Of a DNA stretch of 64,000 bases, positions 1-64,000 are shown one piece after another. Where the stretch lies: assembly GCA_044892505.1 (NCBI GenBank), contig CM097883.1:296608001-296672000 (forward strand). Direction: 5' to 3'. A model generated the notes under the pieces. That model had not been told where the DNA came from and did no database searches. It saw only the letters and a list, made by a program, of their open reading frames with translations. A program made the translations under genes and the position numbers. Every line of letters starts with the position of its first letter. Position 1 is the first letter of the stretch. Origin of the DNA: Schmidtea nova (lineage: Eukaryota).

Positions 1-3000
1 AAATATATTAATTTAGTTTTTTCAGTGCAGCTAAATTAATTTTTCCCCAAAATTGTGAATATATTAAATATTAAAAACAAGTTGAGCCAATTAAAATAAT
101 AATTAAAATCTTTCTTTTTTTATAGACTATAGATCAAATGTTTTAAGAAGATGCGCAAATATTGGAAATTTGAAGTCGGCTGTACCGAAAATTCGTGTAC
201 TATCTTAAAATAAATTTGATCTATATTCTTTATAAAAAACAATAATTTCTGAAATTATTAAATATCCATTGTTTTAAAAATCTATTACCTAGAATTTGAT
301 AATATATTAATACTTTAAAATCTTTAATATTCTTCATATTTGATTTTTTTTATCTTATTCAGACAATATATCAATAAGCCACTATTCTAATGTTCAACAC
401 GAATTTTGGCACTGCCTTTTAAAATTGTAATTGATATTCAAAAACCCTAAAAAATTTAATTTCATTATCAATTATTTTTTTATTTTTTTTTCAATTTTGC
501 TTATTATTTTCTTTTCAATATTTTGTTTTCTTATTATTAATAAATTTTTAATGATTGTCTAATCAGATCTTAAAAAACACTAAATTGTTTAAAAATAAAT
601 TATTAAAGTTTAATGAAAATATTTTTTGTAAATTATATTATTTCCTGATAATTTATTCTCACATTTTTAAATATATTTCGTGAGCAAACAAAAAAAATAG
701 TCTTGAGGCTATTATTTTATGAACCATCTTGTTTTTCAATGCATTTGGGAATTACTCAATTTCCATTGTGAAATGGGATAAATAATTAATTTGTTTTATT
801 TACAAATCTAGGCTGAACTATGATGGATTCGGGGAAAATAATCATGTTACTGTATGGTTTTCAGAGCCTAAATATACCACCATTTATTTCCATGGAGAAA
901 ATTTATTATTTTTGTAGTGTAATTTGAGAGGTTAAAGTTGTGAATTTTTTATTAAATTTAAGTAAAAGCATATATTGGGATAAATTGTATTTGTTATTCA
1001 ATTAATAATTCAGGAAAATTATTTAAATATAGCCTATGGGAAAAACAAATGCGTTTATTTTATTTTTTTAATTAAAATCATTTTTATTATAAAAATATAT
1101 TTATATTAAAAGGAAATAAAAATTTATAACTAAATAATCATGGCAAAGATTTAATTAATGAAAAACGACACACATGCAGCCTACTTACTATATATTTTGA
1201 CTGACTTCTCTTCATCTTGAAATAATAGTAATTCAGAAAAAACTGTTATTTCAATTTATAAAAACAAATTATCTACATATATAATTTCCGATGTTTGTTT
1301 GTTTATTTGTTTGTGTGTAACGCTGTTTTCGCTAACTCATAGATTTTTCATTTCTTAAGATAGAAAGCTCAAACAAAAAGTATTTTAAAGATCTTTTCAA
1401 AGGCTTTTCAACGGTGTATAGTATAATTAGTATAGTATATATTTATTTCGAAAAATCCCGTCATTTATGAAATTCGAAATATTATTTTAATAATAATACA
1501 TTTTTAATTTATTTTAAAATCAATCTAAAAATAATTTTTTAAAAACATTATTTATTGACAAATTTTTAAAAATTAAAAATTTATTTATTTAAAATAGCTT
1601 ATATTAGGAATATTTAATTAACTAATTTATAAATAACATATATTGTATTATAAGTAATCAATTTTATTATATAGTCAAATTATTATAAGTATAAATGCTG
1701 GCACGCATAATTGTCGTTATTATTTAATTGATTAATTCGCCATTTTAAATTTGTTCGAATAAGACAAATTATTACGGAAGCAGTTTTTATTTGAATATAA
1801 TTTATCAACAACAAATCTTTAATTATTAACAGCTTACTTATAACAAAAATAGGTTTATCATTCAATTCAATCAATACAAAAAAAATTCTACTAGTAGCTC
1901 TTTTCTTTAAATAAATTTTTATTTTAAAAAAAGTTATCCGGAAGTAAGATCCATAAAGCTTGATTTATTTTATAATGTTCCAAGTAAATATTTGTTTCTT
2001 TACTCATCAGACTTGACCAATAACAAACGTGAATAATGATATCTAAAATTTTAAGCAGCGCCGGTAAGGGGACTAGGTGAACATTGCTCATGTTTATGGC
2101 GCAATATCTTAATAGACGCAGAAACAATGATCATTTTTTAAATAATTCATTTTTAAGTTTTCGAATTTTGACTATTCATGAGATATTTTTCTACATTTTA
2201 TTAAAATTGTTTCTTAAAAAATATATCGAAAAAACTAGGTTCAATATTTCATTAGGAAAACTCAAAAAAACATTCTATAAATGTACTTTTATCCTATAAT
2301 ATTAGGATAAATGTTTTCTGTATTTAAATATCTTATTTATAAACTATAAAATCAGAGCAAGAAAAATTAACAAATTTAAGCATAATCTCAATTGAAGCTA
2401 ATTTTGCAGATAAAATTAATTTTAATGAGTTAATTAAAATTAATTTGCTTTATTCAAAGCAAGAAAAGTTAATTTGTAATAACTGTAAGAGTAGCTAGCT
2501 ATCTTTGTTGTTCTTTTCAAAAAAAATGGTGTTACAAAATTATTATTTCATTTTGTTATTTCAATGAAAAAAACTTATTGTTTTCTTAATGTAAACAATT
2601 TTCTTTGAAAAGGCGTAAATTTTGTTCCTTCCCTAGCGTGCAAGTTTTTGTTGTCCCGCCTCTGCTCTTAAACCTAAAAGTTTCTTTTACTTATTGTTAT
2701 GTGATAATTTTTCCGAATTCTCTTTTATTAAACAAAATTTAGCTTGATAATATAATTTCCTTTCATCTATTTTTTATCAAAAAATAAATTTATTGATAAA
2801 TGGCGTAAAATACGTTTTAATTAATTAATTAATTTTAATTTGTGTGTTTGAACAATTTAATGATCTTAGTTCAATTAGAAACTAGTTCAAACATAGTTTA
2901 TTTGATAATGACTATTTATTTACAAATTTTTATTAAAAATATTTCAAATGTAAGTTCTTAATTAATTTAATTAATTTTTAATTAATTTTTTAGTTAATTT

Positions 3001-5346
3001 TTAATTAATTTTTAATTAATTTGCACCATCATTAGAATAATAAAAGAGAATTACATGGTCCAATTACTTATTTTAAAATGCCATTAAAAAGAAATATTAA
3101 AAACACTTGTTATTTAGGGTTTAGCTGTTCTTGATTTACTATAAAATATTTAGTGAACATCATGAGTCTTAATCGAATGCCAAAGCAAAATACTTTAAAT
3201 TGTGATAATTATTTTCAAATTTAATATTTAAATTATTTGTGGATGAAAAATATGAAATTTAATAATTTTACATTTATGTAAAACCTATTTATAATCATGT
3301 TTCTTAGGCTCTGGACACTGTACCTGAATAGTCTTATAGACAAAAGAGCCTTGACCTATCCCTTGTAAAACGGCTGGTCATTTTTCTGCGTTGCAGTCTG
3401 GGACATTGGGCTTCGTATGAGTTGAACTGTTAATTTTACAAAAAAGGTTTGTTGCAAACGGCTCCGAAAGTAATACGATCTGTACGTGGAAATACTAAAA
3501 ACCAAGAAATATAATAAACAAATTGTCTTAAAAAATTAAATTTGTTTTAATATGCACCTACAAAGCAACGTAAGAGGAAAAAAGAGGAATATGGTCACGC
3601 CTAGCTGCGACCATATTAAAATTATATTAAAATAAATTTTAATTAAAAGATTTACGGTATTTGGATAAGTTTGAGGGATTGACGGACCATTTAATTTGTA
3701 AATTAAAAATTTTTGGGTTTTTAAAAAAATTTGGATGGATTAGTTTTTTGAAAAGCTTTTGGGACTGATTTGTTTTAAAAACATTTTAGATATTCTTTTA
3801 AAAAAATGTTTGTTTGGTTAAATCAAATTAATCGGTTTTAAAATTTGTAATTTTTGAAAATTTAAATAGTTGTAAATTGGAAATAAACTTTAGATGTCAT
3901 ATTATTATTGTTATGATCCTTATGATAGTCGTTTTGAATCAAATGCTATCGTTAATTTGTCTTTTGAAGAAATACATCATGAATATTACCACGAAGTGGA
4001 GGATAATAGATGGAATTCAAATTATAACTGCAACTAAACTCGTAAGTCCAGTCTTCACAAAAAGTAAAAAACAAAACGAAATTGTGAGGAAAAAAAATAT
4101 TTATCTATTTTTATTAATTTCCATAATTTTATTTATCAATAAGAATTGTTTTTATCACCTGAAAAAAACAATTAATTTCGACACAATAATTATTAGCATT
4201 TTAATTGTCTCATCAATTTTTTGTAATTTATTATTATTTTGAGATATTAGTATTCAGTATTGAAATTTAGAATATTTTTTCAAGACAAAAATAAGGATAT
4301 TTTTTCTTTCCTTTTAATATTCTCAAATTTGAATGATAAATAAATATAATAATTTCAGTATGAATAACTTAGCTGTTTTGTTGCTTTCACAGCAAGAAAT
4401 GCAATTTTCACTTTACAAAAACTAACTTTTGAGCATCTCAAATACATATTCAGGAGAATCTTCATCTAGTTTCAAAGAATTTCTTTGTCATTTGAGTTAC
4501 TTTAGGTTTTATTTTAATTTTTCAAAGTTACGAGTTCACAATTGTTTTAATCTTTTATAATTTTGTGAATATTTTTTTCTAACGCAAAATTATAATTTAG
4601 TTATGATTTTTCTTTTTGGCGTTAATTTGTTTTGAATCAACCGCAATTTTGATANNNNNNNNNNNNNNNNNNNNNNNNNNNNNNNNNNNNNNNNNNNNNN
4701 NNNNNNNNNNNNNNNNNNNNNNNNNNNNNNNNNNNNNNNNNNNNNNNNNNNNNNNNNNNNNNNNNNNNNNNNNNNNNNNNNNNNNNNNNNNNNNNNNNNN
4801 NNNNNNNNNNNNNNNNNNNNNNNNNNNNNNNNNNNNNNNNNNNNNNNNNNNNNNNNNNNNNNNNNNNNNNNNNNNNNNNNNNNNNNNNNNNNNNNNNNNN
4901 NNNNNNNNNNNNNNNNNNNNNNNNNNNNNNNNNNNNNNNNNNNNNNNNNNNNNNNNNNNNNNNNNNNNNNNNNNNNNNNNNNNNNNNNNNNNNNNNNNNN
5001 NNNNNNNNNNNNNNNNNNNNNNNNNNNNNNNNNNNNTTTTTCACCTTTGATCTTTTTTTATTATTATTATCAATAATTCTCATAATGACTATAGATCAAA
5101 TTTTTTTATATAGTTATGATTTATATAAAAAAATTTGATCTATAGTCATNNNNNNNNNNNNNNNNNNNNNNNNNNNNNNNNNNNNNNNNNNNNNNNNNNN
5201 NNNNNNNNNNNNNNNNNNNNNNNNNNNNNNNNNNNNNNNNNNNNNNNNNNNNNNNNNNNNNNNNNNNNNNNNNNNNNNNNNNNNNNNNNNNNNNNNNNNN
5301 NNNNNNNNNNNNNNNNNNNNNNNNNNNNNNNNNNNNNNNNNNNNNN

Positions 5347-6068
5347 ATGTTGCAATTTGTCATCCTCTGCATCGAATTCTTAATGTTTCGAAGGCGACCT
5401 CTATTATTTCAATGATATGGATTCTATCGGCCATATTATTACTTCCTTGGGCCCTCTTTTATCGGACGGAAATGGATAACAATCACACGAAAATAGTTTG
5501 TGTTCAAGCTTGGCCGGATAATGCAGATGAGAAAGACTATTTCATATTTGTTATATTCATCATGTGCTACATAATTCCACTGTTATTAATTTCATGTTTC
5601 TATTTCGCTATAGCCTCTCGCATTTACAGAAGAGCTAATGCAAATTCAAATTCAGAAACTCAAAGTAAAAGAATTCCGTTGATAAAATTATCATCAGGTG
5701 GAATAAGCAGAACCAAATCCATCAGAATAGTTAAAATGCTCGCCATTGTTGTCGTGACCTTTGCCGTGTCGTGGTTGCCGCTCTATATTGTATTTATCTT
5801 GATCTATTATTCCGACAAAAGTAAATGGAGCATTCAGTTTTTGAATGTCTTATTTGACTATTTGATTCCAATTTTTCAATTGATATCGGCATCAAACAGT
5901 TGCATAAATCCGTGGATTTATTGCTTATACTCTCAGACTTATAGAGATGGATTTAGAAATGTTATAATCTGTAAAAAGGCCACCCTTGTTGATAGAACGA
6001 AAACCAGTCTTTCTATATCGGACAAAACAAGACGAATAACAATGAACAGAGTCGTCACAACCGTGTAA
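5347..6068 (+). CDS. Class A (rhodopsin-like) GPCR, neuropeptide-receptor type; TM3-end to C-terminus, 5' part lost in the assembly gap
   Basis: The frame is open from the gap edge: (Y)VAICHPL (after the DRY motif), TM4 IWILSAILLLPW, ECL2 CVQAW, TM5 CYIIPLLLISCFY, TM6 KMLAIVVVTFAVSWLPLY, TM7 SNSCINPWIY, helix 8 YRDGF. Resembles NPFF/SIFamide-type receptors; the subfamily is not established. Confidence 0.9.
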
Positions 6069-6204
6069 CACAATTTTCGGGAAGAATTCTAAGTGACATT
6101 TTTATCTTGGTGTATTAAAATGTAATCGTGTAATATATTTTGAGTTAATTAAATTATCTCACTTTTAATTTTATTATTCAATACACTAGCGGGGAAAATA
6201 TTGT

Positions 6205-6580
6205 AGAAACATATAAATTTTGCTGAAATTATAGAACCAAAATAATTTTCCTATACACTAGAGCCTCGAGTTGCGTTGTTCCAACTTGCGTCCTTTCGAG
6301 TTGCGCCACAAAAATTTTTGATACCCTAATTTTGAGTTGCGTTGCTAAATTTCGAAATGCGTCGAAAAAAATTATACAAAATGTATACAAAAATGTATAC
6401 AAAATTAAAATTCGAATTGCGTTGTTTCGAGATGCGTCGCGATTTATTGTAACGCATTAGCGACGCAACTCGAGGCTCTAGTGTACACACATACATATGC
6501 ATATATATGCATATGTATGTGTATGTGTGTATAGGAAAATTATTTTGGTTCTATAATTTCAGCAAAATTTACATGTTTCT
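6205..6580. repeat. Near-perfect palindrome (no loop) interrupted in one arm by a MITE
   Basis: agaaacatataaattttgctgaaattatagaaccaaaataattttcctata (6205-6255) is inverted at 6526-6580; the centre is catatgcatatatatgcatatg. Confidence 0.85.
6256..6483. mobile_element. TA-flanked MITE (Tc1/mariner-type), 228 bp
   Basis: TIR cactagagcctcgagttgcgt...acgcaactcgaggctctagtg, with TA on both sides (6254-55, 6484-85) and internal gttgcgt subrepeats. Confidence 0.75.
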
Positions 6581-6586
6581 TGTTCT

Positions 6587-6955
6587 AAAACACCGAACAA
6601 GAGAGTAGCAACTACTATTACATCCTTGACAACCATCACACCTTATAAATTCTTTTAATAGAGAAATGAAATAAAAATGATATATCCTGAAAGCAAACAT
6701 TATTTTGATCTCTAAAAACTTATTATAAAACTTATTATAAAAAACTCTATAAAACTTATTATTTTGATCTCTAAAAACTTATTATATATGCATACATATT
6801 AATATGTATGCATATATAATAAGTTTTTAGAGATCAAAATAATGTTTGCTTTCAGGATATATCATTTTTATTTCATTTCTCTATTAAAAGAATTTATAAG
6901 GTGTGATGGTTGTCAGGGATGTAATAGTAGTTGCTACTCTCTTGTTCGGTGTTTT
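6587..6955. repeat. ~370-bp near-perfect palindrome
   Basis: aaaacaccgaacaagagagtagcaactac... is mirrored by ...gtagttgctactctcttgttcggtgtttt. The centre is tatatatgcatacatattaatatgtatgcatatata, and the left arm has a small internal duplication. Confidence 0.85.
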
Positions 6956-7584
6956 CGTTATTGTTTTGTGTTTGGGAATTATTTGTGTTTGGCTTGAATT
7001 GTTGTCATTTGCCTTTTTGTATTATTTCTAGTTTTTATTGTTTGTTGCAAAAAAATAGTCTGAATCAAGATTATGATCTACTGTGTTTGACTAAAAGTGT
7101 TACTACCCTTTATAGTTCTATAAATAACTATTCTAAAAGGGGTCTTGATTGAAAAACAAATGTGTTGAATGCGAGCGTGTTATTTTATTTCTGTTTATCT
7201 TCTGACACCAGTTATATTATGAGAGTATTATTTTTAAATTTCTATTTTGTTAGAGGAATTTAATTTTTTTTTTTAATCAATTTCCAATTTTCTGTTACTT
7301 GTCAATTCCTATAGTTTTCTTTAGCTGTAAGAATTGATTGAATTTCAAAATTATAATTTCATTCGAAATTATAATTTTAATAATTTATTTTTATTTATTT
7401 CATGACAATTTGCTAAACGAATAATATGACAGTAATTATAAAAAAGAGGGGGTTGAGTACCATTAACACGTCACACACAAACAATCATAAAAAAACTTTA
7501 AATCGAACCATTACATTTTACAAACAAAAGAAAATATAGAAATATAACATTTACAAAGATCAACGAACTAATGATATTGTGCAA

Positions 7585-8303
7585 TGCTACAATTGCGGAA
7601 GGAAAGAACACGTTTCATGGAATTGTTTTGCTAGATCAAAATCTCCCTCAACTTCGCCATCACCACAAAGAGATATAGTGAATCTTTAAGGCTAAATCCA
7701 ATGTCATTTATGTAGAAGCTGTAGATCATTTCGAGAAATGTCGAGAAATTTCAGAAACCAATATTAAAAAAATCAATTTGATTTCAAAATGATAGAATTC
7801 TGACAATAAATATTACTTTTGTACAATCAGATGATTTTATTGCCAGAATTGAAAATTAAGTGAAAGAAGTAGGTCGACACTTGGATCTTTTAATGTATAA
7901 GTTTAAATCTAATGAGGAATTTGACAATCACATGATGTATGGATTGCTGCAAGACATGTCGGAAACAGAAACGAAAGGAATATGTACAAAGGACGATCTA
8001 GAAAGTGAAAAAGCTACAACAATAATGAAAAGACTTGAGAAATTACTAGAAGCTAGAGCGGAAAAGTTATCCAAAATATTAATGTCAATCAAAATTTTGA
8101 GTCAAATGTCGTTTAGTATGAGAAAATTCAAAAACGTGATTAATTTGGGTGCTAACTATTATCAAGAAAATCTAACAGATAGAGATGAAATTAAAAAATT
8201 GATGAAAGTATTTGGAAAATCGTTACGAGAAAATAAATGGTTAGATTTTATTTTTATTGATGTTGTTAATGAAAGTGATAAGTGTCATTACTTGTCGATA
8301 TGA
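7585..8303 (+). pseudogene. Degenerate retroelement-like gag region: CCHC zinc knuckle followed by an orphan 147-aa ORF
   Basis: 7585-7626 encodes CYNCGRKEHVSWNC (CX2CX4HX4C). The downstream ORF 7860-8303 is helical and K/E-rich but not recognisable, and no pol domains were seen. Confidence 0.3.
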
Positions 8304-9989
8304 AGCTTATGATTGGGTAAAAGATTTAAAAAAGAGACTTTGAGAGAAACGTGAAGGATGGGCAGTAGAATTAAAATTTTAAATTTTAAAAATAGAGATT
8401 TAGATAATGAGGAATATTTGGATGACTATGGTTTCATACAAGGAATTAAAAATGATTACAGATAGTCAGTATGATAAGTAATTGTGAAATGATAAAAAGT
8501 GATCTGATGGAAATTGTAAGGGATCTATATGCTGTTTTTATATTGTCTATGAAAACGAAATTAATGAAATAGTAAAATTAATTACAATATCTGAATTTGG
8601 GAAAAAAGAAAAAATAGAAATTATTATTGTAATACGACCGTATCTGTTTTAAAGAACCAGATATAGTAGAAATTTAAAGTGATTATTGAGAAACTTGGGC
8701 AAAAGCTTTAGGAAGATAGAGCTGAACTAAATTTATTAGTAATTGTAATAGAATACAAAGATATTGTAAAACTGAGTATGTAGAGAAATATTGGTGTACG
8801 GAAGTATGATGAATACGTAAAAGAGATTGGGAGATGTTAGAACAAGATGAAATTATAGTGCTGAGACATAAAGGTGATGCACTGGATGGCGATGAGTATT
8901 TATTACTGTGGATGTGGATTTATATCACAAGAATTGGATGAATATGGATATTTAAGCACTGATGGAAGTCAGAGGTATTTAATAAACTGTAAAATAGCAA
9001 ATAAAGAATTTACCGCAATTTATCTTCGTAAATGAGTTCCATTTTTCTTTTATAGCCATAGTAACTACATGCGTGACTTCTTTACTTATCATTCCAATTT
9101 AATTTTTCATTAGCATTTTTTAAAGCAACTTTCGACTGCTGGAAACTAAATAATTCATGATTTTGTGTACCAATTCGATATTTTGGTATTATTAACATTT
9201 GGTTGATATTATAAAAATCCAGATACAACTGATGTTTGATATCAGTTCTCATCAATGATTTTTCTTATTATGTTTAATGAAATCTGTTTAATTTTTTTAA
9301 TGTAATAATTTAGTGTATATATTCCTGTGGTTGTATTATTATGAAAGAAGATTTTGTAGAGCCCAGCAGAATCTTCTGTAAAAGTGTATCGGGATTGCTG
9401 GAGTGAATGCTATATTGATAATGTGATTGTGTGTTTGTGTACCTGTGTATGTACTGAATGTATTAAAACGCTTTCACTTTAAAACAATTCTTTAACAAAC
9501 TTTATTTGTTTAACGAAAAATAGGATATAAAATTAACAACTACTCACGTTTTTCTAAAAAACTGGAAATAAAACAAAATTTTATATGATCACCAAAATTT
9601 TCGTTAACTTCAGTATTTCCTTATTTACGTAATTAATGTTTTTTCTTGATAATCGGTTTTCTGGTTTACTGTTTCTAAATTGTTTTTTTCTTTGTAATTT
9701 TCCAATTGTTGCTAGTTTCTTTTCTAGGCTGTTTCTTTAGTTTTTCTCTCTTTTTTCCCTTAGTAATTTTAGTAATCCTTTTGTTTTAGTTTTCTATAGA
9801 AATTCTTTTGAATTCTGTAATCAGTTTTTTTAGTTCTCCAATTTGCTATTGCAAGTTTTTATAGTTTAATTTCTAATTACTACTTTGTAAATACACACTT
9901 GATAAAAGCTGTGCCAAAATATTGTGTACTTATTTAAAGAAAATATGATCTATAGTCATCCATTATGGGAATTATTGATATTAATAAGA

Positions 9990-12900
9990 ATAAGAATAAT
10001 AATACGACCTTTACATAACATCTCCCTTTAAAACCGGAGGTTGTTATGTTTACAAAGAAAACATAATCTGTACATATTTCGACTTATGTGTTGTGTTTTA
10101 TGTTTGTGTTCGGTTTTTCCAACTTACTATAAAATATATAAAAATTGTACAAATAAACTTTGTTTGTGCATGTATGGTGTTTTTGTTTGAGACAGTCACT
10201 GTATCCTTTTTTTGTATTTCGGTATGGTGTCTGTGTTTTTGTTGAGAGGTCGTAAGGGTCATTTGTTAGTTTAGTATTCGTTGTTATAGATGTTGTGTTT
10301 TGTTAGGTTGTTGTATTGATATGGTTTTTATTTGCTAATGTTTATTCTGACTTTTTTGTTGTTTAATAATAATGTACCCACGTTTCTGCTAATTTCAAGT
10401 AGTGTGTAAGGGCCTTCGTATTTTTATTCGAAACCACTGGTAAAAAAATTTTTTTATTAGTACCATATCTACGATGAGATTTGCTTTTAATTGTTTTAAT
10501 TGTTTGGATTTTTGTTTTTGGTTACTTCTTTTGTTTCATTTTTATCTGCTTTTTATTTGGTGTTGGAACCTTTTTCTGTTTTCACAAAGTTTTTAGTAAA
10601 ATTTGGTAAGTAGTTTCTGAAAGTTAGTTAGCTGGGGCTTTGTTATTTATTGTTGAAAGGTTCTTTCGAAAAGCGATTAAAATTTCTAGGAGTTTTTCTA
10701 ACCAGTTCCTATTGTTGGCCTTGGCTCTGATTGTTTGTTTTAAAGATCTGTGTAGTCTTTCTACTTTGCCATTTGACTGTGGGTTGTATGCTGTTCTTCT
10801 GACTTTTTTTATTTTATTTTTTAAGCTCAGTTCTTTGAATAGGTTTGACTTAAATTGTCTACCTTGAAAGTTGATAATTGTTTTTGGGCATCCGTATATT
10901 GCAAACCAGTTTAATTCTAGTTTTCTGCAAATTGTTGTTGCTAAGATCTGTTTGGTTGGGATTGCCTCGAAACAGTTTGTGTTTCGGTCCATTATTGTGA
11001 TTAGATATTTGTGTTTCTTATTAGGTTATTATGGACCAACTATGTCTATTTGGATTGTTTGGAAGGGTTCTGTTTTAGAGAATATAATTTTGTTGTTTTG
11101 AATTTCTTTGTCATTTTGTTTTCTGACAGTTTATACATGAATTGACAAATTCTTTGATGTCCTTCTTCGTGTTTAACTATACCACTTTTGTGTGCATAAT
11201 GTTGTATGTGGCTTTTGTTCCTGGGTGTTATGTGCTGTGTAATTGTTTGATTAGTTCGATTTTGTGTTCATCAGGTACTATTAGTCTTTTGTTGTTTTCG
11301 TTTGAAATATCTTGACAAATTCCATCTTTTAGAACTAATGAGTTGAGTTTTGAGAAGTATTTTATTTTCGTTTCTTGCTTGTTTTTCATTGTTTCCTAAT
11401 TCACGATTGGGATCATGCTGATTGCGTTTATTTCTGTTTCAATTCGTGAAAAGGTATCTGAGAATATGTTTGCTGCTGCTGACATGTATTTTATTTAGCA
11501 ATTGAATTGTGAGATATAATTTAGTTGCCGTATTTGTCTTGTTGACGGTAATTTCATCTTGTCTGCGTTGGTTAGTGGTTTGTGGTCAGTATACACTTTG
11601 AACTCTTTCCTTTCTAAAAGGTATTGAAAGTGTTGTATTGTATCGCGTACTGCCAGTAGTTCCCTGTCGAAAGTGGAATATGGCATTTTGTGTACCTTGA
11701 GTTTTTTTTGAAAAGAATGCAATGGTTGTTTTTCGTTATTTTTCTCCTGTTATATTGTGCCAATCATCGCTATTCCTGAACAGTCGGTGTTGATAATGTA
11801 GATTAGGTTTGGTCCGGGGTAGCTTAGTAGACTTGTATTTGGCAATTTAGTTCTTCCTTTTTTCGAATGCAGTTGCTAGGTCTTTGTTCTAGTTAATCTT
11901 TATGTTTCTCTGGAATTTATTTAGTTTGTTTAGTGGTATGTAGTGCGCCCAATAAGTCGTGAGACTAATATAGAAATAATAATAGTAAAAAAATTGATAC
12001 AGACATATTTAAACTTCAACATATATAGGTAAAGAAAATGTACTTTGTTTTAATAATCCATTATTGTTTAAGTATATTTTTGCGAACATTCGAAATATGC
12101 CCCTGGAAACTATTCAATACCGTAGCGTTATTCAATTTCTCTTTCTGAAAGGAAAAAATAGAGAAGAGGTTCTTTCTGAACTGAAAGCTGTTTATCAACA
12201 AGAGTGTCCATCCACAGCAACAATTTATCGTTGGTTCGATTACTTTCAGAGTGGTAGAACCTCCGTGGTGGACGAAAAAAGATCTGGAAGACCCTCAGAA
12301 ATTGATGAAAAAATCGTGCAAAACAAATCGTGCAAAACAATCGTGCAAAACGAGAGAAAAATACCGACGAGAGAGCTCACAACCCGTTTAAATGTGAGCA
12401 AAGGCACTGTGCATACTCTCCTCACTGAAAGTAAATTCGAAAACTATGTTCCCGTTTTGTGCCACGCTTCTTAACGGTGGAAATGCGACAACGACGCATG
12501 GAATGCTGCTTGGAGAATCTGCAGATCAGGACCAATGTTGGAGACCGTTTCATTGATAATATCATCACTGTGGACGAGACACCGTTGTCCTTTTATGTCC
12601 CCGAATCTAAAAGAGAGTCTCAAGAATGGAAACTGCCAGGAGAGAGCAGCTCACTGAAATTGCGATCCTCGACTTGCCACCGAAAGGCTCTCATGCTGAC
12701 GGTGTTTTGGGACGCCAATGGCATTATTCTGACTGAATTTGCTGAATTCGGCGTGAAGATCAATAGTTCTTACTACTCCAACATCGTGAAGCAAGCAAGG
12801 AAGGCACGACGCAAGAGCAGAGTGTGAGATCTCTATTTTTTACACGATAATGCTCCCATCCACACCAGCAGCGTTTTCATGGCCAAAACTGAGTGTTGCG

Positions 12901-13537
12901 TGCTCAATTTGCTTCCCCATCCACCATACAGCCCCGATTTGGCTCCTCCGATTTTTTCCTGTTTAACCATCTTAAGAAGCATCTGCGGGGTTAGGTGTTT
13001 GCCAACAAACATGATTTGAGAACAGCCGTGAAGAGTTTCCTGAGAGAAAAGCCTCCGGAATTCTTCAAAAACGCCTTCCAAAATCTCATTATTTGCTGGG
13101 AAAATTGTGTCAGTGTAGAAGGAAATTATTTTGAGAAATGATGCCTATTTACCATGCTTGTTCTAAATACAAAGTTTTGTGTTGATATCTTAAGTCTTTC
13201 TATTTTAGTCTCACGAATTATTGGGCGCACAACGTAATTGTGGTAAAAATCTATCATGCCAAGAAAACGTCTCAATTCTCTTGTCGTTTTGGGAAGTGGA
13301 AATTCTTTGATTGCTTTTATCTTGTCTTCTAAAGGTCTTATTCATTTTTTAAGGATGTGTTGGAGACATTTAACTTCGTCTTTTAAGAATTTGCACTTCT
13401 TTATGTTTAGTCTGTGTTTACGTTGCCAAAAGTAGTCACGGAAATTAAACAATGTGTCTATTTACCTTATCAACAGATATGCAATGTACCAAATGCTGTT
13501 ATTGTTATTATTATTTTTTTACAATCATTTTTTTATT
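9990..13537 (-). mobile_element. Degenerate Ty3/gypsy LTR retrotransposon (RT end, RNase H, integrase, PPT, start of 3' LTR), interrupted by a mariner
   Basis: The RT/RH linker IKAIKEFPLPKTTRELRRFLGMIDF is at ~13240-13330. RNase H YSTFDRELLAV...VYTDHKPL (11495-11722), integrase YGCPKTII.FQGRQF...AYNPQSNGKVERLHRSLK (10624-10992), and PPT taaagggaga followed by TGTTATG at 10020. Many stops and frameshifts. Confidence 0.85.
11939..13234 (+). mobile_element. Full-length mariner (DD34D) transposon with a pseudogenised transposase
   Basis: ~30-bp TIRs (tgtagtgcgcccaataagtcgtgagacta / tagtctcacgaattattgggcgcacaacg), TA on both sides, length 1296 bp. HTH region in 12064-12474, then ITVDET, FLHDNAP and HPPYSPDLAP motifs, with a frameshift near 12460 and a TGA at 12825. 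Confidence 0.93.
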
Positions 13538-14999
13538 NNNNNNNNNNNNNNNNNNNNNNNNNNNNNNNNNNNNNNNNNNNNNNNNNNNNNNNNNNNNNNN
13601 NNNNNNNNNNNNNNNNNNNNNNNNNNNNNNNNNNNNNNNNNNNNNNNNNNNNNNNNNNNNNNNNNNNNNNNNGATCCCCCAAATTTTATAATTGTTGTTA
13701 GTATTATTTTTATTATTTATACAGTCATGTATTATCTACAGTAAGTTGGCTAGCAGCTTACTATGGAGAATACAAAATTTAAAATGATATCGTTTACACA
13801 ATTATAATTTTGATTTAAAAAAGTTTAAAGCAAAATAAAAAATAATTAAGAAGAATATAGTGGCAAGAATAATTCTCGAAAAAAGAAAAACAAATAGTCA
13901 AAAGAATATAAGTGAGAAACTATTATAACATCGTGAAATTTGATAACTCAGTTGGAATATTTGTTTCAATTTAAACTGTTAATAAATTCATTCGTGAGTA
14001 TATATTTTTATATTGCGATGTAGTTAATAAACTTATTTGTTCCAAAATTGTTATTGGTTATTACAAGTCCTCACTACATACACACATTCATACATAATCA
14101 ACGTAACATTTACCCCTAGAGTCCCGACACAATTTTTACAGGAGACACTGTTGGGCTTTTCAATCTCCCTCAACAAACATCGAAACTCAGGTCGGAATAC
14201 ATTCTGTCCTAGAGGATGTGAAAACCATTCGAATAATATACATACAGGTAGAAAATTAATGGATCGATGACAGTAATTCCCAGGAAAAAGCCGTCTAAAT
14301 AATATTCTCTGAATGAATATAAAAATTTACAGTATAAAACATCCAAACTAACTGAGGAAACCAGACCGCAAATTTTAGCACGAGTTCCGAAGAAAACTGC
14401 TATTGAAGAAATTGACTTAACATATGAATATCTAATAATGACAGAGATTGAAGTTTCTTCTGCTGAACTTATTTGGACTACGGAAATGGCGATAGAGCCA
14501 ATGGGAGAAGGCTTGGAGACAATAACAAGTTTGAATATGGTAAAATTTCAACTTATGTAAGAATATGGTCCAATGCCCAGAAAAAAGGATAGGAAAAGAA
14601 AAGCAGATTCATCAATCGAAGTCACCCAGACCATATCAAAAAATGGCCTAACATATGAACAAGTGGAAACGATAGTCCGATATAAGCATGGATCCAAGAG
14701 AATGGAAATAAAAATGGATTAACAAAAATCTATTAATTTATATATAATATATTTATAAAATAAATAAATCGTAAATCTTGTGTTGATTCATCGTCGTTAT
14801 TAAGGCAGTCACCAGTCAAACCCTGCCAAACTTTAATATTCAGTCACATTATTATTTTTAATATTTTACCATAGAATAAATTATTTTAAAATGGAATCAA
14901 ATAATAATAAAACAGAATAAAAACGAAATCGGTTAAAAAATTTGAGGAGCAAGCAATTAGTTCTCTTGCTAATAGATGTCAGATTTAATATTATTAGTA

Positions 15000-15717
15000 C
15001 AGTCAACCCCTTTTTAATATGAACCATGCTTAATATGAACAGAATTTAAATATGATGATTTATATCAAAAATTATTAGGAAATCATAGTTTTCATAGGAA
15101 ATTATGTTTTATAATACGAACACTGTTTATTTTGAACAATGATTAATTTATATCATTAATTTATACAATTTCTTGTTCAAATATTTCATTTTAACTGTCT
15201 TTTATGAACATGAAAAACACAAATTTAAAATGAAAGAGAGAATTTAAGTATCGAAGACAAACATAAATTGTTAAAATAATTCGATGAAGATAAAGGTTGT
15301 TCTCAATGCTTTCTTTCGTCAAAATACAATATTTCATTAGGTTGTATAAATAATCTTATGAAATCCAGAGACTCCATTTTGAATTCAAACTTAAATACCA
15401 AAGAATATACAGTAATAACAGGATTCGGAGCCTATGAGTATCCAAGAAAACTTGAAAAACGAAGCTAATAATCCTGATAAGATGAACAAAATATGGGATT
15501 TGATTGATGAAATTCAAGGAGAAAAAGCATCTAGACAATTGAAAATCACAGGCGTTATTATGCGTCAAAGAAATAAAAATTGTGATAAATAGGTGTATTA
15601 AATACATTTTTTGTGAAATCTTTGATATTGTTATGTTATTAACTGTTCATATTGTTTTTTAATATGAAAATTTGAGAAAATTGGAACGCTAGTGTTCATA
15701 TTGAACAGGGTTGACTG
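15000..15717 (+). mobile_element. Non-autonomous pogo/Tigger-like element
   Basis: TA|cagtcaaccc...gggttgactg|TA. An internal remnant KRENLSIEDKHKLLK (~15230-15280) resembles a pogo N-terminal HTH. Confidence 0.7.
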
Positions 15718-16063
15718 TACTACTATTATTGGTATCGTATTATTAATTTTATTTAAATATACATATAAAAGGTTTTTATTATTAGATATGAGGCAGATTT
15801 TAATATTATTATTATTAATTATGATTAAAGTTGGTATTATTATTTTTATTATTAGCACTAGAATCGCTATTATTATTATTATGTAAGCAAATTTCTAAAT
15901 AATAATAAATTAAAATCAAAACTTTCTTAAGAAAAGTCAACAAGACACCAAACAACAAATTTTATTTTTACCAACAAATTCAGAAGTGTCAATGAATCTT
16001 GAAACAACTTCAATAAGTTTTTGGTAAAATATACCAATGGTAAACTTTCAATAGTGATGAATG

Positions 16064-16984
16064 TGTTGGGCTAATAATGTGAAGTCGGTAATTTCTGACT
16101 CCTGTGTTCTCTTTCAATCACGAAAATAAATGAAACCCAACACAATAACTTTATATTATTTTTCCAATGAACAATAACACTTTTTATCACAGAAAGTTAC
16201 TAATGCTCTGCACTCTTCCGCGTGAAGGTAGAACACCCGATGGGATATCTCCCTCTCTGGCACGCAAGAAGATTTAACTTCAATTTCTACCTTTGGTTTT
16301 CTCTACACACTTCCTCCAAATAGCTTCGTTGTTTGACAAGTTCGGTTTACGCTTGAAATTTATCTTCGACCACTTTTGGCTTGACTATTTGGCTTCGACC
16401 AACTGGCCTCAAGAAATTAGCTTTGACTAACTGGCGATATTGGCAATTTGCTCTGCGTCTATATAATACTTTTTGTTGTCATCCTGTCGGCTTAATTGGA
16501 TCAGGCGGAAATGAAATAATTAAATTTGTTTGACCGCCGCCTAATTGAGTTTCGCCGCTAATGGTTTTTCGGATCTTCCCGGGGTATTCAATCTATTTCG
16601 ATAATTAGATGATTTTGTTGAGGCCCCGGGTTTCCCACATCGCCCGGGTTTCCCATTAGCTCGGGTTTCCCATTGGCTCGGGTTTCCCATTGGCTAGGGT
16701 TTTCAATTAGACGATTAATTATTTTTAATTAATTTGTATTTTCTTAATTTATCTTTCTGGGGGTTCCTTTTCTTTTTTATATACCCATTTTTGAATTCGT
16801 CTCATCATTTGCCATCTTCCCATACGAGTTTCCACCGTTGAATCTTTATTTTGAATTTTATAAATTTTTAATTAATGTTTGTACTTAAATTATTATTTTT
16901 CCAATTTTCGTATTTTTATCGATTTGCACATAGTTTTTGTGCTTTTTAATATTTTATTTCAAGCCTGTTCAGCCAACCCCAACA
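16064..16984 (-). mobile_element. Solo-LTR-like repeat (TGTTGGG...CCCAACA), 921 bp, containing a 17-bp tandem gggtttcccatt(g/a)gctc
   Basis: Inverted TG...CA termini and colinear similarity to 59108-59967, with partial copies near 20050-20330 and 23300-23700. No convincing TSD. Confidence 0.5.
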
Positions 16985-17619
16985 ATAATAATAAATTTAT
17001 TAATATTTTCATAACAGTAAATTCCCTTAAACAATGCCGAAAGCCAGTAGAATTTGAGTAACATGATCTATATTGGATGATGATCTGATTAAGGCAGAAT
17101 CATGGACGTATACTTCATGATTAACCACTTGTTATGTTTAAACATGTAGATGCATTGTAAGCAAAGAATTCGAAGACAACATAGTTCTTCAAAAGAGTAT
17201 CTCAGTGAATATTTAATTGAATTTTGCTTCAGGAGAAATCATAGGAACAGTGGAGCATGCTTTTTTAGTTTCTTTATTAAGATAATAAATAATCATTTGA
17301 TCTAATATTTACTTTTTTTATTTTGTCGCCCCATAAAACCATGATCTAAGCAGGCAATAAACATGTAACGCACATCATCGTCATACACATATTCATAAAA
17401 GCGAATTTAATAGAAACAAATAAATTCCTAGCCAAATTTAAATCATAAAGGACCAAACTTTTTATTTTTTTATAATTCTTAAATTTCTAAATAATATTTC
17501 ATAAACTTCCAGCTTGACTTATCTTACCTTTTTCATTACTTTTTAAAATATTATGTCATTAATATTTTTACGAAGATATAATCACAATTATCTTTTTGTT
17601 TCATATTTGATCTTTTTTT

Positions 17620-17821
17620 AATATTAATATCAATAATTCCCATAATGGTAAGACTATAGATCAAAATTTCTTTAAATTAATACACAATATTTCGGCATAG
17701 CCTTTATCAATTATGTATGTAAATAGACACTTGATAAAGGCTGTACCGAAATATTGTGTACTTATTTAAAGAAATTTTGATCTATAGTCTTACCATTATG
17801 GGAATTATTGATATTAATATT
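17620..17821. mobile_element. Fold-back/hairpin MITE (91-bp arms, 20-nt loop), member of a dispersed family
   Basis: aatattaatatcaataattcccataatggtaagactatagatcaaa...cctttatcaa is mirrored at 17731-17821. Related halves occur at ~125-225, ~5060-5149, ~9897-9985 and ~57958-58025. Confidence 0.8.
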
Positions 17822-18584
17822 TTACGGAGATAATCCATATTTGTTGTCTAAAGAAACTTTTTATTTAATTAAATGTTTTATTCTTATTTTAAACTGAATA
17901 TATTGGAATCTGTTTACAAAACTATTTGAATGATTTTGCATTTACAAAATTCTTCCATACTTGATTGACTATTGGAAGTATTGTAATTCTATTCAAAATG
18001 TAAATTATTTTTACAGTTTATTTATTTAAAATATTTACACGTGTTTTTATTTAACAAAAAACTCTGAGATCATAAAAAATTACTTTAAAGTTGTCGTAGT
18101 ATTACAATGAAAGTGAAAATGAGAGTTTTAGTGGAGTAGAACTAACATGTAGAGAAATATAAATAAGGGGACAAAGAGCAATCTTGACATATAAAGTCAA
18201 AGGTCAAATTTACTGTAATATATTAGAGGTCAACTATAATAAAATAGATGGAAGGACAATTTTGACGTAAGAAATTAATTAACAATTATACAACCATTGA
18301 CTTAATATATAATATTGCACAATTTAATTGGTGACAGAAAGGAGTATGTGATCTGACAGGGCACATCCTATTACTTCTTGGTGAATAGAATGGATTTGCT
18401 GAATATTTTTTGAATGAATTGAAAATGATAAATGTCGCATTTCAATGAGCCCATTATTTGTGGAAAATCTAATAACAAAAAATAAGCAAACAAAAAAAAT
18501 TATAAACAATTATTTTGAGTAGGCTCCGTTTTGTGTAGACGATTATTTATATTTTCTTTCAAAAAATTGAAAATTACCTGTAAT

Positions 18585-19303
18585 CAGGGATACCATCTTC
18601 GAGATTTAAATATGCGGGACAAAATTTCGAAATTGAAATAAAGAAAAAAAACACATAATTTGAATATTTCAAATATTCAATGTATATATATTATTATAAT
18701 ATTTATTATAGTCACAAATAATGAAAAAATAAAATAAAAAAAAATTATAAAAAACTAAATAATAAAAAAATATATGCTTAATGAAAAATAAACAAATTAA
18801 CAAAACATAACGAAACAGAAAAAAAGTATTAGTTTAAACTTACTTTGATATTATTTTCAATTCAATTATTCCATAAATTGAATATAATTAAAACATACAA
18901 TTTACACCAGACTAATGTACTTTCAATGTGCATTAATAATATTTAATTAAATTTTTACTTGAATAGTTTTTTTTATCATTTGTCTTTGACCACAAGGACG
19001 AGAATGACGAACTGTCATCACAATTCAAAAGTCCCAGTAGGCAATTTGTACTGCACAAAATATTTCAACTCGTGAAATAAAAATCCAAATTAAAACAAAC
19101 TCCACCAAACAAAATAAAGTGACAATTTTCGTTACAGGGCTTGAATATTTTTAATTCAGACGTAAAATTAATTTTGTTTTATGTGAAATTTTTTTAACTC
19201 GTTTTAGAGAGACGTGCGGGAAAATTAGTTTGCGTGTGGGACGCGGGAAATATCTTAGGTGTGTGGGACAATCCCACCTAGGGCGGGACAGATGGTAACC
19301 CTG
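18585..19303. mobile_element. Non-autonomous hAT-like element
   Basis: TIR cagggataccatct / agatggtaaccctg, degenerate 8-bp TSD cctgtaat / tctgtgat, and subterminal gggaca/gcggga repeats. Confidence 0.6.
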
Positions 19304-19569
19304 TCTGTGATTGAGTGTATGTTGAACCTTTTTTCGTAATATAGGAATAAAATTTACTTTCAATGGATATATATATATATATATACAGGTCAAATCTCGA
19401 TGTAACGAATACCGAAGTAACGAAATTTCCAGTATAACAAATCTATAATTTGTCCCCGACGAACTTCCATGCAATATTGTATAGTACTCACTATAACAAA
19501 TTTTCAGTATAACGAAACAAAATAAATTAAAATTAAAAATAAATATTAAGCAAGGAAAACTAGTATGGG

Positions 19570-20049
19570 CAGTGGCGTACCTAGGGTAAATGGCGCCTAT
19601 GGCAAACACCGATCTTGCGCCCCTCCCGACGATAGGTTACTTACGTTTTATTTTCTAAAAAACTACTGCAGAATTGAGTAAAAAAGCACAAGTTAAAACT
19701 ATTAACACTTTATTATAAATTTATCTTTCTTGCTTTAGTTGACGCAAATTGTTTAATTATATTATCAAAGTCATTTTTTTCTGTCATTTCTCGTTCTATG
19801 CTAAGTAAAGCAAGATCACATAATCGACTTTGGCCCATCGAGGCTCTCAAATATGAAAGTATAAATTTTAATTTGCTAAATTATCTTTAGCAACTGGCAA
19901 TAGAAACCGCGATTGAATACACATATTTATAACTATAAAAATATTTTTTTATTTTCATTTGCGTATTTATACGTTAGGCACTTTTTCGCGCCCCTTCAGT
20001 TGGCACCCATGGCACGTGCCATGCCTGCCATACCCTAGTTAAGCTTCTG
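19570..20049 (-). mobile_element. Deleted hAT element retaining the C-terminal dimerisation-domain fragment
   Basis: Ends are cagtggcgtacctagggt and accctagttaagcttctg. The minus strand of ~19720-19910 reads SIAVSIASC*R*FSKLKFILSYLRASMGQSRLCDLALLSIE...FDNIIKQFASTKARK (hATC-like). Confidence 0.7.
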
Positions 20050-20782
20050 GATATAGGAAGATGCCAAATGATGAGACAAATATGGTAATATAAAACTAAA
20101 AAGGGCCCCCGGAACGACATATTAAGAAAATACAAATTAATTTAAGAAATTAATTATCTATTGAAAAACTTGAGATAATGCGGAAAACGACTCGTCAACA
20201 AAATTATTAAATTAATAGAGGAAATTTAATGAGATAAAGGAAGCCCGGGAGAGCCGCACTTAAGATAATTACCCCTAAAAAATAATTAGTGGAAAACCGG
20301 GGAAAGATAAAAAACTCAAGCGCTAAAGGAAACTGGAATAAAAAATAACATTAAGTTTTGATCAAATGAAGCAAGAGGTGCTGATGAATCATACAATCAA
20401 ACAGTATATTCACTCTGTTGGTCAAAAATAGTTTAGTGAAGACAAATTTATAAAGTTAACAGGTTAGCTAGATTTCACTTCCAATCAATTATTTGTTTAC
20501 CAGAAAGGGGGGTCTCCCATGGGAATACCTATCTATATCGCTGGAAAGGGTAGAAGCAACAAGTGTAAATGTAATTATGTATTGATATTAAAATAAAATT
20601 TATTGTATTGAGGTTTGTCAATTTATTTATAAAGAAAGGACACTAGGGGTCAGAGATTAACCGACTATTTATTAATAATCCCACAAAATTTTAATAAATT
20701 TTTAAAATATCTTACTTTTAAAATTATCATCATTAATGATCACAATACAATAAAAAGAAATCAAAAAATTAGAAGAAAAAAT

Positions 20783-21991
20783 TTACTTTAAATCAAGTTT
20801 TTCATGTTTAACTTCGACATTTTCATTTTTGTGTTCAAATTTACGCTTCAATCCCAATTTTGAATTTTTATTTTTTATCAGATTTAAATTATTCTTTCCT
20901 GTTTTATTTGTTGATCCTGACGCAGAAGAATTACTATTTGCACTGCAATTTGTGGAAGTTAATAATTTTTCTTTAGTCTGCATCCAATATATGATTGCCC
21001 TTCTACTTATGTTTAACGCAGACGCAATCTCATCAATCGTTTCACCGTTTTCATATCTTTCTATCGCTTCCAGTTTCTCACTATTTGAAAAGATTTTTTT
21101 ATTTATTTGTTCTTTGGCATTTAACGTTTCTAATAATTTCCCTTTATTTTCTATCCATAAGTTGATCTGTCTTTTACTGACATTGTAAGCAGCAATAATC
21201 TGATCAATTGTTGCGCCGTTCTCATATTTCTCAATAACTTCCAGCTTTTTATTTATAGTTTCTTTGATCCGCTTGATGTTTTCCTTGCCTTTAACCCATT
21301 TGTAAACGCGACTTTTAATGACATTAAATTTCTTTTCAATCTCCGAAATTGGAACTTTATTTTGATACATTTCAATGGCTTGTTCTTTTTGTTCAACGGT
21401 AAATTTCGGATGTTGCAACGAATTTGACAACCTCAGCCAATACTCTCTATTTTTCAGCCAGTCTACGATATTATTTTCTTTTGCGTTAAAAATTGTCATA
21501 ATTTCTTTAACAGTTTTGCCTTGATCAAACATTTCAATTGCTCTACATTTGTCATTGAGTGCAAATTTAGAAGGGGGCTTTGGAGAATTGGAATACGCTT
21601 CAAAATAATCTTTTTTTTCGATCCATTTATATAACGTAGAACAACTAACATTGTAAATTGACGCAATTTCTTCCGCGGATTTTCCATTTTCGTGCATGGT
21701 AACGATGTTTAACTTTTCTCTGTTTGTATATCGGGATTTAGGTAAAGGATTATCAGTAAGCTTTGTAAGATAATTTTTATTTTTTATCCACAGATGTACA
21801 GATTGTGAAGTTACATTATGAATAGTAGCGATCTCTTTTAAGGATCTCCCTTCTTCGAACATATTAATTGCATTTAATTTTACAGAAACTGTCAAATCAT
21901 TTCTTTTTTTACCTGTTTTTCTATTATTTACATTGTTTTCTACTTGATCAGATTCTGCTGACCGATTTGGATCATTTATAGACTTCATCAA
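20783..21991 (-). CDS. Intronless 402-aa protein made of six tandem helix-turn-helix repeats (psq/CENP-B N-terminal-like), no catalytic domain
   Basis: Six ~40-aa repeats of the pattern K-x-x-A/I-I-x-M-x-E-x-G-x-x-x-x-E-I-x-x-x-Y/F-N-V-x5-I/V-x-x-W (e.g. KLNAINMFEEGRSLKEIATIHNVTSQSVHLW; KLEAIERYENGETIDEIASALNISRRAIIYW). The C-terminal LKRK is a possible NLS. Confidence 0.8.
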   Translation of the reverse strand: MMKSINDPNRSAESDQVENNVNNRKTGKKRNDLTVSVKLNAINMFEEGRSLKEIATIHNVTSQSVHLWIKNKNYLTKLTDNPLPKSRYTNREKLNIVTMHENGKSAEEIASIYNVSCSTLYKWIEKKDYFEAYSNSPKPPSKFALNDKCRAIEMFDQGKTVKEIMTIFNAKENNIVDWLKNREYWLRLSNSLQHPKFTVEQKEQAIEMYQNKVPISEIEKKFNVIKSRVYKWVKGKENIKRIKETINKKLEVIEKYENGATIDQIIAAYNVSKRQINLWIENKGKLLETLNAKEQINKKIFSNSEKLEAIERYENGETIDEIASALNISRRAIIYWMQTKEKLLTSTNCSANSNSSASGSTNKTGKNNLNLIKNKNSKLGLKRKFEHKNENVEVKHEKLDLK

Positions 21992-22275
21992 TCCAATAAC
22001 TTTATAGTCAAAGTTTCTTCTGAAAGCTTTTAGTGAAATTTTAATTATTTTTTGTTTTCTTTGGTTTTTATTGGTTGATTTATTTTAAAAATAATAAATG
22101 AATTTTGATTGAAAACTTAAACAAAATTAATTTTAAAAATTAATTTAAATATAAAACAGTAAAAATTTTTAAGTTTGATTGTATCATTTTTAATGCATTC
22201 TGTTAATTTAAAAAAAAATTTGTTTATTTTCTGTTATTATTTTATTATTATGTTTATTTATGTTTATTTATTATT

Positions 22276-23037
22276 GGGGCAATATTAAATGATCAGTACT
22301 TTTAATAAAATGATCAGTATTTTTTATTCAAATACCAGTAAATTTTGATCAGTAAATTAATTGATTTTGCCAAGTCAATTAGATAAAATGATCAGTAAAT
22401 TAAATGAATTACAGTAAATTAAAAAACGTAATTTTGAACAGATTTTTATAAAAATACCAGTAAATATTTTACTTTGCACAGTAAAAATGTTGGCAGCTCA
22501 GAGTGGAACATCAAATTTCATTGAAATAATAAGGCTTTCTTTGCTTTTGATTTTCATTTTGAACTGCATCTTCACTTTCCTGTTTATTCTCGAAAACACA
22601 TTCCCTCTTCCATTCTCGTTTTTTCTTTTGTTTTGGTAGTTTCCTTTGGTTATCTGCTTCATCATTCTCAGATTCAACATCTGAGATATATTCTGGTAAA
22701 TCCATAATAAACTTTCTTCTTTTGATTGGAATAAAAAATAGGGTTATATTGATATTCACTTCTTAGTTCAATTTCGAAACTGATCGAAAAATAATAATTA
22801 AATCAATTTATTTATTTATTTAACTGGTAGAAGTTTATTAAATTACTTTAATTTGATTAATTAACTTATCATTTATTTAATAAACTGGTCGTTTTTAATT
22901 AACTAATCGGGAATCTATCTATTGATCATTAAATTAATTTACTGGTCGTTTTATCAATTTACTGGTAATTTATTTATTTTATTAGTCACAAATTACTGTT
23001 GGTTTAAATTAAAATACTGATCATTTAAATCACACCC
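22276..23037 (-). mobile_element. Non-autonomous MULE-like element with subterminal repeats and an N-terminal transposase remnant
   Basis: Ends are ggggcaatattaaatgatcagta and tactgatcatttaaatcacaccc, with inverted (c)cagtaaat / atttactgg arrays. ORF 22511-22759 (REWKRECVFENKQESEDAVQNE) resembles the N-terminus of the MULE-like remnant at 46150-46480. Confidence 0.55.
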
Positions 23038-24878
23038 ATTATTATTATGTTTTATTATTATGTTTATTTTCTTGTTTTTTGTAAGATAAAAAATTAACAA
23101 AAATAATATACCGAAAGATTCCAAAAATAAATTTCAGGTATGTTTAAACGGAATTTTCATCAACTGAAATTCTATAAAATAATAATTTGTCAGTAAAATA
23201 TTTTAACTTTACTAAGTTATTTTTAACAATTCAATTTTGTAAAAGCAATTATAAATTAAAATGTTTTATTTAACCGGTCATTAATGTAGAAGTTTAAGTG
23301 AACATAGATCACTCTCATTACAAACATTTAATACACTTAAATCAACGGCGAATCCAGAGGAGAGTGGTAGTCGTGATAGCGCCCCCATCTGACCTAGAAT
23401 TTTCCTTAATTGCTTTGCACAATCTCTCGCCTTTGATTTCTCGGGTTTCTAATGTGCTCAATTTTCCGATTGTGTCTTGGGCTTCCCGTTGAACGATTAA
23501 TAAATTTGTTTTTACGATACAACTTTTTCTGGACCCCTTATTAAATTTTTATTATTATCTTTAGATTCGTCTCTTGATTTGGCGTTCAACCATACCCATT
23601 TCCCTCGACGAATATCAATTTTAATTTTTGAAAACTTTTAATTAATATTTGCATTTTTATTTATTTTGATATTCTTTTGCTTTTATTCTTATTTCTTTCT
23701 ATTTTTGTGATTTTTAATATCAACCCCAATATATATAATCTATCGGCTCAGTCCGCGCCTGCACCTAAGAACTTCAATTTGCAACTTACAATTAATTCGT
23801 ATTCCATAAGAATAAATTGAATTTGTCCATTTTTTTCCGTGTGATATAAATTCTGTTTGTTGCATTTGGATAATATATTTTTATCTGTATTCGGATAATT
23901 TTCAGAGGTAAATTATAATTATTTTCGCGATATTTACCAAGGCTTACAACTGTCTTTATTCTTTTATAAGACATCATAGAACTAAAGTAAAAAATTTAAA
24001 ATTTAAATAGCAGAAACTTCCAGGGAAATTGTCAAAATAAATTAGAGAACTCGCATTTTTATGCAATTAATGTAGTGGCTAACTTTTGACTACCTTTAAT
24101 AATGACGTTGATGAAGATTTTATCTGATGATTCATAATACAAAATATTAATACATAAAATATTTAAACTAAATATAAATTTATCATAAACTCAATTCATA
24201 TTGTTCTTATTAAATGCCACAGTGGTTCTTATCGGTTGCCCATTGGGGTATCCCACATATATAGCCCCTATATTTGTTATTAAAATACAGAGTATTGTTG
24301 GAAGCTAATATAAAATATGGTTTTTGGATATTAAAACATGTAAGGTTAATTATAAATATAATGTTTCACTCTATCTAAAATTTTTCTTTTTAAAAATGTT
24401 AAACTCGACTTTATTTAAGAGGGTAACTTCCGGTAAGTTTCCTATCCCACTTTTCATTTTTATAATTTTCTTCCACTTTCATGTGAAAGATTAAAATATA
24501 TAAGATTAATTCAAAATACCATTGTTAGAGTCATGCTTAAATAAGCATGAAATAAAATTATTAATTTTTGGATTGTTGTTGTCTGGAAACTGACGATCTA
24601 TTATTGTGCTTCGGAAATTGATGATTTATTATTGTGCTTTGGAAATTGATGATTCTTAGTTTTTCGAAAAAGAGGGGAAAATGTCGTTTTTAGTTATTTA
24701 AACAATAGGTTTTTTATTTGTATATANNNNNNNNNNNNNNNNNNNNNNNNNNNNNNNNNNNNNNNNNNNNNNNNNNNNNNNNNNNNNNNNNNNNNNNNNN
24801 NNNNNNNNNNNNNNNNNNNNNNNNNNNNNNNNNNNNNNNNNNNNNNNNNNNNNNNNNNNNNNNNNNNNNNNNNNNNNN

Positions 24879-27800
24879 TTTCTATATTTAAAAATATTAT
24901 ACTAATATATAGATAACGGAGGCACTACAATAGCCCCCGCCGAAGTACGCGGAGCGTATGGGTGAAAAAGAATGGAATCAAGGATCGGAGTGCAAATCGA
25001 GATGGTAGTCTGATAGATACTGTGGAGGACGGATTTGAGTCTAGAGCAAGGAAGTGGCTGCGGGCCTGATTTATTTGTTGAAGGGACGATTCGGAGTCTG
25101 TTTCTATAAGTTTTGATGGCATGCGTGTGTTAGCGCCGAACAGTAACTGTCCTGGGGAGACTCCACTTGAGTGGTTGGGTGTGTTGTGCCATCCAAGTAG
25201 AACGAACGGCAGGGATTTAGTCCATCCAGGGGAAGATGTTAGAATACGAAGTGAGGTCTTGATAGTGTGGTTGGCACGTTCGACGAGGCCGTTGGTCTGT
25301 GGAGGATAGGAAGAGGTGCGTGTGTGTTTAATGTTTAGGGCGTTTGTCAGGTAATTAAATAAGACCGATTCGAATTGGCGGCCTTGGTCTGTAATGATGG
25401 TGGTAGGGATACCGTAACGGGAAAACCAGGTAGACACTAAGTAGTCTGCGACAGTGGGTGCGGTGATATTGGGTATGGGTACTGCTTCGAACCAGCGCGT
25501 CTTACGATCTATCATTGTAAGGATGAAGGAGAAACCGTTGTCTGATGGGAGTGGTCCTACTAAGTCAATGAGCAAAATGTCGAAGCAGGAGCCTGTGGGA
25601 AAAAGGGTGAGTGGTGGTTTGGCATGTTTGTTAACTTTATGCTGCTGGCACCCTTGGCACTCACTTACCCATTGTTTGACGTCTTTTAATAGGGCGTACC
25701 AGGTGACTTTCTGGCGTAGGATTAGGGTTAGGGTTAGGGTTAGGAGTTAGGGTGAAGGTTATAAACTGCGAAAAACGCTTCTTTGCGAAGTGACTCGTGT
25801 AGTATGGAACGTAGCGTGTTGTTACAAGATGTGTCGTAATGTACACCGTCGATGAGCTTGAGGGAGTCTTTGAATCTGGAAATATCTTTCTCGGAAGGAG
25901 GCGTGGATGAAAGAATGTCTAGCGAGAAGATAGGAGAAAAAGATATTAAGGTTATGATCACAAGCGAAAGGCAGTCTGCAATGACGTTGTCACCTCCTGC
26001 TATGTGTTTGATCACGAAATCAAGCGATGATAGAAACGCAAGTTGACGGAATACCCTATTCTATGGATCTTTCATGGTGAGGCAGAGTAGGACAGGTTTA
26101 TTGTCGGTGAAAATTGTGAAATGTCTACCCTCTAGGAAGTGTCGGAAATGTTTAACGGCCAGCACGATGGCTAATAGTTCTCTGTCGAAGGCACTGTACC
26201 TTGTTTCTGCTAATAAAAATTTACGGGAAAAGAATTCGATGGGACGGGAAACGTTGTCTTTAATCTGGTGGAGAACGGCCCGGGCTGCTATGTCTGAGGC
26301 GTCGGTGGTTAGAGTGAATGGCAGGTCGTTATGTGGGTAATACAGCGTTGAGATATTAGTCAATGCGTTTTTTACGTTGATGAAGACCTGATCTGTTTCG
26401 TCGGACCATTTTATTATAGCCTTCTTGGGGCCTTGATTGAGTGCTGATAGTGGTGCGGTAATGTGGGACGAGTTTGGGATAAATCTGTGGCAGAAGTTTA
26501 CAGTTCCGAGAAAGCTGCGAAGCTCTGTGACCGTGGACGGTTTGGGAAATGATCGGATAATGTATAGTCTTTCTGGGAATGGTTCATATCCGTCTGCTGG
26601 CAGAATGTGTCCTAAAAAACGGACGCGCGACTTGAAGAATTGACATTTATCATCGCTAATCTGAAGGTTATTTTTGTCGAGGACTTCAAAAACCTGTATT
26701 AAGTCTCTTGCGTGTGAGGACTCGTCAGGAGAAGCAACAATGATATCGTCTAGATAGACGAAGGTGTGGTTGAGATGTCGGAAGGTGATGTCCATGAAGC
26801 GTTGGAGTGTTTGTGCGGCATTCCTAAGGCCAAATGGCATGAACAAGTATTCGAAGTTGCCGAAAGGGGTAGTTACCGCTGTTTTTGGAACGTCATCTGG
26901 ATTTACAGGGAACTGATGAAATGCTTTGGCGAGGTCGATCGTTGAAAAGACTGTATTCCCCGAAAAACGTGAAAATAGGTCCTTAATGAGAGGCATTGGT
27001 TAGGCGTCATGAATTGTTACGCTGTTCAACGCGCGAAAATCGCCACAAGGGCGGAAGGAGCCGTCTTTCTTCGTGACTAAATGGATAGGGGAAGCCCATG
27101 GGGAGGAGGTGCGTCGAATGATGCCTTTGTCTTCTAGTTCGGAAAATTATAGTTTAACGGCCTGTCGTCTATTAATAGCCAGAGGCCGGAAACGAGCGCT
27201 TTGTGGTGTGCACGGAACGGTGATGATGAAATGGACGAATTCTTTGCTGGGTACGTGTGTGGTAGACTTGGTCAGAAGGTTCGGGAAATTTGTGGCGATG
27301 ACTGATTCTACGTTGTCTGCTGTTAAAGTGATTGTTGTTTTTGGTAACACTATCGCGAAAACTGGATGAAGGAGTTGATACAGTTTTCTGTTTTTACAGT
27401 CGATGTTCACTTCTTCGGTTGTTAAGAAATCGAGGCCTAGAATCAGGAATGTTGTGTCGGCAATATAGAATGAGTGCGAGAAACGTTTAGAAAAGCCGGG
27501 GAGGCGAAATTTAATTGTTTTCGTGCCGGAGAGCATTATGTGCGTACCGTTTGCGGCTATGGCAGAGGATGAGCAGGGTGTGTCTGTGGTGAAGTTGGTG
27601 GGTAGAATTGAATATAACGAGCCTGTGTCTATAAGGAATGTTATTGTGCGTTGCTTGGGTTGTCCGTATTCTTCGAACAGTTCGGCGTTGATGGGGAAAT
27701 TTCCGGGAGTTCTGGTTAAGATTGGTGTGGCTAAGGTTGCCTTGTTTATGGTGGAGGTGGTAGTTGGTGGCGTATGTGTTTGTGTTGTGCGGGATGTGCT

Positions 27801-28560
27801 GAGTGGTGTAGTGAGTTGAGCTGTGCGAAGTAATTGTCGGGTGTGGAGAGTAGTGGTCATGCCTGAAATGGTGTTTGCTGGTGGAGTTGATATTGTGTAA
27901 GTTGGACGTGGTTTCCTGTGAAAAGAGGTGTTCACTGGCAGGAAGTCATCGGAGCGTCCAGGAATATCCGATGACTCAGTTAGTTTTTGCATGGTGGTGG
28001 CTGCTCGTCTGCCATGTACATCCTTCGATGCACGATTTGGCTTCGTTCTTGAACAGGTGGTGGTGGATACAGATTGGAATGACTGGGTTATGAGGATTGT
28101 GGAATTCGGAAGCGCAACCAATGCAGCATTTCTGTGCATGTTTGGGTTGTAATGAGGTGTATTTTGACACTATCAGGGATTTGAGATCATCGTACGGGTT
28201 GTCTGCGTAAAGCGCGTCGGCTATTTTCGTGGCAAGCTCATCTATCAGCTCAGATAGTAGGCTGTCGAGTAGGAAATCGGCGCGTGATTTCGGAAAAGCA
28301 GACGTGCGCGATTCGAAAATGCGGAACCACGACGAGGGTGTGCCGTCGGGATCCAAAAAGAACAAAATTGGGTGTGAAGTGGATAAATAAGGCGGTTCTG
28401 TAGTGGGCCGGACGCCTCCTAAAACGCGGCAATGAATGTCTATGATAGCATTAGGGGGAATATCGGTGAGTGGTGAAACTGGTTCTGTAGTTCAATTTCA
28501 TTAGGTGTTGTGTTAGGAATTGAAGAGGTAAACACTTTTATTGTTTTCTTCAGAAAAACA
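24879..28560 (-). mobile_element. GC-rich Ty3/gypsy LTR retrotransposon (gag-PR-RT-RH-IN), mildly decayed
   Basis: gag (27976-28365), protease FLIDTGSLYSILP, RT PWASPIHLVTKKDGSFRPCGDFR...YLDDII, RNase H LTTDASD/FDRELLAI, integrase IDLVGPLP...YPPQTNGLVERANH. PPT ggcggggg precedes TGTAG at 24929, and an LTR end CTACA lies near 28490. In-frame stops are present (HDA*PMP). Confidence 0.93.
25722..25752 (+). repeat. Interstitial (TTAGGG)n-type tract
   Basis: ttagggttagggttagggttaggagttaggg, located inside the integrase zinc-finger coding region. Confidence 0.75.
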
Positions 28561-28759
28561 TTTGATCTGATTATATTTTTATCGTCAATATTTATTCAGG
28601 GTCTCTCTAAATGCTATTTATTTTCCATCGAGATTTACGCATTTTCTAAAAATGTATAAAACATTCCACACAGCAACATCAACTTAATGGAATATTAATT
28701 TTTTATACCAGCAAATCGTTTAATGGGGGCAGGAAAAATAAGTAATCATCTGATCAGCG

Positions 28760-29940
28760 CGATCTATTCCGGACACATATGCATTATATTCAACAACTTC
28801 TTTAGATTTCTGAGATTCAACCCCCAGTCTGTTTCTGGAGCCTTTCTCGAAATTTCAGCAGGAACACTGACTCTTTTTGAGCGAAGTGTACCGGAAGTGT
28901 GAGATCGTCTACCCAATAATAATACATTTAATGGAATGCTGTTGTAATAGTTGTCGATGTAGATGTGGTGTCCTTTATCCAAGTAGGACTCCATACTACG
29001 TAATACTAAATTTTGAAGTATTGTTCTAGTAATATTATTTTCATCTTTGTTACCTTTCCTTTTATTCACACCGATATTGAGAACATATCCTTCTGGTGTG
29101 CACAATTCCTATATCCTTATTCCGCAATTAGCTTTCTTGCCTTTTATGTATGTTTTAAAACTTAAACGTCCTTTATGCTGCAATAACAACTCGTCTAATG
29201 AAAGTTGATTGTCAGGGAAAAAAGAAGTTTGAAATTTCTTCATTAGTACGTAAAAATGTTTGTTGATTTTAGTCGATTTCGGTGATATTATTATCAGTTA
29301 CATTCAACGTTGAGATAACGTAAAATTTGTTCGAATGTTCTACCGGACATTATCTTTAGAAAAATGGGATGATAGCAGAGTTGATCATAAGTGAACAATT
29401 TCTGAATGGAAGGGCTATGGATTTGTCCCTGTAATAAGCACATTCGAAATACTTTTTCATTTCTTCATAGTCTGTTTGTTTAAAATTTATCGGGAATGTG
29501 GACGTGATTGGGTACATAAATCTTTGCCGTAATGATTTGTTGAATTTATCACAATGTCGAAAATATCATTGTCAAAAGATTTAGAAAATATATATTAAGT
29601 GCTGTCATTTCACTGTTAACCGGAAACTGTACACCACAAAATGTGTTATCGGAAATAAAAATTTGTATGTCCTTTAGATCGGCATGCCAAATTTCATCAT
29701 CATGTTCAATCTCAGATTGATCTGAATCATTATCCTCACTTCCATAGTATCATCCTCTCCTTAGAACTCCTTATGGACATTCTCTTAGTCATCCATTTCG
29801 ACATCCTCCTCGTTATCACTTAACGTTAAATCCGAGTCACTTGTTTCATACTCGTACTAACTTACACTGGAACATCAGGAGTGGAAACTTCTTCAAACAA
29901 CTTCACTAAACGATCTTCATCTTTCTTATCCATATTTCAA
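28760..29940 (-). pseudogene. piggyBac-like transposase remnant
   Basis: DELSLLHKGRLSFKTYIKGKK..GIRI.ELCTPEGYV and YLDKGHHIYIDNYYNSIPL...TSGTLRSKR motifs, with an acidic N-terminus near 29700-29930. Stops and frameshifts; no TTAA/TIR ends found. Confidence 0.8.
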
Positions 29941-32245
29941 ACTAAATGTTTAAATGGTTTTATTTAATAAATAAGTTATGCATAATAAAAGTTATAATAC
30001 TTATTTACATAAATAATTTTCACTTACAACGAACATTTACACCGTGTTTCAATGGCGTTTCTCACCTATAATAATTAGTAAACTTATAATATAGAAAAAT
30101 ACACACCTACCTGTACCTTATCCATTGCTGTTTAACTGAATCGTAGCATTTATTATGTCGTAGACAAAGAGATAGAAAAAAATAAAAAACACACAAACAA
30201 AAAATATAGAAAAAAACAGATGTCAACTTTCAGATGCGTTTTTTGTTTTATTCTATAATCTCACCCAATATTTTAATCAACACAAATTATAAATTAAAAT
30301 GACCGATAAATTTTTTAAATGAATTTGAGGACTCTACCTTGGGTTTTCGTGAAAATGATGACATATCATCGTAATATAATTTAAGTTAGAATATATTTTT
30401 ATTTTCGTGAAGATTAAATAGGAATATGGTATCACTTATTTTTATTTTTTAAAATATTTACAATGATATTAGCCTTATAGATATTCCATGTACCTCTGAT
30501 ACTCGAACAAATGTTGGAAATTGGTTAGTTGAAATAATATTTATTTAAAAAGTTAATAGACTTTTAACAAACATTTTATAAAACACGTTGGAAACAAATA
30601 TGTTTATGTAAGAAAATACACATCCGACTGAGATGTTATGGTATTCTATACAGCAACGCCTAGCGAAACAAGCAAGTTTAAACTTGCACAATAAAATCAT
30701 TTGCTGTAGCATTATGATTGTAGTGAAGAGCCGTATTGTGACACAATTTTCATAAGTTTATAAGGTTAAATGGACGGGCCGATTGCTTTATCCGTTTGGT
30801 CACAAAACCACTTAGACCATATGGCGGCTACACAAACGGCTGTCACAAATTTGAAATCTCAGACGACTGCCATAGTCGGTTTGTCTGTCAAATATGTTAA
30901 ATATTTATTTTTAATATTTATTTTAATATTAATAAAAAAACAGTGAAAAATGCATGCAGACTTTCATGTATCCATAAACTATTTATCTATAAACAATTTA
31001 AGTCAATTTTAAAAACAAGGTGACGGGTAAAGCTTTGGAATATTTTCGAAAGGATTTGTTGAAAATGTGAACATGTAACGTCTTAAGATTTATTTTTAAT
31101 TTAAAGTTAATGAATACTTCATATCATCTCAGATATATTCAACATTTCGCCTGTTAAAATTATTCCGTTAAACGAAAATGAAAATATAATACCTTTAAAT
31201 ATATCCTTTCAAATTTATGATTGATTAAACATTTCCTTAGGACTTTGATAAGTTTCTGAAGTTCACATTTTACATTTTGACTAAATATAATCAATTGACT
31301 CTTTAAAAAATCCTTATCTCAATGAGATGAAGATGATTTCATGGAAAAGAAAAACAATAAAATAAATGGATTCATGAAAAGAGGAAGAAAGTGCAAAACA
31401 CGAAAAGTGGGATAGGAAACTTACCGAAAGTTACACTCATAAAAATAGTCAAGTTTGACATTTTTAAAAAAAAAAGTTAAATAGGGCTAAACATGGTGTT
31501 GGGTTATTATTTTGAGTCGGTTTATTTTCTGACTCTTCGTGCTCCGTTAATTGATAAAATAAATAAGACCCAACACAATACATTTTTATTTATTTCCATC
31601 CGACAATTTACAACGACTAAAGATCAATACAAATCCCAGTTCCTGAAAACCGCAAACGCAAAACATATTTCCTACGTTGTAAGCAGTGTACGCAAAATAA
31701 GCTTAAGAAGGAAAAAAAAACTTGTGTTAACTCTACGCCATTATTCCAAGTCCAGTGCTTCGAAGATTGTCATAAAAATTAATTAACTGTTTACTATTAA
31801 CGAATACTTATATTTATTTCACAATGCTTATAATACTAATTTTTATTTTGCTCTAATATAAACATTGTACTTATTTCTAATTTACTCTAATATTATCTTT
31901 TAGGTTTCATCATCATCTTCGTAAGTAGTAAATCGACAATTTTAAAGTTTCATATCAAATTTAAGAACGACGGCTATGACCGTCTGTCATATTTTATATT
32001 GCTGAACGATATGATGTGACAGAACAGCCATACCCATGGGCTAATTAAATACAATATTTAATGAAATTATTAATCACTTATAATTAAATGGTCAGAATTT
32101 AAATCAAATCTTGGTCAGAATTTTATTAATACCATGGTCAGAATAAATATTAAATGGCCAGATAAAAATAATAAAAGGTCAGAATAAAAATAATAAACGG
32201 TCAGAATAAAAAATCGATTGTGGTACTTATACAAGCATTTTTGCC

Positions 32246-32669
32246 TTTTGAACAATTGTTTAATGAAATTAGGTAGAATTAAAAAAATAAATGAAAACAC
32301 ATTATTAATATTTAAATAACAAATTCTATTAATTAATTAATATACATTTTTATTAATTTATCAAAATGCATTGTTTTAATCAATTATTAGCGCTTTAGTT
32401 GCCAACTTTGGCCTCCCTCTTTGTCTTTTCATCCCAATCGGTATCTGTTTAGCTGCTTTTTGAACAATTGTTTAATGAAATTAGGTAGAATTAAAAAAAT
32501 AAATGAAAACACATTATTAATATTTAAATAACAAATTCTATTAATTAATTAATATACATTTTTATTAATTTATCAAAATGCATTGTTTTAATCAATTATT
32601 AGCGCTTTAGTTGCCAACTTTGGCCTCCCTCTTTGTCTTTTCATCCCAATCGGTATCTGTTTAGCTGCT
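32246..32669. repeat. 212-bp direct tandem duplication of the MULE-like 3' end
   Basis: ttttgaacaattgtttaatgaaattagg...gtatctgtttagctgct occurs from 32246 and again from 32458. Confidence 0.9.
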
Positions 32670-33419
32670 GGTGGAGGTTTCACATATTTAAGTCTAATAG
32701 CTAAACCTATTACATGTTTGCACATGTATTTTTTTAAAATAATTTGGGCAAGTACACCGACCACTTTCCCAATCTTCTATAGGAAGATAAACAATCCAAC
32801 ATTTGAAAGCCATGCTTTTAAATTGATCGAAAGTGTCTTTGGTTTTACTTTTAGATCGAATAATGACTTTATTTTATTTTTAATGTCAACATTTAACTTC
32901 ACGGTGAGTAGGAGACAGTGTCAGGTCTGGATCCGTATGAGTTATCGCGCGTTTTTTGGCGCCATTTTTAAAGTGTGTTTTGTTTAAATGTTTGGAATTT
33001 TTATTATTTATTTTATTATTAAATTATTTATTTTTATTTTTTTTATTTAATTAATTATTTTTTTTTAATTAGTTATTTATTTTTTTAATATTATTAATTT
33101 ACTTTTGTTAATATAATTTATTATTGTTCTTAATATTTTTCTACACCTTCAATGATAAACGTTCAATGAAAGCACTCATCAAAATATTATAAGCATATAA
33201 CAAAATGAGACAATTCTGCACAACATAAAATTACTTAATCAAATACGATAAATATTAAACTAATTATTTATTATTATTATTATTATTATTAATATTTCTA
33301 TTATTTCTATGACGTAAATATAGTTTCTAAAAATTATTACCCAAATTATAAAAACAGACTGAAACTAATCTGTACAATATATAACTAAATAATTAAAAAA
33401 CAAAGTTCTTCAACAAATT

Positions 33420-36400
33420 TTATTTAATAAAACTGTTTTCTTCTTCAGTTTGATCTTGGAATTGGTGATATGGATTGATTCTTGGATTGGTATGTTGAAA
33501 TATAACCAAGTCACCTCCCATATAATGGCCATATGCCAAGCTTTTATTTTTCGCCACCCATTTTCTTTTATCATCTGCGTTTGTCAGTGCAGTCTTTTCA
33601 TTTTTAATAGTAAAAAGTTGGTGATTTTTACTTGTGATTCTTGTTTGGGGAACAGAAAATATTTGGTTATTATTAAAACAGTCCAGGTACGACTGATGCT
33701 TTATGTCAGTACCCGCTAATGTTGCCCCCTTAGCTTTATTAGTTTCCTCGTCACCTAAAAGACTATAACATTTAGGTCTAAGAAACACCCACTCCTCATA
33801 TTTAAGCCCTTTATTCTCGTCTTTGAACTTGCCAATGACAGAATCAAGGTTCCTACTATATAATGGGTGATTCGGATCATAATTAGAAGTGTCAAGTAAG
33901 TTATCTCTTATCATGGCCGGTAAAAGAATATCAAGCTTACAATTTCTAATCTCAAGAAAAAACGAATCGGTGTCACCAGCAACTATGTTGATTTCGCAGT
34001 TGAATTCGTTACGATATTTTTGTAACTCTTCATACTGCAGCTGGTACATTCTAATTTTAGATAGATCCAGTACAGTTTGACCAATGTAGCTGGGTCTATC
34101 CAAACACACCGATTCCTGATTCAGCAACACTGCAACCAAATCATCGTCAATTTCGAAAGTCCTTTTAAAAGTTGGCTTAGAAGTATATGTAATCAGCCTA
34201 GAAGCCGAATTACATAATCTTAAATTTATGCGCTTTTTAAGATTCTCTACGGTTTTACCGTAGAGACTATTATTTAATAATTTATAATAATTTTTACCCA
34301 GAGCATTACTTGATTCTGCTCTAAGTCTGGTATTGGTATCGATGTAATCCTTAAAAATACATGCTTGTTTAAATTTAATTGCCCTATGGACATGAGTTAT
34401 TTTTACTCCAAGAGAAAGAAAAAGTTTGAGAAGTCTCCAATGAAGAACATAGTTCTTCTTGGGATAATGCGTAAGCATCAACTTTTCAACCTTTGATCCA
34501 GGTGGACACATCTTTTCAGCGGCAACTGGCAAATCATCCAGCTTGTCGTGAATCGAATCAGGAATTTCTAAATCGACTTCTAATGTAAATCCAAATGTTA
34601 ATACTTCTAAATCAGCAGATTCACAGTAATAAATTATTTTATTTAAGTTTTCCCTATCAGTTACCAATTTAAATTCTTTATAAGGTAGTTTTTGGCTTAA
34701 GGCACACCCATATAAATTATTTATATCTATATAAAGAAGCTCAATGTCGTCGGAAGATACTACATGGTGTTTGTTAACAAATGTTAACCCACCACGGATC
34801 CCCCCTTCGAAAAAATTATACATCTCCATATCTTGAAGCAACTCGATAGGAGATTTCAAAGTTATCAAAGCTGAATTCCATGACATGCCTGGAATTCCCA
34901 AGAAATTAAGAGGCTCAAGTCGGTTATGTGCAATGGATTTTGCCCTAAATTGCTGAAAAAAGTCGGCAAGTAAGAAAACATCCAATTTCAGATATAGCAT
35001 CATATAATCAAACAATGTTTCACAATTAAATTCATCCCATATATGTTGAGCTTTTTCATACTCGTCGATATTAACTCCTTTCCAAATCGGTGGCAACTCG
35101 TATGTATTTTGTAAAACCTCTAAAGACGTTGCAAAATTATATGGGAATATGCCTTTGGAAGTAACTATAGTCCCTATAAATTCGGATGAAGTAAGAGGAA
35201 AATCTGTTAAAGTCTTTACAGCATCGTTTAAGCTACAGCTTACAAATTGGCAAGAATCGATAAATTTAATAGTCAAACTATCATCTCTTGCATATAAAGT
35301 CAAAAACTTTTCACTTGTAGTAGGAATACAACTTATATCCCATTTAACGAATTTATTTAAACCATACTTGAGAATATGATGTAAATCATATCCGCGTAAA
35401 TTATGAAATATTACTGGCATGATGAATCTTATTTGCCGAGAAAAATTGCATTTAGAGCAAGCTGCACCCAAGTATTTACCTGTATAATGGTCATGATCTT
35501 TAACCTGATTTTTCAAAGGTTTATTACATAAATAACAAATAATAGAACTACGAAATGATCTTATTTGTGCAGGAGAAAGATATTCCATTTTCTTTTTGGA
35601 ATTATTTATAAAGTAAGGTAAAACTACTTTTTCTCCTATATCATTGATTTCAGTCAAAAACTCTTCTACACAATTAAGACCATAAAAGCTTTTATACGAT
35701 TTTTCGCCAGTAAAGTTATTAATAAGCAACAAGCCAGCAGAAATAGGCAAGTGACGTTGAAAATACTTATCGTCCTTCGGTAAAACAGCCTCAAAATCGG
35801 CATATACGACAAAAGGAGGGGTAACAATCTTTGACCAGTCTTTAAATTCCAAGTTCTTATCTGAAGGTAAAGTGTACAAAGTTGTACCTAACTGGTTTTT
35901 TATGCATAAAGCCTGATGTTTCTCAAAAGCTTCAGTCAATCTAAAACCATTCAAGCAACGCTCGCACCACGTGCACCTTATTTGAACATCAGTAACAGAA
36001 AGAGTGTCACAATTTAAAAGTCTATTAATATTGGTAACTGCAATATAATTAAAAGAGTCACTTTCCTCTAACAAAATCAAATTAATTGGAGTGCCACCTA
36101 CAACTTTTGACCTATGAATAATATCTACAAATGGATGTTTCATGACTTCTTCCTCCTCAGTAATATTATTTAGATCATATTCGTCATATGAAAGAATATT
36201 TATAGCCAGTTCAGGGTTTTTCGCTTCAAATTTGGGGATATTACATAATTTCATTGGAAAATCAGAAGGATCAAACACAAGGTCTGAGGGATTATAATTA
36301 TAAGACTTACTTCTATTAGATTTCACATCCTTGTATTTTAAAATTGCCAAAATACTATATATAAAACATAATTTATCTGTATTCTTTACATTGACAGTGC

Positions 36401-37118
36401 CATGTTTTGCCTTTAATGATGGTGGGGTTGAACAAGAACCGTGACCACTCAATCTACTTATTTGCGAATATTTTGTAAGTTTAAAGCTTATTTCCTTAAT
36501 TTTATTAATTGACCAATTGCTGCCATTTTCGCAGACTTTAGTCATTTTTTCACTTAATAGAGCAATACCTTCATCTAAAAAGGTATCACTCATTGGTTTT
36601 GCAGAATTTGATATTATAAAAGATTGAAATTGCTTATTCTTTTCAAATTCTACATCAATGCAGAATTGAACTTTTACATACCCCATTTTGGAAATAACTG
36701 AATTAAATTTATTTAATAAAGGCGAAGGAATAATTAATTTATTTAAATTTAAAGAATCTACATCCATTTTAACAATGGCATGGGATTTTTTCAAATTATA
36801 TTTAACCAAAGGTTCAACAGAACCGCCATATTGAACAACATGCAAATTAGGATTAACTAAAACATCGTCATTTGATGAATGGACATCTTCATCATCGGAT
36901 ATTACAATTATTTTAGATGGTTTAGGACAAACAGTAACATTTCGTCGTTTACATTTATTAATTAATGCGAAAAGACTTTTCTTAGTGCATGAGAATTGAT
37001 TTAAATGGAGATAATGTTGGAAATAAAAATCAATGTAATTTATATGTTGGGCGCTCTTACATGTGGGACATAAATAGAAGGTGACTTGGTTATTTATAAG
37101 ACGATAGTATCGCTCCAT
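33420..37118 (-). CDS. polB: Protein-primed family B DNA polymerase (DNA_pol_B_2 type) with an endonuclease VII-like insert, left copy, 1232 aa
   Basis: ExoI YADFE, ExoII HNLRGYD, ExoIII YLKLDV, motif A YIDINNLYG, motif B KLLNNSLYGK, motif C GDTDS, plus GKFK, RPKCY and KAKG. CYLC...DHDH.TG.Y.GAAC..CN lies between ExoI and ExoII. Confidence 0.95.
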   Translation of the reverse strand: MERYYRLINNQVTFYLCPTCKSAQHINYIDFYFQHYLHLNQFSCTKKSLFALINKCKRRNVTVCPKPSKIIVISDDEDVHSSNDDVLVNPNLHVVQYGGSVEPLVKYNLKKSHAIVKMDVDSLNLNKLIIPSPLLNKFNSVISKMGYVKVQFCIDVEFEKNKQFQSFIISNSAKPMSDTFLDEGIALLSEKMTKVCENGSNWSINKIKEISFKLTKYSQISRLSGHGSCSTPPSLKAKHGTVNVKNTDKLCFIYSILAILKYKDVKSNRSKSYNYNPSDLVFDPSDFPMKLCNIPKFEAKNPELAINILSYDEYDLNNITEEEEVMKHPFVDIIHRSKVVGGTPINLILLEESDSFNYIAVTNINRLLNCDTLSVTDVQIRCTWCERCLNGFRLTEAFEKHQALCIKNQLGTTLYTLPSDKNLEFKDWSKIVTPPFVVYADFEAVLPKDDKYFQRHLPISAGLLLINNFTGEKSYKSFYGLNCVEEFLTEINDIGEKVVLPYFINNSKKKMEYLSPAQIRSFRSSIICYLCNKPLKNQVKDHDHYTGKYLGAACSKCNFSRQIRFIMPVIFHNLRGYDLHHILKYGLNKFVKWDISCIPTTSEKFLTLYARDDSLTIKFIDSCQFVSCSLNDAVKTLTDFPLTSSEFIGTIVTSKGIFPYNFATSLEVLQNTYELPPIWKGVNIDEYEKAQHIWDEFNCETLFDYMMLYLKLDVFLLADFFQQFRAKSIAHNRLEPLNFLGIPGMSWNSALITLKSPIELLQDMEMYNFFEGGIRGGLTFVNKHHVVSSDDIELLYIDINNLYGCALSQKLPYKEFKLVTDRENLNKIIYYCESADLEVLTFGFTLEVDLEIPDSIHDKLDDLPVAAEKMCPPGSKVEKLMLTHYPKKNYVLHWRLLKLFLSLGVKITHVHRAIKFKQACIFKDYIDTNTRLRAESSNALGKNYYKLLNNSLYGKTVENLKKRINLRLCNSASRLITYTSKPTFKRTFEIDDDLVAVLLNQESVCLDRPSYIGQTVLDLSKIRMYQLQYEELQKYRNEFNCEINIVAGDTDSFFLEIRNCKLDILLPAMIRDNLLDTSNYDPNHPLYSRNLDSVIGKFKDENKGLKYEEWVFLRPKCYSLLGDEETNKAKGATLAGTDIKHQSYLDCFNNNQIFSVPQTRITSKNHQLFTIKNEKTALTNADDKRKWVAKNKSLAYGHYMGGDLVIFQHTNPRINPYHQFQDQTEEENSFIK

Positions 37119-37498
37119 TAATTTGTGGCAATCGTTATGATTTGACGACTTACAATAATTCGCATAAAATTTACCTTAATATGAAATATCTTTAAATTTA
37201 TCAAAAAATCATTAAAATAAATTAATAAAGATATGAATTATTAGAAAATAAATATGAAATTTAAGATAAATATGATTTAAATATAATAATTACTAAAATA
37301 ATTTAAATTTAATATAAAAATTATTACAAAATAATATTAAAGGAATTTGTTTAAATTAACTGTTTACGTAAAGTAAAGATTATTTAAATTATTACAAAAT
37401 ATTACCAAAAATATATATTTACAAATATTTTACTATATTTATTTACTAAATTAATTAAAATAATTATCAAAATATAATTAAAATTAATCAATACTTAC

Positions 37499-37796
37499 AT
37501 TGAACATTCAATACCACATCAGGTATAACTCCATTATTCATATTATTCTCATTATTAACAATCTCAGCTTGTATGGTAGTTTGTTCAGTCATATTTACAT
37601 CACCTAAAGTAAAAGTTAAATAATTTACTAAGTTAATGATCAAGTACCATTTTCTTCCGCATTTTCTAACATCGATTTCCCAATTGAATTATTGATATTA
37701 CCTAAATTAATATTAAAAAATAATAAATTAAAAAATTAATTTACCATTCTCTTTTCCACTTGGGTTTTCATTCATAAAACTTGTTATGATGTTCAT
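37499..37796 (-). CDS. Three small upstream exons (mirror of 41260-41557), candidate spliced 5' end of the left polB
   Basis: Mirror of the right-arm exons, with the same GT..AG introns and one synonymous ATC/ATT difference. Confidence 0.6.
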
Positions 37797-38339
37797 TTTT
37801 AATGTTTATTATTTGTAAAAGTGAATAATGAATGAAAAAGTATTGTTTATATATCAAAGTTATTACACACACATAACCTTTGACCAATAAAAATCGAGTA
37901 AGGGGTAGGAAATTTATTCTTATCAGCCAATCAGATTCGAGTAAGAGGCAGTAAAGGTATTATTATCATCAGATAGAGAATTATGACTAATCATATATTA
38001 CGTTGCAGTATTTTAAAAAACTAGAAAAGTTATTTCAACAAATTATAATACACATCAAAGTTATAAAATATTTCAATGAATTGCATGCATGTCATATGAT
38101 TAAAATATATTAGACTAAATATTTCAGTAAATTACGTCTAAATTATATTACAATTCAATAATTACGTCAGTTATAAAAAATATTTTAATTAATTTTGATA
38201 AAATACATTAGAATTGTCAATAACACACACAAAACTTTTTTTCATTAGTATAGAAATTAAATTATATCTACACATGATTACAATAAATATTCGATAAATC
38301 TATGCTAAATAGTCGAAAAAATCCAGTATTTTATTACAA

Positions 38340-39570
38340 AAACACGTGCATCACAAACATATCGATATACTTAATTTTGAATCAAGCCATTTTATAGATA
38401 TTAAAATTTATCTATATGTAATTACAATGAAAACTCACTAAAGTTATTTTAAATAACTAAAACTTACAAAATTAATTACAAAACACGTGTGTAACACGAA
38501 AAACGACAACTTTTAGATTTTCTAATCAAACCATTTTATAGGAAATTAAATTTTACATATACTTAATTACAATGAAAAGTCAATAAATTTATTTTATATA
38601 GACGAAAAATGCAAAATTAATTACAAAACACGTGTGTATTACAAACACACCAACAAACTAATTTTCTAATCAAGCCATTTTGTAGAAAATTAAATTTTAT
38701 CTCTACAGTATTACAATGAAAACTCAAAAAAAGTTATTTTATATACATGAAAAATGCTAAAATTAATAACAAAACACGTGTGCAACACGAAAACCAGCAA
38801 CTTTCAAATTTCTAATCAAGCCATTTTAAAGGAAATTAAATTTTACATATACTTTATTACAATGAAAACTCAAAAAAGTTATTTTATATACATGAAAAAT
38901 GCTAAAATTAATAACAAAACACGTGTGCAACACGAAAACCGGCAACTTTCAAATTTCAAATCAAGCCATTTTATAGAAATTTAAATTTTACATATACTTT
39001 ATTACAATGAAAACTCAATAAATTTATTTTATATATACGAAAAATGCAAAATTAATTACAAAACACGTGTGTATTACAAACACACTAGCAAACTAATTTT
39101 CTAATAAAGCCATTTTGTAGACATTTAAATTTTATACATATAATTTTACAAGGAAAACTCAAAAAAGTTATTTTATATACATGAAAAATGCAAAATTAAT
39201 TACAAAACACGTTTGCATTACAAGCACACCAACAAACTAATTTTCTAATCAAGCCATTTTATAGGAAATTAAATTTTACTTATACTTTATTACAATGAAA
39301 AATACATAAAGTTACTTTATATTGTTAAAAATTTGAAAATTCAAAATAAAACACGTGTGCATCACAAAATACGACAACTTTCAGAATTCTAATAAAGCCA
39401 TTTTGTAGAAAATTAAATTTTATCTATACAATATTACAATGAAAACTCAAAAATGTTATTTTATTTATGTGAAATATACAAAGTTAATGACAAAACACGT
39501 GTGCACAACAATATACACAACATTTTGAATATTTAATTCAGCCATTTTGTAGACAATAAAATTCTGTCTA
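38340..39570 (+). repeat. Tandem array of ~9 units of 141-146 bp, each with an E-box core (aaaacacgtg)
   Basis: CACGTG or its variant at 38343, 38484, 38629, 38775, 38920, 39064, 39208, 39352 and 39496. Confidence 0.9.
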
Positions 39571-39639
39571 TCTATTGTTTCACTAAAAACTCGATGGAGC
39601 CGGTTTATCGACTCGAAAAAGGCGTTTGAAGTCTTGTAG

Positions 39640-40011
39640 TAGGAAGTAGTGAGCTATCCAAACCACTACCCCATGTGTGTATATTACGTAACCGCTTCGG
39701 GGATTTATGTAGCACACCTGATTACGTAATCATTACATAATCAAGAGCGTTTAATAAAACCCGATAATTACGTAATTTTATATATAATTACGTAATTTCA
39801 TATATTTGTTTAAATTGAGTGAATTTTTTGTTTAAATTATGTGAATTTGTGTTTAAATTAAGTGAATTTTTGTTTAAATTAAATGGACTATTTGTTTTAA
39901 TCATATGACTTTTTTGTTTTAATTTTTTTTAAATATGAAATTTTATTTTAAATTTAATAAAAAATATATGAGTTCACACATGGGGGGCGGCAGACCGCTC
40001 ACTACCTCCTA
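39640..40011. other. Central spacer unit with imperfect inverted ends and repeated TTACGTAA palindromes
   Basis: taggaagtagtgagc...ccccatgtgtg (39640-79) mirrors cacacatgggg...gctcactacctccta (39975-40011). attacgtaa occurs four times between 39680 and 39800. Confidence 0.6.
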
Positions 40012-40715
40012 TGTATATAAAATAAATTTATTGACTTTTCATTGTAATAAAGTATATGTAAAATTTAATTTCCTATAAAATGGCTTGATTTGAAATTTGA
40101 AAGTTGCCGGTTTTCGTGTTGCACACGTGTTTTGTTATTAATTTTAGCATTTTTCATGTATATAAAATAACTTTTTTGAGTTTTCATTGTAATAAAGTAT
40201 ATGTAAAATTTAATTTCCTTTAAAATGGCTTGATTAGAAATTTGAAAGTTGCTGGTTTTCGTGTTGCACACGTGTTTTGTTATTAATTTTAGCATTTTTC
40301 ATGTATATAAAATAACTTTTTTTGAGTTTTCATTGTAATACTGTAGAGATAAAATTTAATTTTCTACAAAATGGCTTGATTAGAAAATTAGTTTGTTGGT
40401 GTGTTTGTAATACACACGTGTTTTGTAATTAATTTTGCATTTTTCGTCTATATAAAATAAATTTATTGACTTTTCATTGTAATTAAGTATATGTAAAATT
40501 TAATTTCCTATAAAATGGTTTGATTAGAAAATCTAAAAGTTGTCGTTTTTCGTGTTACACACGTGTTTTGTAATTAATTTTGTAAGTTTTAGTTATTTAA
40601 AATAACTTTAGTGAGTTTTCATTGTAATTACATATAGATAAATTTTAATATCTATAAAATGGCTTGATTCAAAATTAAGTATATCGATATGTTTGTGATG
40701 CACACGTGTTTTTGT
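40012..40715 (-). repeat. Mirror copy of the ~145-bp array, about 5 units
   Basis: cacacgtgtt(t) motifs near 40122, 40267, 40413, 40558 and 40701. Confidence 0.9.
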
Positions 40716-41107
40716 AATAAAATACTGGATTTTTTCGACTATTTAGCATAGATTTATCGAATATTTATTGTAATCATGTGTAGATATAATTTAATTTCTA
40801 TACTAATGAAAATTATAAAAGTTTTGTGTGTGTTATTGACAATTCTAATGTATTTTATCAAAATTAATTAAAATATTTTTTATAACTGACGTAATTATTG
40901 AATTGTAATATAATTTAGACGTAATTTACTGAAATATTTAGTCTAATATATTTTAATCATATGACATGCATGCAATTCATTGAAATATTTTATAACTTTG
41001 ATGTGTATTATAATTTGTTGAAATAACTTTTCTAGTTTTTTAAAATACTGCAACGTAATATATGATTAGTCATAATTCTCTATCTGATGATAATAATACC
41101 TTTACTG

Positions 41108-41210
41108 CCTCTTACTCGAATCTGATTGGCTGATAAGAATAAATTTCCTACCCCTTACTCGATTTTTATTGGTCAAAGGTTATGTGTGTGTAATAACTTT
41201 GATATATAAA
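41108..41210 (+). promoter_or_regulatory. Putative Pol II promoter: two CTTACTCGA-N5-ATTGG (inverted CCAAT) modules plus TATATAAA (mirrored at ~37846-37948)
   Basis: cttactcgaatctgattgg and cttactcgatttttattgg, with TATATAAA at 41203-10, about 50 bp upstream of the ATG at 41260. Confidence 0.5.
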
Positions 41211-41259
41211 CAATACTTTTTCATTCATTATTCACTTTTACAAATAATAAACATTAAAA

Positions 41260-41557
41260 ATGAACATTATAACAAGTTTTATGAATGAAAACCCAAGTGG
41301 AAAAGAGAATGGTAAATTAATTTTTTAATTTATTATTTTTTAATATTAATTTAGGTAATATCAATAATTCAATTGGGAAATCGATGTTAGAAAATGCGGA
41401 AGAAAATGGTACTTGATCATTAACTTAGTAAATTATTTAACTTTTACTTTAGGTGATGTAAATATGACTGAACAAACTACCATACAAGCTGAGATTGTTA
41501 ATAATGAGAATAATATGAATAATGGAGTTATACCTGATGTGGTATTGAATGTTCAAT
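41260..41557 (+). CDS. Three small phase-1 exons (41260-41311, 41355-41408, 41453-41557), candidate spliced 5' end of the right polB
   Basis: Introns of 43 nt (gtaaat..tttag) and 44 nt (gtactt..tttag), then a gtaagt donor at 41558. The spliced frame is stop-free: MNIITSFMNENPSGKENGNINNSIGKSMLENAEENGDVNMTEQTTIQAEIVNNENNMNNGVIPDVVLNVQ. Confidence 0.65.
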
Positions 41558-41937
41558 GTAAGTATTGATTAATTTTAATTATATTTTGATAATTATTTTA
41601 ATTAATTTAGTAAATAAATATAGTAAAATATTTGTAAATATATATTTTTGGTAATATTTTGTAATAATTTAAATAATCTTTACTTTACGTAAACAGTTAA
41701 TTTAAACAAATTCCATTAATATTATTTTGTAATAATTTTTATATTAAATTTAAATTATTTTAGTAATTATTATATTTAAATCATATTTATCTTAAATTTC
41801 ATATTTATTTTCTAATAATTCATATCTTTATTAATTTATTTTAATGATTTTTTGATAAATTTAAAGATATTTCATATTAAGGTAAATTTTATGCGAATTA
41901 TTGTAAGTCGTCAAATCATAACGATTGCCACAAATTA

Positions 41938-44900
41938 ATGGAGCGATACTATCGTCTTATAAATAACCAAGTCACCTTCTATTTATGTCCCACATGTAAG
42001 AGCGCCCAACATATAAATTACATTGATTTTTATTTCCAACATTATCTCCATTTAAATCAATTCTCATGCACTAAGAAAAGTCTTTTCGCATTAATTAATA
42101 AATGTAAACGACGAAATGTTACTGTTTGTCCTAAACCATCTAAAATAATTGTAATATCCGATGATGAAGATGTCCATTCATCAAATGACGATGTTTTAGT
42201 TAATCCTAATTTGCATGTTGTTCAATATGGCGGTTCTGTTGAACCTTTGGTTAAATATAATTTGAAAAAATCCCATGCCATTGTTAAAATGGATGTAGAT
42301 TCTTTAAATTTAAATAAATTAATTATTCCTTCGCCTTTATTAAATAAATTTAATTCAGTTATTTCCAAAATGGGGTATGTAAAAGTTCAATTCTGTATTG
42401 ATGTAGAATTTGAAAAGAATAAGCAATTTCAATCTTTTATAATATCAAATTCTGCAAAACCAATGAGTGATACCTTTTTAGATGAAGGTATTGCTCTATT
42501 AAGTGAAAAAATGACTAAAGTCTGCGAAAATGGCAGCAATTGGTCAATTAATAAAATTAAGGAAATAAGCTTTAAACTTACAAAATATTCGCAAATATGT
42601 AGATTGAGTGGTCACGGTTCTTGTTCAACCCCACCATCATTAAAGGCAAAACATTGCACTGTCAATGTAAAGAATACAGATAAATTATGTTTTATATATA
42701 GTATTTTGGCAATTTTAAAATACAAGGATGTGAAATCTAATAGAAGTAAGTCTTATAATTATAATCCCTCAGACCTTGTGTTTGATCCTTCTGATTTTCC
42801 AATGAAATTATGTAATATCCCCAAATTTGAAGCGAAAAACCCTGAACTGGCTATAAATATTCTTTCATATGACGAATATGATCTAAATAATATTACTGAG
42901 GAGGAAGAAGTCATGAAACATCCATTTGTAGATATTATTCATAGGTCAAAAGTTGTAGGTGGCACTCCAATTAATTTGATTTTGTTAGAGGAAAGTGACT
43001 CTTTTAATTATATTGCAGTTACCAATATTAATAGACTTTTAAATTGTGACACTCTTTCTGTTACTGATGTTCAAATAAGGTGCACGTGGTGCGAGCGTTG
43101 CTTGAATGGTTTTAGATTGACTGAAGCTTTTGAGAAACATCAGGCTTTATGCATAAAAAACCAGTTAGGTACAACTTTGTACACTTTACCTTCAGATAAG
43201 AACTTGGAATTTAAAGACTGGTCAAAGATTGTTACCCCTCCTTTTGTCGTATATGCCGATTTTGAGGCTGTTTTACCGAAGGACGATAAGTATTTTCAAC
43301 GTCACTTGCCTATTTCTGCTGGCTTGTTGCTTATTAATAACTTTACTGGCGAAAAATCGTATAAAAGCTTTTATGATCTTAACTTTGTAGAAGAGTTTTT
43401 GACTGAAATCAATGATATAGGAGAAAAAGTAGTTTTACCTTACTTTATAAATAATTTCAAAAAGAAAATGGAATATCTTTCTCCTGCACAAATAAGATCA
43501 TTTCGTAGTTCTATTATTTGTTATTTATGTAATAAACCTTTGAAAAATCAGGTTAAAGATCATGACCATTATACAGGTAAATACTTGGGTGCAGCTTGCT
43601 CTAAATGCAATTTTTCTCGGCAAATAAGATTCATCATGCCAGTAATATTTCATAATTTACGCGGATATGATTTACATCATATTCTCAAGTATGGTTTAAA
43701 TAAATTCGTTAAATGGGATATAAGTTGTATTCCTACTACAAGTGAAAAGTTTTTGACTTTATATGCAAGAGATGATAGTTTGACTATTAAATTTATCGAT
43801 TCTTGCCAATTTGTAAGCTGTAGCTTAAACGATGCTGTAAAGACTTTAACAGATTTTCCTCTTACTTCATCCGAATTTATAGGGACTATAGTTACTTCCA
43901 AAGGCATATTCCCATATAATTTTGCAACGTCTTTAGAGGTTTTACAAAATACATACGAGTTGCCACCGATTTGGAAAGGAGTTAATATCGACGAGTATGA
44001 AAAAGCTCAACATATATGGGATGAATTTAATTGTGAAACATTGTTTGATTATATGATGCTATATCTGAAATTGGATGTTTTCTTACTTGGCGACTTTTTT
44101 CAGCAATTTAGGGCAAAATCCATTGCACATAACCGACTTGAGCCTCTTAATTTCTTGGGAATTCCAGGCATGTCATGGAATTCAGCTTTGATAACTTTGA
44201 AATCTCCTATCGAGTTGCTTCAAGATATGGAGATGTATAATTTTTTCGAAGGGGGGATCCGTGGTGGGTTAACATTTGTTAACAAACACCATGTAGTATC
44301 TTCCGACGACATTGAGCTTCTTTATATAGATATAAATAATTTATATGGGTGGGCCTTAAGCCAAAAACTACCTTATAAAGAATTTAAATTGGTAACTGAT
44401 AGGGAAAACTTAAATAAAATAATTTATTACTGTGAATCTGCTGATTTAGAAGTATTAACATTTGGATTTACATTAGAAGTCGATTTAGAAATTCCTGATT
44501 CGATTCACGACAAGCTGGATGATTTGCCAGTTGCCGCTGAAAAGATGTGTCCTCCTGGATCAAAGGTTGAAAAGTTGATGCTTACGCATTATCCCAAGAA
44601 GAGCTATGTTCTTCATTGGAGACTTCTCAAACTTTTTCTTTCTCTTGGAGTAAAAATAACTCATGTCCATAGGGCAATTAAATTTAAACAAGCATGTATT
44701 TTTAAGGATTACATCGATACCAATACCAGACTTAGAGCAGAATCAAGTAATGCTCTGGGTAAAAATTATTATAAATTATTAAATAATAGTCTCTACGGTA
44801 AAACCGTAGAGAATCTTAAAAAGCGCATAAATTTAAGATTATGTAATTCGGCTTCTAGGCTGATTACATATACTTCTAAGCCAACTTTTAAAAGGACTTT

Positions 44901-45645
44901 CGAAATTGACGATGATTTGGTTGCAGTGTTGCTGAATCAGGAATCGGTGTGTTTGGATAGACCCAGCTACATTGGTCAAACTGTACTGGATCTATCTAAA
45001 CTTAGAATGTACCAGCTGCAGTATGAAGAGTTACAAAAATATCGTAACGAATTCAACTGCGAAATCAACATAGTTGCTGGTGACACCGATTCGTTTTTTC
45101 TTGAGATTAGAAATTGTAAGCTTGATATTCTTTTACCGGCCATGATAAGAGATAACTTACTTGACACTTCTAATTATGATCCGAATCACCCATTATATAG
45201 TAGGAACCTTGATTCTGTCATTGGCAAGTTCAAAGACGAGAATAAAGGGCTTAAATATGAGGAGTGGGTGTTTCTTAGACCTAAATGTTATAGTCTTTTA
45301 GGTGACGAGGAAACTAATAAAGCTAAGGGGGCAACATTAGCGGGTACTGACATAAAGCATCAGTCGTACCTGGACTGTTTTAATAATAACCAAATATTTT
45401 CTGTTCCCCAAACAAGAATCACAAGTAAAAATCACCAACTTTTTACTATTAAAAATGAAAAGACTGCACTGACAAACGCAGATGATAAAAGAAAATGGGT
45501 GGCGAAAAATAAAAGCTTGGCATATGGCCATTATATGGGAGGTGACTTGGTTATATTTCAACATACCAATCCAAGAATCAATCCATATCACCAATTCCAA
45601 GATCAAACTGAAGAAGAAACAGTTTTATTAAATAAAATTTGTTGA
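41938..45645 (+). CDS. polB: Protein-primed family B DNA polymerase with an endonuclease VII-like insert, right copy, 1235 aa
   Basis: Same motifs as the left copy; differs by 9 substitutions and a C-terminal 1-bp frameshift. Confidence 0.95.
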   Translation: MERYYRLINNQVTFYLCPTCKSAQHINYIDFYFQHYLHLNQFSCTKKSLFALINKCKRRNVTVCPKPSKIIVISDDEDVHSSNDDVLVNPNLHVVQYGGSVEPLVKYNLKKSHAIVKMDVDSLNLNKLIIPSPLLNKFNSVISKMGYVKVQFCIDVEFEKNKQFQSFIISNSAKPMSDTFLDEGIALLSEKMTKVCENGSNWSINKIKEISFKLTKYSQICRLSGHGSCSTPPSLKAKHCTVNVKNTDKLCFIYSILAILKYKDVKSNRSKSYNYNPSDLVFDPSDFPMKLCNIPKFEAKNPELAINILSYDEYDLNNITEEEEVMKHPFVDIIHRSKVVGGTPINLILLEESDSFNYIAVTNINRLLNCDTLSVTDVQIRCTWCERCLNGFRLTEAFEKHQALCIKNQLGTTLYTLPSDKNLEFKDWSKIVTPPFVVYADFEAVLPKDDKYFQRHLPISAGLLLINNFTGEKSYKSFYDLNFVEEFLTEINDIGEKVVLPYFINNFKKKMEYLSPAQIRSFRSSIICYLCNKPLKNQVKDHDHYTGKYLGAACSKCNFSRQIRFIMPVIFHNLRGYDLHHILKYGLNKFVKWDISCIPTTSEKFLTLYARDDSLTIKFIDSCQFVSCSLNDAVKTLTDFPLTSSEFIGTIVTSKGIFPYNFATSLEVLQNTYELPPIWKGVNIDEYEKAQHIWDEFNCETLFDYMMLYLKLDVFLLGDFFQQFRAKSIAHNRLEPLNFLGIPGMSWNSALITLKSPIELLQDMEMYNFFEGGIRGGLTFVNKHHVVSSDDIELLYIDINNLYGWALSQKLPYKEFKLVTDRENLNKIIYYCESADLEVLTFGFTLEVDLEIPDSIHDKLDDLPVAAEKMCPPGSKVEKLMLTHYPKKSYVLHWRLLKLFLSLGVKITHVHRAIKFKQACIFKDYIDTNTRLRAESSNALGKNYYKLLNNSLYGKTVENLKKRINLRLCNSASRLITYTSKPTFKRTFEIDDDLVAVLLNQESVCLDRPSYIGQTVLDLSKLRMYQLQYEELQKYRNEFNCEINIVAGDTDSFFLEIRNCKLDILLPAMIRDNLLDTSNYDPNHPLYSRNLDSVIGKFKDENKGLKYEEWVFLRPKCYSLLGDEETNKAKGATLAGTDIKHQSYLDCFNNNQIFSVPQTRITSKNHQLFTIKNEKTALTNADDKRKWVAKNKSLAYGHYMGGDLVIFQHTNPRINPYHQFQDQTEEETVLLNKIC

Positions 45646-47385
45646 AGAACTTTGTTTTTTAATTATTTAGTTATATATTGTACAGATTAGTTTCAGTCTG
45701 TTTTTATAATTTGGGTAATAATTTTTAGAAACTATGGTTACGTCATAGAAATAATAGAAATATTAATAATAATAATAATAATAAATAATTAGTTTAATAT
45801 TTATCGTATTTGATTAAGTAATTTTATGTTGTGCAGAATTGTCTCATTTTGTTATATGCTTATAATATTTTGATGAGTGCTTTCATTGAACGTTTATCAT
45901 TGAAGGTGTAGAAAAATATTAAGAACAATAATAAATTATATTAACAAAAGTAAATTAATAATATTAAAAAAATAAATAACTAATTAAAAAAAATAATTAA
46001 TTAAATAAAAAAAATAAAAATAAATAATTTAATAATAAAATAAATAATAAAAATTCCAAACATTTAAACAAAACACACTTTAAAAATGGCGCCAAAAAAC
46101 GCGCGATAACTCATACGGATCCAGACCTGACACTGTCTCCTACTACGGTGTTCACTTCTAACGCTTCATGTGAATGTCCTTCATTTGTTCTAAATATGAT
46201 TGCATCGGTTTTATTGATGCTATAGAAAATGTACAATCCAGCGTCGCATTGCTGTCCTCTTCTTTTAACAACATTGCAACGACAGTAGACTTTTTTTACC
46301 CTCACTGGTAACACTTTTGTAATGGTAACTCCATATTGTTTCAGCTTTTACTGCATTAACTGCCTCTCCCTTTGTATCATATGTGTTGCTCATATACCAG
46401 CTACGAGTTCTCTTATTTCTTCTGGTTGTACTCAAGTCTGTTTTATCATTGAATTCATCATTAGATTCTGACTAGTATTCTGACCGATGTATTCGGACCA
46501 TTTAATATAAAATCTGACCAATGTAATATAAATTCTGACCATAACCATATTAAAATTCTGACCAGAAAAATACGAGCTATTATTAATTTTATCACCTATA
46601 GTAACAAATTTATAAAAATATTTAATTCATATAGCCAAAAATCTCGGAGTGTAAACTTTTGAACTTTCAGTACATTTTGTGTCCGTCAACATGTTAATAA
46701 ATAAATGCGCCTAAACCACTTTTTACTCTAGATACATTTCTAAAAGTTAAAAATTTTAGAATTTACATAAAACACCAGTTTACTCTAGAAAAAATAAAGA
46801 TTGGTTTCAAATCTGAAATATAAACAAAATAGTAAAATAACCGAACAATAAATTTGTTAAAATCGTGTTGCAATTATGTTTGCCTTAGCCCCTTTTTTGC
46901 TATGTAATCCAATATAATTGTCGTGTTTGAAGTGGTGGGTTGTTGATCGTCAATATGACCTTGACGTTTCTATGGCTCTCATCAACAACTCAACACATAA
47001 AACATTTAAGCTACCATCTTGTTACCCGTCACTATGTAACGTTGGTACTGTAACAAGTGGGTGGGTATTCGCAATCAGTGAGCGTCGTCAATACGAAACT
47101 ATGATTGACCGAATATTTCCTGTGTCCAAGGGCTACCGATAGAAGGTTTCTCGCCCCTTTTTGTCCCTCCTATGCATTATTTACTTCAGAAAACTTCATA
47201 TACTTCATCTACTATTGCACTCCAGTTGTTTTTACTCAATTTATTCTATACATTGCTTTATTTCATTCAATCATTCAATCCAAAAAAAAATAAAAGCAAG
47301 AGAACACTTTAATAAACAAAAAACAACACAAACTACAAACAAAAAAACAAATAAATACACGATAGGATATTAGTTGTCTATCAAA

Positions 47386-47985
47386 TCATAAAGCAGTAAT
47401 GTCTATTATGTCTACAGCTTCTCTGCGGACTCGTCCCAGCAGTCTCGCTTCCTGCCGACGTCTCCGGCGAGCTCTCACCCCTTTATTGGGCTTCTGCCTG
47501 ACTATTTTGGCGGGAGCAGGAGGTGCCAATATCTGTTCCTCAACCCTCATTGGGAACAACTCTTGGGCCAGACAGGGTGGTTTTGGCTGGACGGCGGCAA
47601 TGATACCACTGTTCAATCTTAGCCGTTCATTTTGTGTCTCCAAGTCCCTGATTGTGACTCGGCACGCCCGCAATTTCATTGCGTCGTCCGCAGCCTGCTG
47701 TAACAACATCTGGATTTGCTTGTGGAGTTTGTCGACGGTCTCTTTGTTTGACCACGTCGACTCCATCTCCCGGCATCGCGCTCTGAACTTCTCCATCCGA
47801 GACGTCATGATCTGTAAGGCATCCGTATTTGAAGTTTTCGCCCTCTCCATCTTGGCGAAACACTGGTCCACCCGGCGATTATGGCGGGCATTTTCTACGA
47901 TCAGCTTGTGTATTTCTTCGAATTTCTGTTCAATATTCATCAAAAAATTATACAATAATAACCCATTCCCGTCGTCACTCAACAT
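47386..47985 (-). CDS. Orphan 199-aa coiled-coil protein with a Pro-rich then Arg-rich tail, in a GC-rich island
   Basis: Uninterrupted ORF with heptad-like E/K/R/L content and a RARRRRRQ tract. Composition is much more GC-rich than the flanks. No family recognised. Confidence 0.5.
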   Translation of the reverse strand: MLSDDGNGLLLYNFLMNIEQKFEEIHKLIVENARHNRRVDQCFAKMERAKTSNTDALQIMTSRMEKFRARCREMESTWSNKETVDKLHKQIQMLLQQAADDAMKLRACRVTIRDLETQNERLRLNSGIIAAVQPKPPCLAQELFPMRVEEQILAPPAPAKIVRQKPNKGVRARRRRRQEARLLGRVRREAVDIIDITAL

Positions 47986-48653
47986 TCAATTTTAAATATT
48001 CATTTTAAATCAATAAAATAAAATCATTTTGATCTAAGAACATTTATCAATTTTTCACAACCAACACAAAATTATTTCCCTTCACACATTCACTAATGTT
48101 TATAATGTTTGCCCTCAAATATACCATCGCCAACTCAGTTCGGTGATCGAAGAATCTTTGATCTATCACAAAATTTCGGGGTAATAAATTTTATTTATTT
48201 AGACCAAGCTATTATTATTTTCTGAATGTTTTTGATTTTTATATTTTTGTGTTGATAAATTTAACTAAAACTTCGCTTATCTCTTATACCTAGTGTCTAT
48301 CTTGCTTATTATAAATCTTTAGCATTTTATTAAAATTTATCATTTTGACTTTTCAAAATTTTGCCGAGGCCTTAGCAACGGTAATAATATACATTCTATA
48401 ATTTGCATTAAATTTTATTATACTGCTAATTCTCTTATTTATAATTTTTAATTTTTATTTCCAATTGCAAATTAAAATTTTAATTAGGAAATCCAATTTC
48501 AACCACAATTCCCTCAAAACCCTCGGCGTTCCCCCGATTTAAGGAAATTCTATATAGAGGGGTAAGCAAAATTCCTGGATTTCTATTGGTAATTTTTAAC
48601 AACAATTTTAATTCTATAATATAACTATTGATTTTAGGTAGTTATTTTTAGTA

Positions 48654-49002
48654 ATGAGATTCCCCTCAATTTTGATTCTCAAACTGGTGAGTTACATTTA
48701 AATTATTATTTATATAATTACAGTTTTCTCCTTTTAGTGGTTCAGATTTCCAAGGGAGAGTCATCATTATTTCAATCGTCGCTCCAATCTTCAATACATC
48801 AATTTTCCACCGGAGTTTTCAACTAAAGTAAATTTAACATCTTGTAGTTTAATGTAACGATTTTGACTTTTAGCTAAGGAAATTATTGGGAAGATCATGC
48901 AAGAAGATTTTTCGGGTTTTCGTTCTGGGATTTTTTGAATTCTATGAAAGTTTCGCTTTGGATTTTAACATGCCCTTCTTCGTTATTCTTTGGCACGGTT
49001 AG
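48654..49002 (+). CDS. Possible small spliced gene (exons 48654-48686, 48738-48827, 48874-49002)
   Basis: Introns of 51 nt (gtgagt..tttag) and 46 nt (gtaaat..tttag), phase 0, give an open ~83-aa frame. No family recognised. Confidence 0.3.
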
Positions 49003-52000
49003 CTATGTGATTAATGTTACTGTAATCTTTTCTGTTGTATAAATTTGTAAATAAAATTTTCTTTAATGTCTTTGATTTTTAGTTTATCCTTATTAGTAAT
49101 GTTCTATGCTTTTATTGTGAATCGATTGGAATGTCTTTATTGGTACGACACCAAAACATTTTTTAAATTAACAAAGCTTGTTATTAGGGATGGATATAAA
49201 TCGTTAGCAAGTTAATGAATAAATATGACAGAGATTTCATATGCCGTCGACTTACAATGTGAGTTCTTGGCTTACAGATATTTCGGGGTTTTATTTGGGA
49301 CTAAATAAAGTTCCAGTTCGCGAATTTCCTTTTTCTTTTAATATAATTTCTAAAAAAAAATATATATATATTAGTCGTGTACGGTTCAGTATTCCACCGT
49401 TTTTTAGCATATTTATGATTTTTTGGCAGTTCGAATTATGCTTTAAGTACTAGGTAGCGTTGATGGTCGATTTTCCGAATGTTGATGGTTAGTTGAAATA
49501 ATTTGTTCGGGAGGGGATGTAGCGTTCGTAAGTTTGCCTGTATGTATATGTTATTGTAAGTCTGAAATACATATCGTATTGTTATAAATTTTTGTGATTT
49601 GCGTGTGTTTGTATGTTGGGAATGATACGGTGGTAATATGCTATAAACAATGTATGGGTCATATGAATATTTGTGAGGTTCGTCTGGATGTATGTCGCTA
49701 GTGGATATTGTGAGATGAAATCATGTCGTGTATGTTGGTGAGTGAATGTATTGTTTATGTATTGTCCAATATAGCAGATCCTATTGATCGAAATGTGGTA
49801 GTGTGTGTGTGTGTGTTGGCAACTGAATGTATTTTGTATTGTATTGAGTATGGGTGTTACTATTGAATGAAATGGATGTAAATTTTTGCAAATAGGAATA
49901 CAATATGATTTTGAGATATCGTGGGGGTTTTTAATAAAAATAATATATAATATACGTAAAATATTTTCCAAATTAAAATAATACTAATAATTTTATAATG
50001 ATTTTTATAATTTTTTTTTTTTAATTTATAATTTTATGAAAATAGTAAGATTCCTAAATTTTTAATACTTTATATTTTGAAATATGCATTTTGAATTAGA
50101 ATTTTCATATTTTAATATATATATTAATCGTAAAGATTTTCGGTAAAATCTCGAACTCAAGATGATAAAAATTTTCAATATAATAATACTATTCTTGATT
50201 TACAATTTTTATGGGTTTCAATACAAGTTTTGATTTTTAAATTCTTACGAATTTTATAAAATGACAAAATCTTTTATATCATTACAATATTAGGAAAATT
50301 TTTGGTTTACAATTTTTCATTATAAAAAAATATTTTTTCAATATAATAAAAAGTAAATTTTTATATTTTGATCAAGACGAAATCCACATAATAATAAATT
50401 TTTATCCATCAATTTAGAAATCCAAATAAGCATTAAATCTAAAAAGGTTTTATATGCTAAATAAAAATAAAAATAAAATAAGTTATAAATTTTTCAACGA
50501 ATATTTTTAATATCAAGTAAAGTAAATTTCGGTTTCGTCCGAGCATGAATTTCCCAGTCAAAGTGCGCGCGAATTTTTCGGGGCACTTCACTTAGGAACT
50601 TCAGGCTCCCGAAAACAAGATTCACCAGAGAAAATTTATTTATATAATGAGCGAGTTTTAATTCGGATCAATCAATACTTGTCCTAAATTCATTTCATTT
50701 CATGATCATTATATCAGTTTTGAGCACTATTTCATATGATTCTTTTCCAACATTAGCTTCCATTTACTTGCGTTTCGGATAAGATGATAGTTGTTGCGAG
50801 AGTGAAGGCGACGACGAGTAAAATGTTCTGGCACAATTATTTTCCTAATGGAAAAGACGTTGCTGGAGAGATTGGTTTTTACGTTTTCATGTGGTATTAA
50901 TTTTCAATATATCAAAAATTATAAATTCGGATAAACTACATTTATTATAAATTAAATATCATTAATATAACACCTTGCCTTTGGCCAAGCCACTGTTCCC
51001 CAGTTGGGATGAAGTGATCATGGATGGTTAGGCTATTCACCTGGACTCGGAAATATGGACTGATCGATTTACGTATCGAACCAGCGATCCGCTCAGGCTA
51101 CTTCCACCCGATCGGCACAAGGCCAGACACAGGCTTCAGGGGGTACGGAAGTAAAAAAAAAATTTTTATTTATTTACTTTTATCATTTTTTATAATAAAT
51201 AATTTTGGTGAATTCAACTCTGAGATTTGTGACAATAATCAAAAAAAAATTTAAAAAAAAAAAAATAAAATAAACAGTAAAAATTTTAATACTCATTTAA
51301 TATTCATGAAATAATATAGCAATAATAATATAATATACCAAAAAATATAAAAATATTACCGGTACGGGGTAATCGGACAGGCATGGTGTTCGATGACCCC
51401 GCACCAACAAAAGAATGAGACTTACGAATAAAATTTTTTTCTTATTAAAATTTAGAAATCTTCTTGCATAAAATTCTCACAAATTCTGATAAATTCCATT
51501 TTGATGGCGGTATATATACCATCGATTTTACGTTACCTTCAGTAGTGTAATAAAACAAATTGTTCTAGAATTTTCCTTTTAATTTTTCTAAATTAATTCT
51601 AATGATTTTCCGAAAATTAAATCCATATTTTTGTGTAATAGTTTTTTATAAAACACAAATAATTTATTTTAATTCAAAATATTTATTTTTGAATCGAAAT
51701 TTGTTCGATTTGATTTAATTTACGATATTTCGATCAATATTAGTTCTTTTTATTGTTAATGTGAAATATTTTGATAAAATCACAATTTTCGGCTAAAATT
51801 CTGTTAATTTTTTCTGCATGAAGGTTTTATAACACAATTCCGTTTTTTATGGGTATTTTCAATGGGTTTTCCGCCTTTTCTAACTTCTAAACGTTCTTCT
51901 TTTGATGGCATTTGATTTTTCTCGAGGTTTCAATGTAAGAGCTTTCAGACTCACAGCTAGCGCGTTCTCTACTGGTTGATGTGTTGTGAGTTCACTTAAC

Positions 52001-54527
52001 CTTTTGTTGTTTTTCACTTAATCGTTTCGATTTTTAAGGGATATTTGGGTTAAAACTGAATCTTGCGCGCTCTCTACCTATGGGGTTATCGCTTTATTAA
52101 AACAGTTTGTGGTTTTTGCCCAACAGAAGGATTGATTGATTAATCTTGAATGGTTAGGTTCTCAGATTATATCACAGTATATATCCCAATTATATATTGT
52201 GCAAAATGTAGAAATATAGTATATGTATTGTATACTTTTATCAAATAGACTATTTCTTCAGTTATAGTTATTTATTCATAATGCATTGAAACCACGCTTT
52301 CAACTCAAAAGTTATTCCGGATCCTTCTATAGTCGAAGACTTTTTCAATTGAATATGATCATGATGAATTTATTGAGATAATTGAATTGTATTTTTCAAT
52401 AATTCAATCGATCAATAATCAGCGATAGATGATTGTTCGAGCTTATCTAGATGAAAATAGCCGCAACAAGTATAAAAAATTAGAAACGAAGAAGATTATG
52501 CAAAACGTCTGAGATCCCTTTTTGAAGAGAATCAAAATTTCGAATTATTTTGTTAACTAACAGAAATACAGAAGATAATATCGAAAAATATATAAATAAA
52601 ATAGTAAAAGTAGTACAGAAAATTTTAAAGCACAAACTAACATTGTCAAAGTTGACATAATATTTTTCAAAAATTATCTTGACAAATAAGAAGAAAAACG
52701 TGAAATATAGCTTTATGAAATTACAAAAGATTTACGGAAAAGGAAAGTAATCGAAAAAAGAATCAAAGAAAGACAGAGAATCAGAGCAGACCGATCTAAT
52801 GGCAAACCAAAACATCAAAAGGATATTGCAAAGAATGAATGAAGACATGTAAAAAACAAGTGGCAGTCGTTGGCAATAATTATAATGCGTCAATCGTCAA
52901 AAATGAACGATTCCACAACAATAGAAAAAGGGATAATTGTGAAAATAATAACGATATTAAACTTGAAATTCAAAACCCAGAAACTACTAATTTCAACAAA
53001 AAGAGATCAGAATTCCAGTACAAATACAATGGAAAACAAAAATCAAACACAATTAGCAAAAGAAATTAAGGAAAATAATCAAATGTTCAATGTTTGGCAC
53101 AACGTTAAGTTGACCGCATTTGCCGTAAATGATCCAATATCCAATGTTCATATTGTGGCAAGTATGGTTTTTCAAGTTTCATGTGTTTTCAGAAGCAGAA
53201 TTAATGTACAATATTCGAAATAAATTCCAAATGGTACAGTGAGAATCTCAACCGATACCGCAGTAACTCCAATCGACAAAATTGTCAAGCCGGAAGAGAT
53301 CGAGTTACTGTAGTATATGACGAGTCGAACAACTATGATGAATATTTTGAGATTATTGGAAATGCTAAAGCTCCAAGCAGAGAGGATAGGTAAGAAGAAC
53401 AAGTAAATAATAACAAAATTTTGAGAACCATAATTCTTGATTGTAATGAATGTTTGATAATTATAATGTAAATATTTATTTTTTCACAATCACAAATTTT
53501 ATAATAATTTTAATGAAAATGAAAATAACATATAAACATTCATTAATAAGTAATTGTGATAGATAATTTTCTATAAATGTTTTTAATAATAATCTAAGTT
53601 TATTGAATGTGAGTGTTATAAAAATGTGTAAATGATATAGATTTTGTAATGTTGGTGGTAGCTAGTTATAATATTAAATTAAAAAATGAAACTTTAGTTG
53701 TTTTATACAAGAAAGAGCAAAAATAAATTTCATTTCAAAATTTATTGCTGATAAATAGAATTTTTTATATTCGAATATATACCAAATTCCCAAATAAATT
53801 ACTGTTGCCGAGGAATTATTAAAGAAAATTAATTTTAATTTTAAACGTAGAATAAATTATTAAAACAAAATCGATTTAGAATAATTATTATTTTAAAAAT
53901 TAATTTTTTACATAGAAAAACTAATCGATTTTAAGTACTTGGTGTTAATGCTGTATATTTTTATCATTATTATTATCTTTATTGTTAAATTAATTAGTAA
54001 ATAAGTAACAAAATAACCTTTTGCTGCAAAAATAATTTTATTAGGTGAGAAAATTTTCGATTATAAAATAATCCTCGTCAATCTCTAATTCGGCAAATAA
54101 CTGGTATCTTCATTCATTCTGTTGTTTCTTTTTTCTTGATTTCTCTTACTTTTCATTGGATGTTAATCTGATTCATTTAAATTTTTTAAATTCTTAATTG
54201 TTTTTATATGTTTTTTGTTAAAATTTTAAAAATATAAAATAAAAACTAAAAATTTTTAAAAAATTTTTCTAAAATTCTTTTCGAATAAATAAATTTATCG
54301 ATTTTTAAAAATTGAAATTTTTTTTTTAAACTTTTCATTGTCTGTATTCTACATTTTAAATTTTCCAACCATTTATATTTGAATGTTATATTTTTTTGTT
54401 TTAAAATTTAATTATATCTTTTTGAAATGCCCATAAATTCTCTGTACTATCACTTTTCTTTCTTCCTTTTTTTATATTATATCTTCTTTTTACTTTTATA
54501 CTGTTGTCTTTGTAGAATCACATTTTT

Positions 54528-55260
54528 TTAACAAGATAACAAGTGGGCGATTTCGCATACTTCCTCTTTAGAGTTAATTTTTGGGTGTTTGTCTCTAATG
54601 AGAATAGCTTCTTTAAGTCTAAGATTTTTTTCGTCGTTTTCATTTGTTAATATTCTCACTGATATTAATTTTTCCTTATTTTCTGTCTGACATTGGTGAA
54701 GATATCTATATACAGATGAATTTCCACCAGGATCAAGATGTTCTTTAATTCTCTGATGCAAAGTCCGAAGGGTGCTTCCGATGTAAATTTCTTCGCATTT
54801 ATTACACATGATGCTATAGACGATGTTCTTGCGAAAGCATATTTTCTATGGTGTTTGGCAATTTTCCATCCTACATGTATTTTCCTTTCTCGTGTTGTTA
54901 GCTAGAGCTTGCCTTAATGTCTTAGATCTATGTGCCAAACGAATCGGAAGGCCAGTGAGATTAAGTTCTTTGACGATCATGAAATTTATTCGGTCACTGA
55001 TGAAAGGAATTCGAAGGTAGAAATATTTCTTTTCTTTTTGTAGGTCTTTCTGCCTTCTCTGGTTGAATTTTATTTTGTTGATCTCGTTAATATTATGGTA
55101 TCCGTTACGATGCAGAACTTCTGTAAATATTCTTTGTTGTACTGAATTGTCCTCTTCCTTTGTGCATCGATTAGCTATCCTTTGTCTCTCATTTCTAATG
55201 ACGTTTACCTTCTGCAGACGAGGAAGTTGTTGGATCACAGCGGATAAGACGAACTGTAAA
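54528..55260 (-). mobile_element. 5'-truncated Penelope-like retroelement (RT C-terminus plus GIY-YIG endonuclease)
   Basis: RIANRCT...VLHRNGYH...YFYLRIPFIS (54846-55238), then VYSIMCNKCEEIYIGSTLRTLHQRIKEH...LRLKEAILIR...PKIN (GIY-YIG), with frameshifts. Confidence 0.85.
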
Positions 55261-55280
55261 TGTTAATGACGGTATAGTAT

Positions 55281-55377
55281 TTTCTTTAATAATTGTTTGT
55301 ATTCAGTAATTTTCTTTAATAATTATTTGTATTCAGTAATTTTCTTTAATAATTATTTGTATTCAGTAATTTTCTTT
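55281..55377. repeat. 30-bp tandem repeat x3
   Basis: Unit tttctttaataattatttgtattcagtaat. Confidence 0.9.
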
Positions 55378-55792
55378 ATCGCTTTCGGTTTTTATTTCAT
55401 TTCAATTGCGATGGATTTTTTATTGTAGCTTCTGGTTTTCTTTATTCTTATTTCGTTCGGTCTTTTGATTCCTTGCCAATTTCAGTTATCACTACTTTTT
55501 TTTAGCGGTTTGGATTAGTTCTCTTATTCGTTAATCATATATTCTTCCGATTTTTTAAATTCAACTTCTGTTCATTTTATTCCTTCGTAATTATTTTAAA
55601 TTCTACTTAGTAATTTTTTTAATCAATTTTCTAATAGTCAAATTCCTATAGTAATTTATATTACTATAGGAATAGATTTTTTTTGATTTTTAAATTTTAT
55701 TATTTTCATAATTATTTTTACAAAATAAATAAAAAGGGGGGTTATCCGGTGTCCGCAATCATCTAAGCGGTAACAAATATAATAATAAGGAC

Positions 55793-55838
<46 letters not shown>

Positions 55839-55842
55839 TACA

Positions 55843-57030
55843 ACATTAACAGAAGGTATTACTCTTCTTAATGAAAAAATAACATTAATTAACGATAAGG
55901 GGAGTAATTGGGTTTCATTTATAGTATTTTCGCAATTTTGAAATACGATGAGATTGCGAATAATAGAAATAGGGTCAATAATTATTATGTTGCTGATCTT
56001 GACTTTGACCCTTCTGAAATGTCCATGAGACTTTGCAATATTCCAAAATTTAAGTTATAAAACCACAGACTTCCTATTAACATGAAGATACTCTTCTTAA
56101 TACATTGACAAATTCTGAGGTTTTCAAACACCCCTGTGCTGATATCATAAATTCAAGCTTTTTGTTTTTTTGGTTGTTAAAATAACTAGGATTCATTGGA
56201 AGGTTCAATATAAACAGAAACGGAATTTTAAAAAATACATATACACTAATACCCAGCTTATGGCAGTTTCTTCTACGGCTTTAGATAAAAATTACTAAAA
56301 ACTCTTAAATAATACTCTATGGAAATACTGTTGAAAATCTTAAGAATTTGCTTAAGTTAAGGTCATGTAATTCAGCATCAAAACTGATTACATATTAATC
56401 AAAAACAACTTTTCAGAAAACTTAGAAAAATTCACGATGACTTGATATTTGTTCTGCTTAATAAAGACTCTGTATGTTTAGATAGATTAAGCTAAATTGT
56501 ACTACAACCGTACTGGATCTATTTAAACTTGAAATGTATCAACTCCAGTATGAAGAATTACAAAAATATCCTTATGAATTCAACTGTGAGATTAATATTG
56601 TTGCTGATAATACTTTCTTTTTGGTTAAGAATTTTAAGTTGGAAACTCTTTTGTCGCCTATTGTTAAAAAACGACTTTTGGATACCTCGAAAAATGACGC
56701 AATCCATCCCTTGTATTCTAGGAACCTTGATTCTGTCATTGTTAAATTCAAATATGAGAATGAAGGACTTAAATACAAGGAGTGAGTCTTTTTAAAACTA
56801 AAGTTCTATAGTTTGTTAGGTGAAAAAATAAAATAATAAAGGAAAAGGTATAACATTGAAGGGAAATGACTGCAAATACCAGTCAAACATAGATTATTAT
56901 AACAATAATTCAAAACTTTGTATAGATCAGTCTTGAATAGTAATTAAAAACCACCAACATTTTACACACAAAATTTCTAATATATCATTGACCAACTTGA
57001 ACGAAATGACTATTATAAGGGTATTGATGG
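55843..57030 (+). pseudogene. polB: Decayed, internally deleted paralog of the pPolB
   Basis: TEGITLLNEK..GSNW, DLDFDPSEMSMRLCNIPKF and KHPCADII are followed directly by KKYIYTNTQL...KLLNN.LYGNTVENLK and MYQLQYEELQKY.EFNCEINIVA...HPLYSRNLDSVI.KFKYENEGLKYKE. Many stops and frameshifts. Confidence 0.85.
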
Positions 57031-57619
57031 GATTATTGGAGTCCGTGATGATGCTGATGATGAAGTTGATGAAGAACACTAGGTTACCGAAGAATTTGCA
57101 GATGATTTTTTTCAAAATAAAGCTTTTATGTATTTTTTATGAATTTTGTCGGAGGAGAGTGATTTGTAATGCCTCTAGATTTTTATGTCTTTTTATTTGT
57201 TTTTCAATTCTTAATAGGTTAGCGTTAAAAACTTTTAATTTCGAGTCATTTTCAATTTTTGGAAATTGTGAGATTGGACTCTTTTTACGTGTAAATTTTT
57301 TCGCGGAGAACTGAACTTTAAAATTCTCCATGTTTTGTAAATTTATTGAAATAATTAGTAAATTATCGTAAAAACATAATTAATTTCAAAGTTTTTGAAA
57401 AAAATAAAATAAGATAAATTTTAAAAATTTCAGTGTCGTCATCGATCACGCAATGAAACATATAACATAGTGGACGGTGTAAGTGGTTATGCAATTATAA
57501 AGTATTTCGTAATTATAACGCATTACATATTTTAACCCCCCCCATCAATATCTGAGGAGTTTACTGAATAGTTATTATGTCAATTATACAGTTTAGGAAA
57601 AAATCGCTTGTGCCAGAGT

Positions 57620-57935
57620 GCTCACTTTCCCATACTACTTCTTTGACTGTTTTGCCTTGATCATAAATTTTTATTGTTTTGTACTTGTTTTCCACTGTAA
57701 ATTCAGAAGATAGCTTGGAAAAGTTGCAATATTTTTCAAATTCTTTTTGCGAGACTCATGAATATAAAGTATCTAAATTATAATCGTAAATAGACGACAT
57801 TTCTTCAAATTACTTTTTATTTCCATGCATTTTTATGGCGTTGAACATTTCTGTGTTTGTATATTTCGCTCTAGGCAAATATCATCAGTGAGATTTGCAA
57901 GATAATCTTTATCTTTAACCCTATTACAAACAAAC
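57620..57935 (-). pseudogene. Decayed paralog of the six-HTH gene (repeats 1-3)
   Basis: The minus strand reads WVKDKDYLANLTDDI.PRAKYTNTEMFNAIKMHGNKK*FEEMSSIY...DQGKTVKEV, matching WIKNKNYLTKLTDNPLPKSRYTNREKLNIVTMHENGK...DQGKTVKEI. Confidence 0.65.
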
Positions 57936-58547
57936 CCAATTACAAATTGCAAATACACCCTTGATAAAGGCTGTGTCGAAATATCGTTTATCAAATAAAA
58001 AAAATTTTAGATGTATAGTTTTACAAAAATTAATATGACAATTACTGAACTAAAAAATAGAGATCAGATATGAATCCAAATGATAATTATGATTAAAAAT
58101 GTTATTTAAATTTTAAAAATTATTTTAATAGATAAAACTGTAAATTTTTCTTAATCTTCCAAAGATTAGTATTTCATTGATCTAGCCAGTAGCATTTGTT
58201 AATACGTTCTATTATTTTCAAAAAAAATTTAGATGTTTATTTTTTTAGTTTAAAAATTTTAAATTTATTAAACAAGAATATTAATTTCATTTTTTTAAAA
58301 GTTTTTCATTAGTTTGTATTGGTTAATTAATTGAAATAATAATAGCTTGATTTTTAAAAAAAATATATTTAATATAAATGATTAAAAATTTTATTTAAAT
58401 TTTAAAAATCATTTTAAAAATAAAACCATTAAACTTTTCTTAATCTTCCAAAGTTTAACATTTCAGTTTTATTACTTTCAAAAAAAATTTAGATGTTTAT
58501 CTTATTGTTAGTTTAAAGATTTCAAAATTATTAAATAAATATATTAA

Positions 58548-58778
58548 CCCGTTATAGCCCAGCGTCCTATTTATAAGACGCCAGGATTTTATTTTTTTAA
58601 GCAATTAAATAATGTTCAAATTCAATATAAAAAATATTATTTTGTCCTTTAGTCTACACTGAACTAAGGATGATTTTTTTTATCTCAGTTCTTAAAATAG
58701 ATTTTGAGAAAAAAATTATTTTATTAAAATTATTATTAAAATTATTATTAATTAAATTTTTAATTGGGCGTTAACGGG
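58548..58778. mobile_element. piggyBac-type MITE, 231 bp
   Basis: TTAA|CCCGTTAtagccca...tgggcgtTAACGGG|TTAA. Confidence 0.75.
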
Positions 58779-58879
58779 TTAATATTATATTTGTATTTAA
58801 CGGAATTTTTATCAAATTGAATTTTATAAGAATAATTATCATTAAAATATTTTATGATTTGGTAGTTTCTGTAGATTTA

Positions 58880-59030
58880 TTTGTAATTAAAATTCACAAA
58901 GAAGGAAGATCATTAAAAGTGATTGGATCTATTCATAATGTAAATGAAGCAGCTGGTCATAAATGGATTAGAAATAAAAAAATAGTTCATAAATCTTATA
59001 GATAATATTTTGCCTAGTTCCAAATATAGA
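58880..59030 (+). pseudogene. Decayed paralog of the six-HTH gene (repeat 1)
   Basis: IKIHKEGRSLKVIGSIHNVNEAAGHKWIRNK versus INMFEEGRSLKEIATIHNVTSQSVHLWIKNK. Confidence 0.65.
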
Positions 59031-59107
59031 AGCATAGAGAAGTTAAACGCCGTTAAAATGCAAGAAGAACTTATGTCAAATGTCGATAATAATTTAAATA
59101 ATTTTTT

Positions 59108-59967
59108 TGGGGTTTAATGAAATTAGTCGAATAGAAAAATAGAAAGCATAAAAACTTTGTAAAAATCAATAAAAATATATAATTTTAAAAGCAATAATTA
59201 GATCATGGAAATTAATTAAAAAGTTAGAAAATTTAAAATTGAAGATTCTGCGAGGGAAGTTGGTAACGGTGTATGCTAAACTGTGAGCTGAATCCAAAAA
59301 TGGTAAAATAAAATCAATGGGGGCTCCCCGAAAGAAAATAATAAAAAAATATTTAATTAATTAATTAATTGGCTGATGGGAAACCCGAGCTAATGGGGAA
59401 CCGAGTAGGGGGGATACCCTACGAGTTAATCAGCCCTGAGAAAATTGAGGACAAAAGAAAATCCGAGAAGCATAATTAACGAAGGTGTAATCAATTACTT
59501 ATTTTAATTAAAGTAATTAGGAAATGACAAGTATGAGACCCACCAGACAACCTGCTAAGAAAAACCCATTAAAATTAGCAGTATATAAACGATAACAAAA
59601 TTCCAGAAATTGCCAGAGTGGTCGAACAAAAATAGGTGAGCAAAATTATTTGAAAGAAGAGTCAACGAATGAAAAAGGAAAAGTTAAGCGAGGGAATCAA
59701 GGGAAAGTTAAAGTTAAATTTATTATTCACGTCGGACCAGAAGGGGAGAACTACCATTGGGAGACGTATGTCCACGCTTAATCGAAAACAGTTCAAAAGT
59801 GATTGTGAATTTTTACAGAGACTTGTTGTTGTCAGAAATTATATCGAAGAATTGTATTAACTATAATTTCAAAAAAATATTTTTGTGTTGGGTTATTTCG
59901 TGAATCAATCTTAAGAACACTAAGGAATCAGATAAATGATACTGACTTAATTAATAAATACTAAACA
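59108..59967 (+). mobile_element. Solo-LTR-like copy of the 16064-16984 family
   Basis: Colinear similarity includes tgggaaacccgagctaatggg and the 3' block ttgtgttgggtt..ttttcgtga..agaacac..gga(a/g)tcaga, ending in aaca. Confidence 0.5.
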
Positions 59968-61307
59968 CTTTATATTTGTAGGTCGTTCATAAAAATTATT
60001 TTGAAAAAATTACAAATTTTCAAAGCTGCCTTCTAAATTTACAGTGGATGCCGAATGTAAAAACAATTAAAATGGACAATCGAGGCAAAACAGTTCTCGA
60101 AGTCGCAACATTTCATAACTGTAAAACATCAAGTGTACAATATATTCTCTTAGAAATGAAGAAACTTTGAAAATGTTATCTAATTTGTTGGGTTCTGGGG
60201 TTGTTGGTGAAATGGTAAAAGTTAACAATCAAATATCTGACTCCAAGACGTGTTTTAATTGACCCCAATAACATTTTCAACAACACAAACTATATTGATT
60301 ATTACACTGATTTACACGATTCAATTTTCACGACCAATTCAATAAACTCTTTCGACAATTATACGAGCTTATTACGACACTTCGTGAAGAATAGCTCACT
60401 TGTATATTGCCTAGAAAACAACAACTACTAACCACTGATTTGAATTAATACTGGTACTTGGTTTCGATTGTTTCCGCGCTTTGACTTTATTCTTTGTTAA
60501 CCGCTCCGACTCTTTATTCAATCAAAATGTTTTGTTCTGTTCAATTAGATTATTTCACTCTCGGTTTTCAACACACAATTTAATCTTCTATCGCTTTCCA
60601 ATTCTACGCACTCGCCTTGAATCAATTACACTCGAATTCACTAGTTTCTTTGTCAAATTCACTTCTTCAATTTTATTTCTCCGATTCTCCGATTTGCTTC
60701 TTCGAATTTACTTCTATTTTCTTTCTCTAATTTTACTTCTGATTCAGTTCCGATTGCTTTCGCCTTTTATAGTTTGTCATCGTTCGTCACTCATGGCATT
60801 TCGCCTTTGCTATTCCCATAGTTGGCATTTTCCAATTTTCTCCCGCAACTCCCATGTTAAGCCGGACAGTTCGGCACTCGTGACCACTTGCTTTTTCCAT
60901 TTCTGCTTCTGGCAGTTCCCATGCTTCTTTAGAACTCCCATGCTGCCTTTAGCAACTCGGTTACTTTGTATTTTCTTTTTGCCGCTCCGGCCTGTTTTCT
61001 TTTCGTTTTTATTATCTCTGACAAGCTGTCAAGATAGATTCGTCGTTGTTATTTTTTGTTATTTCCAATTTGAAATTCCTTTTTCCTATGTACTAATTAA
61101 TTAGTACTGACCTTTGTTTTTCTTTTCCTGTCTGATTTCTTTTGTCTGATTCCTCCTTCTCATTTCTTTTTATTTCCGTTTTCTTTTCTGAGTTCCCATT
61201 AGCCATCTCATTCGTCATGACGATTTTCCCCCAGGTAATTTTATTTATTTATTAGTAAATTGTAATTTAGGTATCCTCAACAAATTTGTCATTGGTAGTA
61301 TCACATA

Positions 61308-61470
61308 AAAGGAGCAAACCATAGAAATGCATCAAAATAATGTTCCAGTTTTGGAAATCGCAAATAAATCAGGTGAGTGTTAAACTTTTCTTAACTGGAT
61401 TGCAAGTAAAAAAAAATTTTAAACGGATCGAACCCTCAGCAAATTAAAAACTATTGAAAAAAAAGTTAAC
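61308..61470 (+). pseudogene. Decayed paralog of the six-HTH gene (repeat 4 onward)
   Basis: KEQTIEMHQNNVPVLEIANKSGEC*TFLNW versus KEQAIEMYQNKVPISEIEKKFNVIKSRVYKW. Confidence 0.55.
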
Positions 61471-62855
61471 TTCGAATCGAAAGATAAAATTGCTTCCACT
61501 CGCAATACAAGCATAAAAAATAAATTTGTTAGACTTCAAAATTTAAATTTATTAATCGCATCTTAAAATTAAGTTGTCAGATTTAAAAACACATTTGGGA
61601 GTACTTAGAATAAAAATGTAAGCATTTGAGCGAATTTTGAATAAATTTTCAATACTGTACTAAATCAAAATAATTTTGTTACTTTTGTAGATGTATTAAT
61701 ACTTGATTTTGATTTGTTGATTCTCGTTACAATTGACAACTCATTACTAACCTATTATTTATATACTGACTTGAGATTAATTAAAGTAATCGCTTAACCT
61801 CATTCTTAAGTAGACATCAAAATAGCTTTGCACGATCAAGGATTCGTGTTATTAAATATTTTATAAAAGGCGATTTATCATCCTTGGCCTTTATTAATCT
61901 AAACATGATAAAATAAAACTCATCAAGATTTTAATTTCATACTATAATCTTATTAAAAGTGAAAAGATATTGATAACATTTTGTTACTCAAAGGTTTATA
62001 GTAATAGTTATTATTGTTAGTTCTACTATCAATCATAAATATTATAAATCAGTAGAAAAAATGTCATTTATTTTACTTTTCTCTATTTATTTCCTTGTCT
62101 ATTTTTTATATTTTTAAATGCCAATTAATTTTGTTTAAATGTTTAAAAATATCATATATATCAGGAATGTCAACTAATTTTTACATATCTACTTTTGTAA
62201 ATACAAATTCTCCGTTATCTAATTTTTCTAAAATTTAGCAAAAGAGAAACTTTTTAAACAACAAAATAAGTAAATAAAAATATAGATTATTGACAGTCAA
62301 ATAAAAATTATTATTCAATCAGCGTTATTGACACCCCTGATATATATATGATAGACAAATGTGACAAAATCGCCGTCGCATCAAGCCTTCTTTTACTTCA
62401 CAAGGCCATTGAGCACGGGATAGATGTAATTTTTATAGTTTTAATTTAAAGTCACAGATATAATACAAATTTTTTTTTTTAAATTTTCAGTTTTATTTTT
62501 AATTTATTTATTTCAAATTGTCTGAAATATAATTTTTATAAAGTAGATTCAAATCTGATAATAAATATTAAACGCCAATTAGTTATGTTTTTAACTTGTT
62601 ATTAAAGAACACATTCAAAAGATGAAATACGACGTAGTTGGAAGAGACTACTCTCTAACTTAATTTAATAGTCTCGAATCATTGTCGTTGAAAGATATTA
62701 TAATGTCAAGAATGGCATGATTGTTTAGTATATTAAATGATCGTAGATTAAGGTAAAATGTTACATAGACCTAACATCAAATCATTACATAACTATTTGT
62801 GGTCATATCTGTACATTTTCTAAAAGCAAATAAAGCTACTGAAATAAATAGTTAA

Positions 62856-63020
62856 CCCCTTTACCATGGAAAAAAATTTGTTGTTATGCAAACCGTGTAT
62901 TGTCCTGGCAAAATAAAATGTTTTTTTAAAAGAAAATGAGTTGTCTTTTAGAAATTGTGAGGAAAATAAGAAGACTTTTACATCTGATAACGAGTTAAAT
63001 CGTGACACACGGTAAAGGGG
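62856..63020. mobile_element. piggyBac-type MITE, 165 bp
   Basis: TTAA|CCCCTTTACCATG...CACGGTAAAGGGG|TTAA. Confidence 0.75.
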
Positions 63021-64000
63021 TTAATAAATAAAATTAAAGTAAATCATGTGAAAACATGCAAAGAGAAGGAAATTGAAAGACAAAGAAAATAATTCAAATT
63101 AAGGGATTTAAATAATAAATGAACGAATTCAAGAAACAGGACAAAGAAATAATGTAAACAAAGATAGAAATAGGTAAATGATAAAAATAAAATAAAATAT
63201 TCAACATAAAATGCAAATTGAATTAAACAAAATAAAATGACCTGTTAAAAATAACTAACTGTTATTGGTTAATTGAAGTGACTTAAATGGAATCAATGTT
63301 AGTTGGTTGATCAGTTCACTCAGAATATTATATAATCACAGCATAAACTTACTTTTGAATGCGTAATTTTATTTTAACAGTTGTAGTTGTTGATCACTTT
63401 TTCATTAGCATTCTATCTATTGTAGTTTCAATGTCATTATAATATTGCATTAGATCAATTTTGAGGGTAATATTGCAACAAATAATAAAAAATAGTAATC
63501 AACCCCTGCATGTTAGAGAAACGATATGAAATCTCAAAGGATATGATTTAGGAAAATTGGATAAATAATTTGAACAGGAAGCCCAGTTACTCAACGAATT
63601 TGAGTATAAAAGTATAACAAGTAATAAAATCTTACAGGTCAGAATAGATACATTTCTCATGGATAAATATCGAAGTGGATGAAAATGTAAATATGATTAG
63701 ATAATAGTTCGGATCAATCGTAATGAACACCACCATCCAGTGAAGGAACACAGTCAGGTTATAGTCAAATGACATAAGAGTCAACAGACGGGAACTTATA
63801 AGGAATTTAGATTTGCTCAGAATATGTCGTAAAATTCAATTTAAGTGAAATTAAGACTTACCAATTTAAATTAATAAATTAACAATTTTGTGATAAATTT
63901 GGAAAAAACTTCAGATGGTCAGCGAATGAGAAAGGAGTTTGCGGTAGTCCCAGTTATCTTATTAATTATCCCACTCCGGCAACAGCCAGTCAAGGAAGAA

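What the first reader, a model, noticed from the sequence alone, without database searches (positions are those of the whole stretch)
32907..46144. 13.2-kb palindromic, polymerase-only Polinton-type element inserted as one unit
Seen: 5'-AGTAGG...CCTACT-3' ends, a perfect 6-bp TSD (ACGGTG), and two ~6.1-kb inverted arms, each with an open pPolB ORF pointing outward to the termini. The ~1-kb spacer is non-coding. Established: Polintons/Mavericks have AG-rich termini, ~6-bp TSDs made by a retroviral-type integrase, TIRs usually well under ~1 kb, one pPolB, and integrase, packaging ATPase, cysteine protease and capsid genes. Here essentially the whole element is TIR and none of those other genes is visible. 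Inference: a fold-back (snap-back/defective-interfering-like) replicon that keeps its own polymerase and terminal origins but borrows integrase and perhaps capsids in trans. As single-stranded DNA it could fold into a giant panhandle, the replication intermediate proposed for protein-primed elements. This is the best candidate for an undescribed system in the window.
Basis: partly seen in the sequence, partly recalled or inferred. Interest (0 to 1): 0.9.

Follow-up and report, generated by a model that had tools for sequence, protein, structure and literature searches.

The report
Palindromic polymerase-only Polinton copy in planarian
A flatworm chromosome carries a 13.2-kb mirror-image derivative of a virus-like Polinton/Maverick transposon that keeps only the DNA polymerase gene, in two copies; the structure is real and unusual, but only this one copy could be found, so it may be a single replication or repair accident rather than a new kind of mobile element.

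Summary
Window 32907-46144 is bounded by AGTAGG...CCTACT and a perfect ACGGTG duplication. It consists of two inverted arms (6129 and 6131 nt, 99.5% identical) around a 978-bp centre. Each arm carries an open 1232/1235-aa protein-primed family B polymerase gene reading outward. The closest relatives (53-57% identity) sit in full Polintons with integrase, packaging ATPase and protease. None of those genes is present here.

New points:
- The host is a planarian (Schmidtea).
- The centre is not anonymous. It holds 3.7 extra units of a 144-bp array that also ends both arms, plus a 376-bp miniature unit with its own inverted ends that resemble the element's termini.
- The right arm begins within 0-2 nt of that miniature unit's outer end, so a terminus-type DNA end took part in making the palindrome.
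- Since the duplication both gene copies have drifted neutrally (9 nonsynonymous, 3 synonymous differences).
- No second copy of this family was found in the window or in any reachable collection.

Verdict: a real, young fold-back Polinton derivative. Integration as one unit and in-place rearrangement both fit and cannot be separated here. The "new system" reading is possible but unsupported.

The parts
32901..32906 (.). left copy of the 6-bp target-site duplication ACGGTG
   Evidence: identical hexamer at 46145-46150
32907..39035 (.). left arm of the palindrome (6129 nt)
   Evidence: 99.5% identical to the reverse complement of 40014-46144
32907..32929 (+). outer terminus T1 (left), starts AGTAGG; followed to 33419 by A+T-rich short tandem repeats
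33420..37118 (-). pPolB gene, left copy, open, 1232 aa. It has an N-terminal conserved domain, a C2HC zinc site, a His-Me finger (Endonuclease VII-like) insert, and exonuclease and polymerase motifs.
37119..38332 (.). 1.2-kb non-coding stretch upstream of the left polymerase gene
   Evidence: no ORF above 51 aa and no match to any protein of five related Polintons
38333..39563 (.). 144-bp tandem array, 8.5 units about 80% alike, one CACGTG per unit. The first 4.9 units belong to the arm; the other 3.7 are extra units in the spacer.
39036..40013 (.). non-palindromic centre (978 bp): extra array units, about 74 bp of decayed unit plus unique sequence, then the miniature unit
39638..40013 (.). 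miniature terminus-bearing unit (376 bp). Inverted ends lie at 39640-39654 / 39997-40011 and at 39669-39679 / 39975-39985. It holds four TTACGTAA motifs and six 21-22-bp repeats. Its right end matches T1 at 16 of 22 positions. No 6-bp duplication surrounds it. Its right end is the junction with the right arm.
40014..46144 (.). right arm of the palindrome (6131 nt); its inner 4.9 array units are 40014 to about 40716
41938..45645 (+). pPolB gene, right copy, open, 1235 aa
46122..46144 (-). outer terminus T1 (right), ends CCTACT
46145..46150 (.). right copy of the 6-bp target-site duplication ACGGTG

Best explanation
This is a real, young, non-autonomous fold-back derivative of a Polinton/Maverick in a planarian chromosome.

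Shown: one end of a Polinton is present twice in mirror image around a 978-bp centre. That end comprises terminus T1, the outward-reading polymerase gene, 1.2 kb upstream and a 144-bp array. The whole is flanked by a 6-bp duplication. It has no integrase, packaging or capsid genes. The junction between the centre and the right arm lies at the outer end of an embedded terminus-like unit.

Inferred, and favoured: a progenitor molecule ran from T1 to that embedded terminus (about 7.1 kb, 32907-40013) and had a free DNA end there. During protein-primed strand-displacement copying, or by end joining, that end was continued onto the complementary copy of the same sequence inside the array. This is a copy-back event. 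It gave a linear molecule with two identical T1 ends. An integrase supplied by another Polinton then inserted that molecule as one unit and made the ACGGTG duplication.

Since then the copy has been inert DNA and both polymerase genes have drifted neutrally. Nothing indicates that it founded a lineage.
For: - Structure, ends and duplication.
- Polymerase identity: PF03175, E 5e-29; 159 relatives.
- Relatives at 53-57% identity lie in complete Polintons with rve integrase, A32-like ATPase and C48 protease. In L006 the polymerase is the last gene and reads toward an end that also finishes CCTACT.
- Absence of other genes.
- Embedded terminus: it matches T1 at 16 of 22 positions, while none of 98016 background 22-mers reaches 16. 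The motif TAGGAGNNAGTG has 6 hits against 1.1 expected, and four of them are the four ends.
- The arm homology stops at 40014, 0-2 nt from that unit's end.
- That end lacks the last two bases of the expected ...CCTACT. This fits a polymerase or end-joining joint at a free end better than a canonical integrase joint.
- Young age and no selection: 0.31% substitutions between the arms, 9 nonsynonymous against 3 synonymous differences, and departures from family-conserved residues in both copies, 4 in the right and 2 in the left.
- The two host flanks carry matching inverted 22-bp arrays (32050-32157 and 46498-46603), as expected if one pre-existing repeat was split by a single insertion.
Against: - Only one copy exists in all the data I could reach, so integration as a unit is not demonstrated.
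- A rearrangement inside a resident Polinton would leave the same ends and the same duplication.
- There is no microhomology beyond a TA run at the junction.
- A hairpin primed by the miniature unit's own inverted ends would predict a right arm starting opposite 39637, not opposite 39035.
- The postulated 7.1-kb progenitor and a helper with T1 ends have not been seen.
- It is unknown whether the 1.2-kb upstream stretch and the array belong to the Polinton or are captured host DNA.
Confidence: 0.45

Rival explanations
1. In-place rearrangement. An ordinary Polinton with short T1 inverted repeats inserted at ACGGTG. Later a break or stalled fork at the embedded terminus-like unit was repaired by copying the left arm backwards. 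Synthesis returned to the chromosome through the homology of the right terminal repeat. This replaced all inner genes by a mirror copy of the left arm.
For: - It gives the same ends and the same duplication.
- Divergence is even along the arms: 2/513, 12/3699, 2/1214 and 3/703 mismatches in the terminal, coding, upstream and array parts. This gives no sign that the outer ends are older or younger than the rest.
- The miniature unit has short inverted repeats that could stall replication.
- This is the only copy found.
Against: - It needs two template switches or a long resection.
- It does not by itself explain why no remnant of the genes that sit next to the polymerase in relatives is left upstream of either copy.
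- A junction exactly at a terminus-type end is more natural if the element's own machinery or a free end was involved.
Confidence: 0.33
2. One reading: a propagating satellite replicon. It would be a lineage of palindromic, polymerase-only elements that replicate with their own polymerase from two identical terminal origins and depend on helper Polintons for integration and perhaps packaging.
For: - Both polymerase ORFs are open and all family-invariant catalytic columns are present in the left copy.
- The two ends are perfect and identical.
- There is a 6-bp duplication.
- The window holds other, older polymerase-only remnants.
Against: - No second copy of this family was found anywhere I could search.
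- No palindromic polymerase pair occurs in 87 related loci. Those are mostly short-read contigs that could not assemble one, so this is weak evidence.
- The two copies have changed at conserved residues at a neutral ratio.
- The centre looks like a one-off junction.
Confidence: 0.1
3. Deletion derivative of a long-repeat Polinton family. In this family the terminal inverted repeats would normally include the polymerase gene, and this copy has lost the unique middle that held integrase and capsid genes.
For: Terminal repeats that contain genes and tandem arrays are known in other linear replicons (my own knowledge). Tlr1, a relative of Polintons, has long complex repeats (PMC4028283).
Against: - Related full Polintons show a single polymerase gene.
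- The published range for the repeats is 100-1500 bp (PMC10748475).
- The centre holds no remnant of any other gene.
Confidence: 0.07
4. Assembly artefact: a fold-back chimeric read or a mis-join created the second arm.
For: Palindromic chimeras occur in long-read data (my own knowledge). The raw reads could not be inspected here.
Against: - The arms differ by 19 substitutions and 5 indels and by 3.7 array units.
- The symmetry ends exactly at the element termini.
- The flanks are distinct host sequence with a matching 6-bp duplication.
- There is no N in the element.
Confidence: 0.05

Closest known systems
Polinton / Maverick self-synthesizing transposons (polintoviruses)
   Same: Protein-primed family B polymerase; 5'-AG...CT-3' ends; 6-bp target-site duplication; 13.2 kb is within the published 13-25 kb (PMC10748475). 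The nearest polymerases lie in complete Polintons. A nuclease domain inserted in the polymerase is also described for some Polintons (PMC10748475).
   Different: No integrase, packaging ATPase, protease or capsid genes. Two polymerase genes. Inverted repeats of 6.1 kb against the published 100-1500 bp, so 93% of the element is repeat.
Snap-back / copy-back defective genomes of viruses, including the long inverted terminal duplications of adenovirus defective genomes
   Same: One genome end with its origin is duplicated in mirror image around a short unique loop, and most genes are lost. The definitions of copy-back and snap-back forms are in PMC6140465. The adenovirus cases are from my own knowledge and were not checked here.
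   Different: Those are free molecules seen in infected cells. This one is integrated in a chromosome with a target-site duplication and retains an intact polymerase gene in each arm. Interference and helper dependence are untested.
Foldback-type transposons (Drosophila FB, Galileo)
   Same: Very long inverted repeats that contain internal tandem arrays (PMC3573991, PMC4079207). Here a 144-bp array forms the inner end of each arm.
   Different: Their repeats are non-coding, and any transposase (P-type in Galileo) sits in the middle. Here the repeats carry a whole gene and the ends are Polinton-type.
Palindrome formation at a DNA end next to a short inverted repeat (Tetrahymena rDNA, induced palindromes in yeast)
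   Same: A giant palindrome with a small non-palindromic centre that contains a short inverted repeat next to what looks like a former DNA end (my own knowledge).
   Different: That model predicts arms that start immediately outside the short repeat. Here the right arm starts about 600 bp further in, inside the array.
Bidnaviridae (small insect viruses with a Polinton-derived polymerase and inverted terminal repeats)
   Same: A small linear replicon that kept a Polinton-type polymerase and terminal repeats while losing the Polinton integrase and capsid module (my own knowledge). An adenovirus-like replication mode is stated in PMC4938981.
   Different: Bidnaviruses have capsid and other genes of different origin, single-stranded segmented genomes and short repeats. 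No sequence comparison was made here.

Membership tests
Polinton / Maverick | [quoted passage not shown] | tested here: met
   PF03175 at E 5e-29 and 5e-28 on both copies. 159 relatives were found, and the nearest lie in full Polintons. Exonuclease and polymerase motif columns are invariant and present.
Polinton / Maverick | retrovirus-type (rve) integrase gene inside the element | tested here: not met
   tblastn with the integrases of L001 and L002 hits only retrotransposon integrases elsewhere in the window. Nothing in 32907-33419 or 37119-41937 scores at E below 0.1. Pfam on the small ORFs is blank.
Polinton / Maverick | 5'-AG...CT-3' ends in terminal inverted repeats | tested here: met
   AGTAGG...CCTACT. 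The same terminal hexamer lies at the putative end of relative L006.
Polinton / Maverick | target-site duplication of about 6 bp (5-8 bp in PMC10748475) | tested here: met
   ACGGTG on both sides
Polinton / Maverick | [quoted passage not shown] | tested here: not met
   All 33 neighbour proteins of five related Polintons, including the ATPase and C48 protease, were searched against the element without a hit. The capsid genes of the relatives carry no Pfam label, so they were tested only as unnamed neighbours.
Polinton / Maverick | terminal inverted repeats of 100-1500 bp (PMC10748475) | tested here: not met
   The arms are 6129 and 6131 nt.
Snap-back / copy-back defective genome of a protein-primed replicon | mirror duplication of one genome end around a unique loop, with loss of other genes | tested here: met
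Snap-back / copy-back defective genome of a protein-primed replicon | arises during replication as a free molecule and depends on a helper | not testable with these tools
   There is only indirect support: the junction lies at a terminus-type end. An in-place origin fits equally well.
Foldback-type transposon | long non-coding inverted repeats built of tandem arrays | tested here: not met
   Only the inner 0.7 kb of each arm is array. The arms carry a 3.7-kb gene.
Miniature non-autonomous Polinton derivative (the 376-bp inner unit) | family-type inverted ends plus its own target-site duplication | tested here: inconclusive
   Ends: met. Duplication: absent (TCTTGT on the left, GTATAT or TATATA on the right), as expected if its right flank was replaced when the palindrome formed.

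The most novel reading that the evidence does not exclude
Polintons of animals can shed palindromic, polymerase-only satellites. Such a satellite would arise by copy-back at an embedded terminus during free, protein-primed replication. It would still carry two working origins and its own polymerase, and it would be re-inserted by a helper's integrase. This copy would then be a chromosomal fossil of a free linear replication stage of animal Polintons, and possibly one member of a lineage.
Probability: 0.12. Interest if true: 0.8.

Novelty: new variant of a known kind. Interest (0 to 1): 0.5.

Why it matters
It is still largely inferred, not observed, that animal Polintons/Mavericks replicate as free linear DNA by protein priming. 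A chromosomal copy whose shape is what copy-back replication produces, and whose inner junction sits on a terminus-type end, would be indirect physical evidence for that stage. It would also show that such elements can throw off defective satellites, as viruses do.

If it instead arose in place, it shows how terminal repeats and embedded termini make these large elements prone to palindrome formation, which is a source of genome instability. In either case a 12-kb near-perfect palindrome with two divergent genes is a likely source of hairpin RNA and small RNAs in a planarian genome.

Tried and rejected
- **Pfam on the whole 1232-aa protein** gave only a weak Endonuclease_7 hit. The polymerase family appeared only when the C-terminal 813 aa were searched alone.
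- **PDB by sequence.** The single protein gave nothing meaningful. The family profile gave only weak hits to phi29 polymerase (E 0.04) and to a His-Me finger restriction enzyme (E 0.017).
- **Other copies of the family.** The terminus was searched in JGI metagenomes and IMG/VR with 0 hits. The window holds only the two ends. The arm and centre have no nucleotide match elsewhere in the window apart from an old 70% remnant. The N-terminal 419 aa were searched as a separate query to catch short assembled fragments and gave no near-identical hit.
- **Non-coding parts against related loci:** only chance-level matches.
- **Recurrence in relatives.** In 87 loci (694 kb) the only head-to-head polymerase pair, in L002, is two different genes 50% identical, so it is adjacent elements and not a palindrome. 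These contigs are mostly short-read assemblies, so the negative is weak.
- **Literature.** I found no paper describing a palindromic or polymerase-only Polinton.
- **N-terminal domain.** The model is confident (pLDDT 87) but no PDB fold matches at E 0.001 or better. There is only a weak partial likeness to the little-finger region of Y-family polymerases.
- **Hairpin priming from the miniature unit's own inverted ends** was rejected as the whole explanation, because it predicts a different start for the right arm.
- **Two independent head-to-head insertions** were rejected, because the outer duplication matches.
- **Rfam:** no RNA family in the window.
Full report

Yes.
- The element starts AGTAGG at 32907 and ends CCTACT at 46144. 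ACGGTG lies immediately outside on both sides.
- The 23-nt terminus occurs nowhere else in the window, with zero matches expected by chance.
- BLAST of the element against its own reverse complement gives one pair of arms, 32907-39035 and 40014-46144. They are 99.5% identical, with 19 mismatches and 5 indels. Between them is a 978-bp centre.
- None of the window's four N runs lies inside the element.
- Each arm has one long open frame, 33420-37118 (-) and 41938-45645 (+). Both read outward and stop 513 and 499 bp from the end.
- The two products are 1218/1227 identical and end in different short tails.

**2. What the gene is**

- Searched whole, the protein gives only a borderline Endonuclease_7 hit. 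Its C-terminal 813 residues match PF03175, the organellar/viral type B polymerase family, at E 5e-29 (left copy) and 5e-28 (right copy).
- A protein search finds 159 relatives, the best at 56% identity by BLASTP in that search, most of them with PF03175 and/or PF02945.
- In an alignment of 36 of them, the exonuclease I-III and polymerase A, B and C motif columns are invariant and present in the window's left copy. So are a Cys/His pair, a C2HC cluster and the His-Me finger cysteines and histidines.
- The His-Me finger insert is found in 33 of the 36. Nuclease inserts in Polinton polymerases have been described (PMC10748475).
- Residues 100-430 fold confidently (pLDDT 87) but match no Pfam family and no PDB fold at E 0.001 or better.

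**3. What the relatives look like**

The contigs that encode the nearest relatives are ordinary Polintons.
- L001 and L002 carry an rve integrase, an A32-like ATPase and some ten further genes.
- L003 has a C48 protease just upstream of the polymerase.
- L006 has RING, ATPase, integrase and further genes, with the polymerase as the last gene, reading outward as in the window's arms. Downstream of it comes a 650-bp stretch with 19 copies of ATTACGTAAT and then a sequence ending CCTACT.

The window's polymerase therefore belongs to a bona fide Polinton lineage of animals. The host is a planarian: a receptor exon at 5412-6065 is 95% identical to Schmidtea mediterranea GCR402.

**4. Is it polymerase-only?**

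As far as these tools can tell, yes.
- tblastn with all 33 neighbour proteins of five related Polintons finds nothing in the terminal 513 bp or in 37119-41937 at E below 0.1.
- In the whole window it finds only retrotransposon integrases and two decayed polymerase remnants.
- No ORF in the centre exceeds 76 aa, and none has a credible Pfam match.

**5. Anatomy of the centre (new)**

- From the polymerase start inward, each arm has 1.2 kb of non-coding DNA and then a tandem array of a 144-bp unit. The units are about 80% alike and each holds one CACGTG.
- The arms share 4.9 units. The left side continues for 3.7 more units (39036-39563).
- About 74 bp follow, and then comes a 376-bp unit (39638-40013). 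It has its own inverted ends (15 nt at 93% plus 11 nt at 100%), four TTACGTAA motifs and six 21-22-bp repeats.
- Its left end starts AGTAGGAAGTAGTG. Its right end, read inward, matches the outer terminus at 16 of 22 positions. Among 98016 background 22-mers from the rest of the window, none reaches 16 and one reaches 15.
- The motif TAGGAGNNAGTG with at most one mismatch occurs six times against 1.1 expected. Four of the six are exactly the two outer and two inner ends.

The centre therefore holds a miniature Polinton-type unit, in style close to the subterminal region of relative L006. There is no 6-bp duplication around it. Its right end lacks the last two bases of the expected CCTACT. The right arm begins at the next base. 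So the palindrome's inner junction sits on a terminus-type end.

**6. Age and selection**

- The arms differ by 0.31% in substitutions, spread evenly over the terminal, coding, upstream and array parts.
- In the coding part, 9 of the 12 differing codons change the residue.
- At columns conserved in at least 77% of 30 relatives, the right copy departs four times and the left copy twice.
- One indel close to the 3' end gives the two products different tails.

Both genes are still open, but nothing indicates that selection has acted on them since the duplication. That is what is expected of a resident, recently formed copy.

**7. How it most likely arose**

- *Shown:* a mirror duplication of one element end; identical outer termini; one 6-bp duplication; a junction at an embedded terminus.
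- *Inferred:* a DNA end at that embedded terminus was continued onto a second, complementary copy of the same sequence inside the array.

If this happened on a free linear molecule, by polymerase turn-around or copy-back or by end joining, the product has two perfect T1 ends and can be inserted by a helper's integrase as one unit. I favour this route at 0.45.

The same picture can arise in place. A break or stalled fork at the embedded unit inside a resident Polinton could be repaired by copying the left arm backwards and returning through the right terminal repeat (0.33).

The two routes predict different things elsewhere in the genome and in other individuals, and nothing different inside this window.

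Less likely readings are a family whose normal repeats include the polymerase (0.07) and an assembly artefact (0.05). The artefact is contradicted by the 24 differences between the arms, the unequal arrays, symmetry that stops at the termini, and distinct flanks that share inverted 22-bp arrays, as if one older repeat had been split.

**8. Is it a system?**

- The terminus is absent from JGI metagenomes and IMG/VR.
- There is no near-identical polymerase fragment in the protein collection.
- None of the 87 related loci shows a palindromic polymerase pair.

These negatives are weak. The planarian genome itself is not in the collections, and short-read contigs cannot hold a 6-kb palindrome. I put 0.1-0.12 on a propagating lineage.

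**9. Comparison with what is known**

It works like a snap-back or copy-back defective genome of a linear, protein-primed replicon. In its ends, duplication and polymerase it is Polinton-derived. It fails three defining Polinton features that were tested here: integrase, virion module and repeat length. It should therefore be filed as a non-autonomous, rearranged derivative and not as a Polinton proper. I found no description of a palindromic or polymerase-only Polinton in the searchable literature. Published repeats are 100-1500 bp (PMC10748475).

Noticed in passing
window 55906-57002 (+) and 9058-9255 (-): Two older, decayed polymerase remnants of a related Polinton family. The first is about 70% identical in DNA to the arms, with one large internal deletion and at least three frame changes. 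The second is a short C-terminal piece. No other Polinton gene lies near either.
   Followed up: partly
window 38333-39563 and 40014-40716: Every 144-bp array unit carries one CACGTG palindrome. 13 of the window's 17 CACGTG sites are in the two arrays, against 3.2 sites expected for the whole window. They could be binding sites upstream of both divergent polymerase genes.
   Followed up: no
window 33420-37118, protein residues 100-430 and 527-559: The polymerase has a confidently folded N-terminal domain with invariant Cys and His columns but no Pfam or PDB match. It also has a His-Me finger (Endonuclease VII-like) insert that 33 of 36 relatives share.
   Followed up: partly
window 32050-32212, 32242-32669 and 46490-46603: The element sits inside another repeat. 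Inverted arrays of 21-23-bp units lie on both flanks, and a 212-bp unit is duplicated in tandem on the left.
   Followed up: partly
window 24925-28365 (-): Gypsy-type retrotransposon ORFs (RT, RNase H, rve integrase) in a block of 35-46% G+C, much above the window's mean.
   Followed up: no
window 20783-21991 (-): A 402-aa ORF made of several CENP-B/pogo-type helix-turn-helix units, with no transposase core detected.
   Followed up: no
window 5412-6065 (+): A rhodopsin-family receptor exon 95% identical to Schmidtea mediterranea GCR402. This identifies the host as a planarian; the 5% difference may mean a paralogue or a sister species. N runs lie just upstream at 4655-5036 and 5150-5346.
   Followed up: partly
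L001 12382-13431; L002 7583-8161; L005 6430-8662: Related Polintons carry cell-type genes: a Bcl-2-like and a TBP-like gene in L001, TBP-like genes in L002 and L005, and a dUTPase and a RING protein in L005.
   Followed up: no
L002 3-6315: Two different polymerase genes lie head to head, only 50% identical. They are adjacent or nested Polintons, not a palindrome.
   Followed up: yes
L006 12990-13704; L007 12747-13385: Downstream of the polymerase, L006 has 19 ATTACGTAAT motifs and then a putative end finishing CCTACT. L007 has inverted tandem arrays there and no other Polinton gene within 10 kb.
   Followed up: partly
L005 1-24: The contig starts with what looks to me like a sequencing-adapter tail (my own knowledge, not tested). 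That contig end may therefore be a read artefact or a recurrent physical fragment end.
   Followed up: no
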